Shown: positions 1 through 64,000 of the stretch, one piece after another
Position numbering within the stretch: the first letter of the stretch is position 1
Layout of the letters: each line of letters opens with the position of its first letter
Origin: Ignavibacteriota bacterium
GTDB taxonomy: Bacteria > Bacteroidota > Ignavibacteria > UBA10030 > UBA6906
Assembly (NCBI GenBank): GCA_963801355.1
Contig: CAWDEM010000004.1
Location: forward strand, 672,001-736,000
Length of the DNA stretch: 64,000 nucleotides
Reading direction: 5' to 3'
The notes under the pieces: generated by a model
The model's input: the letters and a program-made list of their open reading frames with translations, nothing else
Databases searched by the model: none
What the model was told of the DNA's origin: nothing
Made by a program: the position numbers and the translations under genes

Positions 1-1
1 A

Positions 2-868
2 CAAGCCCGGTCTGCGACATTCCCGACCAATGTGCCCGATCTCTGTGCTCGCTGCCACCGTGAAGGGCAAAAAGCTGCGGTGCGCTACACCGGAGACCAG
101 AAACAGATTGTCGAACGGTATCGTGAAAGCACTCACGGCAAGGGAATTGCCAAGGGTGGATTGACTGTCACAGCGATGTGCACAAGCTGTCACACCGCTC
201 ACTCCGTCCTTCCGAGGAGCGACTCGCTCTCGAGCATTCATCCCGCCAACGTCCCCTCGACATGTGGCAAATGCCACCATGGTGTGGAAGAGCAGTTTGC
301 CTCAAGCGTCCACGTGACCCAGCGCGGCAAAACGGACAAGACACTTCCGGTATGCGACGACTGCCACAGCGCCCATACCATTCGACGGGCGGATGAAGAG
401 GGATTCAAGCTCACCATCATGAATCAGTGCGGTCGCTGCCATGAGTCTATCGCCAGGACGTATTTTGAAACCTACCATGGCAAAGTCTCCCAACTCGGAT
501 ACACCAAGACAGCAAAGTGCTATGATTGCCATGGGGCACATGACATACGGGCGATTGGTGACCCGCGGTCTCGTCTCAGCCGCGACAATGTCGTAGCTAC
601 CTGTCAACAATGCCACAGTGGCGCGAACAGACGGTTCGCGGGCTATCTGACACACGCGACGCATCATGACCCCGAGAAATATCCCTGGTTATTCTGGACA
701 TTCTGGGGGATGACCGGACTCCTCATTGGGACGTTTGTTGTCAGCGGTGTTCACACATTGCTGTGGCTGCCGCGGGCGTTGAGCTGGAAGCGCCAGCGCG
801 CGAAGGCGGCGCTCGAGGAACAAGCGAAGGCAACATCTGCAGAAGGCGAGACAACCGATGGCGCTTGA
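2..868 (+). CDS. Multiheme cytochrome c with C-terminal TM anchor (CbcL c-domain-like), 5'-truncated by window edge
   Basis: Frame open from base 2; 7 CxxCH (CARCH, CTSCH, CGKCH, CDDCH, CGRCH, CYDCH, CQQCH); C-terminal hydrophobic helix with His (VSGVHTLLW); overlaps the following cytochrome b gene. Confidence 0.9.
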   Translation, partial: QARSATFPTNVPDLCARCHREGQKAAVRYTGDQKQIVERYRESTHGKGIAKGGLTVTAMCTSCHTAHSVLPRSDSLSSIHPANVPSTCGKCHHGVEEQFASSVHVTQRGKTDKTLPVCDDCHSAHTIRRADEEGFKLTIMNQCGRCHESIARTYFETYHGKVSQLGYTKTAKCYDCHGAHDIRAIGDPRSRLSRDNVVATCQQCHSGANRRFAGYLTHATHHDPEKYPWLFWTFWGMTGLLIGTFVVSGVHTLLWLPRALSWKRQRAKAALEEQAKATSAEGETTDGA

Positions 869-1712
869 CAGCACAGAGCAGAGAAACGAACGTCAGTTCC
901 TGCGGTTTTCGCGATTGAACAGGATCCTGCACGCTCTGATGATCGTGTGCTTCCTCAGCCTGGCACTCACAGGGATGACGCTGAAGTTTTCGTACACTGC
1001 CTGGGCGTCAATTCTGTCCCGGTTGTTCGGAGGATATGAAATCGCCGGCTATGTGCACCGCTTTGCCGCCACGGTCATGATCGGCGTCTTTGTCACGCAC
1101 TTGATTGACCTCTTTCATCGGGCAAAGAGGGAACGTGGCGGCTGGAAGGGTCTGCTCTTCGGGCCGGATACGATGTTGCCAACGCGCCGGGACCTTGATG
1201 AATCGTTCAAATCGCTCAAATGGTTCCTCGGCCTGGGAGAACGGCCGCAATTCGGCAGGTGGACCTATTGGGAAAAATTTGATTATTTTGCCGTATTCTG
1301 GGGAATGGTCGTGATCGGGTCCACGGGTCTGACCCTCTGGTTCCCCGAGGTCTTTACTGTGATTTTTCCTGGCTGGCTCATCAACGTCGCGACAATTATT
1401 CATAGCGATGAAGCATTACTGGCGACGGGATTCATTTTTACGGTCCATTTCTTTAATACCCACCTCCGCCCCGAGAAGTTTCCGATGGACCTTGTGATTT
1501 TCACGGGTCGGATGGCCGTTGAGGAGCTCAAGGAGGATAAACCGGCAGAGTACGATCGGCTCGTCAACGATGGAACGTTGGAGCAGCATCTCGTCGAATC
1601 ATATCAGCCCATCGTGATTCGCTCTATCCGTGTCTTCGCGTGGCTTGCGTTGGGCATCGGGTTCAGCATGGTCGTGTGGATCATTTACGCGATGCTGTTC
1701 GCGTACCAATGA
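858..1712 (+). CDS. Di-heme cytochrome b membrane subunit (FdnI/HydC-type; CbcL b-domain-like)
   Basis: [50 protein letters not shown] motifs; several TM helices with conserved His. Confidence 0.88.
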
Positions 1713-1755
1713 TCCGGCCAGCACTGTTGTTTCACCACCGCTGTCAGGCAGTATC

Positions 1756-3249
1756 ATGAAAAGGATCTTCCCTGCATCGTTCTACAATCTTGTATCGCTC
1801 ATTGGTTTTGCGATTGCCGGTGTCAGCCTCGGACTCATCTTCTTCCTCATGCTGCTCGAGGTCATGTCGGGGACCCCGAAACCCTACATGGGAATCCTTG
1901 CCTTCGTGGTGCTGCCGGCGATTCTTCTCCTCGGCCTCATTATTGCCATTGTCGGGATATTCCGTGCACATCGGGATGCCCGCAAGGGACACCCGCACGG
2001 GATGCACCTGCCCCGCATCGACCTGAACAATCCACATCACAGATCGGCTTTCGTTGCCGTGTCGTTCGGGGCCATACTTCTGCTGCTCCTGTCGGCATTC
2101 GGCAGCTTCAAGGCGTACGAACATACGGATTCGGATCAATTCTGCGGGGAAACATGTCACCAGGTCATGGAACCGGAGTATACCGCATACCAGTATTCCC
2201 CGCATGCCCGAGTCGGCTGCGTAAAATGTCATATCGGCTCGGGTGCTGACTGGTTTGTCCGATCGAAACTCTCCGGGACATACCAGCTGTACGCTACAAC
2301 ATTCAACAAGTATCCCCGCCCGATTCCGACGCCCATCGAAAACCTGCGTCCGGCTCAGGAAACTTGTGAACAGTGTCACTGGCCGAAACACTTCTTCAGC
2401 GAGAAGCTGATGAAGAATACCTACTTTCTTTCAGATGACCAGAATACGACATGGTCGATTGATCTTCTGATCAAGATCGGCGGCGGGAATTCAGAGGCCG
2501 GGCCGACTTCGGGCATCCACTGGCACATGAATATCGCAAATGAGCTGACCTATCTCCCGGCGGATTCGTCCCGTCAGACAATTCCCTGGATCCGTTCACG
2601 GGGTCCGGATGGGAAGGTGGTAATCTATAAGAGCACTGAGAGCACGCTCACTGATGAGGAGATGCGGAACGCCAAAACCCGACGAATGGATTGTATCGAC
2701 TGTCACAATCGTCCCACCCATATCTACCATCCGCCGGCCCGGTCTGTGAATCGTGTGATGGCGATGGGGTGGATTGACCCGACCCTTCCTGGAGTGAAGG
2801 GGCTCGCGGTGAACGCGCTTGAAAATCCCTACGCGTTAAGGCAGGGGGCGCTGGACAGCATCAAACTGACCATTGAGGATTACTATCGCACCACGTATCC
2901 AGACCTGGCTGTCGCCAAGAAGAAACAAATCGACAGTGCAGTCGCCGAGGTCCAGAAGATTTACAGCCGCAATTATTTTCCTGAGATGCGTGTAAATTGG
3001 AAATTCTTCCCGAACAATATCGGACATTTGTACTACCCTGGCTGTTTCCGCTGTCACGATGGGAAGCATGTGTCGGAGGACGGGAAAGTGCTGTCGCGAG
3101 ACTGCAACGTCTGTCACACGATTCTTGCCCAGCAGTTCCAGCAGGATACCGCGCGGGTCTCGCTGACCGGCATCGAGTATCGGCATCCGACGGACATCGG
3201 AGACGCATGGAAAGAGACAAATTGCAGCGATTGTCATAATCAGCAATGA
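1756..3249 (+). CDS. ImcH-like NapC/NirT-family heptaheme inner-membrane quinol dehydrogenase
   Basis: ATG at 1756; three N-terminal TM helices (PYMGILAFVVLP); FCGETCHQVMEPEY...SPHARVGCVKCHIG...LRPAQETCEQCHWP; 7 heme motifs incl. one CX3CH. Confidence 0.88.
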   Translation: MKRIFPASFYNLVSLIGFAIAGVSLGLIFFLMLLEVMSGTPKPYMGILAFVVLPAILLLGLIIAIVGIFRAHRDARKGHPHGMHLPRIDLNNPHHRSAFVAVSFGAILLLLLSAFGSFKAYEHTDSDQFCGETCHQVMEPEYTAYQYSPHARVGCVKCHIGSGADWFVRSKLSGTYQLYATTFNKYPRPIPTPIENLRPAQETCEQCHWPKHFFSEKLMKNTYFLSDDQNTTWSIDLLIKIGGGNSEAGPTSGIHWHMNIANELTYLPADSSRQTIPWIRSRGPDGKVVIYKSTESTLTDEEMRNAKTRRMDCIDCHNRPTHIYHPPARSVNRVMAMGWIDPTLPGVKGLAVNALENPYALRQGALDSIKLTIEDYYRTTYPDLAVAKKKQIDSAVAEVQKIYSRNYFPEMRVNWKFFPNNIGHLYYPGCFRCHDGKHVSEDGKVLSRDCNVCHTILAQQFQQDTARVSLTGIEYRHPTDIGDAWKETNCSDCHNQQ

Positions 3250-3302
3250 ACAGTCGCACACGATCTGGCGATCCACTCCATGAACCTCCCCAGAGAACTG
3301 TC

Positions 3303-3752
3303 ATGAACGAGATCGATACGAATCATCAAGGGAAAAGGGATTTTCTTAAATACCTGCTCGGGGGGGGGCTGGTTGCCTGGACCGTTTCGGTGCTGTATCC
3401 TCTGTTTGCGTACATGCGGCCACCCGTGCAGGCGGAAGTGGAAGTCAGCAGTGTCAATGCAGGAAAGCTGAGCACATTTGAGAAAGACAGCGGGGCCATC
3501 ATCCGCTTCGGCAACAAACCGGTGATTTTGATCCGGTCGTCTGCCGGAGAACTCCGCGCCTTTTCTGCGACCTGCACCCATCTCGATTGCACGGTGCAAT
3601 ACCGGAAGGACTTGGGGGTGATATGGTGTGCATGCCACAATGGGAAATATGACTTGAACGGTTCCAATATTGCGGGTCCGCCGCCCCGGCCGCTGGATGA
3701 GTACAGAGTAGTCGTTCGGGGGGATGATATCCTCATCTCAAAGAAAACATGA
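3303..3752 (+). CDS. qcrA: Rieske [2Fe-2S] subunit of Rieske/cytochrome b complex
   Basis: Tat-like KRDFL + TM; CTHLDC and CACHNGKY boxes; GPPPRPL; alternative start 3246. Confidence 0.92.
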
Positions 3753-4828
3753 AGACGATCTGGAACAGACTCTACACATGGATAGATGAACGGGTACAGC
3801 TCGACGACCTGATAGCGTTTATGGCGAAGAAGTACGTGCCCGTTCATCGCGGCTCGATCTGGTACTATTTCGGAGGCGTGTCGCTCTTTCTGTTCATTAT
3901 TCAGGTCGTGACAGGCATCCTTCTTCTCCTGTACTATAAAGGAAGCGAATCGCTGGCGTTCGAAAGCATTCAGTTTATCATGTCAAAGGTGAGCTTTGGC
4001 TGGCTGATCCGATCCATCCATAGCTGGACGGCGAACCTGTTTATTCTTGCGGCGCTCATCCACATGTTCAGTGTCTTCTTTGAGCGGGCGTACCGGCGCC
4101 CCCGTGAGCTTACGTGGTTTACCGGCATGGTGATGCTTTTTGTCGGGCTCGGGTTTGGCTTCAGTGGCTATCTGCTTCCCTGGAATGAGCTGGCTTTTTT
4201 TGCGACGAAAGTGGGAACCGATATCGCCGGTGTGATCCCCGTCGTCGGCAAACCGATAATGATCTTCCTCCGGGGCGGACCCGACGTCACAGGCGCGACG
4301 CTCTCACGATTCTTCGGTTTTCATATTGCGGTGCTGCCGGGAATTTTCACCGTATGCCTGGCCGTTCACCTCCTGCTGGTCCAACGTCAGGGCATGAGTC
4401 AGCCGCAGGAGTTCGAATCGAAGCCTGACGAAAACCCGAAGACCATGCCGTTCTTCCCAAACTTCCTCCTTCGCGACCTCCTGTTTTGGCTGATCATTCT
4501 CAATATCCTGGCTATGCTGGCGGTGTTCTTCCCGTGGGAGCTCGGAAGGAAGGCAGATCCGTTCGCGTCTGCTCCCGCCGGCATAAGGCCGGAATGGTAT
4601 TTTCTCTTCATGTTCCAGTCGCTGAAGTATATCCCTGCACGACTCTGGTTTATTGACGGTGAGGTGTTTGGAGTTCTCGCATTCGGAGCAGCGGGTCTGC
4701 TCTGGCTCCTGGTACCGGTCTGGGACCGCAAGAGCTCCCGGGGGGAACGAAACCGGCTGATCACCTACGTAGGGTTGTTTGTGGTGATCTACATTGTTAT
4801 CTTTACACTACTGGGGTGGTTCCTGTGA
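3749..4828 (+). CDS. qcrB: Cytochrome b of Rieske/cyt b complex (b6 + subunit IV-like, fused)
   Basis: [35 protein letters not shown] Qo motif; four heme His; ATGA overlap with Rieske gene. Confidence 0.95.
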
Positions 4829-4839
4829 GTACGAACCTC

Positions 4840-6327
4840 ATGCGACCCGTCGTGTGCGCGGCGGTGGTCTGCGTCGGTCTTTGTGTGACCACAGCTCTGG
4901 CTGCAGACAAATGTCTGCTCTGTCATGGCGCTGTGGGGGACAAGCCGTCGTCGCTCTATAAGCGAGATATTCATCATCTGAAAAGCATCAGTTGTGCAGG
5001 ATGCCATGGAGGCGACTCCTCCACAGATGATATGGAGAAGGCGATGGATCGCGGGGCAGGATTCATCGGTGTTCCCCAGGGTGATGATATTTCGGCGGTG
5101 TGTGCCCGGTGCCACTCCGAGGCGGCACGGATGGAAGGGTTTCGCTCTAAGCTTCCCACCGACCAGTATGTTCTTTTACAGTCAAGTGTGCACGGCAAGT
5201 TGTCGATCAGCGGGAAAGCACGCATCGTCCAATGCACGACGTGCCACAATGCACACGGCATTGCACGAGTCACTGATCCCGCCTCACCGGTCTATCCGCT
5301 CAACGCAGTAACTACATGTTCCCGTTGTCATGGCGACGCGGGATTTATGCGGGCGTACAACCCATCGTTGCCGGTCGACCAGAGGGAAAAATATCGCACG
5401 AGCGTCCACGGGGCCAAGAATGCCGCCGGTGATGCCAAGACTGCGGAATGTGTGAGTTGCCATGGGAGTCACGATATCCTTTCGGTCAAGGATGTCAAGT
5501 CGAAAGTGTATCCGACGAATATTCCTGCGACCTGCGCCTCGTGCCACAGCAACGCGAGCTATATGAAAGGGTATGCCGTCCCGACCGACCAATTCGAGAA
5601 GTATGCGAAGGGCGTACACGGCGTGGCGCTGCTCGAAAAGCGCGATCTCGGCGCACCCGCGTGCAACAGCTGCCACGGAAATCACGGGGCTACTCCTCCG
5701 GGAGTGGAATCGATCTCGAAGGTGTGCGGCACATGTCACGCGCTGAACGCCGACCTGTTCTCGTCGAGCCCTCACAAGAAGGGTTTCGACGAAATGGGAA
5801 TGCCGGAGTGCGAAACATGCCATGGGAACCATGAGGTTGTAGCCGCAGGGGATGTTCTGCTGGGAACTTCTCCAGGGACTACGTGCAGCCGCTGCCACAG
5901 CCGGCAGGAGCGGGAGAAAGGCTATATCGCAGCGGGTAACATGCGGATCGTGATGGATAGTCTGGAGCGTGCCGAAGACCGGGCACGGAGCCTTGTGGAT
6001 GAAGCGGAGCAAAAAGGCATGGAGATCGGCGAGGCGAAATTCAAGCTTCGTGACATCCGGCAGGCGCGGTTGGAAACACGAACGATGGTCCATGCCTTCA
6101 ATGAAGAAAAATTCCGGGAGACGGCGGTGAAGGGGTTTGCCGTGGCCACGGTCGTCATCGGCGACGCAGAACATGCCGTCGACGAATACTTTTTCCGGCG
6201 CATCGGACTCGGAGCAGCAACGCTGATCATTACCATCCTTGCTGTTTCCCTCTACCTGTATATTCGAAGGATTGAGCGAAGCCAGCGACACGCTGAAGCA
6301 ACACGTCAACAACCACGATCACATTAA
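4840..6327 (+). CDS. 11-heme periplasmic cytochrome c with C-terminal membrane anchor
   Basis: Signal peptide; 11 CxxCH in repeated SVHG-CxxCH-H modules; helical stalk then TM (GLGAATLIITILAVSLYLYI); start could be 4816-4840. Confidence 0.9.
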   Translation: MRPVVCAAVVCVGLCVTTALAADKCLLCHGAVGDKPSSLYKRDIHHLKSISCAGCHGGDSSTDDMEKAMDRGAGFIGVPQGDDISAVCARCHSEAARMEGFRSKLPTDQYVLLQSSVHGKLSISGKARIVQCTTCHNAHGIARVTDPASPVYPLNAVTTCSRCHGDAGFMRAYNPSLPVDQREKYRTSVHGAKNAAGDAKTAECVSCHGSHDILSVKDVKSKVYPTNIPATCASCHSNASYMKGYAVPTDQFEKYAKGVHGVALLEKRDLGAPACNSCHGNHGATPPGVESISKVCGTCHALNADLFSSSPHKKGFDEMGMPECETCHGNHEVVAAGDVLLGTSPGTTCSRCHSRQEREKGYIAAGNMRIVMDSLERAEDRARSLVDEAEQKGMEIGEAKFKLRDIRQARLETRTMVHAFNEEKFRETAVKGFAVATVVIGDAEHAVDEYFFRRIGLGAATLIITILAVSLYLYIRRIERSQRHAEATRQQPRSH

Positions 6328-6345
6328 CCTTCAAGGAGAAACAGT

Positions 6346-6882
6346 ATGCGGTATCTACGCATGTTGAGTGGAGTTCTGGTGTTCGCGATCGTCCTCGCGT
6401 TCACGGGCATTGCAGAGAACAAGTACGTTGGGACGAAATCGTGCGCTATGTGCCACAAAGCAAAGGACAAAGGAGAAACCTTTGTGATCTGGCAGAAGAG
6501 CGCCCATGCGAATGCGTTCAAGACGCTTGAATCGGAGGCAGCCAAGAAAATCGCCAAGGAGAAAGGCATTGAGAAACTTCCTACAGAAGCCCCCGAATGC
6601 CTCTCGTGTCATGTGACCGGCGGCGGCACGGCAAAAAATGTCGAAGCCACTTTTAGTGTGAAGGAAGGTGTCACCTGCGAGGCATGCCACGGTCCGGCGT
6701 CCGGGTTCAAGATGATCCACAACAAGCCCGAGAACAAGGCGAAAGCAGTTCAGGCCGGCCTGATCATCGGCGACAAAGCGAAGACGTGCGAAACCTGTCA
6801 CAACGCGAAGAGCCCGACCTTCAAGGGATTCAAGATGGAGGAGATGTGGGCGAAGATCGAGCACAAACTACCGAAGAAATAG
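6346..6882 (+). CDS. Soluble tetraheme cytochrome c (c554-like domain)
   Basis: AGGAG RBS; signal peptide; YVGTKSCAMCH, W..SAHA, CLSCH, GVTCEACHGP, CETCH; Lys-rich. Confidence 0.9.
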   Translation: MRYLRMLSGVLVFAIVLAFTGIAENKYVGTKSCAMCHKAKDKGETFVIWQKSAHANAFKTLESEAAKKIAKEKGIEKLPTEAPECLSCHVTGGGTAKNVEATFSVKEGVTCEACHGPASGFKMIHNKPENKAKAVQAGLIIGDKAKTCETCHNAKSPTFKGFKMEEMWAKIEHKLPKK

Positions 6883-6903
6883 CGGTCCGGGGTTGAAGGG
6901 AAC

Positions 6904-6939
6904 CACAGGGCCGCCACACGGCGGCCCGGGATCCCTGTG
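6904..6939 (+). other. Intercistronic GC-rich hairpin
   Basis: GGGCCGCC-ACAC-GGCGGCCC (6908-6927); alternative CACAGGG/CCCTGTG pairing; no U-tract. Confidence 0.5.
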
Positions 6940-6988
6940 CGGGGAGCACCTCCTCATTGCCATAAGGCGGTCTTGAAAGGGAATTGGT

Positions 6989-8302
6989 ATGAATGGAATA
7001 CGCCTTCTCAGTCTCATCATGCTGGTGGTCTTCAGCGTGGCGATGGCAACCGCCCAACTGGTGACGGGACGCCTGGCGACATCGTTCTATGCCTGGGAAC
7101 AATTCGACACCGTCGGGACATCGCACCAATCGGTGCGTGCGTTCCAGGCCGTCCAGCTGTCGGCCGCCCAGGGTGATGTCGCCCTGCACACATCGCTCCT
7201 GGGGACGACAAATGTCGTGGGCGAGTTCGGTGACGCGGGAAGGGTGCGCCTCTTCAATCTGTATGTGAGCTGGCTGAACATCGGCAAGAGCGTGGACCTG
7301 CATCTCGGCCGCCAGCTGGTGTTCGCGGGAGTCGGCAACGGTTCCATCGACGGGCTCGTGGCGCAGGCCTATTTCCTCAACCGCGGGATCCGCGTGACGG
7401 GCTTCGGCGGGGCAACCGTGTCGCCCGAGTTCGCCGGTGTGAGGAAGAACATGCACGAGAACTACCATGTTGGCGCACAGATTGTCACTACGATGATCCC
7501 CGACGCCCGCATCGGCATCAGCTATGCCAACCGCCGGGAAGAGCGTGATCCCTACATGGCGCTCCGCACGCGCGATACATCCTTTACTCCTGTGTCGTAC
7601 CTGGTCATGCATGACGCCGACGCCGAAGAACTGGGGAGTGCCGACGCTTCCTACACGTTCCGCGACCGGTTGTCGGTGTACGGACGGTACGACTACGATT
7701 TCAAGAATGTGCGGACCTCCCGGGCACAGGGCGGCGTACGCGTCAACGTCACCAGTGACCTTGCCGTCACCGGTGACTATATCCACCGTCTTCCGCGCAT
7801 CTCCTTCAATTCCATCTTCTCGGCATTCGTCACGAATGCGGTGGATGAGATTGAAGGCGGGGTGGACTACGGCTTTACGCCGATGCTTCGCGCCTTCGGC
7901 CGCCTGGCACATGTCTCCTACGCGGAAGATGAACAGAGCACGCGGTGGACCCTCGGTGTGAACAGCGCCTACGGGAGTGCAAGTTATTCCGGCAGTGACG
8001 GCTATGCGGGAGAGCTGCAGTCGGTCAGTCTGCAGGGCACGTATCCGTTCTGGGGAAAGACTGTCGTGCCGATGGCCGGTGTCTCGTACGCATCGTACCG
8101 CTTGAGCAGGGAAAGCGAGCGTGAGAGTGCGTTCGGCGTTCTGGCCGGGGCCATCGTGCGACCCGCCCCTTCATTCTCGCTGGATGTGCAGGGGCAATGG
8201 CTGAACAACACCTTGATGCGGCGCGATCTGCGCGTGCAGGTGAAACTCATGTACTGGTTTGCAGAGCGGCTTTCACTCTTCAACGGGGAGGGCACACGAT
8301 GA
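6989..8302 (+). CDS. Putative outer-membrane beta-barrel of a porin-cytochrome conduit
   Basis: Signal peptide; alternating amphipathic beta pattern rich in Y/G/F; no heme motifs; ATGA-coupled to 14-heme cytochrome. Confidence 0.75.
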   Translation: MNGIRLLSLIMLVVFSVAMATAQLVTGRLATSFYAWEQFDTVGTSHQSVRAFQAVQLSAAQGDVALHTSLLGTTNVVGEFGDAGRVRLFNLYVSWLNIGKSVDLHLGRQLVFAGVGNGSIDGLVAQAYFLNRGIRVTGFGGATVSPEFAGVRKNMHENYHVGAQIVTTMIPDARIGISYANRREERDPYMALRTRDTSFTPVSYLVMHDADAEELGSADASYTFRDRLSVYGRYDYDFKNVRTSRAQGGVRVNVTSDLAVTGDYIHRLPRISFNSIFSAFVTNAVDEIEGGVDYGFTPMLRAFGRLAHVSYAEDEQSTRWTLGVNSAYGSASYSGSDGYAGELQSVSLQGTYPFWGKTVVPMAGVSYASYRLSRESERESAFGVLAGAIVRPAPSFSLDVQGQWLNNTLMRRDLRVQVKLMYWFAERLSLFNGEGTR

Positions 8303-9507
8303 ACCGGCGCTCGTCTATCGTTCTGGTGGTTGCGGCCGGCCTGCTCGTGACGGCGGCCCTCGCGGTTCGCCCGGCGGCACAGATCGGGTGGCCCCGGCTT
8401 GATGACAGCACGCACATGAAATTCTCACACAAAACGCACATCGAAGGCGCGGGTGTCGGTTGCGAGACGTGTCATCCCAACGCATCCACCAGCAAACTCT
8501 CCGCCGACAATCTCCGCAGTGTGCACGACAACTGCATGTCCTGCCATGAGGAACAGATCAACAATCAGTGTGATTTCTGCCACGTTGATCCGGACAACGT
8601 ACAGGCGGCCCCTGGGCAGGTGCGTGAGATCCAGTTCTCGCACGTCCAGCATGTGGGTATGCCCGGCGTGCAATGTACGACATGCCATGCGGGGCTGAAT
8701 GAAGCCGATTTTGCAGGTCCGGAACATATGCCTGCGATGGCTGTCTGCGCGACGTGTCACAATGATAGGAAAGCCAGCAACGCGTGCGAATCCTGTCACA
8801 CACAGCTGACAGGTCTGATACCTCCGGATCACCTTGTGGCGGGGTTCAAGAGGAATCACAAGAACCTGACCCGTCTGAGTGGCATGGAGACCAATTGCAG
8901 TACCTGTCATACACAGAATTTCTGCGGCGAATGCCACACGCCGGGTGCGGTGATGCAGTTCGGGAACGGTCCGCTGATGAGCGATCCCAATCCGCGTGTC
9001 TTTCCCGGAACGTCGGTACCGCAAACGACGCTGCAGCGCGCTCACGATATGAACTATCGCTTCACCCATGGTATCGACGCAAAGTCAAAATCGTCGGAAT
9101 GCTACACCTGCCATGCGGCACAGGAGTTTTGCGGTGAATGCCACGCGGCGGGAGACAATATCACATCGTATTCCTTCAAACCATCGTGGCACCTTGGTGC
9201 CGGTTTCACGACGCTCGGCGTCGGGAGCGGCGGGGGCCGTCATGCCCAACTCGCCCGGCGCGACATCGAGTCCTGCGTGAACTGCCATGATACACAGGGC
9301 AATGACCCGATCTGCATTACCTGTCACGCCGATGGCGATGGTTTCAAAAATACGGATCCCCGGACACATCAGGCGGGGTACATGCGAGGGGAACACGGTG
9401 CATGGCACGTCAATAGCGGCGCCACGTGCTATAATTGTCACACAGACCTCAATGCGCGTCCTGACGGGGTCAAAGGCAGAAACTTCTGCGGCTATTGCCA
9501 CGGCTAA
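8299..9507 (+). CDS. 14-heme periplasmic cytochrome c (c3/c7-like FSH..H repeats)
   Basis: ATG 8299; signal peptide; FSHKTH/FSHVQH motifs; 14 CxxCH. Confidence 0.9.
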   Translation: MNRRSSIVLVVAAGLLVTAALAVRPAAQIGWPRLDDSTHMKFSHKTHIEGAGVGCETCHPNASTSKLSADNLRSVHDNCMSCHEEQINNQCDFCHVDPDNVQAAPGQVREIQFSHVQHVGMPGVQCTTCHAGLNEADFAGPEHMPAMAVCATCHNDRKASNACESCHTQLTGLIPPDHLVAGFKRNHKNLTRLSGMETNCSTCHTQNFCGECHTPGAVMQFGNGPLMSDPNPRVFPGTSVPQTTLQRAHDMNYRFTHGIDAKSKSSECYTCHAAQEFCGECHAAGDNITSYSFKPSWHLGAGFTTLGVGSGGGRHAQLARRDIESCVNCHDTQGNDPICITCHADGDGFKNTDPRTHQAGYMRGEHGAWHVNSGATCYNCHTDLNARPDGVKGRNFCGYCHG

Positions 9508-9523
9508 GGAGGATGGAATATCC

Positions 9524-10930
9524 ATGAGAGCATTGATGAGGTCGTTAGGGAGTGCCATCATTACTATTCTCCTCGGTCTGGGAGCCGCGGGTTGCGGTGC
9601 GCTGAACGAAGACCTTCCCGCGCCCAACAAACCGGAATCACAAATCCATGAGACCGGCTGGAATGACCAGACGTCTGCGAACTTCCACGGTACAATCCTG
9701 CAGGCCGGCAACTATGATTACGCGAAGTGCGTGACCTGTCACGCAAAGTCGTTTGCGGGCGGGACCAGCGGCGTGGGCTGCTTTTCCTGCCATCAATCCT
9801 TCCCTCACAAAGCCGGCTGGCTTGATGCCTCATCAAACAACTTCCATGGCAAGTTCCTCCGCCTTGGCATGGGTCAGCTGGTTGATTGTGCGAAATGCCA
9901 TGGCACAGGGTTTGACGGCGGGACCAGCGGCAAGTCATGCTACACATGTCATGCCTCCTACCCGCACAAGTCCGGATGGTTGGATCCTGCATCGTCGGTC
10001 TCACACGGGAAATTCCTGAAGACAAAGAACTGGCAGGTGGTAGAGTGTGCACAGTGCCACGGAAGTGATTTTGCCGGCGGAAGCAGCGGGAAAGCCTGCT
10101 TCACATGTCATGCATCGTATCCCCACACCGTGTTTGTCGCCGCGTCCGGGCATGCGGGCTACCTGTTGAGTCACGGGTATCCCCTTGCTCAGTGCAAGAG
10201 CTGCCACGGCAACGCATATACAGGCGGATCGGTCGTGAACGTCTCCTGCTCAACCGCAGGATGCCATGTGGACAACACCGGAGCGGCTAAATCGCCGGAG
10301 GCGTGCAATACCTGTCACGGACAATTCCGCGCGTTGGCGAGCGATGCCCTCTCGGCCGCGCCGCCCAAAAGCGTGCTGGGTGATTCTCTCACGAGCGCGC
10401 GAGGGGTCGGCGCGCATGCCAAACATCTGTTGTCCGGCACCCTGGGCAGGCCAGTGAAGTGCGCGGAGTGCCATGCGAAGCCGGCGTCGTTGTTCGCTTC
10501 CGGACATGTCGATACACCGCTGCCGGCCGAAGTGGCGTTCAATGACACTCTCGCCCGACTGAAAACAGGGGGAGGGACCTTCGATCCCGCTCCAACATAC
10601 AATCCGACAACACTGAAGTGTGCCAACACCTATTGCCACGGCAACTGGCAGATGAAGAAGTCCGAATCCATTTATGCGTATATCTTCACGGACTCGGTAA
10701 TGGTCGGTGCCTCAGCGGGACCGTCGTGGAGCGAAGGAGCTTCGGTGGCATCATGCGGCAGTTGCCATGGCACAGCGGAGTCCGTCACGCCAAAGGGTCA
10801 CATGGCGTTCAATCTGAACAGCTGCGTCAACTGCCACATCGGCGTTGTCAATGGCTCAGGCCAGATCATCAATCAGGCACTGCACATCAATGGCAAGGCC
10901 AACAGCTTTGGTTCCGAGCGGTCATTCTGA
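9524..10930 (+). CDS. 13-heme lipoprotein cytochrome (CxxCH/CX4CH type), likely outer-surface
   Basis: AAGGAGG upstream; lipobox LGAAG-C; 11 CxxCH + 2 CX4CH (CSTAGCH, CANTYCH); ends H.NG. Confidence 0.88.
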   Translation: MRALMRSLGSAIITILLGLGAAGCGALNEDLPAPNKPESQIHETGWNDQTSANFHGTILQAGNYDYAKCVTCHAKSFAGGTSGVGCFSCHQSFPHKAGWLDASSNNFHGKFLRLGMGQLVDCAKCHGTGFDGGTSGKSCYTCHASYPHKSGWLDPASSVSHGKFLKTKNWQVVECAQCHGSDFAGGSSGKACFTCHASYPHTVFVAASGHAGYLLSHGYPLAQCKSCHGNAYTGGSVVNVSCSTAGCHVDNTGAAKSPEACNTCHGQFRALASDALSAAPPKSVLGDSLTSARGVGAHAKHLLSGTLGRPVKCAECHAKPASLFASGHVDTPLPAEVAFNDTLARLKTGGGTFDPAPTYNPTTLKCANTYCHGNWQMKKSESIYAYIFTDSVMVGASAGPSWSEGASVASCGSCHGTAESVTPKGHMAFNLNSCVNCHIGVVNGSGQIINQALHINGKANSFGSERSF

Positions 10931-10970
10931 CGTCACACTGAACGGCTAGGGAGCACACTCCCTGTGCAAT

Positions 10971-11012
10971 GAATCCCGGTTCCGCTCATGCGGGGCCGGG
11001 ATTCCTGCTTTT
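10971..11012 (+). terminator. Probable intrinsic terminator after cytochrome operon
   Basis: 15-bp stem GAATCCCGGTTCCGC-TCAT-GCGGGGCCGGGATTC (two G-U) followed by CTGCTTTT. Confidence 0.7.
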
Positions 11013-11176
11013 GCACTCCTGCAAAGGTTTTCCCAGAGATTGGAATCCCATTGAGCGCAGAAGAGCGCAAATTCCCTCAAATCGCTATCTAATGGTCGTT
11101 TTTGCGTGTTTGTGATGGTGGACCGGTGGCACGCAACTTGAACGGTATAGGGCACCCAAGCATCTGTGGAGTACCA

Positions 11177-13402
11177 ATGACTGTTCTTGCACATTATGTT
11201 CTGCTTCTTGCACTGTTGACCTCGGTGTCCTCGGCGGTACTGTATTTCCGTGCCGCCTCTACACGGGACGAAAGGTTGACCGTCCCGCGCGCACTGCTTC
11301 TCTCCAGCGTCTCACTTGTTGTTATCGCCTGCGCCATCCTGATCTTGTTGCTTATCCGGCATGATTTCAGCAATGCCTATGTGTACGGGTACAGCGATAG
11401 ATCGCTGCCGCTCCATTTTCTTCTCTCTGCGTTTTACGCAGGGCAGGAAGGGAGTTTCCTTTTCTGGACTCTCTGCTCGTCGCTCATCGCCCTCTGGTTG
11501 ATGCGGTCGCGGTCAGCTACACCAGCCGTGCTCACGGTCTACCTGTTCGTGAACTCGATGCTCCTGCTCCTCGTGTTTGCGAAAACCCCTTTCCACTCGA
11601 TCTGGGATGCGTACCCCGGCGTGCCGGCGGGCCAGATACCCGCGGACGGCCACGGCCTCAATCCGCTGCTGCAGAACTTCTGGATGGTCATCCATCCTCC
11701 CGTCCTGTTTCTGGGTTTTGCTCTGATGGGTGTGCCATTCTGCCAGGCCGTCGCAGCACTCTGGACACGGCAGTATGACGCATTTGCCCGGGACGGATTG
11801 GGGTGGGTGTTGACGGGTGCCTTCGTGCTGGGACTGGGCATCATGCTCGGCGCCTATTGGGCATACGGTGTGCTGGGCTGGGGCGGCTACTGGGGGTGGG
11901 ACCCTGTTGAGAACTCCTCACTGATCCCATGGCTGACGGCCATTGCTCTCGTGCATACGCTGCTTGCACAGCGGAGGACCGGCAAGTACCGCCGGACGAA
12001 CTTCTTCCTTGCCATTGTCACGTTCTTTCTTGTCATCTACAGCACATTTCTGACCCGGAGCGGGATCCTGGGCGATGCTTCGGTGCATTCGTTCTCCGAT
12101 CCGGGCGCATCGGTGTATGTCCTGCTCCTCATCTTTCTTGCATTGATCGCGGTCATGGGCATCGCCGTCATGGTCCTGCGCATGCGCGACCTGGCACCGC
12201 CACACGCCGGCACGGGATGGTTGACGCGTGAGATTCTGCTCGGTGCCGGAGCCATCGCGCTCCTGCTCTGCGCGGTGGTGATTCTCTTCGGCACAAGCCT
12301 TCCGATATTCTCCACTACCCGTGTCGAAACCTCTTTCTACGACATCACGAATCTGCCGGTCGGCATCCTTTTCGGATTGCTCATCGGCATCAGTCTGTAC
12401 ACGCAGTGGGAGGAGCAGGACATCCGCTTCACGATCCAGAAATCGTGGAAGGCTCTCCTCGCGGCGCTCCTCATCACCGCCGTACTCGTGGCGGCGGGGA
12501 TGCGGGACCCTCTGACGAGTGCAATGGTATGCACGGCGATTTTTGCGCTCCTTGTCAATATCGACATCGGGGCAAGGGGACTCCGCGGCGGCATACTGCT
12601 GCTTGGCGGCAAGCTGGCCCACATCGGTATTGCGCTGTTCTTGATCGGTGTGGTCAGCACCGGCGTGTACGATGAAACAGCACACGTCGGCTTGCCCCAG
12701 CACGAACCCGTGCAGGTGCTCGGACATACACTCTCCTACGACGGATACACTGTCCGCCCTGACGGCAAGTACGAATTTCGCGTCACAGCCACCGAAGGAA
12801 CACGGACATTTACTATTCTTCCGGTGATGTTTGAAGCACCCCAGCAAGGGATCATGCGGAATCCCGACATTGTCTCGTCGCTGACGTCGGACTTCTATCT
12901 GTCGCCGGTTTCTCTGGAGCCCGCCGAAGGCGGGACGGTGCCCGAAGAGCACGAACTGGCGAAGGGGGCCACAATCGTGCACGATAATGCCCGGGTGAAG
13001 TTTGTCCGGTTTGATATGGGCCCGGACAGGGGGGGAATGGGCGCACACGGCTCAACCGTGGCCATTGCAGCGGTGCTGGAAGTGGAGCGTGGCAAAGCCC
13101 GCGAGACATTATTCCCCGCCCTCGCACAGCGCGAGACGGGCGAAACCGACTACCGGCCTGCCATGTCGAAGCTGCTCGGGACAGAGGTGCGCCTGTTGAA
13201 GGTCAACGTGGGGATGGGTGATGCATCACCTTCGAAGATTGTCGTGGGATTTCAACGCGCGCATGCCCCACCGGCCCGGCCTGAGACATTGATGGTCGAA
13301 GCGAGTGTCAAGCCCTTCATCATTCTGTTGTGGGGAGGGACGTTGGTCATGATGGCAGGATTTGTCCTGGCAATCATCAAACGTATGAGGGAGGCAGCAT
13401 GA
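11177..13402 (+). CDS. ccmF: Cytochrome c maturation heme lyase CcmF/NrfE
   Basis: GQEGSFL, GLNPLLQNFWMVIHPP, WGGYWGWDPVEN (WWD), TFLTRSG, SVHSF motifs; ATG 11177. Confidence 0.95.
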   Translation: MTVLAHYVLLLALLTSVSSAVLYFRAASTRDERLTVPRALLLSSVSLVVIACAILILLLIRHDFSNAYVYGYSDRSLPLHFLLSAFYAGQEGSFLFWTLCSSLIALWLMRSRSATPAVLTVYLFVNSMLLLLVFAKTPFHSIWDAYPGVPAGQIPADGHGLNPLLQNFWMVIHPPVLFLGFALMGVPFCQAVAALWTRQYDAFARDGLGWVLTGAFVLGLGIMLGAYWAYGVLGWGGYWGWDPVENSSLIPWLTAIALVHTLLAQRRTGKYRRTNFFLAIVTFFLVIYSTFLTRSGILGDASVHSFSDPGASVYVLLLIFLALIAVMGIAVMVLRMRDLAPPHAGTGWLTREILLGAGAIALLLCAVVILFGTSLPIFSTTRVETSFYDITNLPVGILFGLLIGISLYTQWEEQDIRFTIQKSWKALLAALLITAVLVAAGMRDPLTSAMVCTAIFALLVNIDIGARGLRGGILLLGGKLAHIGIALFLIGVVSTGVYDETAHVGLPQHEPVQVLGHTLSYDGYTVRPDGKYEFRVTATEGTRTFTILPVMFEAPQQGIMRNPDIVSSLTSDFYLSPVSLEPAEGGTVPEEHELAKGATIVHDNARVKFVRFDMGPDRGGMGAHGSTVAIAAVLEVERGKARETLFPALAQRETGETDYRPAMSKLLGTEVRLLKVNVGMGDASPSKIVVGFQRAHAPPARPETLMVEASVKPFIILLWGGTLVMMAGFVLAIIKRMREAA

Positions 13403-13665
13403 ATGAAGTGGCGGCGAAAACGCTCCGGCGCCTGCCGGCTAATGTCGGAGGACGGTTCTTCACCACCGAGGATTGCGATGGATGTGCATATTGCGCATCC
13501 ATTGCACCCGACAATTTTGATTACCAGAAGGAGACCAACACCTATTTCGTTTCCCGGCAGCCCCGAACGAAGGCCGAGGAAGATGAAATGATGGAGGCAT
13601 TGGAGGATTGTCCGGTGGATGCCATCCGTTTGGGAAGCGACGGCAACGGAAAGGTCCGGGAGTGA
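13399..13665 (+). CDS. Single-cluster ferredoxin
   Basis: CDGCAYC...APDNF...CPVDAI; ATGA overlap with ccmF; GGAGG RBS. Confidence 0.88.
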   Translation: MNEVAAKTLRRLPANVGGRFFTTEDCDGCAYCASIAPDNFDYQKETNTYFVSRQPRTKAEEDEMMEALEDCPVDAIRLGSDGNGKVRE

Positions 13666-14708
13666 AACCCGCTCTAGAGGCAGATCTGACGGTCGCCGGG
13701 CCGCTCGACGCCCCCCCATCCACCGGAAGCTGGACGGAGCAGATGATGTTTCTGCTCCGCTCCGCGGTGCTCGCACCGTCCACCTACAACACGCAGCCGT
13801 GGAAATTCCGGGTGACAGCAGACGGCGTTGACGTGTATGCCGATTATACCCGCCGTATGCCCGCGGCAGATCCAGACGGCAGGGAAATGATGATGAGTAT
13901 CGGGGCCGCGGTGATGAATCTGCGCGTTGCCGCGGCATTTGCAGGCTACATATGCGATGTCATCTACAACTACAGCGGATCGAGCGAAGAACCTCTTGCC
14001 TCCGTCCGCCTGACGCCATGCCGGGATTGTCCTCCGGAGACGCTGGATCTGGCCGGGCTCTACGGGTTCATTGCACAGCGTCACACCAACAGGCACCCTT
14101 TCCTGCTCAGCAGGATCCCCGCGGCAGTTCTGGAGCGGGTGCGCGGTCTTGCGCACGGGACCGATCTGATGGTGATGGTATCGACGGACGGGGATCGCAA
14201 CGAACGCATTGCCGACGTGATTACCCGGGGTGACAGGATGCTCCTGGAAAATGCGGATTACCGGCGGAATGTCTCCGCCTGGCTCCACATGCATGCACAG
14301 TCTCATCCGGACGGACTTCCGGCACAGGCTTGCGGCCTCGACGCGAAGGTGGTCGCTGCAGCCCCGTGGGCGGCGCGGGTAATCGACATCGGGAAGATCC
14401 GGGCTGCACATGACAGGCATCTCTGCCTCGAAGCACCCGGCTTGATAGCGCTCTGCAGCGAAGACCATGTCCCACACTATGTTGCAGTCGGTGAACTCCT
14501 TGAACAGATACTCCTGGTGCTGACAGGTGAAGGACTCCATGCCAGTTTCTTCAACATGCCGATCCAGGTTCCAGTATTGCGCACGCAATTGCAGCAGATT
14601 CTCGGGGCCGCAGTGCCGCCGCAGCTGCTCTTGCGCCTCGGCTACTCCCTCTCCGAGCCGATCCGGACTGCCCGTCGCCCTCTGGAGGATGTTCTGTTGC
14701 GTGTATGA
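13662..14708 (+). CDS. Acg-family FMN-binding nitroreductase-like protein
   Basis: LAPSTYNTQPWKF, DPDGREMMMSIGAA, RHTNRHPF, PQLLLRLGY, RRPLEDV; GTGA overlap. Confidence 0.85.
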   Translation: MKPALEADLTVAGPLDAPPSTGSWTEQMMFLLRSAVLAPSTYNTQPWKFRVTADGVDVYADYTRRMPAADPDGREMMMSIGAAVMNLRVAAAFAGYICDVIYNYSGSSEEPLASVRLTPCRDCPPETLDLAGLYGFIAQRHTNRHPFLLSRIPAAVLERVRGLAHGTDLMVMVSTDGDRNERIADVITRGDRMLLENADYRRNVSAWLHMHAQSHPDGLPAQACGLDAKVVAAAPWAARVIDIGKIRAAHDRHLCLEAPGLIALCSEDHVPHYVAVGELLEQILLVLTGEGLHASFFNMPIQVPVLRTQLQQILGAAVPPQLLLRLGYSLSEPIRTARRPLEDVLLRV

Positions 14709-14750
14709 CGGAGTTACAGGTTCTCTTGAACATCAGGAAATCAGGTGTCT

Positions 14751-16079
14751 ATGGATACAACAAAGGACGGTCCCGAGAACACAAGCGATCAAAGTCATTC
14801 CACTGAAGCCCATTTGATCTACGGCCGCATGGATGATCCCCGGTGGGACTACAGTCATCATTTGTTGCCGCCCATATCCGCCTCAGCGACGTACCGCCTC
14901 GACAGTGCACAGCGGGGGGCGCAGGGATTCACGGAATTCGCGCACACGACGGACGAGGTGGATGTGACACGCAAAGTGCCCATCTACATTTACGACCGTC
15001 TCGGCGAGCCGAACAAGGACATGCTCGAAGAGAATCTCGCGTATGCAGAGGGTGGTGACATCGCGGTCACGTTTGCCAGCGGGATGGCGGCAATTTCGGG
15101 GGTGCTGGGCATTCTCACCGGCTCCGGCAGCGAAGTGCTGGCCCACAAGGTGCTGTACGGCTGCACCTATTCGCTGCTGACGAACTGGTACCCGCGCCTC
15201 AAGATCGGCGTGCAGTTTGTCGATTTCAGTGATGCCGCGGAAGTGGCTGCAGCGATTACAAAACACACGCGTGTACTGTACATGGAATCGCCGGTGAATC
15301 CCACCATGCGGCTCGTGGATCTCAAGGCGATTGCCGACGTTGCAGCCCGCGTCAATGCCGGCCGCGATCCCAAGGATCGGGTGTACACCGTTGTGGACAG
15401 CACATTTGCGACGCCCTTCTGCCAGCGTCCGATCGCTCTCGGCATCGATTTTGTCGTTCACTCCCTGACAAAAGGGATCGGAGGATTCGGCACGGATATC
15501 GGGGGAGCTGTGGTCGGGCCCCGGTGGAGCCACGACCAGTTGTTGTTGTTCCGGAAGGATTTTGGCGGCATTCTCTCGTCAAAGTCGGCCTGGCCCGTGC
15601 TGGTGGTGGGACTCCCTTCGCTTGCGGTGAGGATGCGGCAAATGCAGGCGACGGCGGAGCGCGTTGCCGAATTTCTTGAAACCCGTCCGGAAGTTGAGCG
15701 TGTGCTATACCCGGGGCTGGCGTCGTTCCCCCAGGCCGAGCTTGCCCGGCGGCAGATGCGGGACTTCGAAGGGAATTTCGCGCCGGGTTCCATGATCTAT
15801 TTCGTCATGAAAGGCGCCGGTCCCCAGGACGCGTTGAAGCGCGCCGAACGATTCATCAATACCCTTGCACAGGAAGCGTACTGCGTGACGCTGGCAGTCA
15901 GCCTCGGCAATATCCGCACGTTGATCGAGCATCCCGCGTCGATGACCCACTCGGCAATTCCCGCTGAAATGCAAGCAGCCAAAGGCCTGGATCCGGGCGG
16001 GGTCCGCCTGGCCATCGGTCTGGAGAAACCGGAAGATATCATCAAAGATCTTGAACATGTATTGAACCGCACCCGGTGA
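14751..16079 (+). CDS. PLP-dependent methionine gamma-lyase / Cys-Met metabolism family enzyme
   Basis: YDRLGEP, FASGMAAI, LYGCT, ESPVNP, VDSTFATP, HSLTK (PLP Lys), LAVSLG, HPASMTH. Confidence 0.88.
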   Translation: MDTTKDGPENTSDQSHSTEAHLIYGRMDDPRWDYSHHLLPPISASATYRLDSAQRGAQGFTEFAHTTDEVDVTRKVPIYIYDRLGEPNKDMLEENLAYAEGGDIAVTFASGMAAISGVLGILTGSGSEVLAHKVLYGCTYSLLTNWYPRLKIGVQFVDFSDAAEVAAAITKHTRVLYMESPVNPTMRLVDLKAIADVAARVNAGRDPKDRVYTVVDSTFATPFCQRPIALGIDFVVHSLTKGIGGFGTDIGGAVVGPRWSHDQLLLFRKDFGGILSSKSAWPVLVVGLPSLAVRMRQMQATAERVAEFLETRPEVERVLYPGLASFPQAELARRQMRDFEGNFAPGSMIYFVMKGAGPQDALKRAERFINTLAQEAYCVTLAVSLGNIRTLIEHPASMTHSAIPAEMQAAKGLDPGGVRLAIGLEKPEDIIKDLEHVLNRTR

Positions 16080-16135
16080 GGCACAGTCCGCCGGGTGGTG
16101 TATGAACAACCCAAGCCCAGGAAGGAGAATCGCTG

Positions 16136-16426
16136 ATGGCCAAAGGTAAAGTGACTTTTGACATCGAAACCTGCAAGGGATGTGAACTCTGCATTGAAGC
16201 ATGTCCCCAGGAGAGTCTCGCACTCTCCCCGAAAATCAACGCTCAGGGTTACCATTATGCAGTGCTGGTAAAAGACAACTGTACGGGGTGCACGAATTGT
16301 GCGCTTGTGTGTCCCGATGCCGTCATCACGGTGTACCGTGAAAAGAAGAAGGGGAAGACCCCTATTGCGCGGATCACCAACGTGACGCAGAACATCACCG
16401 TGACGATTGACGACGAAAGGAAATAG
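16136..16426 (+). CDS. 2x[4Fe-4S] ferredoxin (delta subunit of 2-oxoacid:ferredoxin oxidoreductase)
   Basis: CKGCELCIEACP and CTGCTNCALVCP; AAGGAG RBS. Confidence 0.93.
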   Translation: MAKGKVTFDIETCKGCELCIEACPQESLALSPKINAQGYHYAVLVKDNCTGCTNCALVCPDAVITVYREKKKGKTPIARITNVTQNITVTIDDERK

Positions 16427-16428
16427 CC

Positions 16429-17517
16429 GTGGGAGACATTCGACTCATGAAAGGCAATGAGGCGCTGGCGGAGGCGGCGATTCGCGCAGGCTGCCAGGCC
16501 TACTTTGGATATCCCATTACCCCGCAGTCCGAAGTGCTGGAATATCTCGCAGGCGAAGGGCGCAAACGCGGCATGATCGTCTTGCAGGCCGAAAGCGAAG
16601 TAGCTTCGATCAATATGGTATTCGGCGGAGCAGGTGCTGGTGCGCGCGTGATGACCTCCTCCTCAAGTCCCGGAATCAGCCTGATGCAGGAAGGCATATC
16701 GTACATTGCCTGCGCGGAGCTGCCGTGTCTGATCGTGAACGTCAATCGTGGCGGCCCCGGTCTCGGCACCATACAACCGTCGCAGGGTGACTACTTCCAG
16801 TCGGTGAAAGGAGGCGGCCATGGCGACTACCGTCTCATCGTCCTCGCGCCGTCCGGCGTGCAGGAGATGGCGGATTTTGTGTACGATGCGTTTGATCTTG
16901 CCGACACATACCGGACACCGGTGCTGATTCTTGCTGATGGGGCCCTCGGACAGATGATGGAGAAAGTGGAATTCCGTGACTACGTTCCTGCCGAGCACAT
17001 TCCGCCGAAGCCCTGGGCGACCACGGGAAAGGGCAAGGAGCATCCCCGGACGTTCATCACGACGCTCCACATGCAGCCCGAACAGATGGAAGAAGTGAAC
17101 CGGCACCTGCAGGCAAAATTCCAGAAGATTGCTGAACGTGAGGTCCGGTACGAACTCGTGAACACGGAAGACGCGGAGTATGTGATTGTTGCTTATGGCC
17201 TTGCCGCGCGGATTGCCCATCGCGCGGTGCAGCTTCTGCGTAAGGAAGGAATCCGGGTAGGTCTGCTGCGGCCGATCACCTTGTGGCCCTATCCCTCGGC
17301 GGTGTTGCGGACACTGGCGCCGGGGTTGCAGGGAGTGCTCGTGGTCGAAATGAATTCAGGGCAAATGGTGGAGGATGTCCGTCTCGCGGTCGAAGGGCGC
17401 ACACCGGTGCATTTCTACGGGCGGATGGGAGGCATCATCCCCGCCCCGGATGAAGTCGTGAGTGCATTGCGCTCGATGATCCACACCGAGGTTCCACAAG
17501 CGGCGGAGGCGCACTGA
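16429..17517 (+). CDS. vorB: 2-oxoacid:ferredoxin oxidoreductase alpha subunit (ketoisovalerate/Vor type)
   Basis: MKGNEA, GYPITPQSE, QAESE, TSSSSPGISLMQEG, RGGPGLG, KGGGHGDY. Confidence 0.92.
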   Translation: MGDIRLMKGNEALAEAAIRAGCQAYFGYPITPQSEVLEYLAGEGRKRGMIVLQAESEVASINMVFGGAGAGARVMTSSSSPGISLMQEGISYIACAELPCLIVNVNRGGPGLGTIQPSQGDYFQSVKGGGHGDYRLIVLAPSGVQEMADFVYDAFDLADTYRTPVLILADGALGQMMEKVEFRDYVPAEHIPPKPWATTGKGKEHPRTFITTLHMQPEQMEEVNRHLQAKFQKIAEREVRYELVNTEDAEYVIVAYGLAARIAHRAVQLLRKEGIRVGLLRPITLWPYPSAVLRTLAPGLQGVLVVEMNSGQMVEDVRLAVEGRTPVHFYGRMGGIIPAPDEVVSALRSMIHTEVPQAAEAH

Positions 17518-17518
17518 C

Positions 17519-18304
17519 ATGTCTCAGGAAACCACACAGGATCTGACGGTGGAAGAGCAGGAACTGCTCGAGTGCGTCTACGCAAAGCCGCATACCCTCA
17601 CCGATACACGGTTCCATTACTGCCCCGGCTGCGGCCACAGCGTTATCCACCGGGTATTGATGGAGGTGATTGAGGAACTGGACATACAGGACAAGACCAT
17701 CGGTATCGCGCCGGTGGGTTGTTCGGTCTTCGCCTACAACTACATGAATATCGACATGCAGGGCACCGCGCACGGAAGAGCGAGCGCTGTCGCAACGGCG
17801 GTCAAACGCATTCTCCCGGACAGATACGTGTTCTCCTATCAGGGAGACGGCGATCTTGCGGCGATCGGTACCGCGGAGACCATCCATACTTGTAATCGCG
17901 GCGAGAACATCATGATCGTGTTCATCAACAATGCGATCTATGGCATGACCGGCGGGCAGATGGCTCCCACAACGCTGATCGGCATGAAGACGTCGACTTC
18001 ACCCACCGGCCGCAACGTGGAGACCGGCGGCTATCCGATAAGGATGACGGAGATCGTGGCAACGTTCCCGGGTGTGTACTACGTGACGCGCCAGTCCGTG
18101 CACACGCCCAATGCCGTCCGGCAACTCAAGAAGGCCTTCACCAAGGGCTTTCAATATCAGAAGGAAAAGAAAGGCACATGTTTCATTGAAGTAGTCTCCA
18201 ATTGTCCCTCCGGGTGGAAGATGACCCCGCTCCAGGCAAATGAGTGGCTGGTGGAGAACATGTTCCCCTTCTATCCGCCCGGCGACATCAAAGTCCCGAA
18301 ATGA
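17519..18304 (+). CDS. 2-oxoacid:ferredoxin oxidoreductase beta (TPP-binding) subunit
   Basis: HYCPGCGH, PVGCS, HGRA, YQGDGDLAAIG, NNAIYGMTGGQMAPTT. Confidence 0.93.
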   Translation: MSQETTQDLTVEEQELLECVYAKPHTLTDTRFHYCPGCGHSVIHRVLMEVIEELDIQDKTIGIAPVGCSVFAYNYMNIDMQGTAHGRASAVATAVKRILPDRYVFSYQGDGDLAAIGTAETIHTCNRGENIMIVFINNAIYGMTGGQMAPTTLIGMKTSTSPTGRNVETGGYPIRMTEIVATFPGVYYVTRQSVHTPNAVRQLKKAFTKGFQYQKEKKGTCFIEVVSNCPSGWKMTPLQANEWLVENMFPFYPPGDIKVPK

Positions 18305-18343
18305 ACTGAACGAATCGCAGACTGTCGACAAAAGGATGCACTT

Positions 18344-18895
18344 ATGACTCATGAACTCTTAGCCGCCGGCTTTGGCGGACAGGGTGTGCTCTCGTTGGGA
18401 GCGACCCTGGCGTATGCCGGCATGATCGAGAACAAGGAAATCACCTGGATGCCTTCGTACGGTCCGGAAATGCGCGGTGGGACGGCGAATTGCATCATCA
18501 TTGTCTCGGACGAACGGATCAGTTCGCCTATCGTCACGACCTTTGATACGGTCATCGCGCTGAACCAGCCGTCGCTCGAAAAATTTGAAAAGGCCGTGAA
18601 GCCCGGCGGGCTGTTGATTTATGACTCGACGAGCATGCTGACGCCGCCGCGCCGCACGGATATCCAGGTGGTCCCGATCCCCGCGGGGGATGAGGCCTTG
18701 AAGCTGAAGAACACCAAAGTGCTGAACATGATCGTTCTGGGCGCTTTTCTCGAGAGAACCCATGTCGTGGAAATCGATGCGATCATGAAAGCCCTGCGCA
18801 AGGCCCTGCCCGAACGGTACCATAACCTGTTACCGCTGAACGAGCAGGCATTGCGGCGGGGAATGGAACTCGCCGGCCAACCGGCAATGGTCTGA
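18344..18895 (+). CDS. 2-oxoacid:ferredoxin oxidoreductase gamma subunit
   Basis: AGFGGQG, PSYGPEMRGGTANC, NMIVLGA. Confidence 0.93.
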   Translation: MTHELLAAGFGGQGVLSLGATLAYAGMIENKEITWMPSYGPEMRGGTANCIIIVSDERISSPIVTTFDTVIALNQPSLEKFEKAVKPGGLLIYDSTSMLTPPRRTDIQVVPIPAGDEALKLKNTKVLNMIVLGAFLERTHVVEIDAIMKALRKALPERYHNLLPLNEQALRRGMELAGQPAMV

Positions 18896-18904
18896 CGGGG
18901 CAGA

Positions 18905-19192
18905 ATGCCCGCAGCACTGGACGTTCAACAACGCGAGGAGCTTATGGAGCGGACGTGTGTGCATTCGTGCAAAGGTCTGTGCAATGCGCTGGACGTGATG
19001 GAACGCCGGGAGCAGGAAGCCATCGCGTTGTACCGTCAGTACGCCGCGGAGTGTGACTACCCCGACGTGAAGGAATTGCTTGATGCGTTGATCGCCGATC
19101 GCGAGCGGGGATTGCACCTGCTGCGGGAGAAACGGGAGACCCTGACCGCGAAATTCGCGGTCACCGACCGGATCAATGACAGCTTCGCCTGA
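18905..19192 (+). CDS. Small ferritin/rubrerythrin-like helical protein with N-terminal Cx3Cx3C
   Basis: CVHSCKGLC then E..E.EA..LY...A..(D)VKELL..L pattern; fits between operon genes. Confidence 0.6.
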   Translation: MPAALDVQQREELMERTCVHSCKGLCNALDVMERREQEAIALYRQYAAECDYPDVKELLDALIADRERGLHLLREKRETLTAKFAVTDRINDSFA

Positions 19193-19225
19193 CCAACTTC
19201 AAGGACAAGGAGTGCCGGAACCCCT

Positions 19226-20347
19226 ATGAGCAAATACACAATTGCCTGGCTGCCCGGGGATGGAATCGGAAAAGACGTGATGGACGCCACGCGCCTGGTC
19301 CTCGACCGGATCAAGCTCGACGCGGAATATGTGCACGGGGATATTGGCTGGGAATTCTGGTGCAAGGAGGGGGACGCCCTTCCCCAGCGGACAATCGATC
19401 TCTTGCGGCGCGTCAACGCCGCGATGTTTGGTGCCATCACCTCGAAACCCGTCAAGGCTGCCGAAGCGGAACTGATTCCCGAGCTGAAGGGGAAGGGGTT
19501 GGTGTACCGCTCGCCCATTGTGCGGATGCGGCAGATGTTCGACCTGTATATCTGTCTCCGCCCGTGCAAAGCCTATCCGGCCAACCCTCTGAACTTCAAA
19601 GACGGCATTGACCTGGTGGTGTTCAGAGAGAACACGGAAGACCTCTATGCCGGCGTTGAGTTCTTTCCGGTGCCCAAGGAGCTTTCGGATATGCTGTCGA
19701 AGCTTTCGAAGCCGTTCACTGCCTTCCGCGATTTGCAGGGCGATCAGTTCGCCATCTCCTGCAAGGTCAACACCAAGCGGGGATCGGAACGGATTGTCCG
19801 GGCGGCATTTGAATTCGCCAGGAAACACAACCGGCGGAAAGTGACGATCGTACACAAAGCAAATGTGGTGCGTGCAACTGACGGCCTTTTTCTCGAGGAG
19901 GCCCGGCATGTGGCGCGTGAGTATCCCGGGATACAGTTCGATGAAGCCAACGTAGATGCAATCTGCATGTGGCTGATGAAGAACCCCTTCAGCTACGACG
20001 TTCTTGTGGCCCCGAACCTCTACGGCGATATTATCTCCGACCTTGCCGCCCAGATGGTGGGCGGGCTCGGCTTCGGATGCTCCGGGAATATCGGACACCG
20101 GCTCGCCGTGTTCGAACCCTCTCACGGTTCGGCACCAAAATATGCAGGCCAGAACAAGGTGAACCCGATTGCGACAATTCTCGCCGCAAAAATGATGCTC
20201 GACTGGCTCGGTGAGACGGAAAAAGGCGCGCAGATCGAAAAGGCGACGGCTGCGGTGATCAGAGAAGGGAAGATCCGCACCTACGATATGGGAGGATCGC
20301 ACTCGACGACGGATATTGCCGAAGCGATAGCCGCACATCTATGCTGA
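19226..20347 (+). CDS. Isocitrate/isopropylmalate dehydrogenase family enzyme (homoisocitrate-DH-like)
   Basis: LPGDGIG, YRSPIVRMR, RENTEDLY, VHKANV, NLYGDIISDL, FEPSHGSAP. Confidence 0.9.
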   Translation: MSKYTIAWLPGDGIGKDVMDATRLVLDRIKLDAEYVHGDIGWEFWCKEGDALPQRTIDLLRRVNAAMFGAITSKPVKAAEAELIPELKGKGLVYRSPIVRMRQMFDLYICLRPCKAYPANPLNFKDGIDLVVFRENTEDLYAGVEFFPVPKELSDMLSKLSKPFTAFRDLQGDQFAISCKVNTKRGSERIVRAAFEFARKHNRRKVTIVHKANVVRATDGLFLEEARHVAREYPGIQFDEANVDAICMWLMKNPFSYDVLVAPNLYGDIISDLAAQMVGGLGFGCSGNIGHRLAVFEPSHGSAPKYAGQNKVNPIATILAAKMMLDWLGETEKGAQIEKATAAVIREGKIRTYDMGGSHSTTDIAEAIAAHLC

Positions 20348-21252
20348 CACCACACATCGTCCTGCATGAAGTCGGTCTGCGGGATGGACTGCAGATGGAA
20401 ACTGCATCCGTCCCGACCGCGCAAAAACTCCAATGGGTCCGTGCTCTCGCCGCGGCCGGGATGGACGTCATCCAGGTCGGATCGTTCGTGCATCCTGTCA
20501 AGGTGCCGCAAATGGCGGACACCGATCAGGTGTTCCGTGAGCTTACAGCGCCGGGGGCGAGGCCGCCGGGGGTCGTGCTTTCGGGTCTTGTGCTGAACGA
20601 GAAGGGGCTCGAGCGCGGCATGGCATGTGGCGTGGACATGTTCTGCATGGGAGTTTCTGCAAGTGAGACACACAGCCGCAAGAATACCGGCATGCCGACG
20701 GCCGAAGCCACCGATCGAATCATCGGCATGGCCGTGTCAGCATTGAAAGCCGGAAAGGCCATCCAGGTTTCCGTGCAGTCCGCTTTCGGCTGTGGGTATG
20801 AAGGCGCAGTTCCTCCGGCCCGCGCAGTCGCGATTGTGCGGCGGTACCTCGAGGCCGGCCTGACAAGCATCAGTCTTGCAGATACGGCCGGCCATGCTAC
20901 ACCCGCGATGGTGGAGAATTTGTTCGAGGCCATCCGGGCCATGGACGACACGATCGAGTTGGCCTGTCATTTTCACAACACGTACGGCATGGCGATCGCC
21001 AACTGCTCTGCGGCGCTCCGGGTGGGTGTCCAGTCGGTTGAATCTTCGATTGCCGGCCTGGGTGGATGCCCGTATACGAAAATTGCGGGCGGCAATGTCT
21101 GCACAGAGGACTTCGTGCACATGCTCCAGCGGATGAACCTCCGGAAAGACGTCAATCTCGACGGCCTGATAGCTGTAGCCCGTGAGGTTGCTGCTTTCTT
21201 CAATCGGGATATGCCCGGTATGGTATACAAAACAGGCCCCATTCCTCAGTAG
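20341..21252 (+). CDS. HMG-CoA lyase / (R)-citramalyl-CoA lyase family (DRE-TIM)
   Basis: EVGLRDGLQ, SFVHPVKVPQMAD, LADTAG, HFHNT, GLGGCPY, GNVCTED. Confidence 0.9.
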   Translation: MLTPHIVLHEVGLRDGLQMETASVPTAQKLQWVRALAAAGMDVIQVGSFVHPVKVPQMADTDQVFRELTAPGARPPGVVLSGLVLNEKGLERGMACGVDMFCMGVSASETHSRKNTGMPTAEATDRIIGMAVSALKAGKAIQVSVQSAFGCGYEGAVPPARAVAIVRRYLEAGLTSISLADTAGHATPAMVENLFEAIRAMDDTIELACHFHNTYGMAIANCSAALRVGVQSVESSIAGLGGCPYTKIAGGNVCTEDFVHMLQRMNLRKDVNLDGLIAVAREVAAFFNRDMPGMVYKTGPIPQ

Positions 21253-21271
21253 CCTCAAGCGCGACACGGAC

Positions 21272-22480
21272 ATGACATCATCTGCAGCATCGCTTCTTTC
21301 GGGAATCAGAGTTCTTGACATGACAAACGTGCTTTCGGGCCCGTTTGCCACGTTGCACCTCGCCCTGCTCGGCGCGGAGGTCATCAAGGTGGAAAATCCG
21401 GCGGACGGTGATCTGGCGCGCAAACTCGGATGTGTTCCGGAATACAACCGGCGGCTCATGGGAACGAGTTTTCTTGCCCAGAATGCCAACAAGAAGTCGC
21501 TCACCCTGAATCTCAAAGCGCCTGAGGGGAAGGAGATTTTCAAGAAGCTGGCCGCGACCGCGGATGTCGTGGTGGAGAATTTCCGTCCGGACGTTATGGG
21601 TCGCCTGGGTCTTTCGTATGAAGTGCTGCGTGCCATCAATCCGAGGCTCATCTACTGCGGTATTTCCGGTTTCGGCCAATCCGGCCCGGACGCTTTGAAG
21701 CCCGCCTACGATCAGATCATCCAGGGGCTGAGCGGGGAGATGGCCATCAATGGCGATGAGCAACTGAGTCCGTTGCGTGCGGGTTTTCCCGTGTGCGACA
21801 CTGTCGGCGGATTGAATGCTGCGTTCGCCATCATGGCGGCTCTCTACTGGCGAGAGCGTTCGGGGGAAGGCCAATGGATTGATGTGGCACTCCTGGATTC
21901 CATCATGCCATTGATGGGCTGGGTGGTGGCGAATCTGCTGATCGGCGGCCAGCAACCGGTTCTCATGGGAAATGACAATTTTACCGCCGCTCCCTCCGGG
22001 TCGTTCCGCACCAGGGATGGAAGCATCAATATTGCTGCAAACAAACAGGAGCAGTGGGAAGCCGTCACCGATGTCCTCGGCGTGCCGGAACTCAGGAACG
22101 ACCCGAGGTTCTCCGAGCGTGATACCAGGAAGAAGAACCGGAAGGCACTCACACTGTTGCTGGAGGAAAAACTCCAGGAGCGGGAAACTGGGTACTGGGT
22201 GGAAGTGTTGAACAATCACGATGTGCCGTCGGGCGCCATTCTGAGCCTGGACGCCGCGCTGCACCAGCCGCAGGTGACCCACCGGAACACATTCAGCACG
22301 GTCGATGTTGAAGGAATAGGCTCAATTCCGTTGTTCAATTTGACCGCCAAGTTTGAGAAGACCCCTGGGACTGTCACAGCTCCACCGCCAGCGCTCGGCG
22401 CGCACACCGCGGAAGTGCTCAAAGAACTCGGATATGAAGATGCGCAGATTACAGCATTGAAAGAAAAGCGTGTGGTGTGA
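21272..22480 (+). CDS. Family III (CaiB/BaiF) CoA-transferase
   Basis: LSGIRVLD, GAEVIKVE, NANKKS, ADVVVENFRP, SGFGQSGP, AYD catalytic Asp; ATG 21272. Confidence 0.93.
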   Translation: MTSSAASLLSGIRVLDMTNVLSGPFATLHLALLGAEVIKVENPADGDLARKLGCVPEYNRRLMGTSFLAQNANKKSLTLNLKAPEGKEIFKKLAATADVVVENFRPDVMGRLGLSYEVLRAINPRLIYCGISGFGQSGPDALKPAYDQIIQGLSGEMAINGDEQLSPLRAGFPVCDTVGGLNAAFAIMAALYWRERSGEGQWIDVALLDSIMPLMGWVVANLLIGGQQPVLMGNDNFTAAPSGSFRTRDGSINIAANKQEQWEAVTDVLGVPELRNDPRFSERDTRKKNRKALTLLLEEKLQERETGYWVEVLNNHDVPSGAILSLDAALHQPQVTHRNTFSTVDVEGIGSIPLFNLTAKFEKTPGTVTAPPPALGAHTAEVLKELGYEDAQITALKEKRVV

Positions 22481-23793
22481 ACCCGGAACAGGAAAGGCAT
22501 CTCATGGGAATGACAGTCGTCGAAAAGATTCTTGCGCGTGCAAGCGGACAGGCTGTTGTGAAGGCAGGCGACGTGCTCGAACCGAAGGTGGATCTGGCGA
22601 TGTCGCACGAAAATGCCGCGCTGGTGGTGAATCAGTTCCTGGAAATTTTCAAGGATACCGGCCGTGAGGCACGTGTCTGGGATCCGTCTCGAGTGGCGAT
22701 CATCTTTGATCACCGGGTTCCCGCGGAATCACCGAAGACGGCCACCAACCAGAAGAAGGTCCGTGAATTTGTAGCGCGCCACATGATCAGCAAGTTCCAT
22801 GACATCCGCGGTGATCTCGGCGGTATTTGTCACCAGATTCTCCCCGAAAGCGGTTATGTCCGTCCCGGCGCGGTGGTGGTAGGTACCGATTCCCACACCA
22901 CGAGCCATGGCGCTCTTGGCGCGTTCTCGTTCGGCATCGGTGCGACGGAGATGGCCAGTGTCTGGACGCTGGGGTATGCGGTGAACGTTGAAGTGCCGGC
23001 GACTATCAAGGTGGTGATTCACGGCAGATTTCCGCGGATGGTAGGACCGAAGGATCTGATCCTTCATCTGATCGGGAAACTGACCTCCCAGGGGGCGAAC
23101 TTCCGTGTCATTGAGTTCCACGGCGAGACTATCCGGGCAATGCCCACATCCGGCAGACTGGTGATCTGCAATATGTCTGTCGAGGCAGGGGCCACGTCGG
23201 GCATCGTGCCGGCCGATGAAGAGACGGTGCAGTATCTCCGGGAGGAATCGGGAGTGACCGATCCCCTTGACCTTGTGCAACCTGATGAGGACGCGGTCTA
23301 CGCGCAGACCCTTACGATTGATGTCTCGAAGCTCGAGCCGCAAGTTGCCTGTCCGCATTCCGTGGACAATGTGAAGCCCCTCGGTGCCGTGGTGGGGACA
23401 AGGGTAGATCAGGTGGTGATTGGTTCATGTACGAACGGCAGGCTCGACGACATCGAGGTTGCGGCGTCGCTTTTGCGGGGGAAGAAGGTTGCCCGGAACA
23501 CCCGTATGCTGGTTTTTCCGGCGTCGGGCCGGATTTATCAGCGGGCGCTCGAACGCGGTTATATCGCCGATATCATGCGCGCAGGTGCAGTGGTGATGAA
23601 CCCGGGCTGCGGTCCCTGCCTGGGCGTGCATGAGGGTGCGCTGGGAGACGGTGAGGTTGCGCTGTCGACCACGAACCGGAATTTTAAAGGCCGGATGGGA
23701 AATCCCACGGCGGACGTGTATCTTTGTTCGCCCGCTGTCGCCGCTGCTTCAGCCGTGGCGGGAATGATCGCCGATCCGAGAAAAGGAGTGTAA
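22477..23793 (+). CDS. Isopropylmalate isomerase / homoaconitase large subunit (LeuC/HacA family)
   Basis: DH, GICHQ, DSHT, GSCTNGR, PGCGPCLG, STTNRNFKGRMG; start may be 22504. Confidence 0.92.
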   Translation: MNPEQERHLMGMTVVEKILARASGQAVVKAGDVLEPKVDLAMSHENAALVVNQFLEIFKDTGREARVWDPSRVAIIFDHRVPAESPKTATNQKKVREFVARHMISKFHDIRGDLGGICHQILPESGYVRPGAVVVGTDSHTTSHGALGAFSFGIGATEMASVWTLGYAVNVEVPATIKVVIHGRFPRMVGPKDLILHLIGKLTSQGANFRVIEFHGETIRAMPTSGRLVICNMSVEAGATSGIVPADEETVQYLREESGVTDPLDLVQPDEDAVYAQTLTIDVSKLEPQVACPHSVDNVKPLGAVVGTRVDQVVIGSCTNGRLDDIEVAASLLRGKKVARNTRMLVFPASGRIYQRALERGYIADIMRAGAVVMNPGCGPCLGVHEGALGDGEVALSTTNRNFKGRMGNPTADVYLCSPAVAAASAVAGMIADPRKGV

Positions 23794-23798
23794 ACACC

Positions 23799-24296
23799 AT
23801 GGCACAAGTGGTCTATGTCGTCGGCGATGACATTTCAACGGATGTCATTTATCCGGGCCGGTACATGGCAACGGTGCTTCCGACGGAAACACCGCAGTTC
23901 GCGTTTGTTGACGATGCGGAGTTCAATGGCAGACTCAGGAACAGACAGATTCCCGCCGGCAGTATCATTGTTGCGGGAAGTAACTTCGGCTGCGGTTCCT
24001 CCCGCGAACAGGCTGTGTCCACGCTCAAGGGGCATGAGTTGATCATCGTCGCACGCAGTGTCGCGCGGATATTCATGCAGAACGCCATCAACCTGGGATT
24101 GCGTCTCGTTGTCTCACCAGGGATCACCGCGGCTGCAGGAGATGACCTGGTCATCGAGAGCAATCGCGTGGTGAACACAACCAGCGGAGCGGCCTTCCCG
24201 CTCGAGCCACTGCCGCGTGCGCGTCAGGTCATCGTCGACTCGGGAGGCCTGATTGCCTATACGAGAAAACGGATGCTCGAGCGTCCGGCTCTCTGA
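23799..24296 (+). CDS. Isopropylmalate isomerase / homoaconitase small subunit (LeuD/HacB family)
   Basis: DDISTDVIYPGRY, NFGCGSSREQA, ARIFMQNAINLG; ATG 23799. Confidence 0.92.
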   Translation: MAQVVYVVGDDISTDVIYPGRYMATVLPTETPQFAFVDDAEFNGRLRNRQIPAGSIIVAGSNFGCGSSREQAVSTLKGHELIIVARSVARIFMQNAINLGLRLVVSPGITAAAGDDLVIESNRVVNTTSGAAFPLEPLPRARQVIVDSGGLIAYTRKRMLERPAL

Positions 24297-24342
24297 TCGC
24301 CCGGATGTTCAGCCTGGCGGTGGATGACGGAAAGAGGAGCTG

Positions 24343-25734
24343 ATGGAAGGCGCGATTGCGAATATCGATGTCAGCCTGTTAAAGAAGTACGACAGACCCG
24401 GCCCACGCTACACCAGCTATCCGACCGCTCCGCTGTTCAGCCCTGCATTCACGGCGGACGATTTTCGCCGGGAAATTGCAGCGACGAACACCCCGGACGC
24501 CTCTCCGGATCTTTCACTCTACTTTCATTTTCCCTTCTGCGATACGCTCTGCTATTTTTGCGGATGCACGATGCTCGTGACGCGGGACCGCAAACGCATT
24601 GAGGAATACAACCGTTATCTGCAGAAGGAAATGGCTCTTGTCGCGCCGCTGATCGCTCCGCACAGGCGGGCCACACAGCTGCACTGGGGCGGCGGCACTC
24701 CGTCGCATCTCTCGCCCGACCAGATCGTCTCCATCGCGGGCGCAATCCGGTCCGCATTTGCGATCGCCGCGGACGCCGAGACAAGTGTGGAAATCGATCC
24801 GCGGGAACTCTCCCTCCCGCACCTGGAAGCACTCCGGGAGGCAGGTTTCAACCGCATGAGCATGGGGATTCAGGATTTCGATCCTCACGTGCAGGCGGCG
24901 GTGAACCGTGTGCAACCACCGGAGACTTCCCGGCAGGTCTATACCTGGGCGCGTGAGCTCGGCTTCACGAGCATCAACCTCGATCTGATGTACGGACTGC
25001 CATTCCAGACGCTGGCATCGTTTGAGCGGACGGTTCGCGACATCATTGCCTACGGCGCCGACCGGATTGCCGTGTTCAACTACGCCCATGTCCCCTGGCT
25101 GAAACCCCATCAGAAACTCATTCGTCCCGAAGACCTCCCGTCACCGGAACTGAAACTCGATATGCTCAAAATGACCATCGAGAAGCTGACGCAGAACGGG
25201 TACGAGTACATCGGCATGGACCATTTTGCCAAGCCTGACGACGAACTTTCCCGCGCGCGGGCGGCCCGGACACTTTACAGGAATTTTCAGGGTTACTCGA
25301 CTCGGGCGGGGGCCGATCTGTACGGTTTCGGGATGTCGTCCATCAGCCATTTCCGGAATATCTATGCACAGAACGCCAAGAATCTCCCGGAGTATTACCG
25401 GGCACTCGATGCCAGACATCATGCAACGCACCTCGGCTATCGCATGACCGGCGACGATCACCTCAGGAAGTTCGTGATCATGCGCTTGATGTGTGACCTC
25501 GAGCTGGACTTTGCGACGGTCGAACGGAAATTCTCTATTGATTTCCCTGCGGTGTTTGCCACTGCGCTCGAAGGGCTCAAGCCCCTCGCGTCGGATGGCC
25601 TGGTGGAGCTTACCGATTCGGGTGTCCGGGTCGTCGGTCCCGGCCGCCTGCTACTGCGTAATATTGCGATGTGCTTCGATGCGTATCTGGAACGAATGAC
25701 GCGCGAGAAGCCGATCTTCTCACGAACAGTGTGA
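24343..25734 (+). CDS. hemN: Oxygen-independent coproporphyrinogen III oxidase
   Basis: GPRYTSYPTA, HFPFCDTLCYFCGC radical-SAM motif, HWGGGTP, IGMDHFA, RNFQGY, FSRTV end. Confidence 0.96.
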   Translation: MEGAIANIDVSLLKKYDRPGPRYTSYPTAPLFSPAFTADDFRREIAATNTPDASPDLSLYFHFPFCDTLCYFCGCTMLVTRDRKRIEEYNRYLQKEMALVAPLIAPHRRATQLHWGGGTPSHLSPDQIVSIAGAIRSAFAIAADAETSVEIDPRELSLPHLEALREAGFNRMSMGIQDFDPHVQAAVNRVQPPETSRQVYTWARELGFTSINLDLMYGLPFQTLASFERTVRDIIAYGADRIAVFNYAHVPWLKPHQKLIRPEDLPSPELKLDMLKMTIEKLTQNGYEYIGMDHFAKPDDELSRARAARTLYRNFQGYSTRAGADLYGFGMSSISHFRNIYAQNAKNLPEYYRALDARHHATHLGYRMTGDDHLRKFVIMRLMCDLELDFATVERKFSIDFPAVFATALEGLKPLASDGLVELTDSGVRVVGPGRLLLRNIAMCFDAYLERMTREKPIFSRTV

Positions 25735-25777
25735 GGTCATTCTTCAGAGCCGCAAATCACGCAAGGAGACACTTTCC

Positions 25778-28700
25778 ATGACCGCCAGAGTCGTTTCTCT
25801 TGCATTCCTTCTCTTCCTCATCAGTGCCTGCCCCATATCCTCTCCGTCCCAGATCAACCGTATATACGAGGGTTGGCGATGGGTGCGGTTCGGAACAGAA
25901 TCCGGACTGCCGTCAGAGCGGATTCTCAAGGTGCTGGAAACGCCCCGGGGTGAAGTGTGGGCGCAGACGTCCCACGGATTGGCCTGGTTCGATGAATTCC
26001 GGTGGAATCATGTGCCCATTGCCGAAGTCAGTTACAGCGTACAGGCAAAGTACGGATTTGCCCCTGATTCAATCGGTTTACTCCTTTTTACCTCTAAAAA
26101 GGCTTACCATGTCGATCAGGATACTGTCCATCCGATTGACCTCCGGAGCAATGGCAAAGCTGTGCGTTTGCTTGCCGGGCAATGGTCACAGGGGGTGAGA
26201 ATCTTTGTTGGTGATAGTCTGCTGCTCCGGGAGTCGGGTGGCACGCTGCAACCATTCCCCTCACCGTACGACACGCATCTGAAACCAAACGCGCCCCCGC
26301 GAGTCTTCATGAGCGGGATCACCTTCACGCGCCACTCCATGCTGGTGAATACGCAGGAAGCTCTGTATCGCTACAATGGCCATCAGTGGGACAAGTTGAT
26401 CTCTTCTCCAATATACTACCTGCGAGTAACCCACTTCGAGGAAAACGACGCGGGCTCGGGGGCGGCGGTCCTCGAGACGACAATCGGCAGACCGGATGTC
26501 TACTTCTGGAATCCGGGGGGAGAGTTGCGGCATCGCCCTCAGGAAGGAGGAGACGGGGTCATTTCGTTGGATGTCTCTCCCGACGGGGAGACACTGCTTC
26601 TGCTTGCATCGGGAGAGTTGCGTCTCCACACACGAAGCGGCACACAGACACTTCCTCCGTTTCCGTCTCCCGTGAATTTTCCCCGGTATATCCGGTTCCG
26701 CCCGAATGGCGATCTCTGGGTGTGCACCGAACGCGGCCTGTTTCTCTGCCGGTTGAAATCAAATCGCTGGTCCAGCTGGGCAACCGGAAAGACCATGGCC
26801 GGGAAGATCGTTAGCAGTATAGCCCGATCGCGCGATGGTTCGTTCTGGGTTGGCACGCGGGAGGGGCTCTACGTGCGATCCGCTGACGGCAGCAGCAGGT
26901 TCATTCGATCGATTGGCGGACAGGCATTGAATCGCGTTACGGCAATCACCGAGGACCGTGAGGGGAACATGTGGATCGGAAGCGGGAGCACGTTTCCCGG
27001 GGCGTATCGGTGGGATGGCAAGAAATGGCGCCATTTTGGTCCGGCAGAGGGCCTCGACGCTCCCCGCGTCCATGAGATTGTACTCACCAGAAGCGGCAAA
27101 CTCTGGTTCATGGGGATGGCAGCCGGACAGATATACAGAATTCCTCCGGCGGAGCCGGGGGTGTTTTGTTACGAAGGCGGCACGTTTTCGCATATCGGCC
27201 CGGCCGACGGACTTCTCGACGGCCGTGCATACGCGATGGTGGAGGATCGGGACAGCGCACTCTGGTTTGGCACTCTCACGGGACTCAGCAGGTTGTTTCA
27301 CGGTACGTGGCAATATTGGAGGTGCGGTCAGGAGTTCTCAAATCATGCGGTATTCACACTCGCGGTAGATTCCACGAATCGTCTCTGGTTTGGTCGAAGG
27401 TGGGAAGGATTGGGATATATCGACAGCACGGGGACAGCGCGCTCATATACGGTCGAGGATGGATTGGTCAGCAACCAGGTCTGGGATCTTCAGGTGGATC
27501 CGGACGGGCGCCTCTGGATAGGAACGATGGAGGGCATAGGAAGCTACGATGGCACGACATGGATGAATTTTGAAGCAAGCGCAGGGCTCACAAATAGCGA
27601 GATCTGGTCCATCCTCTACGCGGACCGGCGTATCTACGCGGGTTCTCAGGGGGGAGGCGTCAGCATTCTCGACCTGGACCAAATCGATGCCATTCCGCCC
27701 AGGCTCACACTGGAAACGCCGCTCGTCGACGAGGGGCGCGCTACGCTGTCATGGACCGTCAACGCGTACTGGGGGGATGTCGCTCCGGCGGAGATACGGA
27801 CGCGCCATCGTCTCGGGGACTCGCCCTGGTCCGCCTGGAATCCGGAGCGCACGGTCTCCTTTAGCCTTCTCAGACCGGGCAATTACCGGTTTGATGTCGA
27901 ATTGCATCCTGCGTCGCGGAAGGGGCCGGCCAAAATCGCCAGTGTCGACTTCTCCATCCCGCCTCCGCTCTACCTCCGTCCGTCAGTTGCTGTTCCGCTG
28001 GTGCTCCTGGGGATACTTGTGCTGGCCCTGGCTGCAGCCATCTGGGAACGCAAACGCCGGTTTGACCGGGCTGTACGAGAGAGCGAGGCCCGTTTTCGTG
28101 CACAATATAGAAGCAATCCCATCCCGACCTTTACCTGGAAACACAGCGGGAAGGAACTCTACCTTGTGGACGTCAATGACGCGGCACTGGCGCTGTCCCT
28201 CGGCAGCGTGGCAGCATGGGTGGGCAGATCCCTTCGAGAGATTATAAAGGATATGCCGGAGTCCATTGCACAGATCGAGCAGTGTTATGCGTCACAATCA
28301 GTGGTCCGCGAGGAAAGGCAGTACCGTTCTCTTACGGAGGCACGAACGGCGGATCTCATTGTGATTCACTCGTACGTGCCCCCGGACATGGTGTTGACCC
28401 ACGTTGAAGATGTCACCGAGCGAAAGCTTGCGGAGGGCAAGGTCCGTGAATCCCGTGAACAGCTGCGCGCACTCGCCGCCCGGCTGGAATCGGTGCGGGA
28501 AGAGGAACGAACCCAGTTGTCACGGGAGATTCACGACGAACTGGGCCAATTGATGACCGGGCTGAAGATGGATCTCTCCTGGCTGCGCAAGCGGGTGCAC
28601 GAGATGGGTGGGCGGGTCGCCGATGGCATAGAGGGTCGCATCCAGCAGATGAACGGGATGCTGGATGATTCTATCCATACGGTGAGGAAGATTGCCGGCC

Positions 28701-29128
28701 AGTTGCGGCCTGCCCTGCTGGATCAACTCGGCCTTATGGCGGCGATGGAATGGCAGGCAAAGGAATGGGAGGCCCGCACGGGTATTACATGCTGCCTCCA
28801 CAAACAGTCCGAGGAGCCACACGTTTCCCACGAGCAGGCAACCCAACTCTTTCGTATCTTCCAGGAGCTGCTTACCAATGTGGCCAGGCACGCCCACGCG
28901 ACATCGGTCGAAGTGATCCTGGGCTATGCCGCAGACGAATTGTATCTGGAGGTCAGTGACAACGGCCAGGGAATTCATGAAGAAGAAATTCATCGCCCTA
29001 AGTCACTCGGCATTGTCGGCATGGAGGAACGTGCGGCGCGAATCGGAGGGAGCATGCACTTCACCGGACAGCCCGGCGGCGGCACGACGGTTCGTGTGAC
29101 CTTTCCCATCGAACAGGGTGAACTATGA
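25778..29128 (+). CDS. Sensor histidine kinase: periplasmic beta-propeller repeats, TM, PAS-like, HisKA_3/HATPase
   Basis: Signal peptide; repeated D..G.LW.GT..GL blades; TM; REEERTQLSREIHDELGQ; QELLTNVARHA; DNGQG; GIVGMEER. Confidence 0.92.
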   Translation: MTARVVSLAFLLFLISACPISSPSQINRIYEGWRWVRFGTESGLPSERILKVLETPRGEVWAQTSHGLAWFDEFRWNHVPIAEVSYSVQAKYGFAPDSIGLLLFTSKKAYHVDQDTVHPIDLRSNGKAVRLLAGQWSQGVRIFVGDSLLLRESGGTLQPFPSPYDTHLKPNAPPRVFMSGITFTRHSMLVNTQEALYRYNGHQWDKLISSPIYYLRVTHFEENDAGSGAAVLETTIGRPDVYFWNPGGELRHRPQEGGDGVISLDVSPDGETLLLLASGELRLHTRSGTQTLPPFPSPVNFPRYIRFRPNGDLWVCTERGLFLCRLKSNRWSSWATGKTMAGKIVSSIARSRDGSFWVGTREGLYVRSADGSSRFIRSIGGQALNRVTAITEDREGNMWIGSGSTFPGAYRWDGKKWRHFGPAEGLDAPRVHEIVLTRSGKLWFMGMAAGQIYRIPPAEPGVFCYEGGTFSHIGPADGLLDGRAYAMVEDRDSALWFGTLTGLSRLFHGTWQYWRCGQEFSNHAVFTLAVDSTNRLWFGRRWEGLGYIDSTGTARSYTVEDGLVSNQVWDLQVDPDGRLWIGTMEGIGSYDGTTWMNFEASAGLTNSEIWSILYADRRIYAGSQGGGVSILDLDQIDAIPPRLTLETPLVDEGRATLSWTVNAYWGDVAPAEIRTRHRLGDSPWSAWNPERTVSFSLLRPGNYRFDVELHPASRKGPAKIASVDFSIPPPLYLRPSVAVPLVLLGILVLALAAAIWERKRRFDRAVRESEARFRAQYRSNPIPTFTWKHSGKELYLVDVNDAALALSLGSVAAWVGRSLREIIKDMPESIAQIEQCYASQSVVREERQYRSLTEARTADLIVIHSYVPPDMVLTHVEDVTERKLAEGKVRESREQLRALAARLESVREEERTQLSREIHDELGQLMTGLKMDLSWLRKRVHEMGGRVADGIEGRIQQMNGMLDDSIHTVRKIAGQLRPALLDQLGLMAAMEWQAKEWEARTGITCCLHKQSEEPHVSHEQATQLFRIFQELLTNVARHAHATSVEVILGYAADELYLEVSDNGQGIHEEEIHRPKSLGIVGMEERAARIGGSMHFTGQPGGGTTVRVTFPIEQGEL

Positions 29129-29757
29129 TTCGAATCTTGATCGCGGATGATCATCCCGTCGTGCGTCGGGGCGTACGGCAGACCCTGGCTGAAGAATTCG
29201 CCGGCTGTGAAGTCGTTGAAGCGGAAACCGCGGCGGAGCTGATCTCACTTGTCCATTCCGGCGTCTGGAGCGTCGTGATTCTGGATCTCTCTCTTCCTGA
29301 CAGGAACGGACTCGATGTGCTGAAAGAATTGCAGGTTGATTATCCGGACCTGCCGGTGGTGATCCTGAGCATGCATCCGGAGGACCAGTTTGCCGTCCGG
29401 ATGATGCGGGCGGGTGCCTCGGCATATATTACCAAGGAAAGCGCCTCCGACGAGCTGGCACAGGCTGTCCGTCACGCTCTCGCCCACAGAAAGTACATGA
29501 GCGCGGCGCTCAGCGAGCGGCTGGCTCTGGAAGCAGTCCTGGAAGACGGCGCCAAGTCTCAAATGCTCTCTGATCGGGAGATGCAGGTGCTGTGTCTGAT
29601 CGCGGAGGGGAAGACCCTCACAGAAATCTCCGAAATCCTGATCCTGAGCGTCAAGACTGTAAGTACATACAGAGCAAGGCTTCTGGAGAAGCTTGATGTC
29701 AAGACGAACGCGGATCTCGTGCATTATGCGATTTCGCACGGATATGCGAGGATGTAG
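29125..29757 (+). CDS. NarL/UvrY-family response regulator (REC + LuxR HTH)
   Basis: ADDHPVVR, LDLSLP, LSDREMQVL, LSVKTVSTYRAR; ATGA overlap with kinase. Confidence 0.95.
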   Translation: MIRILIADDHPVVRRGVRQTLAEEFAGCEVVEAETAAELISLVHSGVWSVVILDLSLPDRNGLDVLKELQVDYPDLPVVILSMHPEDQFAVRMMRAGASAYITKESASDELAQAVRHALAHRKYMSAALSERLALEAVLEDGAKSQMLSDREMQVLCLIAEGKTLTEISEILILSVKTVSTYRARLLEKLDVKTNADLVHYAISHGYARM

Positions 29758-29761
29758 CCGT

Positions 29762-29823
29762 CTGTAGGAATCTTCCTACAGGCCCTTCCGAAATTCCTAC
29801 ATGTACCTTCCTGTTTTCCTACA
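29762..29823. promoter_or_regulatory. Putative response-regulator operator: palindrome plus two phased half-sites
   Basis: CTGTAGGAA-TC-TTCCTACAG (29762-29781); TTCCTACA recurs at 29773, 29794, 29816. Confidence 0.7.
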
Positions 29824-29844
29824 CGAGAATCAGCGTTTCAGGAA

Positions 29845-29873
29845 TTGACCCTCTCCTCGCACCGGTGTACATT
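29845..29873 (+). promoter_or_regulatory. Putative sigma70 promoter
   Basis: TTGACC-N17-TACATT directly downstream of operator array. Confidence 0.55.
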
Positions 29874-29934
29874 GCCCGCACTGGAGTGCAGCTGGAAGTT
29901 TGATAAAACCGCCGGGATCCATCGGGGGGAGCGT

Positions 29935-30357
29935 ATGGTTGAGATTGCAGGTTTGACCGTGGCGGTTGGTCACGGGCATGCACATGTGCGCGACGGAATC
30001 AGACAGATCCTTCTTGGAGAGATTCACGCCGCACGTGTTGTAGAAGCAAGGAACGCCAAAGAGATGGAAGCGCTGCTGAAGCAACACCACCCGCGTGTGA
30101 TCGTGCTGAGCGATTCTTTTCCGGGGCAGCCGATCCAGGAACAGTTGGCGATTTTTCGGAAAATTGACCAATCCATGCGATGCATTGTCCTGAGCGGTTA
30201 TCCTCATGACAGCGTCAATGCGCTCCTGTTAGAAGCTGGAGCAGACGCCGTCATCATGGAAGAGAAAATTATAGACGATCTTGTTCCTGTCGTAAAGAGT
30301 GTGCTTGGGGAGGAAAACAATTCCTGTCGGGGCCTCGTGGAAGACAGTTTGCGGTAG
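29935..30357 (+). CDS. Stand-alone degenerate receiver (REC) domain protein
   Basis: Resembles REC of upstream regulator (H.HVRDGIRQIL, IVLSGYP, AGADA) but the acidic pocket DD reads HG and the phospho-Asp region reads IVLSD; ATG 29935. Confidence 0.7.
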   Translation: MVEIAGLTVAVGHGHAHVRDGIRQILLGEIHAARVVEARNAKEMEALLKQHHPRVIVLSDSFPGQPIQEQLAIFRKIDQSMRCIVLSGYPHDSVNALLLEAGADAVIMEEKIIDDLVPVVKSVLGEENNSCRGLVEDSLR

Positions 30358-30534
30358 ACGGCTGAGCTCGGGGAAGAGCCGTCTGTGTCCGCACTGTCTT
30401 CCAAGGACCTTTGCAGATCACGTCCCACCCCGGATGTACTCATCCACTCCTCCTCTCTCCAGCCATTACCTCATCAATCTCATTGCAGCTGACACTCCTC
30501 CATTGTATCTTTGGAAGTCCACACCAGTCATCCT

Positions 30535-32334
30535 ATGACCGATCCGCATCGTCAACTCGCCGCATTCCGCGCCTTGCTGAACCGCCTGCAGGTGGAGATC
30601 GGCAAAAGGGAACAGGCTCACCGCGCCGCCCTTGAGGCCGTCGACCCTTCATTGCGCGGGAGCGCCCGCAATTTCCTGGCGTTCCTGGCTGTGCAGGACA
30701 GCTCGACGCCGGCGCTGAAGAGATTTTTCGAGACCCTCGGGATGCAATTCCCGGCCGTACGGCCCGCGCGCATCACCATAGGAATCCAGAGGGCGCGCTG
30801 GTTATTGGAGGCTCTCACAGGCGTTGGACAGACGCCCCCCCTCCTTCATCGTGAACAGGACGACGGGCTTGCACAACGGTCGGAAGATCTGCTGGGCCGG
30901 AAGCGCAAAGGCTTCTCCTCGCACATCATGGTGACACTTCCCGATGCAGCGGTGACCGACCGGAACGTGGTGAAAGATCTCCTCAAAGCGGGAATGACCA
31001 TCGCCCGGATCAATTGTGCGCAGAACGGCAGGCGGGAGTGGAATGCGATGATCCGGAATGTCCGCCTTGCAAGCCGTACAACCAGACTGCCGTGCCGGAT
31101 CCTGATGGACCTCTCTGGCCCGAAACTCCGGACGGGGCATATGGTTCCCGGACCACGGGTTGCGCATCTGCGGCCGCGCCGGGACCTTTTTGGCCGCACC
31201 GCGGCACCCGCAGTCGTCAGGCTTAGCCGACCCTCCTCGCGTCCACAAGAAGGCCATCCCACGGTCATTCCCGTGCCGCAGCGCTGGCTCGCCGGAATTC
31301 GCAGAGGCGACCGGATATCATTCATCGATGTACGGGGAAAGAAACGCAGGTTGACTGCCGGGAGAAGTCAGTCCGGTGTTCGGCTGGCGGAGATCCACGA
31401 GACGGCATACGTGCAGAGCGGGACACGGCTGGATCATGTGGATCGGCGCGGTCGTCACCGCATCGCGCGAATCGGCGTACTCCCGCGCGTGGAAATGAAG
31501 ATTCCTCTGCGTCCGGGTGACATCCTGGTCGTCCACAACGACCCCCGGCCCGGCGAACCCGCGCAACACAATGCGAACGGCAAGGTGCTCCGTCCGGCTC
31601 ACATCTCCTGTACTCTGCCCGGGGTGTTTCAGTGTGTCAGAGCGGGAGATCCCGTGATGTTCGACAACGGGATCATCCAGGGTGTCGTTCAGAAGAAGTC
31701 CAGAAGAGAATTCCGGGTGCGTATCGCCCGGACAGCCGGTGAAGAACGGACGTTGCGTGCCGACAAGGGGATGAATCTTCCCCGTACGGTGGTGCATACC
31801 CCGGTGCTGACGGCGAAAGACCGCAGGGATCTCCGGTTCGCCGCAAACCACGCGGATCTTGTGAGCCTGTCATTCGTGAGAACAGCGGAGGATGTGGAGC
31901 GACTGCAGGAGAGCGTGGAGCGGGTACGGGGAAGAAAACCCGGGATCGTGATCAAGATCGAAACGTGCGAAGCGGTGCGACAGCTTCCGTCAATAGTCCT
32001 GGCGACCATGCGCCGGCGGCGAAGCGGCATCATGATGGCCCGCGGGGATCTAGCCGTGGAGTACGGCTGGGAGCGCCTTGCAGACCTCGAAGCCGTCCTC
32101 CTGGCCATGTGCCGTGCCGCCCGGCTTCCGTTCGTCGTCGCCACAGAGATTTTGGAGACGATGAACAAAAGGGGTGTCCCCTCGAGAGCGGAAATGATCG
32201 ATGCCGCCGTGGCTTCGCACGCTCAGGGGGTACTGCTCAACAAAGGTCCACATCTTGTTGCGACGACCCGCATGCTGGGCAGAATCCTGCGCACAGCATC
32301 CGGACGGAAACGCGGCTACTTCTTCTTCAGCTGA
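30535..32334 (+). CDS. Atypical long-insert pyruvate kinase-family protein
   Basis: [54 protein letters not shown]; no C-terminal regulatory domain. Confidence 0.8.
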
Positions 32335-33062
32335 TCGGCCACAGCCTTGGCCGCGGCCTCGATGGCCGCCGTGTCACCGAGATAGTAGTGCGCGATGGGC
32401 TTCAACGAGTCGTCCAGCTCGTACACAAGCGGGATTCCCGTCGGGATATTCAACTCCACGATTTCCGCTTCGGGTATGTTGTCCAGGTACTTCACCAGTG
32501 CGCGCAGGCTGTTGCCATGTGCTGCGATGAGAACACGCTTGCCGCTCTTGACGGTCGGGGCAATGGTGTCGTGCCAGAGGGGGAGAAATCGTGCGACGGT
32601 GTCTTTGAGGGATTCCGTCAGCGGAAGGTCCGCCGCACCCAGTGACGCATAGCGCGGATCCCGGCCGGGATAGCGGGGATCAGTCTGCGTCAATGCAGGC
32701 GGCGGCACGTCATAGCTGCGTCGCCAGATTTTCACCTGATCCATACCGTGCTTTTCAGCGGTTTCCGCCTTGTTCAATCCCTGCAGTGCTCCATAATGGC
32801 GTTCGTTGAGCCGCCAGTGATTGTACACCGGGATGTACATTTGATCCAGCTCTTCAAGGGCGACCCAGAGAGTCTTGATGGCGCGTGAGAGAACAGAGGT
32901 GTAGGCAAGGTCGAACAGATATCCTTCCTTCTTGAGGGTCTTGCCGGCATCATGTGCTTCCCTGAGCCCTTTGTCGCTTAACCCGACATCCGTCCAGCCT
33001 GTGAACCGGTTCTCCTTATTCCATGTACTCTCGCCGTGGCGCAACAGCACGATTTTTTTCAT
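32316..33062 (-). CDS. gpmA: 2,3-bisphosphoglycerate-dependent phosphoglycerate mutase
   Basis: [44 protein letters not shown]. Confidence 0.97.
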
Positions 33063-33248
33063 AGTGTTCGCTTCCTCATGATCAATGTGAACGGATGGAG
33101 CTCGATGAACTCTCCTAAAGTACGAGATTTTTGCCGGTTCTGCAAAGGATCGATCCGGGAAGAGAAAGTATTTGCATATTCGAAGAATCCGCCTATCTTG
33201 AATCCACCGAGGGAGCAGTACTCCTATCCCCCATCGTAAGGAATTCCG

Positions 33249-34391
33249 ATGATGAGATGCTTCGAAAGGTATACCATGGCGATGATCCTCAGCCTCAGCG
33301 CGGTCTTCGGGTCGGGTTGCGGCCCCGGTGACACGAAGATCTCCCGGCAGCCATTTGGCGAGACACGGGATGGCAAGAACGTGGAGCTCTTCACGCTTCG
33401 CAACAGGAATGGTATGGAAGCCAAGATCACAAACTATGGTGGCATTGTCGTCTCGCTTCTTGTACCCGACCGCAATGGCACCATGGGTGATGTCGTGCTG
33501 GGCTATGACAAGCTCGACAGCTACATCGCCGATAATCCGTATTTCGGTGCATTAATAGGGCGCTACGGCAATCGCATCAGCAAGGGTCAGTTCACCCTGG
33601 ACGGGGTGGCCTATCGCCTGGCCGTCAACGACGGTGAGAACCATCTCCACGGGGGTCTGAAGGGGTTCGACAAGGTCGTGTGGGATGCAGCGGAAACCGA
33701 ATCCAGGGAAGGTCCTGCGCTGCACCTCAAGTACGTGAGTCCGGACGGAGAAGAAGGATATCCCGGAACGCTTCTCGTTGATGTGATCTACACGCTCACA
33801 GACTCCAACGAGCTCAAGATTGTCTACAGCGCCGTGAGTGACAAGCCGACCGTGGCAAATCTTACGCACCACTCCTATTTCAATCTGGCCGGGGAAGGAA
33901 GCGGCACGATTCTGGATCATGTGTTGACAATTGATGCGGACCTCTTCACTCCTGTAGATCCCGGGTTGATTCCCACAGGAGAACTGAGGTCCGTAGAAGG
34001 CACGCCGCTGGATTTCCGGAAGCCGACCCGTATCGGAGAGAGGATTGGCGCCGATGATGAACAGTTGAAGCTGGGCGGCGGGTACGACCACAACTGGGTG
34101 CTGAACAAATCCACAAATGCGCTCACGCAGGCCGCACGTGTGGAGGATCGGTCCACCGGGCGCATCATGGAAGTATTGACGACGGAGCCCGCCCTGCAAT
34201 TCTATTCGGGGAACTTTCTCACCGGGAAGCATATCGGCAAGAAAGGCCACCCGTATGTGTACCGCTCGGGCTTCTGCCTGGAAACGCAGCATTACCCCGA
34301 TTCGCCAAACAGACAGGAGTTTCCATCGACAGTACTTGATGCCGGGAAGAAATACTCTTCCACGACGGTCTATAGATTTTCCCATGAGTGA
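33249..34391 (+). CDS. galM: Aldose 1-epimerase (mutarotase), probable lipoprotein
   Basis: [48 protein letters not shown]; N-terminal GSGC lipobox-like. Confidence 0.93.
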
Positions 34392-34422
34392 ATTCTGCAG
34401 TCCACATTCCGGAGGCAAGGCG

Positions 34423-35151
34423 ATGAAAATGCATTGTGGCGTGTGGCTTCTGGTCCTGGCGCTGCTGGTCGGGACTTCTGACATGACGGCGCAATCGAAG
34501 AAGAGCGACAAAGAAAAGAAGGCGAAGACAACAGCGACGAAAGTGAAGGAAACAAAAAAGAAGAAAGACGCCACAAAAGAGTCAAAGAAAGAAGCGAAAA
34601 AAGAATCCGCGAAAGCATCCAAGAAAGACTCAAAGAAAGAATCGGCAAAAGAATCGGTAAAAGAATCCAAGAAAGACACAAAGAAAGAATCGACAAAAGA
34701 ATCCAAGAAAGAAGCAAAGAAGGATTTGAAGAAAGACGTAACAAAGGCGAAAGAGCAGACGAAAGCGAAGGCCAAGACCGACGCAGCGAAGACCAAGACC
34801 GACGCGGAGAAGACGCCCGTCGAGAAGCGGGCAAAGAAGGAACGTGTCACAAAGGAAGAAAACGCACCGAAGGAGCAGAAGCAACGGGAAGAACCTGCAC
34901 TGGAACCAAAGAACGACGAACGGGATGAAATCGTCGGCAAGACCGCGGATGGGAAGAGTGTGTATGCAGGGTCCCGGGGAGGGCACTACTACATAGGGGA
35001 GAGCGGCAACAAGACGTACGTAAAAGAGTTTGTAGGAGCGAAGATCATCGGGAAGACCAAAGATGGCAGCCCCATTTACGAAGGACCGCGGGGCGGCCAT
35101 TATTACTACAACTCGAACGGCAACAAGACGTACGTGCCCAGAGACAAGTAG
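34423..35151 (+). CDS. Exported Lys/Glu-rich repeat protein with two C-terminal GPRGG-type (PBCV basic adaptor-like) modules
   Basis: GGAGG RBS; signal peptide; xKES/KKDx tetrapeptides; two IxGKTxDGxxxYxGxRGGHYY...GNKTYV repeats. Confidence 0.75.
   Translation: MKMHCGVWLLVLALLVGTSDMTAQSKKSDKEKKAKTTATKVKETKKKKDATKESKKEAKKESAKASKKDSKKESAKESVKESKKDTKKESTKESKKEAKKDLKKDVTKAKEQTKAKAKTDAAKTKTDAEKTPVEKRAKKERVTKEENAPKEQKQREEPALEPKNDERDEIVGKTADGKSVYAGSRGGHYYIGESGNKTYVKEFVGAKIIGKTKDGSPIYEGPRGGHYYYNSNGNKTYVPRDK
34561..34740 (+). repeat. Degenerate 12-bp coding tandem repeat, 15 units
   Basis: KKDA TKES KKEA KKES AKAS KKDS KKES AKES VKES KKDT KKES TKES KKEA KKDL KKDV; extreme A/G bias. Confidence 0.85.
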
Positions 35152-35167
35152 ACAACGCGGTTGTCGA

Positions 35168-35204
35168 GCGACGCAGACCGGTCATGGTGCCCGGTCTGCG
35201 TCGC
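35168..35204. terminator. Hairpin between convergent genes (probable terminator)
   Basis: Perfect 14-bp stem GCGACGCAGACCGG-N9-CCGGTCTGCGTCGC, followed by GCCTGTTTT. Confidence 0.75.
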
Positions 35205-35219
35205 GCCTGTTTTGAGGGG

Positions 35220-35711
35220 CTACTTCTGGTAGAGCATGTACACCGACAATAGCCAGGGGATGATGCTGGAATACCAGGCCATCTGTGCGCGCTGTATCCA
35301 GCGGAATTTCTGTGTCGCAATTGTCGCGGTGCGATAGCACTGTTCCGTGAGGTCTTCGAGATACTCCTCGTCATTGATCGTCTTGACGCGCTCTGCAAAA
35401 GTACCGCTGGTAACTGCAGATATTGATCCGAAGAAGACAATGGATCGGGCGGGTCGTGAAGTGCGTGGGAGAGAACTGAGCGAAAGAAAGAGAAGGCTGA
35501 GCAGCAAGCCGAGCGCTGCGAGGGTGACAAGACCCACCACCCACGCCTGCACGACTTCCTGGCGCGTGACAAGAGCAGCCAGCAGTGCAAGCATCGTGGT
35601 GTTCATTCCGATGAGCGTGGCGACTTTGGTGTCCGCCCCGTTGTTTGTAACAATGAGACGGAACAGTGACACTTCCATGAATCTGTTGCGTTCAGGTGTA
35701 TCCATGATCAC
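35220..35711 (-). CDS. Pycsar-effector-like (DUF5706/PycTM) membrane protein
   Basis: ADTK then two TMs, PR...SIVFFGSI, DL.EQ.Y...IA..KF pattern, C-terminal TM. Confidence 0.7.
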   Translation of the reverse strand: MIMDTPERNRFMEVSLFRLIVTNNGADTKVATLIGMNTTMLALLAALVTRQEVVQAWVVGLVTLAALGLLLSLLFLSLSSLPRTSRPARSIVFFGSISAVTSGTFAERVKTINDEEYLEDLTEQCYRTATIATQKFRWIQRAQMAWYSSIIPWLLSVYMLYQK

Positions 35712-35972
35712 TCCACGAGATGAATTACGGTGCCAACTTACTCGCCCGCGGGGGTGTGGATCTCCCCCGTAGTCTTTTCATAATAAGAAGCAGTTCAGAG
35801 AGAAGCAATCCGGCTGTTGATACTCATCGATTTTGGATATATTGTCAGTGACAGCAGAGCTCGCAGAGACCGTTCATCCCGGCCACGCGTGCTTCGCGGA
35901 TGAGCCCTCAGTGCAATGAGTTCAGCTCAATCGCTCCTGTGTGAAGTATGTGTACGTTCAGGACAACCGACC

Positions 35973-37178
35973 ATGCAGACATCCTTTGCATCCCGCATGA
36001 GCATCCTCCGGGCTTCCGATATCCGCGAGATTCTCAAAGTGACCCTGAACCCCGACATGATATCGTTCGCCGGAGGCTTGCCTGCCCCGGAGTTGTTCCC
36101 CAATCTTGCGATCGCCCGGATTGCCGAAGAGATCCTCCGCACGCGGGCACGCGTGGCGCTGCAGTATTCTCCCACTGAAGGGATTCAGCCGCTGCGCGAA
36201 CAGATCGCGAGCCGCATGAACACCCTCTGGTCAACACACTTCGGTGCCGAGGATATACTTGTAACAACCGGATCGCAGCAGGGATTGGACCTCATCGCCA
36301 AACTCTGGATAGACGAGGGTGATGCCGTGATCTGCGAAAGCCCGACATATCTCGGGGCGGTCATGGCATTCAATGTCTTCAAGCCCCGCTGGGTCGAAGT
36401 GGCAACTGACGCGGACGGGATGGACCTCGCAGCCCTTGAACATGCGCTGCGGACCGGGGAACGGGTAAAGATGATCTATGTCGTGCCGAACTACCAGAAT
36501 CCCACGGGACGTACATGGTCATTTGAACGCCGCCGGGGTTTGCTGGCACTGGCACAACGCTATAGCGTGCCGATTATCGAAGACAACCCCTACGGCGAAT
36601 TGACGTTCGAAGGAGAGCCCCCCCGGGCGATCCAGGCCATGGACAACGAAGGATTAGTCCTCACCCTCGGAACATTCTCCAAGATCTTCTGTCCGGGGCT
36701 TCGCATCGGATGGATTGCCGCCTGCAGGCCCATTCTGGACAAGCTTGTCGTGCTGAAACAGGCGGCCGATTTGCACTCTTCCACACTCGACCAAATGATT
36801 GCTTCGGCGTACTTGCAGACATACGATATCGAAAAAGATCTCGTCCAAAAGCGGGAAGTCTACCGCAAACGAAGAGATGCAATGCTGGCAGCCCTGGAGA
36901 CCGAGATGCCTCCGGGCGTCACCGTCACGCACCCGAAGGGCGGGCTCTTTCTCTGGCTTGAATTGCCGGAAGCGGTGGATGCCCGCCGGCTCCTCCGCAT
37001 CTCCCTCGACCGGGGAGTGGCATTCGTTCCCGGTGAGTCCTTCTTCCCGAACACGCAGCGTAAGAACACCCTGCGCTTGAATTTCTCCAACATGCCCGAG
37101 CAGAGGATTGCTGAAGGGATTAGCCGCCTCGGAACTGCAATGAAAGAAATGCTCGCGCAGGCTGCTGTCGCCGAATAA
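35973..37178 (+). CDS. PLP-dependent aminotransferase class I (LysN/ARO8-like)
   Basis: SDIREILK, ISFAGGLP, TTGSQQGLDL, PNYQNPTG, EDNPY, GTFSKIFCPGLRIGW, LRLNFS; ATG 35973. Confidence 0.92.
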   Translation: MQTSFASRMSILRASDIREILKVTLNPDMISFAGGLPAPELFPNLAIARIAEEILRTRARVALQYSPTEGIQPLREQIASRMNTLWSTHFGAEDILVTTGSQQGLDLIAKLWIDEGDAVICESPTYLGAVMAFNVFKPRWVEVATDADGMDLAALEHALRTGERVKMIYVVPNYQNPTGRTWSFERRRGLLALAQRYSVPIIEDNPYGELTFEGEPPRAIQAMDNEGLVLTLGTFSKIFCPGLRIGWIAACRPILDKLVVLKQAADLHSSTLDQMIASAYLQTYDIEKDLVQKREVYRKRRDAMLAALETEMPPGVTVTHPKGGLFLWLELPEAVDARRLLRISLDRGVAFVPGESFFPNTQRKNTLRLNFSNMPEQRIAEGISRLGTAMKEMLAQAAVAE

Positions 37179-37198
37179 CCAGATCTTCCCCTGGATTC

Positions 37199-37228
37199 GC
37201 CTGCCTCCATCATCCCGGGGAGGCAGGC
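37199..37228. terminator. Hairpin between convergent genes
   Basis: GCCTGCCTCC-N10-GGAGGCAGGC perfect 10-bp stem. Confidence 0.6.
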
Positions 37229-37232
37229 AGGT

Positions 37233-38519
37233 TCACGCACCCGCCGTCTCCCGCCGCCCCTTCCAAAAGTCGATCCCCAGCGCCACGAGAACGGGTATGT
37301 ATTCTCCTGCCATTGCAAGCGGATGCTGTTCCCATACACCCACGGACCTGTACTCCATGACCGTGAAGACCGTGAGACTCACCGTGGCCGCGAGAATCAC
37401 TCCTGACCACTGACGCACAAGCGGCAGGAAGAGCACCAACCAGCATACGTACCAGGGATGGACGACGGGCGAGAACAGCAGGAGTGCCAGCGTGGCGAGA
37501 TACATTTTCCTGATCTGGCTCCCCCGCATCCGCAGGAGCACCAGAAGGGAGATCACAAGACATCCCGCACAGAGAAGACGCGAGGGGAGGTTGTCGGCGA
37601 GAAACAGATTCGCCACCTCGAAGGCAACACCGTTGAAGGTCCAGTGCCGGCTGAATGTGAGCAGTCCTTCAAACGGATTTGATGACGGGAGGTACGGGAG
37701 AAACTGCAGCACGAAAGGAACAAACGGCAGTGTCAGGATCCATGCTCTCGCTGAGGTGTTCCTCGCGCCGAGGACAAAGAAGGGCAGGAGCAGCAATCCG
37801 ACGGGTTTGATCGCGAGGCTTAAGCCGAGCAGAACCATGGCCCGGCCTTGTTTCTGAGAAAGGTAATAGAGCAGCGCGAACGCAAGGAGGGGGAGGCCCA
37901 GTCCATCAAGGTGCGCGTCAAATGCAAACTGCATGATCGGGAGTGGGCAGAGAGCATAGAGCAACGTGCGTACGGGCGGCATATCCAGGAGTTTCGCAAG
38001 GCGCCACAACGCCGTGATCGTCAGGGTCTCGGCGATAAGCAGGAAAAGTTTGAACCCCCACACCGCTTCGGCTGCAAGCTGGTAACTCAGATAAAATATC
38101 CACTCGCTGAGCGGAAAATAGACTGATTTCATCTCCGGATGATTCACGGCGGCCGGGAGCAGGTCTGACCTGAGAACTGCCAGCTCCTGAGCATCTGGGG
38201 AATAGAGGTAGGGGTTGATGCCAGCTGCCTGCACCTTACCGTCCCAGAGGTAGCGGAAGACATCGTCCGAACCCACCGGCATGGCGAAGAGGAACGTTGC
38301 GCGGAGCAGGAGAGCGATGCCCAGGAGACCCAGCACGGTGCTTTCGGGGAGCTCTGCGTGCTGCACTTCAATGGCGAGCCAGATATAGACGGATGAAGAG
38401 AAGAGAAAGATCGCCGCATAACAACCAATGCCGTAGACGCCGCACACATGAAGTGCAATCAGGGTTCCCACGATGATGCCGGCGGGAAGCAGCACTCTGG
38501 TATGTGATGCCGTGGGCAT
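37233..38519 (-). CDS. GT-C fold membrane glycosyltransferase (GT87/DUF2029-like)
   Basis: SDDVFRYLWDG, NPYLYSP, AHLD, SPVVHPWY; many TMs; start uncertain (38519 or 38549). Confidence 0.82.
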   Translation of the reverse strand: MPTASHTRVLLPAGIIVGTLIALHVCGVYGIGCYAAIFLFSSSVYIWLAIEVQHAELPESTVLGLLGIALLLRATFLFAMPVGSDDVFRYLWDGKVQAAGINPYLYSPDAQELAVLRSDLLPAAVNHPEMKSVYFPLSEWIFYLSYQLAAEAVWGFKLFLLIAETLTITALWRLAKLLDMPPVRTLLYALCPLPIMQFAFDAHLDGLGLPLLAFALLYYLSQKQGRAMVLLGLSLAIKPVGLLLLPFFVLGARNTSARAWILTLPFVPFVLQFLPYLPSSNPFEGLLTFSRHWTFNGVAFEVANLFLADNLPSRLLCAGCLVISLLVLLRMRGSQIRKMYLATLALLLFSPVVHPWYVCWLVLFLPLVRQWSGVILAATVSLTVFTVMEYRSVGVWEQHPLAMAGEYIPVLVALGIDFWKGRRETAGA

Positions 38520-38681
38520 GGTGTGGACACCGGATGAGTCTTCCCACATAATACCTCGGCCTGCGGACAAATGCAAAGGACCGGGACTTGGTTCCGATGG
38601 TTGGTTGTATGCTACTCTGTTTCTTCGCATATTTAATATCTATTTCTTCTTGCGCACGAACGGGGGTAAGGAAGAAGGCAT

Positions 38682-40520
38682 ATGCAGCTCAGGAATGACA
38701 TCCGGAATATCGCAATTATTGCGCACGTCGACCACGGGAAGACCACGCTTGTGGATCACATGCTGCGCCAGACCGGCACATTCCGGTCGAACCAGCAGCT
38801 GATCACGCGCGTCATGGACTCCAATGATCTGGAACGGGAGCGTGGCATCACCATTCTGGCCAAAAATACGTCCGTCCATTACAGTGGGGTGAAGATCAAC
38901 ATCGTTGACACTCCCGGACATACTGATTTCGGCGGGGAAGTGGAGCGCACCCTCACCATGGTTGACGGCGTCCTCCTGCTTGTCGATGCTGCGGAGGGTC
39001 CGCTGCCGGGAACGAAGTTCGTTCTCAAGAAATCGCTCGATCTTCACCTCAAGCCTCTCGTGGTCATCAACAAGATCGACAGGAAGGACGCACGTGCACA
39101 CGAGGTCCTGGACGAGGTGTTTGAGCTTTTTCTTTCCCTTGGCGCAAATGATGAGCAGATTGACTTCCCGACCATTTACTGCATCGCCAAGCAAGGCATA
39201 GCGAAGAAGGAGTTGGATCAGGAGAGTACCAACCTCATGCCCTTGCTGGATGCGATCATTACGCACGTTCCGCCTCCGCCGGGCGACACCGTGTCCCCTT
39301 TCCAGATGCTTGTCACCACGATCGACTACAGTGATTACCTCGGGCGTCTGGGAATCGGCAGGGTGCATCGTGGCACGATTCATCTCGGCTCTTCAATGAA
39401 GATCATTCATCGCGACGGGGTGGTCGATGACGCGCGTGTCACGAAAGTCTACACGTTTGAGGGGCTGAAGCGTGTCGAGGTGGAACAGGCCGGTGCCGGA
39501 GACATTATTGCCCTGGCGGGGATGGAGGACGTGGACATCGGCGAGACCATCGCTGATCAGTCGGACCCCACGGCGCTGCCCTTCGTGGCCATTGAAGAGC
39601 CGACGCTTTCCATGAACTTTGTCGTGAACAACTCCCCCTTCGCAGGGCTGGACGGGAAGTACGTCACGACGCGGCATTTGAGCGAGCGGCTGATCAAGGA
39701 ACTTCGCTCCAACGTCAGTTTACGCATCGAACTCACCGACTCTCCGGACACATTCAAGGTGAGCGGCAGGGGGGAGCTGCACCTGGCGATTCTGATCGAG
39801 ACGATGCGCCGTGAGGGATACGAATTTCAGGTTTCCCGGCCCGAGGTGATATACAAGCGGATCGACGACGTGCTCTGCGAACCGATGGAACACGTGATTA
39901 TTGATGTACCGGATGAATTTGTGGGCATCACGATTGAGAACCTCGGACGGCGCCGGGGCGAACTGAGGAACATGTTGAGCAGCAGCGGAAACACGCGCCT
40001 TGAATTCGTCGTACCCGCGCGGGGATTGATCGGGTTCCGGGGTGAGTTCCTGACGCAAACCAAGGGCACAGGCCTCCTCCATCATAATTTCCACGGGTAT
40101 GAGCCGTATAAGGGGGACCTGGTGCACCGCACGAAAGGCGCGCTGGTGTCCATGGAGGCCGGGGAGGCGGTTGCCTACGGGATGTGGAAGCTCCAGGAAC
40201 GGTCTGTGTTCTTTATCGCGCCGGGCACGAAAGTGTACGTAGGGATGGTCGTGGGGGAGAATGCCCGGGAACATGACATGACCGTCAACGTCTGCAAGAC
40301 GAAACAGCTGACCAACATGCGTGCATCCGGTTCCGACGAGGCGGTCCGCCTTGAGCCGCCGCACATTCATACCCTGGAACAGGCCATCGAATGGATCGGC
40401 GACGATGAGCTTGTGGAAGTGACGCCGCGATCCATCAGAATTCGCAAGAAGCACCTGGATGCCGACGTCCGGAGACGGATGTCAAAGAAAGCCGTTGAGG
40501 CCGACGAATCCGCAGGGTGA
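38682..40520 (+). CDS. typA: Translational GTPase TypA/BipA
   Basis: [53 protein letters not shown]. Confidence 0.97.
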
Positions 40521-40548
40521 ATTGTCGCGCGAAGGGTCTCAAACAACG

Positions 40549-40574
40549 CAGCCCGGCTCATAAGAGCCGGGCTG
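40549..40574. terminator. Hairpin between convergent genes (probable bidirectional terminator)
   Basis: CAGCCCGGCTC-ATAA-GAGCCGGGCTG perfect 11-bp stem. Confidence 0.75.
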
Positions 40575-40599
40575 TTGAGTCAGGTACGTATCCGTGTTG

Positions 40600-41259
40600 T
40601 CAGAACGTAAGGCCTGCTGTTACAATGGGGACCAGTGTGACTGTTCCTTCCTCGAGGGGGATCCAATTGAACTTCATCTCGGCGAAGATGAAAGTGCCGC
40701 TGATATCAAAGTCAACTCCCACGCCCGCATTGTATGTGAAGACGGTCTGCTGCTTCAGGATCGTGACCGGCTTCATGTTGGCGCCGCTCAAGGCAAGGGT
40801 CACATCGGTGGCTTTCACGTTGCAGACGCCCACGCCGCCTGTGACATAGGGTTTCACCACCGGTAGCGGGAGCACAACGAGCTTCGCATTGGCGTTCCCC
40901 GAGATCATGTCTACTTTGCCACCTTCGACGTACGATACCGGCAAGGCGCCAAAACTTTGCTTAACGTAGGTCGAGAATTTGTCCTTGTCAGGCGAAACGG
41001 TGAGGTAGTCGCCCGAAATACGGAAGGTGATGACAGGAAGATTGATATCCAGATGAACGCCGCCGCCATATCCGAGGCCGTACACTTCGTCCAGTGCCAC
41101 CTGCAGCGTTCCGGAATTGGACTGGTCAATCTGCAAAAGTTGTTTCACCTTTGCATTTACGTCAGAATTGATCATATTACCGTGTACGCCAAACCCAATC
41201 GTCTGCGCCGAGGCTGAGAACGCGAAAAGCAGGGCACAAAAGAGTAGTAAGCGTTTCAT
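40600..41259 (-). CDS. Small outer-membrane beta-barrel protein (OmpA/OMP_b-brl-like)
   Basis: GGAGG RBS; signal peptide ASA-Q; KPYVTGGVG; C-terminal GLTF. Confidence 0.82.
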   Translation of the reverse strand: MKRLLLFCALLFAFSASAQTIGFGVHGNMINSDVNAKVKQLLQIDQSNSGTLQVALDEVYGLGYGGGVHLDINLPVITFRISGDYLTVSPDKDKFSTYVKQSFGALPVSYVEGGKVDMISGNANAKLVVLPLPVVKPYVTGGVGVCNVKATDVTLALSGANMKPVTILKQQTVFTYNAGVGVDFDISGTFIFAEMKFNWIPLEEGTVTLVPIVTAGLTF

Positions 41260-41417
41260 AGTCCCTCCTTGGGTAGTTATAGTCGTCTTAATGTCCATCG
41301 AACGTTTGTGAGTGTTGCCCTGGGGGTATCCTCTACGAATCTATGCTGTTGGCGGCACATTAGCAAGTTCAATCAAGCCATTTTTCTGTAGTGTCTTTCC
41401 GTTTTACAGAGGTTACC

Positions 41418-41954
41418 ATGACAAACGGTCGTTTTTTGCTGGCATTGCTGGTTATTCTCATGGGGGTCGTCCCAGGATGTGACCAGGGAATGGGCCCCAT
41501 CACCGAAGAGACCGGCTTTAGCGGCATCATATTCTACAAGAACTGGCCCCCTCCTGAGAACATCCTGGAACTCCGCCTTGTGGCACTTGAAGAATATCCG
41601 GCAGACAGCACCGGTCTCATTCAGGCCCTTTTTGCAATGCGGGCGGCGATCTACCCTCACATTACCACGGGAGTCCTGCCGGCGCTGCAAATCCTCGGCA
41701 ACAAATCCGCGGACACGGTGCACTACACCTTCACCAAGGAGGGGACGATACTGAAGGAGGTCACCTACAATTATGTGGTTCTGGCCTGGCGGTACGGGCC
41801 GGACTATTTCGCCGACTGGGCTCCCGCCGGTGTGTTCACGCTCACGCCCGGGACTTTTGATCCGGCGCCGGTGATTGTGCGCGCCCACCGCATGCGGAAA
41901 GATGTCAACATCTCCGTCGACTTCAACAACCTTCCCCCGAAACCATGGCGATGA
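41418..41954 (+). CDS. Hypothetical lipoprotein coupled to TonB receptor
   Basis: Lipobox-like VPG-C; ATGA overlap with next gene. Confidence 0.7.
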   Translation: MTNGRFLLALLVILMGVVPGCDQGMGPITEETGFSGIIFYKNWPPPENILELRLVALEEYPADSTGLIQALFAMRAAIYPHITTGVLPALQILGNKSADTVHYTFTKEGTILKEVTYNYVVLAWRYGPDYFADWAPAGVFTLTPGTFDPAPVIVRAHRMRKDVNISVDFNNLPPKPWR

Positions 41955-44149
41955 AACGCATCTCTTTGACACTCGCATTGCTCGCCTCCGTTACTGCGCT
42001 TGCATTGGCAGCCGGTGGCAACATTACCGGCCGGGTCACTGCTATTACCGACCGCCAGACCGAACCCCTCATCGGCGCGGTTGTTCTTGTGCAGGGATCG
42101 GTTCGCGGCACTACGACTAATCTCAAGGGAGAATACCGTATTGCGGATCTCCCGTCGGGCCGCTATTCGGTCACCGTCTCGATGGTCGGGTACCAGCGGA
42201 GTACCCGCACGGACATTGCTGTGGAAGAAGGCCAGGATGCCGTTGCCAATTTCACCCTGACGTCGTCACCGGTGCAGATCGACCAGGTGGTTGTGACTGC
42301 AAGCAGACGGGCCCAATCCCTGGAAGAAGTTCCGGTCAGCATCTCCGTGCTCGATGCGGGGGAGATCCGCCAGCGGAATGCGATGGTGATTGACGATGCG
42401 CTCCGGTATATCCCGGGTGTGAACATGACGGGCTTCCAGGTGAACATCCGCGGCTCCAGCGGATACAGCAGGGGCGCAGGAAGCCGTGTGTTGATGCTGC
42501 TGGACGGCATCCCTTTCATCGCCGGCGACACCGGTGAACTCAACTTTGAAACCGTTCCCGTCGGAATGGTTGACCGGATCGAAGTGGTAAAGGGTGCAAG
42601 TTCCGCACTCTACGGCTCCAACGCCCTCGGAGGCGTCATCAACGTTATTACCAAGGAAATCCCGGAAACGCCCAACACGACTCTCCGTCTCTTTGGAGGA
42701 GTATACAACCAACCCTCGCACGAGGAGTGGAGATGGAGCGACAAATGGCGGTTTGTGAATGGACAGTCGGTGAGCCACACCTATCGCGTCGGCAACCTCG
42801 GCCTTGGATTGTTTCTGTCACGCCAGTTTGATGACGGATACCGCAAGAACGATTACCGGCGCCGGTACAACGTCTTCGTCAAGGTCAAGGAGGACTACGC
42901 GCAGAACGATGCGCTGACAATGACGTTCGGGTTGCTGTATCAGTACGGCGGGCAATTCCTCTACTGGCGGAGCCTCGACTCGGCGTATCTTCCGCCGCTC
43001 GCACAGGCGGACGACAATATCAAGTCCATCCGTTTCTTCACCACGGGGCAGTATACAACGGTGATAAACGAAGGCTTTGCCCTGACCACGCGTGCCATGT
43101 GGTTCCACAACGACTGGGGATTTGAGACCCGCAGCGGGGTGGGGCGTGCGGAATCCGTGGCGGACGACTTCAGGCTGGAGTCACAGGCGACATTGATGCC
43201 CAATGACACCCATACATTGACATTCGGCGCCGAGGGGAATGTGGACCTGATAGGGGGGGACGTGATCAGTCAGAGAGTCATTGGCGGGTTCGCCCTGTAC
43301 GCGCAGGATGAAATCCGGTTGGCACAACCACTCACCCTGACCCTCGGAGGCCGGTATGATTTCACCTCCGTGGGGGTCACCGCGCCGGGCGGTTCATTGA
43401 ACCCGAAGGTAGCGCTTGCGTACACCCCCGCCGAGGGAACAACAGTGCGCGCGTCAATCGGCCGGGGATTCCGCGTCCCCTCGGTGGCCGAGGCCTTCCT
43501 GATGGCCGGATTCAACAACATCATTGCCAGACCCAATGAAGATCTCAAACCCGAGCGAAGCTGGTCGTTCGAGGTCGGGGTATCGCAGCGGTTGGGCGAA
43601 TTCGGAACTTTTGATATCGCAGGATTCCGATCGGACTTCGACAATCTGATTGAAGTCGTGCCGGATGTCGCGGAAAACGCTCTTCGATTCCAGTGGCGCA
43701 ACGTGGCAGAAGCCCGCATACAGGGTGTTGAAACGTCGTTGAAGCTGGGATTCTTCGAGGGTGCTCTGCAGTACAATCTCGGCTATACATATGTCTGGCC
43801 CGAAGACCTGACGCAGCACGATATGCTGAAATACAGGCCGCGCCACATCTTCTACACCTCACTCGCCGGTCATATCGGCCCGGTGCGCGCATCTACGGAT
43901 TTCCGCTTCATCAGCCGGGTGGATCGCGTCGACGATATCCTCGGGAACTACGGCATCGTCCCGGATGCCGAGGAGAGGACGCAAATCCTGGTGACGGATT
44001 TCCGTCTGGGGGTTGATTTCAGCGTCGGAAATGCCCCTTTCAGCGCCACCGCGATCGTCAATAATGCCTTCCAGTACAACTACGTAGAACTGATGGGCAA
44101 CATGATGCCGCCGCGGACCTACATGCTCGTGCTCGAAGCGAGGATGTGA
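41951..44149 (+). CDS. TonB-dependent receptor with N-terminal carboxypeptidase-regulatory-like domain
   Basis: PLIGAVV, DQVVVTASR TonB box, RVLMLLDGIP, RIEVVKGASSALYGSNALGGVINVIT, LKPERS. Confidence 0.93.
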   Translation: MKRISLTLALLASVTALALAAGGNITGRVTAITDRQTEPLIGAVVLVQGSVRGTTTNLKGEYRIADLPSGRYSVTVSMVGYQRSTRTDIAVEEGQDAVANFTLTSSPVQIDQVVVTASRRAQSLEEVPVSISVLDAGEIRQRNAMVIDDALRYIPGVNMTGFQVNIRGSSGYSRGAGSRVLMLLDGIPFIAGDTGELNFETVPVGMVDRIEVVKGASSALYGSNALGGVINVITKEIPETPNTTLRLFGGVYNQPSHEEWRWSDKWRFVNGQSVSHTYRVGNLGLGLFLSRQFDDGYRKNDYRRRYNVFVKVKEDYAQNDALTMTFGLLYQYGGQFLYWRSLDSAYLPPLAQADDNIKSIRFFTTGQYTTVINEGFALTTRAMWFHNDWGFETRSGVGRAESVADDFRLESQATLMPNDTHTLTFGAEGNVDLIGGDVISQRVIGGFALYAQDEIRLAQPLTLTLGGRYDFTSVGVTAPGGSLNPKVALAYTPAEGTTVRASIGRGFRVPSVAEAFLMAGFNNIIARPNEDLKPERSWSFEVGVSQRLGEFGTFDIAGFRSDFDNLIEVVPDVAENALRFQWRNVAEARIQGVETSLKLGFFEGALQYNLGYTYVWPEDLTQHDMLKYRPRHIFYTSLAGHIGPVRASTDFRFISRVDRVDDILGNYGIVPDAEERTQILVTDFRLGVDFSVGNAPFSATAIVNNAFQYNYVELMGNMMPPRTYMLVLEARM

Positions 44150-44238
44150 TACGGATCACAACAGGTTTTGCCGATATTGCCGATCTTGGACACACCGGTA
44201 GTGCTGGGAATGTTCAATTGACTCCTGAAGGAGGAGAT

Positions 44239-45396
44239 ATGCAGAGAATGCTTCGATATTTCACTTGCGCGATCATTTTGTGCACTGCGACAAGCGGCGC
44301 ACTTGCGCAAATCACTATGGATACCGCGGATGTCGCCAGAATTTTCAAAGTCGGAAATGTCCTTTTCAACAATAGCGATACACTGACAACCACGGCAGAC
44401 ATCGGAGCCCCGGGCCTGACCAGCTGGGACTTCAGCGGTCTGAAAACCACGTCGTTCATGAGGATGGTGAGCGTTAATCCCAGGACTTCAACGTATGCCA
44501 GCCAGTTCCCTACTGCCACACATGCTGTGCGGGATACGGCGTTCACCTACTCGTTCTACTATGCGGATCTCAGCACAACAGTCATACTGAAGGGCACAGG
44601 CTTTGAATATTTCACTCTGGGAACGGACCTGCAAGATCACGGGCTGATTGGGGCCGGGACCGCGTACATGTTGGGTGGCTCATTCCCCGCCAATGGATCC
44701 TGGCTCAGGTCGCCGGCGGCCATCTACTACGGACTTCCTTTAACGATGCCCGGCGGGTGGAGCACGACATACGATGAAACTCTTTCGGGAAAGGCCGACT
44801 TCTTAGGCGGTCTTCCAATTGGTCCTAGTGTCACCAAGCATACCGTCACCTACACCGTTGATGCCTACGGGCCGCTCACGCTTCCCGGCCCAAAAACGCA
44901 ACAGGCGTTGCGCCTCTACAAAATCGATCGGTTCACTGGGGCCACAAACGGCGTGCACAAGGGATACGTCCTCCTGGCAAGGAACGGTGCTTCCGTCCAG
45001 GTGACGTTGACGGATACGCTTGCATCTTCCAGCGGAACAGTTGGAGTGACAGCGGTGGTCTGGATGCCCCCGACTGTGGAAGTGCCGGATTACACTCCGT
45101 TGTCAGAGACTCCCACGGCATTCGGGTTGGAGCAAAACTATCCGAATCCGTTCAACCCCAGCACTCAAATAGGGTTTGCGGTGTCGGGTCCGGGGTCCAG
45201 CTGGGTGAGGCTCGGCGTGTACGACATGCTCGGCCGGGAGGTGGCGTTGCTCGTCGATGAACAGAAGCCGGCAGGAGCGTACCGTGTTCAGTTTGACGGG
45301 CGTGGCCTGTCAACCGGAATCTATCATTACCGGTTGACGGCTACCGGTGACGCCGGCACATTCGTCGAAACAAAGAGCATGGTGCTTGTGAAGTAG
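44239..45396 (+). CDS. Secreted protein with T9SS-type C-terminal sorting domain
   Basis: AGGAG RBS; signal peptide; LEQNYPNPFNPST...VYDMLGREVA...TKSMVLVK. Confidence 0.85.
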   Translation: MQRMLRYFTCAIILCTATSGALAQITMDTADVARIFKVGNVLFNNSDTLTTTADIGAPGLTSWDFSGLKTTSFMRMVSVNPRTSTYASQFPTATHAVRDTAFTYSFYYADLSTTVILKGTGFEYFTLGTDLQDHGLIGAGTAYMLGGSFPANGSWLRSPAAIYYGLPLTMPGGWSTTYDETLSGKADFLGGLPIGPSVTKHTVTYTVDAYGPLTLPGPKTQQALRLYKIDRFTGATNGVHKGYVLLARNGASVQVTLTDTLASSSGTVGVTAVVWMPPTVEVPDYTPLSETPTAFGLEQNYPNPFNPSTQIGFAVSGPGSSWVRLGVYDMLGREVALLVDEQKPAGAYRVQFDGRGLSTGIYHYRLTATGDAGTFVETKSMVLVK

Positions 45397-45478
45397 TAGG
45401 GCGGCCTGAGACCGGCGACAAGATCAAGCGTCCGGCGGGATCAAGACATAGACTGTGGCAAAGGGATAGAAAGAACAT

Positions 45479-45507
45479 GAGCCGCATCGGAAACCCCGGT
45501 GCGGCTC
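45479..45507. terminator. Hairpin between convergent genes
   Basis: GAGCCGCATCGG-N5-CCGGTGCGGCTC (one G-U). Confidence 0.65.
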
Positions 45508-45571
45508 GCGTATTTGTCGTCCGCCTCTACGGCCCACCTGGACTGCGTCCGTTTCCCGTTTTGTGCTGCAA

Positions 45572-46117
45572 CTATTGCGCAAGCGCTCGTTTCAGCGTTC
45601 GCAGGGCATGGGCGATCTGATTCTCCACTGTTTTCACGCTGATGCCCAGCAATGCGGCAATTTCCAGATGGGATTTTCCTTCATATCTGCTCAGCAGAAA
45701 AACAGCCCTGCACCGCTCACCCAGCCGGCTGTTGACTATCCCCACAATCCGTTCCTCCAGCATCCGGAGCTGGAGTATCTCTACCGGATCATCTCCTTCA
45801 GAAGCAGCCGGAACGGGAACGTCCCCGGCCAGGCGGTCACGCGTGGATTGATGTCTTGCCATGTCACGCACCAGGTTCTGGCTGATGCGCAGGGTGAGGG
45901 CCAGGAACGGGAGGTGTGGTTTGAGAGACGACCGGTGCTCCCAGATGCGGACAAAGGTTTCCTGCACAATCTCGTGCGACGTGTCCACATCACGTACGCG
46001 AAAGTACACCTGCCGGTACACCAGGGGTTGATATCTGCGGAACAGTTCGCCGAAGGCGTCAGGATCTGACTCCTTCACCCGTGTCAGCAAATCGATATCT
46101 GTGCCCGGCGAGACCAT
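45572..46117 (-). CDS. ECF RNA polymerase sigma factor (FecI-like)
   Basis: AFGELFRRY, EIVQETFVRIW, VFLLSRYEGKSHLEIAALLGISVKTVENQI; start 46117. Confidence 0.92.
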   Translation of the reverse strand: MVSPGTDIDLLTRVKESDPDAFGELFRRYQPLVYRQVYFRVRDVDTSHEIVQETFVRIWEHRSSLKPHLPFLALTLRISQNLVRDMARHQSTRDRLAGDVPVPAASEGDDPVEILQLRMLEERIVGIVNSRLGERCRAVFLLSRYEGKSHLEIAALLGISVKTVENQIAHALRTLKRALAQ

Positions 46118-46219
46118 ATGATCCTTCAGAAAGGTAGAACGGGAATTGAACGGAATCAACCCCCCGTTGGCAATGGGGGGCACAGCCCCCTGGTTCGTTA
46201 TATGAATAGGAGGCCTGCT

Positions 46220-47158
46220 ATGGTCCGAAAAATCCGATGGTTCAAATGGCTCAATCTGAATAGCCGCGAATCGACTTCCGTGCCTGACGAAGTGATTGGC
46301 AAGGCGCTGGCACGAGACCGATCCGGAATTGCAGAACAGGATCCGGACACCGCGCGTCAATGGAATCTCCTGAGGGCGCGAATGGTGCAATCCTCTCGAG
46401 TGACTTCCTCACCCCGGGCGGCATCTTACACGTACCGGTTCAAACCCGGAATTGCTATCGCCCTCGGCTCTCTGGCCGTTCTTGCAGGCGTTGTGCTGTT
46501 TTGGCCGTCGCCGGCGGCTGCACCCCCCTTCTACCAGACCGGAGTCGGACAGCGTAGCACGATCGTCCTTGCAGACAGCACCGAGGTGACACTCAATCAC
46601 ACTTCCACACTGGCTCTGCTCCCGCTCAAGCCGGGGGAGGGCCGGCGCACCGTGTTGAGAGGGGAGGCGTTTTTCAAAGTGCGAAAAACAGGCACGCCGT
46701 TCATCGTGGAAACGGATTTCGGCGCGGTCAGTGTCCTTGGAACTGAATTCAATGTACGGACACGGCATGACGAAAATGAGGTCGCTGTCGTGCACGGGAG
46801 AGTCGAGGTAACCTCATCGCACAACGGAAGAGACAGCTCTGTGCTTCTGAATGCGGGACAACTGACGATGTTCACACAAGGAGAGGTCCCGGGAGCACCG
46901 CAACGTCTCCCGTTCGCAGAGGACTACCCTGGGTGGATGAAAGGGAAGTTTCTCTTCAATCAGACATCCCTCTCCTCCGCATGCCGGGAAATTGCAGATC
47001 AGTTCGGCGTGCCTGTGAGGACCGAAGCTCCGAAGTTCAACATCGAAACAATCACGGGTGTGGTGGACGGGGGCAATGTCGAATCCGCCATCAAGACTCT
47101 CTGCCTTCTCTCGGGGACATCGTATCGTCATGAGAACAACGGCTACGTATTGTATTAA
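46220..47158 (+). CDS. FecR-family anti-sigma factor
   Basis: AGGAGG RBS; TM; LADSTEVTLN, LRGEAFFKV, PFIVET, VLGTEFNV, GWMKGKFLF. Confidence 0.92.
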   Translation: MVRKIRWFKWLNLNSRESTSVPDEVIGKALARDRSGIAEQDPDTARQWNLLRARMVQSSRVTSSPRAASYTYRFKPGIAIALGSLAVLAGVVLFWPSPAAAPPFYQTGVGQRSTIVLADSTEVTLNHTSTLALLPLKPGEGRRTVLRGEAFFKVRKTGTPFIVETDFGAVSVLGTEFNVRTRHDENEVAVVHGRVEVTSSHNGRDSSVLLNAGQLTMFTQGEVPGAPQRLPFAEDYPGWMKGKFLFNQTSLSSACREIADQFGVPVRTEAPKFNIETITGVVDGGNVESAIKTLCLLSGTSYRHENNGYVLY

Positions 47159-49643
47159 CATTTGCGTCGTTCTTGGTATCGTCGGTGCGTTCTCGAGTCC
47201 CTCCCACGCACAGGACCCGGAGCGGCAGCGGACGTTCAGGTTCGAGAATGTGGAGATGCGAAATGCGCTGGACTCCCTTATGCGATGGTATGACATCTCC
47301 ATCGTCTACTTCGACATTCATGTCAGCGGGTCGAAGGTCACCACCCGGTGCTCTTCCTGCACTGTCGTACAGGCTCTTGAGCAGGTTCTGGATGGGACCG
47401 GCCTGATGTGGATCAGAATGGGAAACCAGTTTGTCCTCAGGTCCCGTCCCGGGTCGCCGGATCGCGTTACCGCCGCTCTCAATGGTGTGGTGTCCGATTC
47501 TCTCACGGGGGGATGGGTTGCCGGGGCAACCGTACTCCTGCAGAAGGCTGAGGAGGGCGCGAGCCGCGAGGTGGTCCGGTGGTGTCCGACGAATTCGTTC
47601 GGGTTCTATTCGCTCCCCGATGTCGAGCTGGGAGACTACGTGCTCACGGTCAGGGCCATTGGATATGCACCGTGCAGCCATGCATTCAGCATCGAAGGCC
47701 GGGACGCCCGCCGGGTGGATCTCTTCCTACGGCAGGTGGAGATCTTCATGCAGGAATTCACCGTGGAAGGTCATCGGACCGAATCCTCACCGGCTGGCGG
47801 GCTTGTGCGTGGGACCTATGTACGCTCCGTTCCTTCGGATCAGACACAGTATCTGCTCGATGGTGCGAGGATCTATAATCCATCGCACTTCGGTGGTGTG
47901 CTGGCCACCTTTCAACCGGATATTTTGAACGACGTAGAGTCAGAGATGAGCGGACTCTCGCCTTTCTACGGCGGACGGATAGGTGGGCTTCTGGATCTGT
48001 CCATCCGGGAAGGGACACAGGAACGAATCGCCGGCATTGCGGGGATGGGTTCACTCGGCACACACCTGCTGATCGAAGGGCCGCTCGGAGACAGGTCGAC
48101 TTTTCTGGTCTCGGGGCGGAGGGCATATGTGGATCCTGCTGTACCCTTCCTCAGGGCCGACGCTACGCCGAGCCGGTCCGGGTCCTATGAGCTCGTCGGC
48201 AAGGCAAACTACCGGTTGTCAGGGAGCAGCCGGCTCTTTCTGAGTGGATATCTGGGCGGGGATACATACGCCAATGGCGTTGAGGGTGCCGGTGGGCACC
48301 TGGACAATGCATTTGAATGGTCAAACCGCAATCTCCAATGCCGCTGGTTCGGCATCAGCTCGTCATCGTTGTTCCTGTATGGTTCCATCGGGTATTCCCG
48401 CCATGACCTGTCGCTGGATCACAGACTGACGGCCCCCTGGACAATTGAACCGTCCGCCTCGTATTCGTCGGACTACCGGATTGAGAACATAAGTCTCCGT
48501 GCCCATGCCGAACATTTTCTCGATCGAGAGCACACGATCCGTGGAGGTGTGGAGCTGAATGCCCACAGAATCACCGGGGATATCAGCGAATTCTCCCTTT
48601 CCAATGCACCTATGTCTTTCGACGGATTCAGATTCTGGGAATTGGCCCTCTATCTACAGGACCAATGGCGTATTACCGACGGGCTGACGGCGGAACTGGG
48701 GGCCCGTGCGACTTCGTTTATCGGGGAGAACGGCTCACGCTCCGGGCTTGATCCACGGTTCTCGCTCATCGTCGCGCTGGACGACAACACCAGGTTCTAT
48801 ACGTCATTGACCGCGATCAACCAGTTCATCCATCCATACCGCAACACCGGCGTATTTTTCTTCTATCCCACTCTGTTCTGGTACCCTTCAGACGTTACGG
48901 TGAAACCTTCGACAGCGCTTCAGATCACAGCGGGGACCGAGCGGGACTGGGGTGCCGAAGCCTATCTCGCTTCCGCGGAGGCATACTATCGCGTCACCCA
49001 CGACTATCACGGATACACGATCCTCACGCAGCGCGGCGAGTCTTCAAGTCTACATCAGGCACTGCACTATGGCACCGAGAGTGCCTACGGCGGGAGTGTC
49101 GCGCTGCGCAAACGTTTCGGTGTGTTCACGGGCTCCCTCCGGTACACGTTAAGCTGGCTGCTCGACACGTTTGCCGAGGTGAACCATGGAGAACCGTTTG
49201 CTCCGGCGTTTGACCGCAGGCATGAACTTGAGCTTTGGGCGACGTACTCTCCGGGTGATGACTGGACGGTGAGTGCAGTGTGTGTCCTTGCCTCCGAACC
49301 TCCCCTGATGACAACGGCATCACCGTTCCGTATGAACGCCGAAATCGCTCCCGACCCCTCCACAGGACCAACGTACAGTTATGCGCGCTCTTTCGCACTT
49401 GATGCAAACGGGAGCAAGACTCCCGGCTTTCAGCGGTTCGAGGTCAGCGTCATGAAACGCGTGGTGCTCTGGGGAGTGGCATGTCAGTTCACGCTCCGGA
49501 TGCTGAATGCCTACGGTCTCCTGGATCCATTCATCTGGACCCTGAATGGCAGTTCGAATCCGCGAACCATATGGACGGTGGAACTCAGGGAACTTACTCT
49601 GTTTCCGCTCTATCCGTCAGTCGGAATGAATATCCGTTTCTGA
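47130..49643 (+). CDS. TonB-dependent transducer (STN-like + CarboxypepD_reg-like + barrel)
   Basis: Signal peptide; STN-like N-terminus; TNSFGFYSL; LLDGARIYNPSH; YGGRIGG; YLQDQW; FDRRH; C-terminal IRF. Confidence 0.85.
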   Translation: MRTTATYCINICVVLGIVGAFSSPSHAQDPERQRTFRFENVEMRNALDSLMRWYDISIVYFDIHVSGSKVTTRCSSCTVVQALEQVLDGTGLMWIRMGNQFVLRSRPGSPDRVTAALNGVVSDSLTGGWVAGATVLLQKAEEGASREVVRWCPTNSFGFYSLPDVELGDYVLTVRAIGYAPCSHAFSIEGRDARRVDLFLRQVEIFMQEFTVEGHRTESSPAGGLVRGTYVRSVPSDQTQYLLDGARIYNPSHFGGVLATFQPDILNDVESEMSGLSPFYGGRIGGLLDLSIREGTQERIAGIAGMGSLGTHLLIEGPLGDRSTFLVSGRRAYVDPAVPFLRADATPSRSGSYELVGKANYRLSGSSRLFLSGYLGGDTYANGVEGAGGHLDNAFEWSNRNLQCRWFGISSSSLFLYGSIGYSRHDLSLDHRLTAPWTIEPSASYSSDYRIENISLRAHAEHFLDREHTIRGGVELNAHRITGDISEFSLSNAPMSFDGFRFWELALYLQDQWRITDGLTAELGARATSFIGENGSRSGLDPRFSLIVALDDNTRFYTSLTAINQFIHPYRNTGVFFFYPTLFWYPSDVTVKPSTALQITAGTERDWGAEAYLASAEAYYRVTHDYHGYTILTQRGESSSLHQALHYGTESAYGGSVALRKRFGVFTGSLRYTLSWLLDTFAEVNHGEPFAPAFDRRHELELWATYSPGDDWTVSAVCVLASEPPLMTTASPFRMNAEIAPDPSTGPTYSYARSFALDANGSKTPGFQRFEVSVMKRVVLWGVACQFTLRMLNAYGLLDPFIWTLNGSSNPRTIWTVELRELTLFPLYPSVGMNIRF

Positions 49644-49717
49644 AACCGGGGACAACTCACACATGACAACGATGATGGTGTTGTGCAGATGACGACATCA
49701 ATAGTGAGAATACATCC

Positions 49718-50167
49718 ATGAAATGTACATGGCACTACGCCGGGATTCTCCTGGCGATGTTTTCCTGGACATCGTGCAAAGATCTGTCGACCGATCCGAC
49801 GCAAGGAGGCCGGTATCAGTATGCGAGCTATAATTCTGCAGGCGTTCTTGTCGTACACGGTTGGTTCACACTGAATTTCGCCGATTCCCAATCTGTTTCG
49901 GGGGAGTGGCACTTCGCGCCGGTAGGAAATCCCCGAAACATTGGTCCGCAAACCGGCGATGGAACGCTTGTGGGCGGCTTCCACGACGGCAAATTATGGA
50001 TAGAGCTCAACCCACAATTCAGGGACAACAATCTTCAGCTGACCGGCACACTCGACGGCAACCGGTACTTTGGTGTATGGGCGTGGATCAGTTTTGTGGG
50101 AATCACTAGTACCGGGACATTCGAAGCGGTGAAAAATGGGGATGCATCGTTGATGGTGATAGAATAG
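49718..50167 (+). CDS. Hypothetical lipoprotein
   Basis: Signal with WTS-CKDLSTDP; beta-rich body. Confidence 0.72.
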   Translation: MKCTWHYAGILLAMFSWTSCKDLSTDPTQGGRYQYASYNSAGVLVVHGWFTLNFADSQSVSGEWHFAPVGNPRNIGPQTGDGTLVGGFHDGKLWIELNPQFRDNNLQLTGTLDGNRYFGVWAWISFVGITSTGTFEAVKNGDASLMVIE

Positions 50168-50222
50168 TCGAACGGATCCTTGATAGTGATAGAATTGATG
50201 AGATCTTGACGGCAAAACGATC

Positions 50223-50729
50223 ATGAAATCAAAGGCAATCATGTTTCTGCTGACTCCGGTATTGCTTCTGCTGTTCGGGTCTTGCTCCCAATCCACCGAC
50301 GCACCCGAGCCGGTACCGGAAGTCCAGGCACTTAAGATCGATTTGCAGTATGGATTCAGGGATGAACTGAACACGTTCGCCCTGACACTCCAGAAAGACC
50401 TCGTTCTTGACGGGACCGTCACCGTTCCATTCTGGCTCACATCGGATGAACAGGATGTGATCCTTCAGAAGGCAGTGGGAATCGACTTCTTCTCGCTCCC
50501 GGATACTCTTCAGAGGGAGCCTGGCGTCTTCATCTCTCCCGACCCGAGTCCGGACCTGCTGCGGCTTCAGTACGGGAGTCAGGAGAAGACAGTTGTTTGG
50601 TACTACCCGCAGGATCCGAATGATACGCAGTGGAAAGCGCTCCTTGAACTGCGGAATGTCATCATGCAGGTGATCCAGGCGAAACCTGAATACAAACTCC
50701 TCCCAGCGGCGCGGGGTGGGTACGTGTAA
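50223..50729 (+). CDS. Hypothetical lipoprotein
   Basis: Signal with FGS-CSQSTDAP. Confidence 0.72.
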   Translation: MKSKAIMFLLTPVLLLLFGSCSQSTDAPEPVPEVQALKIDLQYGFRDELNTFALTLQKDLVLDGTVTVPFWLTSDEQDVILQKAVGIDFFSLPDTLQREPGVFISPDPSPDLLRLQYGSQEKTVVWYYPQDPNDTQWKALLELRNVIMQVIQAKPEYKLLPAARGGYV

Positions 50730-50812
50730 GGCTGGATGGTGCATTCATCACTCCCTGGAGTGTGTCGGTTGTGCCGTGTACAGTGCTCACACATCGCGGG
50801 GGCATGGCAAAT

Positions 50813-51301
50813 ATGAGACTCTTACAGATATTGTGCGCGTGCATGCTCACGTTTCTGGCTTCCTGTTCGGACCTGACCGGCCCGGACTTGACGGAAGAAC
50901 AGAACAACGATGTCACGATTACTCAGGGGATTTGGGGAAGAGTCAGGTTCTGGGAGGGGGATTTCATGCCAAGCATCGGAGGTCGTTCCTCGGGAACGAT
51001 CACACCTATTGAGCGTGAAGTCTGGATTTTCCAGGCCACGCGATTCGACTCCGTGGTGGGGGCCGGCGATGGACGTTTCTTCAAGCAGATCTTGACGGAA
51101 TTCGTGGCCAGAGTGCGATCGAATACATCGGGGTTCTACCAGGTCTCTCTTCCGCCGGGCAAGTACAGTGTTTTTGTAGTGGAGGGTTCCCTCTACTATG
51201 CGAACGGCACAGACTCCGCGGGTCACCTCGTCCCCGGAGTGGTCATGGCGGGTGCAGTGACGGAGGTGCCGGTGGAAATCACCTACAAGGCTGCATACTG
51301 A
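50813..51301 (+). CDS. Hypothetical lipoprotein (carboxypeptidase-regulatory/Cna-B-like)
   Basis: LAS-CSDLTGP; QGIWGRV; SNTSGFYQVSLPPGKYSVFV; start 50804 or 50813. Confidence 0.72.
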   Translation: MRLLQILCACMLTFLASCSDLTGPDLTEEQNNDVTITQGIWGRVRFWEGDFMPSIGGRSSGTITPIEREVWIFQATRFDSVVGAGDGRFFKQILTEFVARVRSNTSGFYQVSLPPGKYSVFVVEGSLYYANGTDSAGHLVPGVVMAGAVTEVPVEITYKAAY

Positions 51302-51309
51302 GGGAGATT

Positions 51310-53133
51310 ATGAACACGAAGCGTTTCCTCACGTTGTTCCTGCTCATGCTGGTGGGATCTCCGTCCTGGTTGTCAGCGCAATACTGGGGCGAGCGCGTTC
51401 TGGAGAAGGGATTCGAGCAGACCGAGTTCTTCTTCGCGCCAAACCACCTGATGCCTTACGGCATAGGAAGCTTCAAAGGAACCACGGTCGGGCTGCTGGG
51501 CGACCCGCTGCAGGAGATCATCGTGAATCCGTCGCGTCTCGGATTGGATTCCACACGTGATGCCTGGCTCTACACAGATTTCCGCGGAGCGAAGAATGTT
51601 ACGGAGAAAGAGAACTGGGTTGTACCGGCCTACATGAATCTGTATGATGTACGGTACGCAGCCAGTTCGTCTGTTTATATGCCCTATCCAAGAATATACC
51701 TGGAGACCCGACGCGAACTGGAGCCTGTATTTTCCGGTGGCGCCATTGTCCGTCCGCTTCCTGAAACAGCGCCGGGTCTCTACGCCGCCGCAACGTACCA
51801 ATACATCCTTCAGGATGCGAAGTACTACAGCGTTCCTCAGAATATTTACAGAACCGCCGCCGGATATGATTTCAATGGAAGAACAGTGGCAGCCTCGGAG
51901 ACGATGCCGATTGTCGACAAGTACAGTGGCAAGGACAATATGCGCCAGGCAGGGCATTTTGCATCGGTCTATGTCCGGTATGGGGCCCCCTGGGGACTGG
52001 ATCTGGGTGCGACGCTCAGCCGGGCGATGTTTCATCGCGACGGCAGTTACGGTTCCCAAAACTACTGGGATTACTCGGGCAGCTCGACATCACTCTGGTC
52101 GAACATGGAGGCACGTGCGCAGAGCTACGCGGCCTGGGATCTGGGGGGTGGTGTGACGTATCACGTTAATGATAACGTTGCCTTCGGCGTGACAGCGGGA
52201 AATCTCTGGGGCGACGCAGTGCAGGCGCTGCATGCGACCGATTCCTCGTACCATCTGTACAACTCCACGACATATGACAGCTACTACAACCGGTCGGGCA
52301 ACGGACTCTACCAGTGGAACCACCAGGGAACCACCTCGTACTACGGGGCGGATATTCTTGCACGCACATCGCCGGCAATGAGGATGAACGTTTATTATCG
52401 GCACCAGAAATCAACAATTGATATTGGTCTGGCCTCGAGTGTTCTCGATACGAGTTACAGCACCTACGCAAACAGATACAACGAACAACCATACTCCAGC
52501 ATATCGCGATCGATTCTCTCGGACACGAGATCGGGAGGCGGGACGCAGCATATCACCACCGACCGTCTGATGGGAACCCTTCGGTGGCAGATGGACGATC
52601 GCGTTGAGCTCTCCATCGGGGCACAACTGGAGTGGTACACGATGGAGATCTCCACGAGCGAATCGGTCGTGATGGCCAGCCGGTATGAGTACCGGCAATC
52701 GCAAGAAAACTACAACTGGCGATCCACCCAGGATGAGTCGAAGGACCTTCGCTGGACGTTCGCGTCGAAGCGCTCGAGCCTGCAGATCCCCGTGTTCCTC
52801 ACACTCCGGGCGTCGAAACTCCTGCAATTCATGATCGGTATCAACAGGGACATGACATCGTGGAATATTGATGAAGTAACGCTGGCGCTCTTCCGCTACA
52901 GGTACGAGGACTACAATGGCACCCTGACGCAGAACAGCAATTTCGGCGAGCGGTACACTGTTCCGGCCGAACATGTCAGTGATGTGCGGACGACGTTCCT
53001 CGCAGGGATCGGGGTGTCACCATCGGAAAAGCTCAATCTGCGCCTGCTGATGGTACCGAACTTCCGCGAAGGGTTTGACGGGCAGGAGTTGGACCAGCTG
53101 CAGCTCTGGTTGGGATTGATCGTGACCCCGTAA
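51310..53133 (+). CDS. Hypothetical exported protein, probable outer-membrane beta-barrel
   Basis: GGAG RBS; signal LSA-Q; Y/S/G-rich amphipathic strands; terminal LWLGLIVTP strand. Confidence 0.7.
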   Translation: MNTKRFLTLFLLMLVGSPSWLSAQYWGERVLEKGFEQTEFFFAPNHLMPYGIGSFKGTTVGLLGDPLQEIIVNPSRLGLDSTRDAWLYTDFRGAKNVTEKENWVVPAYMNLYDVRYAASSSVYMPYPRIYLETRRELEPVFSGGAIVRPLPETAPGLYAAATYQYILQDAKYYSVPQNIYRTAAGYDFNGRTVAASETMPIVDKYSGKDNMRQAGHFASVYVRYGAPWGLDLGATLSRAMFHRDGSYGSQNYWDYSGSSTSLWSNMEARAQSYAAWDLGGGVTYHVNDNVAFGVTAGNLWGDAVQALHATDSSYHLYNSTTYDSYYNRSGNGLYQWNHQGTTSYYGADILARTSPAMRMNVYYRHQKSTIDIGLASSVLDTSYSTYANRYNEQPYSSISRSILSDTRSGGGTQHITTDRLMGTLRWQMDDRVELSIGAQLEWYTMEISTSESVVMASRYEYRQSQENYNWRSTQDESKDLRWTFASKRSSLQIPVFLTLRASKLLQFMIGINRDMTSWNIDEVTLALFRYRYEDYNGTLTQNSNFGERYTVPAEHVSDVRTTFLAGIGVSPSEKLNLRLLMVPNFREGFDGQELDQLQLWLGLIVTP

Positions 53134-53187
53134 GTTGCATTTTCAGCCTCTTCTCACTTAATTGGCGCACGTGACTACGGTGCGCCA

Positions 53188-53826
53188 ATGCCTTATCTGA
53201 TCAAAGAAATCTACTATACGCTGCAGGGTGAGGGGGTCCATGCGGGGAGACCTGCGGTGTTCTGTCGATTCTCGGGGTGTAATCTGTGGAGCGGCAAGGA
53301 AGAAGGCCGGGATACTGCACGCTGTCAGTTTTGCGATACCGATTTCGCCGGCACTGACGGGCCGGGCGGAGGATCGTACTCCTCCGCCCGGGAACTCGCT
53401 CATGCCATCGTTGCGCTCTGGCCTTCGGATGGAGAAACAGAGCCCCCCTACGTCGTCTGCACCGGCGGTGAGCCCTTGCTCCAGCTCGATTCCTCCCTGC
53501 TTCACGCCCTGCATGCAGCGGGCGTGACGGTGGCGGTGGAAACAAACGGCACGCTTCCTGCCCCGGAAGGCATCGATTGGCTGTGTGTGAGTCCGAAGGC
53601 GAACGCGGAGCTGCGCTTGACATCAGGGCACGAACTCAAGCTCGTGTATCCTCAGGACGGCGCCGACCCTTCGCATTTCGTAGCCCTCGATTTCAAGAAC
53701 TTTCTGTTGCAGCCAATGGATGGACCGTTGCGCGAGATACACACCCGTCTTGCTGTCAAGTATTGCCTGAACCACCCGCAATGGAGGCTCAGTCTCCAGA
53801 CGCACAAATTGCTGGGATTGCCGTAA
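53188..53826 (+). CDS. queE: 7-carboxy-7-deazaguanine synthase (Cx14CxxC type)
   Basis: KEIYYTLQGEG, FCRFSGCNLWSG...CQFCDTDF, TGGEP, ETNG, SPK, LSLQTHK. Confidence 0.95.
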   Translation: MPYLIKEIYYTLQGEGVHAGRPAVFCRFSGCNLWSGKEEGRDTARCQFCDTDFAGTDGPGGGSYSSARELAHAIVALWPSDGETEPPYVVCTGGEPLLQLDSSLLHALHAAGVTVAVETNGTLPAPEGIDWLCVSPKANAELRLTSGHELKLVYPQDGADPSHFVALDFKNFLLQPMDGPLREIHTRLAVKYCLNHPQWRLSLQTHKLLGLP

Positions 53827-54013
53827 CCTCGTACATTGCCGAGATTCTATATTCGCAACCTCGTGCACCCGTTGGTGCTGTTGCCTCATTGGTAAATCGA
53901 GTCGAACGTTGGTTGCATAAAGACAATCCAGAGCGTACATTGCTTTCAGTTACCTTCCTAGTCGATCGCAGGTCAGTCCGTTTGTTACACTCTCTTTCAA
54001 GCGGGGCAATCGT

Positions 54014-55369
54014 ATGAAAATACTGCGTGGTGTTGCGTTGATCTGTGCCGCCATGGTGCCGGTGGGTGCCATCGCACAAGCTCCCAAAGCCGGCGATGAC
54101 GCGTTGGGCACACGGAAGTATGAAAACTTTGAGCGCCCCACCTTTTGCGGGGCGTCCTGCCATGTGGATTTCTACCAGCAGTGGCAGCAGGCAATGATGT
54201 CCCAGGCGTACACGCACCACTGGGATGAGATCGAGTACTTCAAGCTTGCCGTGCCGCATGCCGAAATCGATCCGATCGTTGCGGGCGTGAAAGCGGGCTG
54301 CAATGGCTGCCATACGCCCATGGCGTTTCTCGCGAATGATGTGCCACCGCCGAAGCCCGAAGCGAAGAGCCGCGCCAACGAATCGGTGCACTGCGATATC
54401 TGCCATACCGTCACAGGGTTCAAGGGAGACACGCCTTTCAACTACAATTTCTATTCGGAACCCGGCAGAGTGAAATACGGTCCACGGGACGGCCTGGTGT
54501 CTCCGGCCCATGAAACGAAGAAGTCCGATTTCCATAAGTCGGCGGAGCTCTGCGGCACCTGCCACAACGAGAAAGACCCGCGAGGCATCTGGGTCAAGTC
54601 GACCCATCTCGAATGGAAAGAGGGGCCGTACGGAAAGCAGGGTGTACCCTGTCAGCAGTGCCATATGACCTATGCGCCGGGGCGGAACGCCACGATGTCG
54701 GCGGAACTCCCGGATGCCGCCCAACATCTCTTCCACGGCGCACATGACAACGGCAAGGTGCGGGGAACCATAGAACTGCGGATCCATCCCGACATTCGCG
54801 AGGTGGAACCGGGCGAGCGTATGAAGTTCACCGTTGCGCTGTTCAACCAGAAAGCCGGACACAAGTTTCCGACCGGTTCGGCCGAAGAACGAATGGTCTG
54901 GCTGCACGTTGAGGCAACAGACGCGAAGGGAAACGTGTTCCATCTGCCTGTCGACAAGAAAGGATTCACCGGAGAAGAATACACCATCGCGGCCAACACG
55001 CTCGCTTATCAGGACATGGGGATCCCGCTCAAGATTCCGGATTTCCAGGGCGTCCAGCGTGACGGTGTGCCCGTGGGAGACAGGATCTTCCGTCTTCCGT
55101 ATCTGGACCCGCAGGGCCGGATGACCATCATGCAATGGAACACGGCATCCCAGTCCACCGACTATCGCATCGGTCCGCGGGAGACAAAGATCGAAACGTT
55201 CACCTGGAGCATACCCACAAACTGTGCGCCGGGAACTCTCACGGTGAAAGCCACATTGAATTACCAGAAACTGCCGACCCCGATCGTAGAGTTCCTCGGC
55301 GTTCCGAAGGAAGAGGCGGAGACTGTTGAAGTGAACACGCATTCCACCAGTGTAACCATATTGCCGTAG
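54014..55369 (+). CDS. Pentaheme periplasmic cytochrome c with heme-free C-terminal beta domain
   Basis: Signal peptide; CGASCH, CNGCH, CDICH, CGTCH, CQQCH; HLFHGAH; GHKFPTG. Confidence 0.88.
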   Translation: MKILRGVALICAAMVPVGAIAQAPKAGDDALGTRKYENFERPTFCGASCHVDFYQQWQQAMMSQAYTHHWDEIEYFKLAVPHAEIDPIVAGVKAGCNGCHTPMAFLANDVPPPKPEAKSRANESVHCDICHTVTGFKGDTPFNYNFYSEPGRVKYGPRDGLVSPAHETKKSDFHKSAELCGTCHNEKDPRGIWVKSTHLEWKEGPYGKQGVPCQQCHMTYAPGRNATMSAELPDAAQHLFHGAHDNGKVRGTIELRIHPDIREVEPGERMKFTVALFNQKAGHKFPTGSAEERMVWLHVEATDAKGNVFHLPVDKKGFTGEEYTIAANTLAYQDMGIPLKIPDFQGVQRDGVPVGDRIFRLPYLDPQGRMTIMQWNTASQSTDYRIGPRETKIETFTWSIPTNCAPGTLTVKATLNYQKLPTPIVEFLGVPKEEAETVEVNTHSTSVTILP

Positions 55370-55377
55370 GGACTTCC

Positions 55378-56538
55378 ATGACCAGATCATTTGTGTCGCT
55401 CGTGTGTGTGCTGCTGCTGTGCGCTGCAACCCTGACGGATGCGTATGCCATTCCCGCCTTTGCGCGCAAGTACGATATGTCCTGCAATACCTGCCATCAT
55501 CCCGTCCCGAAACTGAAGCCCTATGGCGACGAATTCGCCGGTAACGGATTTGTGCTGGCCGACAAGGAAGCGCCCCGTGCATTCCGCGAGACCGGCGACG
55601 AACTGCTCATGCTGTTGCGAGAGCTTCCTTTTGCCATCCGGCTCGAGGGCTTCGGCCGCTGGCAACCCGGTTCAGAAGGCCGTACAGACATGCAGTGGCC
55701 GTATTTGGTGAAATTGCTTTCCGGCGGACAGATCGCCAAGGATATCTCCTACTACTTCTATTTCTTCTTTGGCGAACGGGGGGAAGTGGCGGGACTTGAA
55801 GACGCGTTTCTTATGTTCAACAACGTCTTCAACTCTCCGCTGGACGTCTATCTCGGTCAGTTTCAGGTATCGGATCCCCTGTTTAAACGTGAATTGCGGC
55901 TGACACTGGAGGACTATCAGATCTACAGAGTCAAGCCCGGGAAATCGATGGCGAACCTCACCTATGATCGCGGCGTCATGCTGACATATGGATTGCCCTC
56001 CGGTACGGACATCGCCGTGGAGATCCTGAATGGTGCAGGGATCGGAGCTGCTGATGCCGCGCGCCAATTTGACAGTGACAAATACAAGAATACGTTCTTC
56101 CGTGTTTCGCAGGATCTCGCCGAGAACCTGCGTCTTGGAGGATTTGTCTACTGGGGCCGCGAGGCGGAGGGAGACAAGACGAACACGCTCTGGATGGCCG
56201 GTCCGGATCTGACGGTTGCGGCAGAGAACGTTGAGTTGAATGTGCAGTATGTCGAGCGAAGGGACGACAATCCGTTCTATCTGACGGGCGGCTACCAGGT
56301 GAAAACGCGCGGTGCGTTTGGAGAGCTGATCATTACCCCGGGAGGCGACAAGGGGCGCTGGTATGGCGCGGCGTTGATGAACTGGGTCGATTCGGAAGTG
56401 GATGCTCTGGATTACCGGACGCTCACTGGGCATGTCGGGTACTTGCTTGCCCGTAATTTCCGTCTTGTGGGAGAGTACACCTACGATCTGGAAGCAAAGG
56501 CGCACCGCGTGAGCGCAGGATTCATCACGGCTTTTTAA
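55378..56538 (+). CDS. Outer-membrane porin-like protein with N-terminal CxxCH
   Basis: Signal AYA-IPAFARKYDMSCNTCH..PKL..YG..F..NG; amphipathic strands; C-terminal Phe. Confidence 0.8.
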   Translation: MTRSFVSLVCVLLLCAATLTDAYAIPAFARKYDMSCNTCHHPVPKLKPYGDEFAGNGFVLADKEAPRAFRETGDELLMLLRELPFAIRLEGFGRWQPGSEGRTDMQWPYLVKLLSGGQIAKDISYYFYFFFGERGEVAGLEDAFLMFNNVFNSPLDVYLGQFQVSDPLFKRELRLTLEDYQIYRVKPGKSMANLTYDRGVMLTYGLPSGTDIAVEILNGAGIGAADAARQFDSDKYKNTFFRVSQDLAENLRLGGFVYWGREAEGDKTNTLWMAGPDLTVAAENVELNVQYVERRDDNPFYLTGGYQVKTRGAFGELIITPGGDKGRWYGAALMNWVDSEVDALDYRTLTGHVGYLLARNFRLVGEYTYDLEAKAHRVSAGFITAF

Positions 56539-56568
56539 TGCAGCACATCAACACGGAGTGAGGGCACG

Positions 56569-57351
56569 ATGCCGCCGCAGGTGAAGAACCGCATGCCTGT
56601 GCTGTTTGTCGGGCACGGCAGCCCGATGAATGCGATCGAAAGGAATGCATACAGCCAGGCGTGGGAAGAAATGGGCAGAAAACTTCCCAGGCCCGAAGCG
56701 GTGCTGTGCGTCTCCGCGCATTGGGAGAGTGACGGGACGCGTGTCACCGCAATGGTGTCGCCACGGACGATCCATGATTTCTACGGTTTTCCCCGGGAGC
56801 TTTTCGCGGTGGAGTACAACGCGCCGGGGTCGTCTGCACTCGCAAAGCGTGTAGCCGGATTATGCCGTTCAACCTCCGTAGGAAGTGATGCATCCTGGGG
56901 ATTGGATCACGGTACATGGTCGGTGCTGTCTCGCATGTACCCCGCTGCGGATATCCCTGTCGTACAGCTCAGCCTCGATCGCGCGAAGACGCCCGCCGCG
57001 CACTATGCCCTGGGAAAGGAGCTGGCGCCTCTTCGTCGCGAAGGAATTCTGATACTCGGAAGCGGCAATATTGTGCACAATCTCGCGATACTGGACTGGG
57101 GAGGGAGCGCCTACGGTTGGGCGACGGAGTTTGACAAAAGAATTGCAGGCATGATTACGCAGCAGGATCATCAGGGAATTCTAGCCCTCCTGGACCGGCG
57201 AGAAGAGGTACGGCTGGCTATCCCCACTGATGAGCATTTCCTTCCGCTGTTGTATTGCCTTGCCGTCCAGGAGAAGGACGACAACCTGTCATTTTTCACG
57301 GAAGAGGTCACCCTGGGTTCGATTTCGATGAGGTCCATTCACATCCGCTGA
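56569..57351 (+). CDS. ygiD: 4,5-DOPA extradiol dioxygenase family (LigB/YgiD)
   Basis: MPVLFVGHGSPMNA, SAHW, TIHDFYGFP, GLDHGTW, GSGNIVHNL, PTDEHFLPL. Confidence 0.92.
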   Translation: MPPQVKNRMPVLFVGHGSPMNAIERNAYSQAWEEMGRKLPRPEAVLCVSAHWESDGTRVTAMVSPRTIHDFYGFPRELFAVEYNAPGSSALAKRVAGLCRSTSVGSDASWGLDHGTWSVLSRMYPAADIPVVQLSLDRAKTPAAHYALGKELAPLRREGILILGSGNIVHNLAILDWGGSAYGWATEFDKRIAGMITQQDHQGILALLDRREEVRLAIPTDEHFLPLLYCLAVQEKDDNLSFFTEEVTLGSISMRSIHIR

Positions 57352-57388
57352 GCACAGTACTCAATGTGGGAAAGTTCGGAGGAATGCC

Positions 57389-58126
57389 ATGAAGATACAT
57401 GCAGTGCTGTTGTGTGCCGCGACGCTGCTGGCGTTTCAGGGAGCCGGTGCGAATGCAGGATTCGAGAAAGACACCATCGCGACGACAGCGGGGGATCTGG
57501 TTATCACGTTCATCGGACACGGGACGCTGATGATGCAGGTGGGGGGAAAGACGATTCATATCGACCCGGTCTCGCAGTATGCTGACTATGATGCCTTACC
57601 CAAAGCGGACGTCATTCTGATTACCCATCATCACGGCGACCATTGCGATGCCGCGGCGATCGAGAAGATACAAACAGCGGCAACCACGACGATTCTGACG
57701 GCAGCCTGTGCACAGAAGATCACGCGCGGGATTGTCCTCGCGAACAATGCGATGCGAACCATAGGAGATATGACCGTGAGTGCTGTGCCTGCGTACAACC
57801 TCAAGCACGGCCCCACAGAGGGAAAAGTATTCCACCCGAAGGGCGAAGGAAACGGCTACATTCTTACCGTGGGGAAGACGCGTGTGTATGTGGCCGGTGA
57901 CACGGAAAATTCGCCGGAGATGAAGGCGCTGAAGAATATCGACGTCGCTTTTCTGCCGATGAACCTGCCGTATACGATGACGCCGGAAATGGTTGCGGAT
58001 GCGGCGAGAGCATTCAGACCGAAAATCCTCTACCCGTACCACTACGGCCGTACAGACGTGAATTCGCTTCTGGAGCTTCTGAAGAAGGACAGAGCGATCG
58101 AGGTGCGTGTACGGCAACTGCAGTAA
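57389..58126 (+). CDS. Exported MBL-fold metallo-hydrolase
   Basis: Signal peptide; ITHHHGDH, VPAYN, HPKGEGNGY, AGDTE, PYTM, PYHY. Confidence 0.88.
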   Translation: MKIHAVLLCAATLLAFQGAGANAGFEKDTIATTAGDLVITFIGHGTLMMQVGGKTIHIDPVSQYADYDALPKADVILITHHHGDHCDAAAIEKIQTAATTTILTAACAQKITRGIVLANNAMRTIGDMTVSAVPAYNLKHGPTEGKVFHPKGEGNGYILTVGKTRVYVAGDTENSPEMKALKNIDVAFLPMNLPYTMTPEMVADAARAFRPKILYPYHYGRTDVNSLLELLKKDRAIEVRVRQLQ

Positions 58127-58158
58127 CGTGCGTTCCCGCCCGAGGTGTGCGCCCGAGC

Positions 58159-59019
58159 TTACGCGGGATAGTTCTGGAGGACCCCGCGTGCGATGTTGAG
58201 GACCATTGTCCGCAATTCTTCGGGTTCGAGCACGGTCACGCCTTTACCCCGGCTCACGACCCAGCTTGCCACCTCGGTAAGCGAGTTAACCGTCGCCTCA
58301 AAGGTGACCGAGCCGTCGGTATCTTCAGTAATCACCTGGGTTTCCAGCATCTGCTGGGGCTTGATCCGCTCCGCCCATGTGCGGTCGAGGCGAAGCTTGA
58401 TGTGATGTTCCTCCGTCCCGATCCAGCTGCGGAATGAATGGCGAAAGACCCGGTCGATCTCATCGTGCGAAGGGGGTGTGAATTTCTTGTCGAGAGGACG
58501 CACGTGTAGCAATTTGTTGAGATGATATTGCTTCATTCTTCCCTCGTCGAGACTCAGGACACGCCAGTATCCTTCGCTGCTGAAAATGAGAAGGGGCCGC
58601 AGTTCGATGTTTTTCTCCCTGCGCCGGTCGTCTTTCTGGTAATCGATCCGCACCACCTTCCTCTGCTCGATGCACTGCTGGAGCCGTACGAGGTTGCTGA
58701 GCGATTGCCCCCTGACCTTCTTTACCATGAGGCGGGTGGCGCGATCGGCGCCTCCCTCTGCCGTGCACAACCCCATGTACTGAATGATCAGACGCCGGAG
58801 AGTCCCGGTGTCGACGTCGCGTCCGATCTGAATCCCTTTGCCGCGCTCTGAGTGGATGTCAATTCCCTCACTGCGAAGGTCCCGCATGTCGCGTTTGATC
58901 GTCGGGACGTCTCTATCGAAGAATACGGCGAAATCGCTCACGCCGTAGCACTCGGTGTTGTCAAGAGCGAGCCCGAGGAGTTCTATCTTGCGTTTGAGAT
59001 TCGTCTGGAGTTCAAGCAT
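58159..59019 (-). CDS. WYL-domain transcriptional regulator (HTH + WYL + WCX)
   Basis: TIKRDMRDLRSEGIDI HTH; I.Y...R...P..L.....W; WVVSRGKGVTVLEPEELR WCX tail; start 59019. Confidence 0.85.
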   Translation of the reverse strand: MLELQTNLKRKIELLGLALDNTECYGVSDFAVFFDRDVPTIKRDMRDLRSEGIDIHSERGKGIQIGRDVDTGTLRRLIIQYMGLCTAEGGADRATRLMVKKVRGQSLSNLVRLQQCIEQRKVVRIDYQKDDRRREKNIELRPLLIFSSEGYWRVLSLDEGRMKQYHLNKLLHVRPLDKKFTPPSHDEIDRVFRHSFRSWIGTEEHHIKLRLDRTWAERIKPQQMLETQVITEDTDGSVTFEATVNSLTEVASWVVSRGKGVTVLEPEELRTMVLNIARGVLQNYPA

Positions 59020-59154
59020 GGCGGCTCTCCGTGGGGGTACAAGGATGAAACAATCTCGCAAAATGGAGGACCATTCGCAACGAGTGCATTGGCGGGCCAT
59101 ATTGCATTTGTTCATCGTGATGATGAACTTTCACTGTCAGAATTGTGAACCCCC

Positions 59155-60237
59155 ATGCGCCATCGTGACCGAGTCACTGCAGCCCTGAAGCGCGAACCCG
59201 TTGACCGGGTCCCCATCTGGATGTGGTTTCACCCCGCCACTCTTGCGCGCCTTGCGCGGCATCTTGGCATCCCGGAACAACGGGTGGCCGATGCCATGGG
59301 GGATGACATCCGGCAAACCTGGGTCGGCAACAACTTCGCCATGGAGGGGATTACTCATGATCGTGAAGGGGAGGGGCATACCGACTATTGGGGCATCGAG
59401 TGGGTGCGGGAGGGTTTCTTCAACCAGATCAAGAGATCACCGCTGGCGAACGCGAACGTGGAGGCGATTCCGGGATACATGTTTCCGTACGATCGTACGG
59501 ATGATCTCCTGAGGCTCATGGACCCCGTGATCGCCAATCGCAACGACTTCTTTATCGGTTGCGATATCTCCCCCTGTCTGCTCGAACTTCTGTTCCGCAT
59601 TCGCGGGATGGAGGATACACTGCTGGATCTGGCCGCCGCGCCGGAATCTGCGGCTGTGCTCCTGGAGAAAGCGGCGGATTTTTCCGTCCATCTGGCGCGC
59701 GAAGCGTGCAAGCGTTTCCCGCTTGACTGGTTGTGGACCGGAGACGACGTCGGCGGACAGCAGGCAATGATGCTGAGCCCGCAACGCTGGCGCGCATCAA
59801 TTCGTCCACACCTCTCCCGCATCTTCGCCGTCGGGAAGAAGAGCAACCTGCCTGTCGCGTATCATTCCTGCGGAGCCATCCGCCCGATCATACCCGATCT
59901 GATCGAGATCGGGCTGACCATACTCAACCCCATCCAGTGCAATTGTCCGGGTATGGAACCGTCAAGCCTGAAGAAGGAATTCGGCCGCAATCTCGTGTTC
60001 ATGGGGGGAGTGGACACGCAGGAGCTGCTCCCACGGGGTACAGCCGATGAGGTGTTCCGGGAAACGTTGAGGCTTGTCGATAACATGACAACAGACGGCG
60101 GGGGATATATTCTCGCTGCGTCGCATTCCGTGCCTCCGGAAACGCCGCTGGAAAACGTGTTTGCCATGTATGCCGCAGCCGGAGAGTCACGCGAAGCAAT
60201 TATGGACCGTGCCGCCGCGATCCGTGCCGGACACTAA
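59155..60237 (+). CDS. Uroporphyrinogen decarboxylase / methylcobamide methyltransferase family protein
   Basis: EPVDRVP, D.WG..W, RGME, GDDVG.Q, HSCG, LNPIQ, GGVDTQ, GGYILAASH. Confidence 0.88.
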   Translation: MRHRDRVTAALKREPVDRVPIWMWFHPATLARLARHLGIPEQRVADAMGDDIRQTWVGNNFAMEGITHDREGEGHTDYWGIEWVREGFFNQIKRSPLANANVEAIPGYMFPYDRTDDLLRLMDPVIANRNDFFIGCDISPCLLELLFRIRGMEDTLLDLAAAPESAAVLLEKAADFSVHLAREACKRFPLDWLWTGDDVGGQQAMMLSPQRWRASIRPHLSRIFAVGKKSNLPVAYHSCGAIRPIIPDLIEIGLTILNPIQCNCPGMEPSSLKKEFGRNLVFMGGVDTQELLPRGTADEVFRETLRLVDNMTTDGGGYILAASHSVPPETPLENVFAMYAAAGESREAIMDRAAAIRAGH

Positions 60238-60272
60238 GGGGAGTTGAAATTCCGGGTCACGAGAGTACGGCG

Positions 60273-60887
60273 CTATATGGTGTCCGTTCGCGCTGACCCG
60301 TCCACACCGCCATGCGTGTCAATCCTCCAGTATTTGCCTCCTCCGCCTTCGCGTGCCATGTACCGGTATTCCACAAGCGACCTGCGCAGACGCGCGGTAT
60401 CTTCGTTGAAGTTCGCCAGAATCTGATTCACACGCTTTTCGGTGTAGCGCACGCCGGGGGCGAAGGCTTTCAACACGTGGCGGACGAGCACAAGGTATTT
60501 CTTCTCCTGCGTTGGAAAGGCTCTGATGCGGCCGTCAGGTTCTGTGAACGTCGCGAGGACTTTCCGCTCATAGGCGTCCGGATTGTCGGCCTCGGATATC
60601 GACGGTTTCTCCGCCTGCTGCAACAGCGTCCGGGCCATGACCCGCAGCGCTTCAGTATTGAGCCGGTAGATGCTGTAGTAACTTTCCGCTTTCGCCGACA
60701 CCAGCCCGGCATCTGACAAACGGGAAAGATGGTGCGACACCGTGGAGACACCCACGTTCAGGACTTTGGCGATCTGTTCCACGGTCCGGGGGGATTGGGC
60801 GAGCAATCCCACAATCCTGAGACGCTGGGGTTCCCCGAGGACTTTGAAAAAGCGCACATACTGGTCGACATGTTCGGGTTGTGTCAT
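60273..60887 (-). CDS. ArsR-family regulator with DUF2087-like C-terminal domain
   Basis: FKVLGEPQRLRIVGLL, STVSHHLSRL; P.QEKK, YTEKRVN, DTARLRRSLVEY. Confidence 0.88.
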   Translation of the reverse strand: MTQPEHVDQYVRFFKVLGEPQRLRIVGLLAQSPRTVEQIAKVLNVGVSTVSHHLSRLSDAGLVSAKAESYYSIYRLNTEALRVMARTLLQQAEKPSISEADNPDAYERKVLATFTEPDGRIRAFPTQEKKYLVLVRHVLKAFAPGVRYTEKRVNQILANFNEDTARLRRSLVEYRYMAREGGGGKYWRIDTHGGVDGSARTDTI

Positions 60888-60896
60888 CTTTTTTCC

Positions 60897-60936
60897 CTAT
60901 AGAACTATTTCGATAAATATAGACATAGTTCTATAG
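60897..60936. promoter_or_regulatory. Inverted repeat, probable ArsR operator
   Basis: CTATAGAACTAT-N16-ATAGTTCTATAG perfect 12-bp arms, 10 bp upstream of the ArsR start. Confidence 0.7.
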
Positions 60937-61082
60937 AAAGTCAAGTGCCGGCGAACAGGGTCTCTTCCCCATATCTCCGAGAAACATCGATTCGAACTCA
61001 AATGAATTTCGACTCGATTTTCCATATATTAAAATCATCGATACAGTTAACGCTAACTTTGAGTGTGCTTTTTTACCTGAAA

Positions 61083-61208
61083 GTTTTGCCTGGACACTTT
61101 GCTATGCCTGGACTCTCTGTTATGCCTGCACACGCTGTTCTACCTGGACGCTCTGTTCTGCCTGCACACGCTGTTCTACCTGGACGCTCTGTTCTGCCTG
61201 CGCGCTCC
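61083..61208 (+). repeat. 18-bp tandem repeat, 7 units
   Basis: Consensus GTT(C/A)TGCCTG(G/C)AC(A/G)C(T/G)CT; units 4 and 6 identical, 3 and 5 differ by 1 nt. Confidence 0.9.
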
Positions 61209-62750
61209 GTTTTCGCGTTGTGCCTCATTGCCGCGTGCGTTGTCCTCCCGTTGACTGAGGTTCACCCCGCGACCTACTATGTTGCGACGACCGGCAGTGA
61301 TACAAATCCCGGCACAATCGACCAGCCGTTCCTGACCCTCGCCAAGGCTGTGGGACTCTCCACCGTCGTCTTCAGCCCCGGTGACACAATTCTGGTCAGG
61401 GGAGGAGTGTACACACTCGCGGCGACGGTCACCATATCCAGGAGCGGCCTCACAAACGCGCGCTATCACCTCCTGGCGTATCCGGGAGAACGCCCGCTCC
61501 TGAATTGCTCCGGCCAGGCCACCAGCGGCACGAACAGGGGCATATATCATAAAGGGAACTACTGGTACATCCGGGGGCTGGATATCAAAGGGGCGGGTGA
61601 CAACGGGATGATTATCACGGGTTCGCACAATATCGTGGAACATTGCTCATTCTTTGAAAACCGCGACACGGGACTGCAACTCGGCGGAGGAGCGTCGGCC
61701 AATCAGATCATCAACTGCGATTCGTACAACAACGCCGATCCTTCCCAGGGGAATGCGGACGGCTTTGCGCCCAAACTTGATGTGGGTACCGGCAATTACT
61801 TCTTTGGATGCAGGGCGTGGCAGAATTCCGACGACGGCTGGGACGGCTACCTCCGCGGCGCCGACGACGTGACAACGACATTGGAGTCCTGCTGGTGCTT
61901 CTGCAACGGCTATCTCTGGGATGGCAGCGCAAGCATCGGCAATGGCAACGGTTACAAAACCGGCGGAAGCGACACGAAGGATTTGATGCATAACATGATA
62001 TTGAAGAAGTGCATCGCCTTCGACAATCGCGTGAAGGGATTCGACCAGAACAACAACCGCGGCTCCATCACCATCCTCAACGGCACAGCCTACAGGAATG
62101 GCACGAACTATGCCGTGGCCGACACGCTGGCCTACTCGCGCAGCAAGGCACTGTCAGTGATCAACTGCGTTGCGCTCGGGACGTACGGATCTCTGAACAC
62201 CAGGTCGCTGCAACAGACCAACAGCTGGCTTCCGCCGTTCGCCGAGGTGACTCCCGCGGACTTCATCAGCATTGACACTACGGGCGTCAGAGGGCCACGC
62301 AAAGCTGACGGGAGCCTCCCGGACATCACGTATCTGGTTCCCGCGCTCTCGAGTCAGCTCGTGGATGCAGGAACCGATGTTGGATTGTCCTTCAACGGCA
62401 GCGCGCCGGATCTCGGCGCGTTCGAGACAGAAGCCCCAGCGGGTCTGACATCGCGGATCGTTGCCGATGCCGGAGGCTTCTCGTTGCTGCCGACCTATCC
62501 CAATCCGTTCAACGCGGCGACGACCATCGCGTACATACTGCCCGGGCGGGCTGAGATCACGATAACGATCTTTGATCTGCGCGGCACACGCGTCCGGACA
62601 CTCCTCCGGGCAGTGCAGGATGCCGGTTTTCATACACTCAGATGGGATGCCACGAATGATGCCTCACGTCCTGTCGCCTCCGGCACATATATCGCGCAGA
62701 TACAGGCGGGAAAAGCAGTGCGGTCCGCCCGGTTGGTCCTCCTGAAGTAA
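61104..62750 (+). CDS. Polysaccharide lyase family 9-like beta-helix protein with T9SS-type C-terminal domain
   Basis: TYYVA..GSD.NPGT, GNADGFAPK, NSDDGWD, GNGNGYKTGG, PRKADGSLP, YPNPFN; start uncertain (61104/61122). Confidence 0.85.
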   Translation: MPGLSVMPAHAVLPGRSVLPAHAVLPGRSVLPARSVFALCLIAACVVLPLTEVHPATYYVATTGSDTNPGTIDQPFLTLAKAVGLSTVVFSPGDTILVRGGVYTLAATVTISRSGLTNARYHLLAYPGERPLLNCSGQATSGTNRGIYHKGNYWYIRGLDIKGAGDNGMIITGSHNIVEHCSFFENRDTGLQLGGGASANQIINCDSYNNADPSQGNADGFAPKLDVGTGNYFFGCRAWQNSDDGWDGYLRGADDVTTTLESCWCFCNGYLWDGSASIGNGNGYKTGGSDTKDLMHNMILKKCIAFDNRVKGFDQNNNRGSITILNGTAYRNGTNYAVADTLAYSRSKALSVINCVALGTYGSLNTRSLQQTNSWLPPFAEVTPADFISIDTTGVRGPRKADGSLPDITYLVPALSSQLVDAGTDVGLSFNGSAPDLGAFETEAPAGLTSRIVADAGGFSLLPTYPNPFNAATTIAYILPGRAEITITIFDLRGTRVRTLLRAVQDAGFHTLRWDATNDASRPVASGTYIAQIQAGKAVRSARLVLLK

Positions 62751-62764
62751 CCCCCCAAGGTAAG

Positions 62765-64000
62765 CTACCTGATCAGCAGCATCTTGCGCTCCAGCGTTGA
62801 TGACCGGGTCATCATCCGGCAGATATACATTCCTGTCGCCAGGCCGTTGCCGTTGAACTGCACCGCATGCTGACCCTGCTCAACGACGCCATCCAGCAAG
62901 ACGGCCACCTGCTGGCCGAGGATCGTGACAACCTCCAGGTGCACCTGCTGCGATGTAGCGAGAGAGAATCGTATCGTTGTGGTGGGATTGAAGGGATTGG
63001 GGTAGTTCTGATGAAGTATCATTGCCGAGGGCTGTGCCACAGGCGGCGGAGCTACGGCGACGAACCGTGCCGCCCCCACGAGCGGGAGGTCCACATATGA
63101 CGGTTCAGCCGCCGAAGAGCTGACGCCGGATGTTGCACTGTTGAAATACGGAATGATTTGCGCCCGGTAGTCATCGTACATATCGAGAGCCGTGACTTCA
63201 ACGCCGATACGGTGCCCCGCCGGAAGCAGGTGCGAGAGAGCCTGACAATCGAACCCGCTTTCGAGGGAAGTCCCCGGGATGTTCTTACGCACGCCATTCG
63301 CCCCCCGCGTGATCAGCGACCATACAGAGCCGGTGTCTGTCTGTACGACATCAAATATGCGAAGGTGGGATTGGAATCGGGAGGCGTCGGAATGCAGGCG
63401 CAGAACGGTATGGGGGATGCCGGTCACCTCGAGCGTGTCAGCGAGGGGGTCTGAAAGGAAGCGGGCAGGTGAGGCGTGGAATGCGTTCGTAAAGGCCGTC
63501 CCGGAATAGGCATCAGCCCATCCCTCTGCCGGGGTATACGTGGAATCATAGGACTGGGTGAACGGTCTCTCTATGGCCTGTGAAGGATACGTTGTCTGCA
63601 GCCTTGTCCCTGCCAGGTACAATCGCACAGTTCCCTGAGGCTCAGGAGGCCAGCCGACGACCTCGTGATGCGGCCAGCCGGGCCTGTCATCTGCATAGAC
63701 AATGAACGGGACATCCGAGCGGTCCAGGGGCACCCCTTTCAACCAGCGGTCAAACCACGACGTCATCAAACCCAGCTCGTAGAAGTACTCACCGAGATGG
63801 ACCGGCTCCCCGTGCCCGTTTGTGCCGAAGTAGGACCAGACGGGAATGCCCCGTTGCGTGAGCCTGTTGACCGCGCGGATAGCGCCGTTGACCGGAAAGA
63901 GCACATCCCCCCATCCCGTGCTGTGCACAACCGGAATGCGCACGCTGTCAAGCAGATATTCAAGGTCACGTGAGGCGGCAAAGGCGAGCGCGCTGTCGTA
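62765..64000 (-). CDS. CocE/NonD (X-Pro dipeptidyl-peptidase C-terminal-like) hydrolase with T9SS-type C-terminal domain, 5'-truncated
   Basis: Frame open to window end; GWGD, GH, WFDRWLKG, SDPL...EVTG.P, GHRIGVEV; QNYPNPFNPTT. Confidence 0.8.
   Translation of the reverse strand, partial: YDSALAFAASRDLEYLLDSVRIPVVHSTGWGDVLFPVNGAIRAVNRLTQRGIPVWSYFGTNGHGEPVHLGEYFYELGLMTSWFDRWLKGVPLDRSDVPFIVYADDRPGWPHHEVVGWPPEPQGTVRLYLAGTRLQTTYPSQAIERPFTQSYDSTYTPAEGWADAYSGTAFTNAFHASPARFLSDPLADTLEVTGIPHTVLRLHSDASRFQSHLRIFDVVQTDTGSVWSLITRGANGVRKNIPGTSLESGFDCQALSHLLPAGHRIGVEVTALDMYDDYRAQIIPYFNSATSGVSSSAAEPSYVDLPLVGAARFVAVAPPPVAQPSAMILHQNYPNPFNPTTTIRFSLATSQQVHLEVVTILGQQVAVLLDGVVEQGQHAVQFNGNGLATGMYICRMMTRSSTLERKMLLIR

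Follow-up and report, generated by a model that had tools for sequence, protein, structure and literature searches.

The upstream end of the window, the 64,000-nt stretch of DNA that was analysed, carries a string of multihaem cytochrome genes that raises a question: do they form one route from the quinone pool to the cell surface, or several respiratory modules that share a neighbourhood? From gene content and structure models, we consider it likely that they form a respiratory operon under sigma-54 control in an Ignavibacteria-type bacterium, through which about 81 c-type haems connect the pool of menaquinone with the cell surface. A role as a route for respiring minerals outside the cell appears plausible.

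Gene content, packing and expression signals

In the window, the string comprised ten co-directional genes and ccmF, all on the + strand and tightly packed, with intergenic gaps of at most 106 nt and four overlapping gene junctions. Order, strand and packing agreed with the earlier note, and our recount of haem c motifs gave the same total of 56 (7 + 7 + 11 + 4 + 14 + 13). The note had correctly recognised the first gene as truncated; the locus reaches about 7 kb further upstream, beyond the window edge, and contains 81 haem motifs as a whole. Because 7 of the only 12 ORFs with at least three CXXCH motifs in the 4.8-Mb genome lie within the locus, the clustering is not due to chance. The proposed Ignavibacteria/Bacteroidota origin was likewise borne out, and a T9SS tail domain was found. 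The family assignment of each gene was backed by Pfam and NCBIfam profiles, the NCBIfam scores lying under all curated cut-offs of the named equivalogs. The features, with genes numbered g0 to g10, are as follows.

Upstream of the window, ahead of g1: a 142-aa ORF, a USP gene, a sigma-54 response regulator (NtrC-type) and a PAS histidine kinase
Upstream of the window, before g1: g0, 13-haem/cytochrome b fusion, CbcL-type (multihaem c/dihaem b)
2..868, +: 3' part of g1, multihaem c, with 7 of the full gene's 19 motifs
858..1712, +: g2, dihaem cytochrome b of HydC/FdnI (Ni_hydr_CYTB) type, 4-5 TM helices
1756..3249, +: g3, ImcH-type heptahaem inner-membrane cytochrome, 3 TM helices, NapC/NirT/NrfH-like region
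3246..3752, +: g4, Rieske 2Fe-2S subunit (motifs CTHLDC ... CACH), one TM anchor
3749..4828, +: g5, cytochrome b6-type subunit fused to a subunit-IV-like part, 7 TM helices
4816..6327, +: g6, 11-haem cytochrome c, signal peptide, C-terminal TM anchor
6346..6882, +: g7, periplasmic tetrahaem cytochrome, c554-like, positional counterpart of IALB_1840
6908..6927, +: G+C-rich hairpin (GGGCCGCC-ACAC-GGCGGCCC) with no T run, read from the sequence in the 106-nt g7-g8 gap
6989..8302, +: g8, outer-membrane beta-barrel of about 24-26 strands, signal peptide, counterpart of porin-like IALB_1839
8299..9507, +: g9, 14-haem cytochrome, 402 aa, c7-like domains
9524..10930, +: g10, lipoprotein cytochrome, lipobox ...GLGAAG-C at residue 24, 11 CXXCH + 2 CX4CH
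10971..11004, +: terminator-like hairpin, 15-bp stem, 10 G-C pairs, T-rich tail, 40 nt past the g10 stop
11127..11141, +: sigma-54-type -24/-12 motif TGGCACGCAACTTGA, 35 nt before the ccmF start codon
11177..13402, +: ccmF, CcmF/NrfE-type haem lyase paralogue, second of two in the genome

This real, tightly packed multihaem gene cluster is common in Ignavibacteria-type bacteria rather than peculiar to one genome. Of 401 genomes sampled from the class, 251 carried the barrel. In all 47 loci whose downstream flank reached 5.5 kb or more, the barrel was followed by g9 and g10; ccmF lay downstream in 35 of them. Where at least 9.9 kb was available upstream (n = 46), the tetrahaem gene was present in 45 loci, the ImcH-like gene in 42 and the Rieske module in 31-32 (missing from 14-15), whereas all eight upstream genes occurred together in at least 10, a lower bound limited by the 10-kb flank. 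Gene order was kept across many genera. Since relatives differ in their module sets, the conduit does not depend on every module.

The operon structure is predicted from spacing and motif matches. The sigma-54 regulator gene is immediately followed by a sigma-54 motif, TGGCACAACTATTGA, which lies 33 nt ahead of the USP gene and is kept in all eight loci having both genes. Ahead of ccmF, a motif of the same kind was seen in 28 of 40 loci, and in each of the 18 listed from L005 to L025, those most similar to the window. Exact sigma-54 motifs numbered 42 genome-wide, with three in the 16-kb locus. Consensus scans gave no enrichment relative to shuffled sequences (sigma-54, 22 matches vs 19.8 expected; terminator-like, 13 sites vs 11.6), and we therefore weigh these signals only by their position and conservation. 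The hairpin at 10971..11004 probably marks the end of the cytochrome operon, and that at 6908..6927 is a possible processing or stability element. Because one sigma-54 promoter heads the whole string, the modules would be co-expressed rather than switched transcriptionally. In Geobacter, cbcBA expression has been described as sigma-54/BccR dependent.

Predicted quinol-interacting modules

Four inner-membrane modules are predicted to interact with quinol: the CbcL-type fusion, the 19-haem c subunit with its dihaem b partner, the ImcH-type protein and the Rieske/b6/11-haem complex. The earlier note had counted three; the additional one is the fused g0, upstream of the window. Its CbcL-like reading of the multihaem c and cytochrome b genes was right as to the CbcL/MtoC/MtrH family, but the pair in the window is split and CbcBA-like, and the true fused CbcL-type gene lies just upstream. 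The whole of g1 encodes 666 aa with 19 CXXCH motifs, a signal peptide and a single TM helix at the C terminus; its start lies 1133 nt outside the window, on the upstream side (L002 14868-16868), and its stop is overlapped by the start of g2. Together, the two proteins (666 + 284 aa, 19 haems) match 944-952-aa, 19-haem, 6-TM Ignavibacteria entries listed in the CbcL/MtoC/MtrH table of Zhong & Shi 2018 (PMC6295460). In related loci, the pair was split in 15 and fused in 7. By these features, g1 and g2 are classed as a split CbcL/MtoC/MtrH-type quinol module in a CbcBA-like arrangement.

The ImcH-like call for g3 was upheld. Judged by architecture, published motif tables and family HMMs rather than by direct alignment (as was the likeness to CbcL), g3 follows the layout of Geobacter sulfurreducens ImcH (GSU3259) almost residue for residue. 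The two proteins are 497 and 507 aa long, with TM helices at 7-25, 47-65 and 98-116 in g3 and at 13-35, 45-67 and 100-122 in GSU3259. The seven haem motifs of g3, one CX3CH and six CXXCH (residues 130, 155, 204, 313, 430, 450 and 490), are collinear with those of GSU3259 (132, 156, 205, 311, 428, 448 and 486), and the first motif is CX3CH in both. Furthermore, H135, K171, Q177 and Y186 of g3 lie at a constant offset of -2 from H137, K173, Q179 and Y188, residues reported as conserved in ImcH, and the same pattern appears in the Ignavibacteria ImcH homologues given by Zhong & Shi 2018 (PMC6295460).

The Rieske, cytochrome b and 11-haem module was also supported, by Pfam and NCBIfam families and by sequence motifs. 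The b subunit g5, the sole cytochrome b6/bc-type gene of the genome, carries H-x13-H and H-x14-H histidine pairs and a PEWY motif, and scored 203.5 bits against the ExtP model (cut-off 290). The 11-haem g6 is presumed to be the c subunit of this complex, and g7 a periplasmic shuttle.

Outer-membrane part and direction of electron flow

The earlier note's barrel call for 6989-8302 was supported by structure modelling and comparison. The AlphaFold2 model of g8 (pLDDT 78.5, pTM 0.68) has 26 strand elements, Foldseek matched it to outer-membrane barrels (E about 1e-10), and VIA-align gave Z scores of 19.4 to FyuA, 18.2 to FimD and 15.5 to MtrB (6r2q_B; 332 aligned, rmsd 5.1). The protein thus models as a large beta-barrel without a plug domain, and no Pfam family matched it. 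The start of g9 overlaps the g8 stop (ATGA), and its best profile match was 3ov0_A (E 6.5e-23), with MtrA touched weakly (E 0.0011). A complex prediction for g8 and g9 weakly supported their association, scoring 0.55 vs 0.28 for the best of three controls, and may reflect memory of the solved, similar complex MtrAB. The predicted runs agreed in at least 55% of contacts, with a partner pLDDT of at least 66. Of 157 solved complexes, 116 attained this score mark, as did 2 of 215 mismatched pairs; only 18 of the 157 solved complexes, and both passing mismatches, fell at 0.60 or below. The lipobox of g10 agreed with its earlier assignment as a lipoprotein. The second ccmF presumably serves specifically to mature the cytochromes encoded here.

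In the pathway that we propose, the PAS kinase and NtrC-type regulator would turn on the whole set, and at least one of the four modules would oxidise menaquinol. From there, electrons would pass to the tetrahaem shuttle g7, to the 14-haem g9 lodged in the barrel g8 and then, via the surface lipoprotein cytochrome g10, to Fe(III)/Mn(IV) minerals, humics, electrodes or partner cells. Energy coupling probably differs from module to module, being most conserving in the Q-cycle-type Rieske/b complex, electroneutral in ImcH and perhaps dissipative in the b-type modules. The exit carrying the flux would then be set by acceptor potential rather than by separate transcription. ImcH, CbcL and CbcBA have been described as operating at different potentials. 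Melioribacter, said to have such a Pcc cluster, is reported to reduce Fe(III), and Ignavibacteria with Pcc clusters have been reported as abundant on anodes.

The same hardware could run in reverse, taking up electrons from Fe(II), a cathode or a syntrophic partner, with the Rieske/b and CbcL/MtoC-type modules reducing menaquinone, partly uphill, and other electrons going to oxygen or nitrate. CbcL/MtoC/MtrH homologues occur in Fe(II) oxidisers and reducers alike, with no sequence feature that tells them apart, and the haem-copper oxidases of the genome are possible sinks. The bc1 complex of Acidithiobacillus ferrooxidans runs in reverse. However, quinol oxidation is the only role in which ImcH homologues have been implicated to date, and Fe(III) reduction by a cultured carrier cited in the literature and the enrichment of Ignavibacteria on anodes also point outwards. 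We regard uptake as unlikely.

It also seems improbable that the quinol modules are general respiratory branches lying beside a Pcc cluster with no shared pathway. The variable module content described above would fit such a neighbourhood, as would the Rieske/b complex being the only one in the genome. However, an alternative complex III (ACIII) adjoins a haem-copper oxidase elsewhere in the genome, so the Rieske/b complex is not needed for the aerobic chain, and its 11-haem c subunit is unlike an oxidase donor. The close, co-directional packing, bounded by a conserved sigma-54 motif and a terminator-like hairpin, and the gene order kept across genera, further argue for a common pathway.

A barrel serving as a solute channel, with the cytochromes reducing an acceptor that is soluble or periplasmic, such as selenite/tellurite, polysulfide, arsenate or a nitrogen oxide, is very doubtful. 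In its favour, the Geobacter porin ExtI, which neighbours multihaem cytochromes and a Rieske/cytochrome b pair, is implicated in selenite/tellurite reduction in the account of PMC5877670, g5 matches the ExtP model below its cut-off, and the top structural matches of g8 are transporters and ushers. However, Pfam and NCBIfam profiles revealed no catalytic reductase gene (molybdoenzyme, NrfA or rhodanese) in the locus, the barrel is plug-less, and its translational coupling to g9, with the lipoprotein cytochrome always following, is the defining Pcc/Mtr layout.

Comparison with known systems

The individual parts of the proposed quinol-to-surface conduit are already known, the outer-membrane part included. 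The latter matches the Pcc cluster IALB_1840-1837 of I. album, a sequence-based prediction (Shi, Fredrickson & Zachara 2014; PMC4245776) comprising, like g7-g10, a small periplasmic cytochrome, a porin-like protein, a 14-haem protein of about 400 aa and an outer-membrane cytochrome with CX3-15CH motifs. The counterpart of g9, IALB_1838, has 400 aa and 14 motifs, and that of g10, IALB_1837, is the outer-membrane cytochrome with atypical motifs. A locus in an I. album-labelled MAG (L045) contains g7-g10 orthologues in unchanged order with 36-49% identity. The description in PMC4245776 covers the four Pcc genes only and does not mention ImcH-type, CbcL-type, Rieske/b, regulator or ccmF neighbours. 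The I. album genome paper gives ACIII as the only complex III; L045 nonetheless has Rieske and cytochrome b genes. The composite of all modules in one locus was not found in the published literature.

At the inner membrane, the closest likenesses are to Geobacter sulfurreducens. Besides g3 and ImcH, g0 resembles CbcL (GSU0274) in joining multihaem c and dihaem b parts in a single protein, and g1 and g2 pair a C-terminally anchored c subunit with a separate dihaem b as in CbcBA (GSU0593-0594). The sigma-54 promoter and sigma-54 response regulator also recall cbcBA/BccR. In Geobacter, however, ImcH, CbcL and CbcBA are encoded at separate loci, with imcH and cbcL constitutive, whereas here they form one string with an outer-membrane conduit. 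The haem numbers differ as well (13 and 19 here vs 9 and 7 in Geobacter), as does gene order (c then b here, cbcB then cbcA there). The Geobacter extHIJKLMNOPQS cluster likewise groups a porin-like protein and multihaem cytochromes with a Rieske protein (ExtO) and a cytochrome b (ExtP), with no ImcH- or CbcL-type gene in its description (PMC5877670). Unlike that cluster, the present locus has g5 fused to a subunit-IV part, and it lacks a rhodanese and a selenocysteine cytochrome.

The mtr cluster of Rhodoferax ferrireducens, with two cymA genes and mtrH, offers a precedent for several quinol oxidases clustered with an outer-membrane conduit (Zhong & Shi 2018; PMC6295460). As described there, it combines an MtrCAB-type conduit with CymA-type oxidases, without an ImcH-type protein or a Rieske/b complex. 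Shewanella MtrCAB (6R2Q) follows the same logic as g8-g10, with a multihaem protein inside a large barrel and a lipoprotein cytochrome as its cap. The barrel here is smaller (437 aa vs 649 residues in the MtrB chain) and has no sequence-family match, and, unlike in MtrCAB, the 14 haems of the inner cytochrome are carried by c7-like units.

Gene content and extent of the locus

The earlier note described ten packed, co-directional genes followed by ccmF at positions 2 to 13402 of the window, and this arrangement was borne out by the ORF listing and translation. Its count of 56 haem c motifs (7 + 7 + 11 + 4 + 14 + 13) was reproduced as well: seven in the part of the truncated first gene (g1) that lies in the window, seven in the NapC/NirT-type g3 (six CXXCH and one CX3CH), 11, 4 and 14 in g6, g7 and g9, respectively, and 13 in the lipoprotein g10 (11 CXXCH and two CX4CH). 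The locus extends upstream beyond the window edge, where all genes are on the same strand, and the cytochromes of the full locus contain 81 haem motifs in total (13 + 19 + 7 + 11 + 4 + 14 + 13). Given that seven of the 12 ORFs with at least three CXXCH motifs in the whole 4.8-Mb genome sit at this locus, the clustering is not a matter of chance.

Genes of the locus in upstream-to-downstream order. Coordinates are window positions except for L002, the host genome's own upstream stretch.
Furthest upstream gene read, + strand: soluble PAS-PAS histidine kinase
Directly upstream of the USP gene, + strand: NtrC-type sigma-54 response regulator
Upstream of the 142-aa ORF, + strand: universal stress protein (USP) gene
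L002 12201–12629, + strand, between the USP gene and g0: 142-aa ORF, no Pfam family
Before g1, + strand: g0, 727–745 aa, 13 CXXCH fused to a Ni_hydr_CYTB domain (CbcL arrangement)
Upstream and 2–868, + strand: g1, 666 aa, 19 CXXCH, one C-terminal TM helix
858–1712, + strand: g2, HydC/FdnI-type cytochrome b (Pfam, NCBIfam)
1756–3249, + strand: g3, NapC/NirT/NrfH-like region (Pfam, NCBIfam)
3246–3752, + strand: g4, Rieske protein (Pfam, NCBIfam)
3749–4828, + strand: g5, cytochrome b6 with a fused subunit-IV-like part (Pfam, NCBIfam)
4816–6327, + strand: g6, 11-haem cytochrome
6346–6882, + strand: g7, tetrahaem cytochrome
6989–8302, + strand: g8, predicted barrel
8299–9507, + strand: g9, 14-haem cytochrome
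9524–10930, + strand: g10, lipoprotein cytochrome
11177–13402, + strand: CcmF/NrfE (Pfam, NCBIfam)

The remaining cytochromes of the locus were recognised as multihaem c domains in Pfam and NCBIfam. The 142-aa ORF gave only a faint receiver-domain-like match (PorX model, E = 0.0059); in Geobacter, too, the first genes of the cbcBA operon are hypothetical ones and one for a response regulator. Three quinol-oxidising modules had been proposed for the window. Those named all have counterparts, but four quinol-interacting modules were counted once the g0 fusion upstream was added.

Other features of the window were also recorded. An Acg-family FMN-binding nitroreductase-like gene follows ccmF (13608–14708, +; NF047509, 256.9 bits, above the cut-off) and has counterparts behind ccmF in 15 of 80 related loci, all among the most window-like, at 45%–62% identity. 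A HemN-type oxygen-independent coproporphyrinogen oxidase gene and a URO-D-like gene of haem synthesis (24343–25734 and 59155–60237) may share the window with the 81-haem locus by coincidence. Two genes for TonB-dependent receptors that carry CarboxypepD_reg domains, together with a FecR-type anti-sigma gene (41945–49643), ca. 30 kb from the cytochrome locus, likely serve the uptake of iron or another nutrient. A run of ORFs without a Pfam match at E 1e-5 occupies positions 49718–56538; among them, a candidate 482-aa ORF with four CXXCH motifs (53921–55369, +) overlaps a longer ORF on the opposite strand, and either strand may be the coding one.

Quinol-interacting modules

The proposed likeness of g3 to ImcH was substantiated by its TM helices, its NapC/NirT region and seven collinear haem motifs. 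ImcH has been described as combining NapC/NirT homology with three TM helices and seven motifs, of which CXXXCH comes first (Levar 2014). In the 497-aa g3, a hydropathy scan placed TM helices at residues 7–25, 47–65 and 98–116, compared with 13–35, 45–67 and 100–122 in GSU3259, the ImcH of G. sulfurreducens (Zhong and Shi 2018, supplementary table, PMC6295460). The haem motifs of g3 lie at residues 130 (CX3CH), 155, 204, 313, 430, 450 and 490, and those of the 507-aa GSU3259 at 132, 156, 205, 311, 428, 448 and 486 (Zhong and Shi 2018, PMC6295460); three Ignavibacteria ImcH homologues in the table of that study share the g3 pattern. The NapC/NirT-like region matched PF03264 (E = 4.5e-11) and NrfH (2j7a_C, E = 7.9e-4). 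Residues H137, K173, Q179 and Y188 are reported to be conserved around haem 1 of ImcH (2023 preprint), and E127 was compared as well. When mapped by the motif-1 offset rather than by alignment, H135, K171, Q177 and Y186 of g3 match the four conserved residues at a fixed offset of −2, whereas position 125 is D instead of E. The nearest protein-atlas clusters, taken as a lead only, were NapC/NirT-type proteins of 449–512 aa from Bacteroidota, Acidobacteriota and Thermodesulfobacteriota. By architecture and motif positions, g3 is a predicted member of the ImcH family; its membership, like that of g0–g2 in the CbcL family, was judged against published motif tables and not by alignment with Geobacter sequences.

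Both g0 and g1 + g2 show a multihaem c part with a HydC/FdnI-type dihaem cytochrome b, as in the CbcL/MtoC/MtrH family. The g0 protein carries 13 CXXCH motifs and a PF01292 match at residues 496–678 (E = 2.3e-14); g1 carries 19 CXXCH motifs, and g2 matches PF01292 at E = 1.8e-7. By a crude hydropathy scan, the haem domain of g0 is followed by four TM segments, and g1 + g2 have 1 + 4. The nine haems and six TM helices of GSU0274, the CbcL of G. sulfurreducens, were not found in these proteins, with 13 haems in g0 and 19 in g1. Since the published range for the family is 3 to 23 motifs, these haem numbers are no bar to membership. The g1 + g2 pair (666 + 284 aa, 19 haems) corresponds to Ignavibacteria entries of 944–952 aa with 19 haems and six TM helices in the CbcL/MtoC/MtrH Table S2 of Zhong and Shi, and the haem spacing matches. 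The pair was split in 15 and fused in 7 of 22 related loci; a frameshift artefact was rejected because the split recurs, which is therefore real. In an architecture scan, the C-terminal TM anchor of g1 and the 4-TM dihaem b of g2 reproduced the CbcBA-type subunit layout, mimicking Geobacter CbcA (c-type with a C-terminal anchor) and CbcB (dihaem b), although g1 has 19 haems compared with 7 in Geobacter CbcBA and the gene order also differs. The earlier description of a CbcL-like multihaem c plus cytochrome b was thus right as to family (haem c with PF01292) but not as to layout, g1 + g2 being split and CbcBA-like.

The third expected module, comprising Rieske, cytochrome b and 11-haem proteins, was confirmed by its Rieske boxes, His pairs, PEWY motif and family matches. 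The Rieske boxes of g4 are CTHLDC at residue 110 and CACH at 128; g5 has the His pairs H91-x13-H105 and H192-x14-H207 and the Qo motif PEW(Y) at 281. Pfam matches in g4–g5 were PF00355, PF00033 and PF00032, and g5 scored 231.9 bits against cytochrome b6 PRK03735 (cut-off 325). No monohaem cytochrome c1 or f was found as the third subunit of the module; g6, an 11-haem protein with a C-terminal anchor, stands there instead. An 11-haem third subunit has parallels in other multihaem 'Cbc'-type variants. The g5 protein is the sole b6/bc-type cytochrome b in the genome. Because an alternative complex III (ACIII) adjoins a haem-copper oxidase elsewhere in the genome, g4–g6 is unlikely to be an aerobic complex III, and this assignment was rejected. 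The I. album genome paper gives ACIII as the sole complex III of the organism, 'unlike' relatives with cytochrome b-Rieske complexes (PMC3362086). In L045, a locus of an I. album-labelled MAG, Rieske and cytochrome b6-type genes (5974–7517) are encoded directly upstream of the porin-cytochrome conduit (Pcc) genes. The published ACIII-only view of complex III in I. album is thereby corrected, at least for the I. album-labelled MAG.

Predicted outer-membrane conduit, regulation and haem maturation

Genes g8–g10 place a barrel beside a periplasmic multihaem cytochrome and a lipoprotein cytochrome, which is the Pcc layout. The g8 protein belongs to no Pfam or NCBIfam family (the sole match, LptD at E = 0.0018, was below its cut-off), and every one of its at least 194 homologues is unnamed or 'hypothetical'. 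Nevertheless, the expectation that 6989–8302 would model as a barrel held in both the AlphaFold2 prediction and the fold matches. The model, based on a 34-row alignment, had a pLDDT of 78.5, a pTM of 0.68, a signal helix and 26 strand elements, and its Foldseek matches were outer-membrane barrels (E = 1e-11 to 1e-8). A structural search against representatives gave Z scores of 19.4 for FyuA, 18.7 for BtuB, 18.2 for the FimD pore and 15.5 for MtrB (6r2q_B); the similarity to MtrB was therefore lower than that to TonB-dependent receptor and usher barrels. In the comparison with the MtrB/PioB/MtoB family, g8 has 437 aa, compared with 649 residues in the MtrB chain of 6R2Q. In the model, g8 forms a large, plug-less barrel.

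The g9 start codon overlaps the g8 stop codon (ATGA coupling), 14 CXXCH motifs were present in 65 of 68 complete g9 orthologues, and the g9 profile matched c7-type multidomain cytochromes (3ov0_A, E = 6.5e-23). A two-chain prediction of g8 + g9 scored 0.55 against 0.28 for the best of three controls, with runs agreeing in at least 55% of contacts and a partner pLDDT of at least 66. Of 157 solved complexes, 116 attained that mark, as did 2 of 215 mismatched pairs; at scores of 0.60 or below it was reached by only 18 of the 157, and both passing mismatches fell there. The support is weak. Moreover, the pass may reflect likeness alone, because MtrAB has been solved. The lipobox of g10 includes Cys24, and among the 13 orthologues examined, nine of the ten with a plausible lipobox match had acidic residues within the six positions after the Cys, as part of a conserved ...LK.DLPAP stretch. 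We take the acidic stretch to be reminiscent of Bacteroidota lipoprotein export signals.

In 15 of 69 complete g7 orthologues, the first CXXCH is replaced, in the same place, by the one-residue-shorter CXCH (CACH or CNCH; related loci L052, L053, L058–L061, L064, L065, L067, L070, L071, L073, L074, L076 and L077). To our knowledge, CXCH is not an established haem-binding motif; it may indicate single-thioether attachment or an unusual lyase substrate.

A −24/−12 motif, TGGCACAACTATTGA, sits immediately behind the sigma-54 regulator gene, 33 nt ahead of the USP gene, and it occurred at the same distance in all eight related loci holding both genes. From this motif to g10, gaps did not exceed 106 nt, and a terminator-like hairpin with a 15-bp stem follows g10. 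That all four modules share a single promoter speaks against their being switched individually by transcription. A second sigma-54 motif, TGGCACGCAACTTGA, lies 35 nt before ccmF; its relaxed form was found in 28 of 40 loci and in 18 of 18 listed loci in the range L005–L025, those most like the window. The genome contains 42 exact sigma-54 motifs, three of them in the 16-kb locus (one inside g10). Because consensus scans were not enriched, either for the sigma-54 pattern with two mismatches (22 matches, 19.8 expected) or for terminators (13 versus 11.6 expected), only well-placed, conserved sites were used. The layout parallels that of cbcBA in Geobacter, an operon whose promoter is of the sigma-54 type and whose regulator is BccR. 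Outside the window, at G000:C4:1118921 on the same contig, the exact sigma-54-type motif TGGCACAACAGTTGA lies ca. 210 nt upstream of an 8-CXXCH ORF (C4:1119147–1121339), which, from this motif, could belong to the same regulon.

A second CcmF-like gene is present elsewhere in the genome, beside a CcmC-like match, and the ccmF at the locus is therefore an extra copy. We infer that it may serve the many haems of the locus or its atypical CX3CH/CX4CH sites, as an analogy with NrfE would suggest.

Distribution, proposed function and known relatives

Relatives of the barrel were collected by a pattern scan with one genome per species, which yielded 170; the best 80 loci were labelled Ignavibacteria/Bacteroidota, apart from a few odd bin labels. 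Where the downstream flank measured 5.5 kb or more (47 loci), the barrel was followed by g9 and g10 in every case and by ccmF in 35. Upstream genes were counted in the 46 loci whose flank on that side of the barrel reached 9.9 kb or more: g7 was present in 45, the ImcH-type g3 in 42, the Rieske g4 in 31, and the cytochrome b g5 and the 11-haem g6 in 32 each. The counts for the g0 fusion (at least 33 of 46), g1 (at least 19), g2 (at least 22) and all eight upstream genes together (at least 10) are lower bounds, because the cluster reaches 10.4 kb upstream in the window, compared with the 10-kb flank. The position of g7 varies among loci: in some it precedes the ImcH-type gene, in others it stands immediately ahead of the barrel.

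Several of the loci with the barrels closest to that of the window (61%–93% identity; L003, L005–L008, L014 and L021) had no Rieske block and an ImcH-type gene of only 48%–54% identity, whereas loci with more distant barrels (51%–59%, among L009–L024) had the Rieske/b/11-haem block and an ImcH-type gene of 70%–74% identity. The modules thus seem to have been exchanged or lost independently of one another, a pattern that suggests modular exchange within the class.

We consider it probable that the locus conducts electrons from menaquinol to the cell surface and on to acceptors outside the cell. Its four quinol exits would differ in energy coupling, and by analogy with Geobacter, flux would be partitioned among them by acceptor potential. 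The reading as an extracellular electron transfer (EET) system was right in kind, with potential switching a hypothesis; its uniqueness was overstated, the locus type being conserved across the class. Among the less probable readings, reverse operation, with the conduit used for electron uptake, fares best, as CbcL/MtoC types also occur in oxidisers. A solute-channel or soluble-acceptor role would follow the proposal for Geobacter ExtI (PMC5877670). A mere neighbourhood of independent respiratory branches is unlikely as well, the genes being closely spaced and co-directional.

An extension of the conduit reading, which we regard as unlikely on present evidence, is a class-wide 'switchboard' in which Rieske/b6, ImcH and the two b-type modules are co-expressed onto one wire, and acceptor potential alone selects the exit and energy yield. 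The Rieske/cytochrome b6 proteins would form a proton-motive Q-cycle complex with an 11-haem exit, ImcH would be electroneutral, two b-type modules (CbcL/CbcBA-like) would be added, and one redox-sensing sigma-54 circuit would drive all modules. If true, this would be the first instance in which energy conservation of the complex-III type is wired directly to the respiration of minerals or electrodes, and the locus would be a compact, transferable EET cassette with its own haem lyase.

Ignavibacteria occur widely, from sediments, aquifers and wetlands to anammox reactors and the biofilms of anodes. The barrel profile matched 251 of 401 sampled genomes of the class (228 of 359 high-quality genomes; 109 of 176 genera) and gave no match in whole families. 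Should the inferred function hold, most of the class would have a complete quinone-to-surface pathway. Inner-membrane entry points that are scattered in the Geobacter genome would then be linked here to a conduit, a regulator and a haem lyase. This linkage makes it testable, in cultured Melioribacter/Ignavibacterium or in Geobacter/Shewanella mutants, which inner-membrane oxidase feeds which conduit, and whether a Rieske/cytochrome b complex conserves energy during extracellular respiration.

In the literature searched (bioRxiv supplements being outside its scope), no description of the composite Ignavibacteria locus was found, nor any publication tying Ignavibacteria Rieske genes to EET. The available text of Gavrilov (2017) on M. 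roseus covers aerobic and arsenate respiration and does not mention the cluster. What thus appears to be undescribed is the whole, in which four quinol modules occur together with a shuttle, a conduit, a sigma-54 circuit and a dedicated haem lyase, conserved throughout the class; each single part belongs to a known family. A Pcc cluster was predicted in I. album by Shi et al. (2014; PMC4245776), with the periplasmic cytochrome IALB_1840, the porin-like IALB_1839, IALB_1838 (400 aa and 14 motifs, the largest Pcc periplasmic cytochrome then known to the authors) and the outer-membrane cytochrome IALB_1837, which has atypical motifs. As far as described there, IALB_1840–1837 fits g7–g10, and on its gene content g8–g10 is the known predicted Pcc type of IALB_1839–1837. 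The I. album-labelled L045 has counterparts of g7–g10 (36%–49% identity), with 11-haem, cytochrome b, Rieske, ImcH-type and 13-haem/b fusion genes upstream and ccmF downstream. Later papers report 'Geobacter-like' Pcc clusters in Ignavibacteria and Fe(III) reduction by Melioribacter. There are precedents for more than one quinol oxidase being encoded next to a conduit: the Rhodoferax mtr cluster contains two cymA genes and mtrH (PMC6295460), and Geobacter extHIJKLMNOPQS encodes a porin, cytochromes, the Rieske protein ExtO and the cytochrome b ExtP (PMC5877670).

What the first reader, a model, noticed from the sequence alone, without database searches (positions are those of the whole stretch)
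19226..24296. 2-oxoacid chain-elongation module with a lyase + CoA-transferase in place of the synthase: candidate new (reversible) pathway
Seen: five tightly coupled genes, a beta-decarboxylating dehydrogenase, HMG-CoA-lyase-like enzyme, family III CoA-transferase and LeuC/LeuD-like subunits, with no LeuA/CimA/homocitrate synthase in the window. Known: elongation normally starts with an irreversible, CoA-hydrolysing synthase; in Chloroflexus aurantiacus (R)-citramalate is activated by a family III transferase and cleaved by an HMG-CoA-lyase-family enzyme. Inference: lyase + transferase give a thioester-conserving, reversible route. It could make (R)-citramalate or homocitrate without a synthase, or run backwards (2-oxobutyrate or 2-oxoadipate + CO2 to acetyl-CoA + pyruvate or 2-oxoglutarate). 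The YRSPIV.R motif resembles homoisocitrate dehydrogenases and a LysN-like aminotransferase lies at 35973, whereas the adjacent Met lyase favours 2-oxobutyrate. The substrate cannot be decided from sequence.
Basis: partly seen in the sequence, partly recalled or inferred. Interest (0 to 1): 0.8.

Follow-up and report, generated by a model that had tools for sequence, protein, structure and literature searches.

The report
Conserved alkylmalate lyase–transferase gene cassette
Five tightly packed genes, conserved across several bacterial phyla, look like an undescribed route that links a 2-oxoacid plus CO2 to acetyl-CoA plus a shorter 2-oxoacid, and it more likely breaks compounds down than builds amino acids.

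Summary
Five same-strand genes lie at 19226-24296: an IDH-family dehydrogenase, an HMGL-like lyase, a family III CoA-transferase, and LeuC- and LeuD-like subunits. There is no synthase in the window. They form the 3' half of a 12-gene array that also holds a Cys/Met PLP enzyme, a four-subunit 2-oxoacid:ferredoxin oxidoreductase, a small ORF and hemN.

The cassette is conserved. All five genes occur in 41 of 80 related loci, whose record titles name Ignavibacteriota/Bacteroidota, Calditrichia, Acidobacteriota, Gemmatimonadota and Armatimonadota.

The proposed check fails. There is no anticorrelation with CimA, and 35 of 62 lyase-bearing genomes showed no IlvC. The cassette is therefore not a general replacement for a branched-chain amino-acid synthase.

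Conserved residues set it apart from its named relatives:
- The lyase has Gln where all five solved HMG-CoA lyases have Glu.
- The dehydrogenase carries the NADP-type "KY" motif and Ile at the position of ICDH Asn115.
- The LeuD-like recognition loop reads [Y/F]MAT.

My best reading, at moderate confidence, is a catabolic "reverse elongation". A 2-oxoacid is reductively carboxylated, isomerised, CoA-activated and cleaved to acetyl-CoA plus a shorter 2-oxoacid. The side chain is unresolved, though an uncharged one is favoured. My literature searches found no description of this cassette.

The parts
14745..16079 (+). Cys/Met-metabolism PLP enzyme, methionine gamma-lyase-like but divergent (444 aa). 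It is the first gene of the array.
   Evidence: Pfam Cys_Met_Meta_PP, 1e-94. The best NCBIfam hits are MGL models at 318 bits, below cut-offs of 549-666. It is syntenic in 14 of 80 loci and 10 of 12 fetched relatives.
16136..16426 (+). 2x[4Fe-4S] ferredoxin, probably the delta subunit of the oxidoreductase.
   Evidence: Fer4_7 and related families. The gap to the next gene is 2 nt.
16429..17517 (+). 2-oxoacid:ferredoxin oxidoreductase alpha subunit (VorB-type).
   Evidence: POR_N and PFOR_II. NCBIfam PRK07119 scores 545.7 bits against a cut-off of 399. An orthologue is present in 28 of 28 lyase-bearing relatives and in 22 of 33 without the lyase.
17519..18304 (+). 2-oxoacid:ferredoxin oxidoreductase beta subunit (TPP-binding).
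   Evidence: TPP_enzyme_C, 1.1e-20.
18344..18895 (+). 2-oxoacid:ferredoxin oxidoreductase gamma subunit.
   Evidence: POR, 2e-37.
18905..19192 (+). Small conserved ORF (95 aa, Cys-containing) of unknown function, found directly upstream of dh in many loci.
   Evidence: No Pfam family at E<=0.001; a faint DUF2383 hit at 0.0085. Homologues at 50% identity or more occur in 16 of 80 loci and in 12 of 12 fetched relatives at 43-68%.
19226..20347 (+). Beta-decarboxylating dehydrogenase of the ICDH/IPMDH family. Predicted NADP(H)-dependent, with an altered substrate loop.
   Evidence: Iso_dh, 5.4e-89. No NCBIfam equivalog is reached; the best is AksF2 at 339 bits against 540. Aligned with E. coli ICDH, Ser113 is kept, Asn115 becomes Ile, and the cofactor motif is APKYAG, against APDIAG in G000's LeuB and NAD-IDH-like paralogues. 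The KY motif is in 34 of 40 orthologues, and the other 6 did not match the pattern.
20341..21252 (+). HMGL-family acyl-CoA lyase. Proposed to be a 2-alkylmalyl-CoA (citramalyl-CoA-type) lyase rather than an HMG-CoA lyase.
   Evidence: HMGL-like, 1.8e-43. The R-D, H-x-H and GxGGCP motifs are kept. It has Gln where all five solved HMG-CoA lyases have Glu. Gln is found in 54 of 61 orthologues, and the other 7 did not match the pattern.
21272..22480 (+). Family III CoA-transferase, single copy in the genome.
   Evidence: CoA_transf_3, 5.1e-120. The closest solved structure is human succinate--hydroxymethylglutarate CoA-transferase at 267.8 bits. An Asp is aligned with Asp in SUGCT and a formyl-CoA transferase. 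tblastn found no paralogue in G000.
22504..23793 (+). LeuC/HacA-type large subunit of an Fe-S (de)hydratase/isomerase.
   Evidence: Aconitase, 1.2e-98. IPMI_arch scores 520.6 and hacA_fam 512.5 bits, both above their cut-offs.
23799..24296 (+). LeuD/HacB-type small subunit with a distinct substrate-recognition loop (YMAT).
   Evidence: LEUD_arch, 114.8 bits. In alignments to solved structures the loop is YMAT, against YLVY in 3vba, YLRT in 2pkp and YNLT in 1v7l. [Y/F]MAT occurs in 27 of 29 orthologues.
24343..25734 (+). HemN (oxygen-independent coproporphyrinogen oxidase), the last gene of the array. It is probably co-regulated rather than part of the pathway.
   Evidence: TIGR00538, 585.7 bits against a cut-off of 325. 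It is syntenic in 14 of 80 loci and 10 of 12 relatives.

Best explanation
The five genes encode a conserved, uncharacterised pathway that connects a 2-oxoacid plus CO2 with acetyl-CoA plus the 2-oxoacid one carbon shorter. The intermediates are a 3-alkylmalate, a 2-alkylmalate and its CoA thioester.

I think it mainly runs in the cleavage (catabolic) direction, as a 'reverse 2-oxoacid elongation':
1. The NADP(H)-type dehydrogenase reductively carboxylates R-CH2-CO-COOH to a 3-alkylmalate.
2. The LeuC/LeuD-like Fe-S enzyme isomerises it to the 2-alkylmalate.
3. The family III transferase puts CoA on the carboxymethyl arm.
4. The HMGL-like lyase cleaves the thioester to acetyl-CoA plus R-CO-COOH.

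In this genome the upstream ferredoxin oxidoreductase can oxidise a 2-oxoacid of the pathway. That would return CO2, reduced ferredoxin and an acyl-CoA able to serve as CoA donor, making the net process close to redox-neutral. The upstream gamma-lyase-type PLP enzyme would supply 2-oxobutyrate.

The side chain R is not fixed. An uncharged one is favoured, and 2-oxobutyrate to pyruvate is the simplest case here. 2-oxoisocaproate or a bulkier uncharged chain is possible.

What is shown: the gene content, the conservation, the distinctive residues, and the lack of linkage to branched-chain amino-acid biosynthesis. What is inferred: the direction, the substrates and the coupling to the oxidoreductase.
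For: - **Operon-like packing and conservation.** All five genes occur in 41 of 80 loci, with the same order and strand in 40 of those 41, at median identities of 66-78%. Where the genes are dispersed, a cassette-type LeuC at 70-77% identity sits elsewhere in 10 of 14 genomes. So the parts co-occur at genome level.
- **Not a biosynthetic stand-in.** There is no anticorrelation with CimA. IlvC was not found in 9 of 28 lyase-bearing relatives, of which 6 are 100% complete and all still carry the array. IlvC was also not found in 26 of 34 lyase-bearing genomes of other lineages.
- **The lyase is not an ordinary HMG-CoA lyase.** Gln replaces the Glu present in all five solved HMG-CoA lyases. G000 has only one acyl-CoA carboxyltransferase of the PCC/MCC type, and it lies beside methylmalonyl-CoA mutase. 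No methylcrotonyl-CoA carboxylase is available to supply HMG-CoA.
- **Cleavage direction.** From established knowledge (recalled), the known CoA-transferase plus lyase pairs all work in the cleavage direction: citrate lyase, citramalate lyase, itaconate degradation and Chloroflexus Sct/Ccl. Synthases, by contrast, hydrolyse the thioester.
- **Cofactor.** The dehydrogenase carries the NADP-ICDH 'KY' motif. G000's own LeuB and the LeuB of related BCAA operons carry the NAD-type 'DI' motif.
- **Neighbouring redox and CO2 genes.** NfnAB-like genes lie near the cassette in 5 loci. A putative carbonic anhydrase sits between dh and the lyase in 4 Calditrichia loci.
- **An uncharged side chain.** The LeuD-like loop lacks the Arg of the solved homoaconitase small subunit. 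The dehydrogenase has Ile and Val where ICDH has Asn115 and Val116.
- **Context around 2-oxoacids.** The oxidoreductase is adjacent in 21 of 80 loci and 12 of 12 relatives, and its orthologue is present in 28 of 28 lyase-bearing relatives. A gamma-lyase-type PLP enzyme is adjacent in this family. A butyryl-CoA:acetate-type CoA-transferase lies between them in 12 loci. A Ser/Thr-dehydratase-like gene lies upstream of the lyase-transferase pair in 2 loci.
Against: - No enzyme was assayed, so the direction and the substrate are inferences.
- Reductive carboxylation by an IPMDH-type enzyme is uphill at ambient CO2. Many carriers (Acidobacteriota, Gemmatimonadota) are probably aerobes and have no adjacent oxidoreductase.
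- E. coli ICDH has the same KY motif yet works oxidatively. The motif therefore does not fix the direction.
- The carbonic-anhydrase and Nfn links each come from one or two lineages.
- The oxidoreductase orthologue is also present in 22 of 33 relatives without the lyase, so it is not specific to the cassette.
- Six IlvC-positive genomes, G000 among them, have neither CimA nor IlvA, and all six carry the cassette. This fits a biosynthetic (forward) use there.
- The cassette's recognition residues differ from those of the citramalate/isopropylmalate enzymes of related genomes: MAT against LVY, IV against LL. The simple substrates 2-oxobutyrate and 2-oxoisocaproate are therefore not assured.
- In one lineage the transferase sits in an operon with lysine 6-transaminase and an aldehyde dehydrogenase.
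- The completeness of the 34 non-relative genomes is unknown.
Confidence: 0.4

Rival explanations
1. Forward, thioester-conserving elongation. The lyase condenses acetyl-CoA with pyruvate to (R)-citramalyl-CoA, and the transferase passes the CoA on. The LeuCD-like enzyme and the dehydrogenase then make 2-oxobutyrate for isoleucine, or for propionyl-CoA via the oxidoreductase. The cassette may be reversible and serve this role only in genomes such as G000.
For: - G000 has ilvB/N, leuABCD and ilvC. It has no CimA above cut-off; the best TIGR00977 hit is its leuA, at 196 bits against 450. It has no threonine dehydratase; the best hit scores 115.7 bits against 378.75.
- Among 61 relatives, the 7 genomes that are IlvC+ and CimA- comprise 6 that carry the cassette and lack IlvA, and 1 (G050) that has IlvA instead.
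- A review already lists lyase plus transferase as a possible indirect route to (R)-citramalate (PMC8307300, passages read).
Against: - 13 of 28 lyase-bearing relatives also have CimA.
- In 9 of 28 relatives and 26 of 34 other carriers no IlvC was found.
- The cassette is in 25 of 36 genomes of the family, so 6 of 6 is weak evidence. The genomes are also related, and two are 61% and 87% complete.
- The NADP-type cofactor motif and the non-LeuD/LeuB recognition residues differ from the biosynthetic enzymes.
- Other sources of 2-oxobutyrate exist in the same operon: the PLP gamma-lyase type enzyme, and the oxidoreductase acting on propionyl-CoA. Compare the underground routes in E. coli (PMC7476758, listing and abstract start only).
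Confidence: 0.2
2. Tricarboxylate version, that is lysine catabolism by a reversed alpha-aminoadipate pathway. 2-oxoadipate plus CO2 gives homoisocitrate, then homocitrate, then homocitryl-CoA, which is cleaved to acetyl-CoA plus 2-oxoglutarate. The oxidoreductase regenerates succinyl-CoA.
For: - In L084 and L094 a transferase 71% identical to the window's lies in one operon with an L-lysine 6-transaminase (TIGR03251, 622 bits against 520.8) and an aldehyde dehydrogenase, next to the lyase. L098 has the same lyase-transferase layout but is cut at the next gene.
- The transferase's nearest solved relative acts on C5-C6 dicarboxylates.
- The best NCBIfam hit of the dehydrogenase is a homoisocitrate dehydrogenase model, though below its cut-off.
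- Val lies at the position of Thermus HICDH Arg85. By recall, the R85V enzyme keeps homoisocitrate activity.
Against: - The LeuD-like loop lacks the Arg of the solved homoaconitase small subunit.
- The two genomes with the LAT-ALDH-transferase operon lack a cassette-type LeuC (best 40-41%) and a cassette-type dehydrogenase (best 53%).
- The transaminase is in 57 of 61 relatives whether or not the cassette is present. It was not found in 7 of 20 cassette-bearing genomes of other lineages.
- Most relatives carry a second carboxyltransferase syntenic with the transaminase, which would fit a conventional glutaryl/glutaconyl-CoA route (the function is inferred).
Confidence: 0.12
3. Two unrelated functions that are merely co-located. 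One is an HMG-CoA lyase plus an SUGCT-like transferase, for salvage of hydroxymethylglutarate or glutarate, or the end of leucine or lysine catabolism. The other is an ICDH-like dehydrogenase with an aconitase-family hydratase.
For: - The lyase passes the NCBIfam HMG-CoA lyase subfamily cut-off (280.8 against 246).
- The transferase is closest to human succinate--hydroxymethylglutarate CoA-transferase.
- The lyase-transferase pair stands alone in some genomes.
- It is the only lyase of about 300 aa of this family in the 5 carriers checked.
Against: - Five genes keep the same order and strand in 40 of the 41 loci that hold all five, and dh overlaps the lyase gene by 7 nt.
- The conserved Glu-to-Gln change sets the lyase apart from all five solved HMG-CoA lyases.
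- G000 has no methylcrotonyl-CoA carboxylase candidate.
- Relatives without the cassette have no HMGL-type lyase at all.
Confidence: 0.1
4. Citrate/isocitrate version: an ATP-independent citrate cleavage or formation (2-oxoglutarate, isocitrate, citrate, citryl-CoA, oxaloacetate plus acetyl-CoA) next to a 2-oxoglutarate synthase.
For: - The dehydrogenase shares the RS...R..DLYICLRP stretch, an ICDH-type insertion and the KY motif with E. coli ICDH.
- Chemically, citryl-CoA is the carboxy analogue of HMG-CoA.
Against: - ICDH Asn115 is replaced by Ile, and 'SPIVR' is present in 36 of 40 orthologues.
- No Arg is present in the LeuD-like loop.
- G000 already has citrate synthase, aconitase and two ICDH-type genes.
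Confidence: 0.03

Closest known systems
Succinyl-CoA:(R)-citramalate CoA-transferase plus (R)-citramalyl-CoA lyase of Chloroflexus aurantiacus (EC 2.8.3.20 and 4.1.3.46). Friedmann et al. 2006/2007 are recalled; the EC numbers and reactions were seen in PMC8307300.
   Same: A family III CoA-transferase encoded next to an HMGL-family lyase, where a 2-alkylmalate is activated and cleaved to acetyl-CoA plus a 2-oxoacid.
   Different: Here the pair is fused into an operon with a LeuCD-type isomerase and an NADP-type beta-decarboxylating dehydrogenase, and in this lineage with a ferredoxin oxidoreductase.
2-oxoacid chain-elongation modules (LeuA/LeuCD/LeuB, CimA pathway, homocitrate/AAA pathway, methanogen AksADEF)
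   Same: The same isomerase and dehydrogenase families, and the same formal chemistry between a 2-oxoacid and its one-carbon homologue.
   Different: There is no condensing synthase. The cofactor motif is the NADP type (KY), not the NAD type (DI). The recognition residues differ (MAT/IV against LVY/LL in related BCAA operons). The cassette occurs mostly in genomes where no IlvC was found.
HMG-CoA lyase (EC 4.1.3.4) with SUGCT (succinate--hydroxymethylglutarate CoA-transferase)
   Same: These are the best sequence matches of the two central proteins: 203.7 bits to B. subtilis 1ydo and 267.8 bits to human 9br6. The R-D, H-x-H and Cys-loop motifs of the lyase and an aligned Asp of the transferase are kept.
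   Different: Gln replaces the Glu found in all five solved HMG-CoA lyases, and Met replaces the Asn that follows RDGLQ in four of the five. G000 has no apparent route to HMG-CoA.
Reductive branch of the reverse TCA cycle (2-oxoglutarate synthase, NADP-ICDH, aconitase, citryl-CoA-type cleavage)
   Same: The same logical sequence is proposed: ferredoxin oxidoreductase, NADP-dependent reductive carboxylation, Fe-S isomerase, then thioester-dependent cleavage to acetyl-CoA.
   Different: The substrate-binding residues argue against isocitrate and citrate. The cleavage enzymes come from different families (family III transferase and HMGL lyase, not ATP-citrate lyase or citryl-CoA synthetase/lyase).

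Membership tests
HMG-CoA lyase (EC 4.1.3.4) | HMGL-like (DRE-TIM) domain with the R-D, H-x-H and GxGGCP motifs | tested here: met
   Pfam 1.8e-43 and PRK05692 at 280.8 bits against 246. RDGLQ is in 61 of 61 orthologues. HFHNTYG and GLGGCP appear in the listed variants, at least 54 of 61.
HMG-CoA lyase (EC 4.1.3.4) | Conserved Glu in the 'IE..SF' strand (human Glu72; the numbering is recalled) | tested here: not met
   All five solved HMG-CoA lyases shown have Glu. The window protein and 54 of 61 orthologues have Gln, and 7 did not match the search pattern.
HMG-CoA lyase (EC 4.1.3.4) | A genomic route that supplies HMG-CoA (methylcrotonyl-CoA carboxylase) | tested here: not met
   G000 has one PCC/MCC-type carboxyltransferase, located next to methylmalonyl-CoA mutase, plus two short AccA/AccD-like hits. 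HMG-CoA synthase was not searched for.
(R)-citramalyl-CoA lyase / succinyl-CoA:(R)-citramalate CoA-transferase system | An HMGL-family lyase gene adjacent to a family III CoA-transferase gene | tested here: met
   Adjacent in the window and in 71 of 80 loci.
(R)-citramalyl-CoA lyase / succinyl-CoA:(R)-citramalate CoA-transferase system | Sequence orthology to the characterised Chloroflexus proteins, and activity on (R)-citramalate | not testable with these tools
The original papers are not held.
Family III CoA-transferase | CoA_transf_3 fold with the catalytic Asp | tested here: met
   Pfam 5.1e-120. Asp in 'PVCDTVGG' aligns with Asp in SUGCT and a formyl-CoA transferase. That this is the catalytic Asp is recalled.
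2-oxoacid elongation module (LeuABCD / CimA / AAA) | A condensing synthase (LeuA, CimA or homocitrate synthase) working with the isomerase and dehydrogenase | tested here: not met
   None in the cassette or the window. The only synthase in G000 is leuA in a separate operon.
2-oxoacid elongation module (LeuABCD / CimA / AAA) | Occurrence together with the downstream biosynthetic pathway (IlvC as marker) | tested here: not met
   IlvC was not found in 9 of 28 lyase-bearing relatives or in 26 of 34 other lyase-bearing genomes. Completeness of the latter is unknown.
3-isopropylmalate / homoisocitrate dehydrogenases (NAD-dependent) | NAD-type 'D-I' cofactor motif after HGSAP | tested here: not met
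   The window protein has K-Y, as do E. coli ICDH and G000's NADP-ICDH-like paralogue. G000's LeuB and NAD-IDH-like paralogue, and the LeuB of two related BCAA operons, have D-I.
Isocitrate dehydrogenase | The Ser113/Asn115 pair that binds the gamma-carboxylate (E. coli numbering; the role is recalled) | tested here: not met
   Ser is kept and Asn115 is replaced by Ile. 'SPIVR' is present in 36 of 40 orthologues.
Homoaconitase (HacAB / LysTU) | Arg in the small-subunit recognition loop (YLRT in M. jannaschii HacB, 2pkp) | tested here: not met
   The loop is YMAT in the window and [Y/F]MAT in 27 of 29 orthologues. Caveat: 1v7l has YNLT, also without Arg, and is reported to replace a homoaconitase subunit (PMC7308503, passage read).
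Isopropylmalate/citramalate isomerase (archaeal-type LeuCD) | LeuC and LeuD subunits with the GSSRE motif and an IPMI-type loop (YLVY in 3vba; HLVY in related BCAA operons) | tested here: inconclusive
   The family models are passed (IPMI_arch 520.6, LEUD_arch 114.8 bits), and 3vba is the best solved match (98.6 bits). However, the loop differs at positions 3 and 4.

The most novel reading that the evidence does not exclude
The oxidoreductase and the cassette together form a closed, redox-neutral way of fermenting 2-oxoacids derived from amino acids. One 2-oxoacid is reductively carboxylated with NADPH, isomerised, CoA-activated and split into acetyl-CoA plus a shorter 2-oxoacid. The oxidoreductase then oxidises that shorter 2-oxoacid, giving back the CO2, the electrons (ferredoxin, passed to NADPH via Nfn) and the acyl-CoA donor.

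The net reaction is R-CH2-CO-COOH + CoA + H2O -> R-COOH + acetyl-CoA, with no net reducing equivalents. This would be a new catabolic pathway, the mirror image of amino-acid chain elongation, spread over at least five phyla.
Probability: 0.22. Interest if true: 0.85.

Novelty: new variant of a known kind. Interest (0 to 1): 0.66.

Why it matters
If the reading holds, a widespread group of soil and sediment bacteria (Ignavibacteriota/Bacteroidota, Calditrichia, Acidobacteriota, Gemmatimonadota) uses enzymes normally annotated as leucine- or lysine-biosynthetic, together with an 'HMG-CoA lyase', for a different thioester-dependent pathway.

Three consequences follow:
- **Annotation.** Automatic pipelines will name LeuB, LeuC and LeuD in genomes that show no IlvC, which misleads auxotrophy predictions.
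- **Carbon and redox balance.** The pathway would add a CO2-consuming, NADPH-consuming step to models of anaerobic amino-acid degradation.
- **Engineering.** It would provide reversible, ATP-neutral enzymes of interest for synthetic 2-oxoacid pathways.

It also yields a testable family of lyases, defined by a Glu-to-Gln change at a position conserved in the solved HMG-CoA lyases.

Tried and rejected
**Tests that did not support a hypothesis**
- Anticorrelation with CimA/LeuA: tested and not found.
- Lysine 6-transaminase as a marker: it is nearly universal in the order (57 of 61) and patchy elsewhere (13 of 20 at E<=1e-60). It does not discriminate.
- Anticorrelation with a second acyl-CoA carboxyltransferase, as a proxy for canonical leucine catabolism: no clean pattern. 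Relatives without the cassette have that carboxyltransferase but no HMGL lyase.
- Oxidoreductase as a cassette-specific partner: rejected. Its orthologue is also in 22 of 33 relatives without the lyase.
- Forward AAA lysine biosynthesis: unlikely. tblastn with E. coli LysA and DapB finds homologues in G000 (31% identity, 3e-42; 29%, 6e-27).

**Neighbour annotation.** In Acidobacteriota and Gemmatimonadota the neighbours are housekeeping or unrelated genes, which give no substrate clue. A large cluster 'c3' in my ORF clustering consisted of antisense ORFs over the real genes and was ignored.

**Other scans**
- The promoter/terminator scan was uninformative: 1 promoter-like site against 5.1 expected, and 13 terminator-like sites against 11.3.
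- The protein atlas only returned 'HMGL-like' clusters.
- Sequencing runs: no RNA holder was listed. The best DNA holder has 0.22 of the words.

**Literature searches.** None returned a paper describing this gene combination.
- Searches returned 0 papers.
- Searches returned only unrelated or general papers.
- cannot match names written with '(R)-'.
- The library lacks most subscription journals, and supplements were closed. A description there, or in supplementary tables, cannot be excluded.

**Papers**
- PMC8307300 and PMC7308503: passages read by 'find'.
- PMC7476758: listing and abstract start only.
- Recalled, not read: Friedmann et al. 2006/2007, Jeyakanthan et al. 2010, Miyazaki et al. 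2003, Chen/Dean 1995, and the human HMGCL residue numbering.

**Not attempted:** structure prediction, complex prediction, the search for homologous proteins and the search of protein representatives.

Full report
**What is there**

The window holds a same-strand array of twelve genes from 14745 to 25734, with intergenic gaps of at most 56 nt. In order they are:
- a Cys/Met-metabolism PLP enzyme (14745-16079);
- a 2x[4Fe-4S] ferredoxin (16136-16426);
- the alpha, beta and gamma subunits of a 2-oxoacid:ferredoxin oxidoreductase (16429-18895);
- a 95-aa ORF with no family (18905-19192);
- the five reported genes;
- hemN (24343-25734).

- an Iso_dh-family dehydrogenase (19226-20347);
- an HMGL-like lyase (20341-21252), overlapping the dehydrogenase gene by 7 nt;
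- a family III CoA-transferase (start most likely 21272, end 22480);
- a LeuC/HacA-type large subunit (22504-23793);
- a LeuD/HacB-type small subunit (23799-24296).

The only other PF00682 protein in the whole 4.8-Mb genome is a canonical leuA about 0.9 Mb away. It sits in an ilvD?-ilvB-ilvN-leuA-leuC-leuD-leuB-ilvC operon. So the window indeed has no synthase.

**Conservation**

A scan of species-representative genomes with the lyase found 468 relatives. The best 80 loci have record titles naming Bacteroidota/Ignavibacteriota, Calditrichia, 'Chlorobiaceae', Acidobacteriota (including Vicinamibacterales), Gemmatimonadales and Armatimonadetes, plus a few titled proteobacterial or Chrysiogenales.

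At 50% identity or more and half-length coverage:
- All five genes are in 41 of the 80 loci, and 40 of those 41 keep the same order and strand.
- The lyase and transferase occur together in 71 of 80. Many loci are truncated by contig ends.
- Median identities to the window proteins are 78% (dehydrogenase), 66% (lyase), 76% (transferase), 76% (LeuC-like) and 66% (LeuD-like).

Where a locus held only the lyase, with or without the transferase, a cassette-type LeuC at 70-77% identity was elsewhere in 10 of 14 genomes. The LeuC and LeuD genes stay together there, with the dehydrogenase next to them in 3 of 10.

In 61 genomes of the window's own order the lyase is in 28; without G000, 25 of 36 in its family. 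The gene order of the array recurs in all 12 further relatives fetched. Ten of them hold all twelve genes. L105 and L109 lack the PLP-enzyme hit, and L109 and L110 lack hemN at the locus end.

The cassette is therefore real, conserved, and wider than the reported coordinates.

This was not found.

| 61 related genomes | CimA above cut-off | no CimA |
|---|---|---|
| lyase present | 13 | 15 |
| lyase absent | 7 | 26 |

The four congeners of G000 have both the cassette and CimA.

More telling is the marker for branched-chain amino-acid synthesis:
- IlvC was not found in 9 of the 28 lyase-bearing relatives. Six of these are rated 100% complete: G016, G019, G022, G026, G037 and G053. The array was still present in each of the eight that were fetched.
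- IlvC was found in only 8 of 34 lyase-bearing genomes from other lineages, one of them as a fragment. CimA was above cut-off in 5 of the 34. The completeness of these 34 is unknown.

A module that sits mostly in genomes without the valine/isoleucine core pathway cannot have isoleucine or leucine synthesis as its general function.

The counter-observation must be stated as fully. Threonine dehydratase is missing from the window's family (1 of 36). The seven genomes that are IlvC-positive and CimA-negative are G000, G005, G007, G012, G020, G030 and G050. The first six lack IlvA and all carry the cassette; G050 has IlvA instead. In those six the cassette could be the source of 2-oxobutyrate. The support is weak for three reasons: the cassette is common in the family, the genomes are related, and two are incomplete (61% and 87%).

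**What the proteins say**

*Lyase.* It keeps the R-D, H-x-H and GxGGCP motifs of HMG-CoA lyases. It has Gln ('IQ.GSF') where all five solved HMG-CoA lyases have Glu. Gln is found in 54 of 61 orthologues; the other 7 did not match my pattern. The residue after RDGLQ is Met (27+10+9 and other variants), where four of the five solved enzymes have Asn.

G000 has only one PCC/MCC-type carboxyltransferase, beside methylmalonyl-CoA mutase. The usual leucine route to HMG-CoA is therefore not evident. Relatives without the cassette have no HMGL-type lyase at all.

*Transferase.* It is single-copy in G000. Its closest solved relative is human succinate--hydroxymethylglutarate CoA-transferase, at 267.8 bits. 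An Asp aligns with Asp in that enzyme and in a formyl-CoA transferase.

*Dehydrogenase.* It reaches no NCBIfam equivalog cut-off. Aligned with E. coli ICDH and G000's three paralogues:
- It shares 'RS....R...DLYICLRP' and an ICDH-type insertion.
- It has Ile at the position of Asn115.
- It carries 'APKYAG', as in E. coli ICDH and G000's NADP-ICDH-like paralogue. G000's LeuB and NAD-IDH-like paralogue have 'APDIAG'.
- KY is present in 34 of 40 orthologues (6 unmatched).

That K344/Y345 are the NADP determinants of E. coli ICDH is recalled.

*LeuD-like subunit.* Its best solved match is the M. jannaschii isopropylmalate/citramalate isomerase small subunit (98.6 bits). The recognition loop compares as follows:

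| Protein | Loop |
|---|---|
| window LeuD-like | YMAT |
| M. jannaschii IPMI/CMI small subunit (3vba) | YLVY |
| homoaconitase small subunit (2pkp) | YLRT |
| P. horikoshii small subunit (1v7l) | YNLT |

[Y/F]MAT is kept in 27 of 29 orthologues. That this loop sets specificity is stated in PMC7308503 (passages read).

*Comparison with genuine biosynthetic operons.* In two related genomes with a CimA-LeuC-LeuD-LeuA-LeuB-IlvC operon, the LeuD loop is HLVY and LeuB has 'LL...R' and 'DI'. The cassette enzymes therefore differ from true elongation enzymes of related bacteria at the recognition loop, the substrate loop and the cofactor motif.

Taken together, isocitrate and citrate are unlikely, a charged side chain is disfavoured, and the cofactor is probably NADP(H).

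**Context**

- The oxidoreductase alpha subunit passes a VorB-type subfamily model, at 545.7 bits against 399. The enzyme is adjacent to the cassette in 21 of 80 loci and in 12 of 12 fetched relatives.
- Its orthologue is in 28 of 28 lyase-bearing relatives, but also in 22 of 33 others. It is a general enzyme to which the cassette is attached, not a cassette-specific part.
- The PLP enzyme is a divergent member of the gamma-lyase/synthase family. Its gamma-elimination chemistry gives 2-oxobutyrate (family knowledge).
- In 12 loci a butyryl-CoA:acetate-type CoA-transferase lies between the PLP enzyme and the ferredoxin. This fits an oxidative use of the oxidoreductase followed by CoA recycling.
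- Elsewhere, a Ser/Thr-dehydratase/BhcB-like gene precedes the lyase-transferase pair in 2 loci.
- NfnAB-like, phosphotransacylase-like and acyl-kinase-like genes lie within a few genes of the cassette in 5 loci.
- A putative carbonic anhydrase sits between the dehydrogenase and the lyase in 4 Calditrichia loci, three of them nearly identical.
- Peptidases, an amino-acid permease and a histidine ammonia-lyase occur nearby in single lineages.
- In one lineage the transferase is in an operon with an L-lysine 6-transaminase and an aldehyde dehydrogenase. Those genomes lack a cassette-type LeuC and dehydrogenase. The transaminase itself is nearly universal in the order (57 of 61), so this link does not discriminate.

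**Most likely mechanism**

The simplest account of five co-transcribed genes is a linear path. It runs from a 2-oxoacid plus CO2 to a 3-alkylmalate, then a 2-alkylmalate, then a 2-alkylmalyl-CoA, and ends in acetyl-CoA plus the shorter 2-oxoacid.

I favour the cleavage direction for four reasons:
1. A CoA-transferase plus lyase is how cells cleave hydroxy-acids whose synthases are irreversible. Citrate lyase, citramalate lyase, itaconate degradation and Chloroflexus Sct/Ccl work this way (recalled).
2. The cassette is mostly in genomes that show no use for the elongated products.
3. The dehydrogenase has switched to the NADP-type motif.
4. The neighbours are catabolic or redox enzymes.

With the oxidoreductase, the scheme can close on itself. 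Oxidation of the shorter 2-oxoacid gives back CO2, reduced ferredoxin (convertible to NADPH by Nfn) and an acyl-CoA donor. The net result is a near redox-neutral split of R-CH2-CO-COOH into R-COOH and acetyl-CoA.

All of this is inference. The uphill carboxylation step, the many probably aerobic carriers, and the six prototrophs without CimA or IlvA count against it. The pathway may well be reversible and used both ways.

I cannot name R. 2-oxobutyrate to pyruvate fits the local context best. 2-oxoisocaproate fits the VorB-type oxidoreductase. The small, uncharged recognition residues (Ala/Thr, Ile/Val, Met) leave room for a bulkier uncharged chain.

**Comparison with what is known, and novelty**

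The nearest described system is the Chloroflexus transferase/lyase pair for (R)-citramalate. A review has already noted on paper that such a pair could make (R)-citramalate without a synthase (PMC8307300).

What is new here:
- the fusion of that pair with a dedicated, NADP-type dehydrogenase and a dedicated isomerase;
- the distinct residue signatures;
- the breadth of conservation;
- the dissociation from amino-acid biosynthesis.

My literature searches found no description. They cover only the held library, and supplements were closed. I file this as a new variant of a known kind.

Noticed in passing
window 9287-13402: A multihaem cytochrome c (547 aa, with cytochrome c3/c7 and Geobacter-type CxxCH motifs) and a CcmF-like cytochrome c assembly protein (766 aa) lie just upstream of the array. 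A small ferredoxin (13330-13665) and a nitroreductase-like ORF (13608-14708) follow. This upstream block is syntenic in close relatives (clusters c9, c10, c13).
   Followed up: partly
G000 whole genome (C4:1597553-1607464 and elsewhere): G000 has a full ilv/leu operon but no CimA and no threonine dehydratase. Its four congeners all have CimA above cut-off. The source of 2-oxobutyrate for isoleucine in G000 is therefore open.
   Followed up: partly
L050, L058, L063, L066 (e.g. L063:2320-2715): In Calditrichia-titled loci a 131-aa putative carbonic anhydrase (Pro_CA_2, 3.5e-44) is inserted between the dehydrogenase and the lyase. The dehydrogenase there has Phe instead of Arg before 'SPIV'.
   Followed up: partly
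L084:3791-6820, L094; G000 C8:2399025-2402187: An L-lysine 6-transaminase and an aldehyde dehydrogenase form a conserved pair. The transaminase is in 57 of 61 genomes of the order. In most relatives a second acyl-CoA carboxyltransferase (about 490-505 bits to PF01039) lies 15-25 kb from it. G000 lacks that type.
   Followed up: partly
L142 (G070:C3:148000-158000): In a genome that has the lyase and transferase but no cassette-type LeuC or dehydrogenase, two 658-aa ORFs lie either side of a 544-aa and a 392-aa ORF. One search placed LeuC-like matches in the first 658-aa ORF. One search placed a dehydrogenase 53% identical to the window's in the 392-aa ORF. This may be the closest paralogous system. 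The ORFs themselves were not annotated.
   Followed up: no
window 30511-32334: A 607-aa ORF with a pyruvate-kinase barrel domain (8.4e-45) and a weak HpcH/HpaI aldolase hit. Its function was not examined.
   Followed up: no
window 19199-20338 (- strand) and similar: Long antisense ORFs overlie the real genes, for example a 379-aa ORF opposite the dehydrogenase. The same artefact produced a spurious 'cluster c3' in related GC-rich loci.
   Followed up: yes
L036, L049, L052, L062 (e.g. L049:301-741): An Rrf2-family regulator (146 aa) lies next to the cassette in four Ignavibacteria-type loci. A sigma-54 response regulator, a histidine kinase and an M54 peptidase flank the oxidoreductase there.
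   Followed up: no
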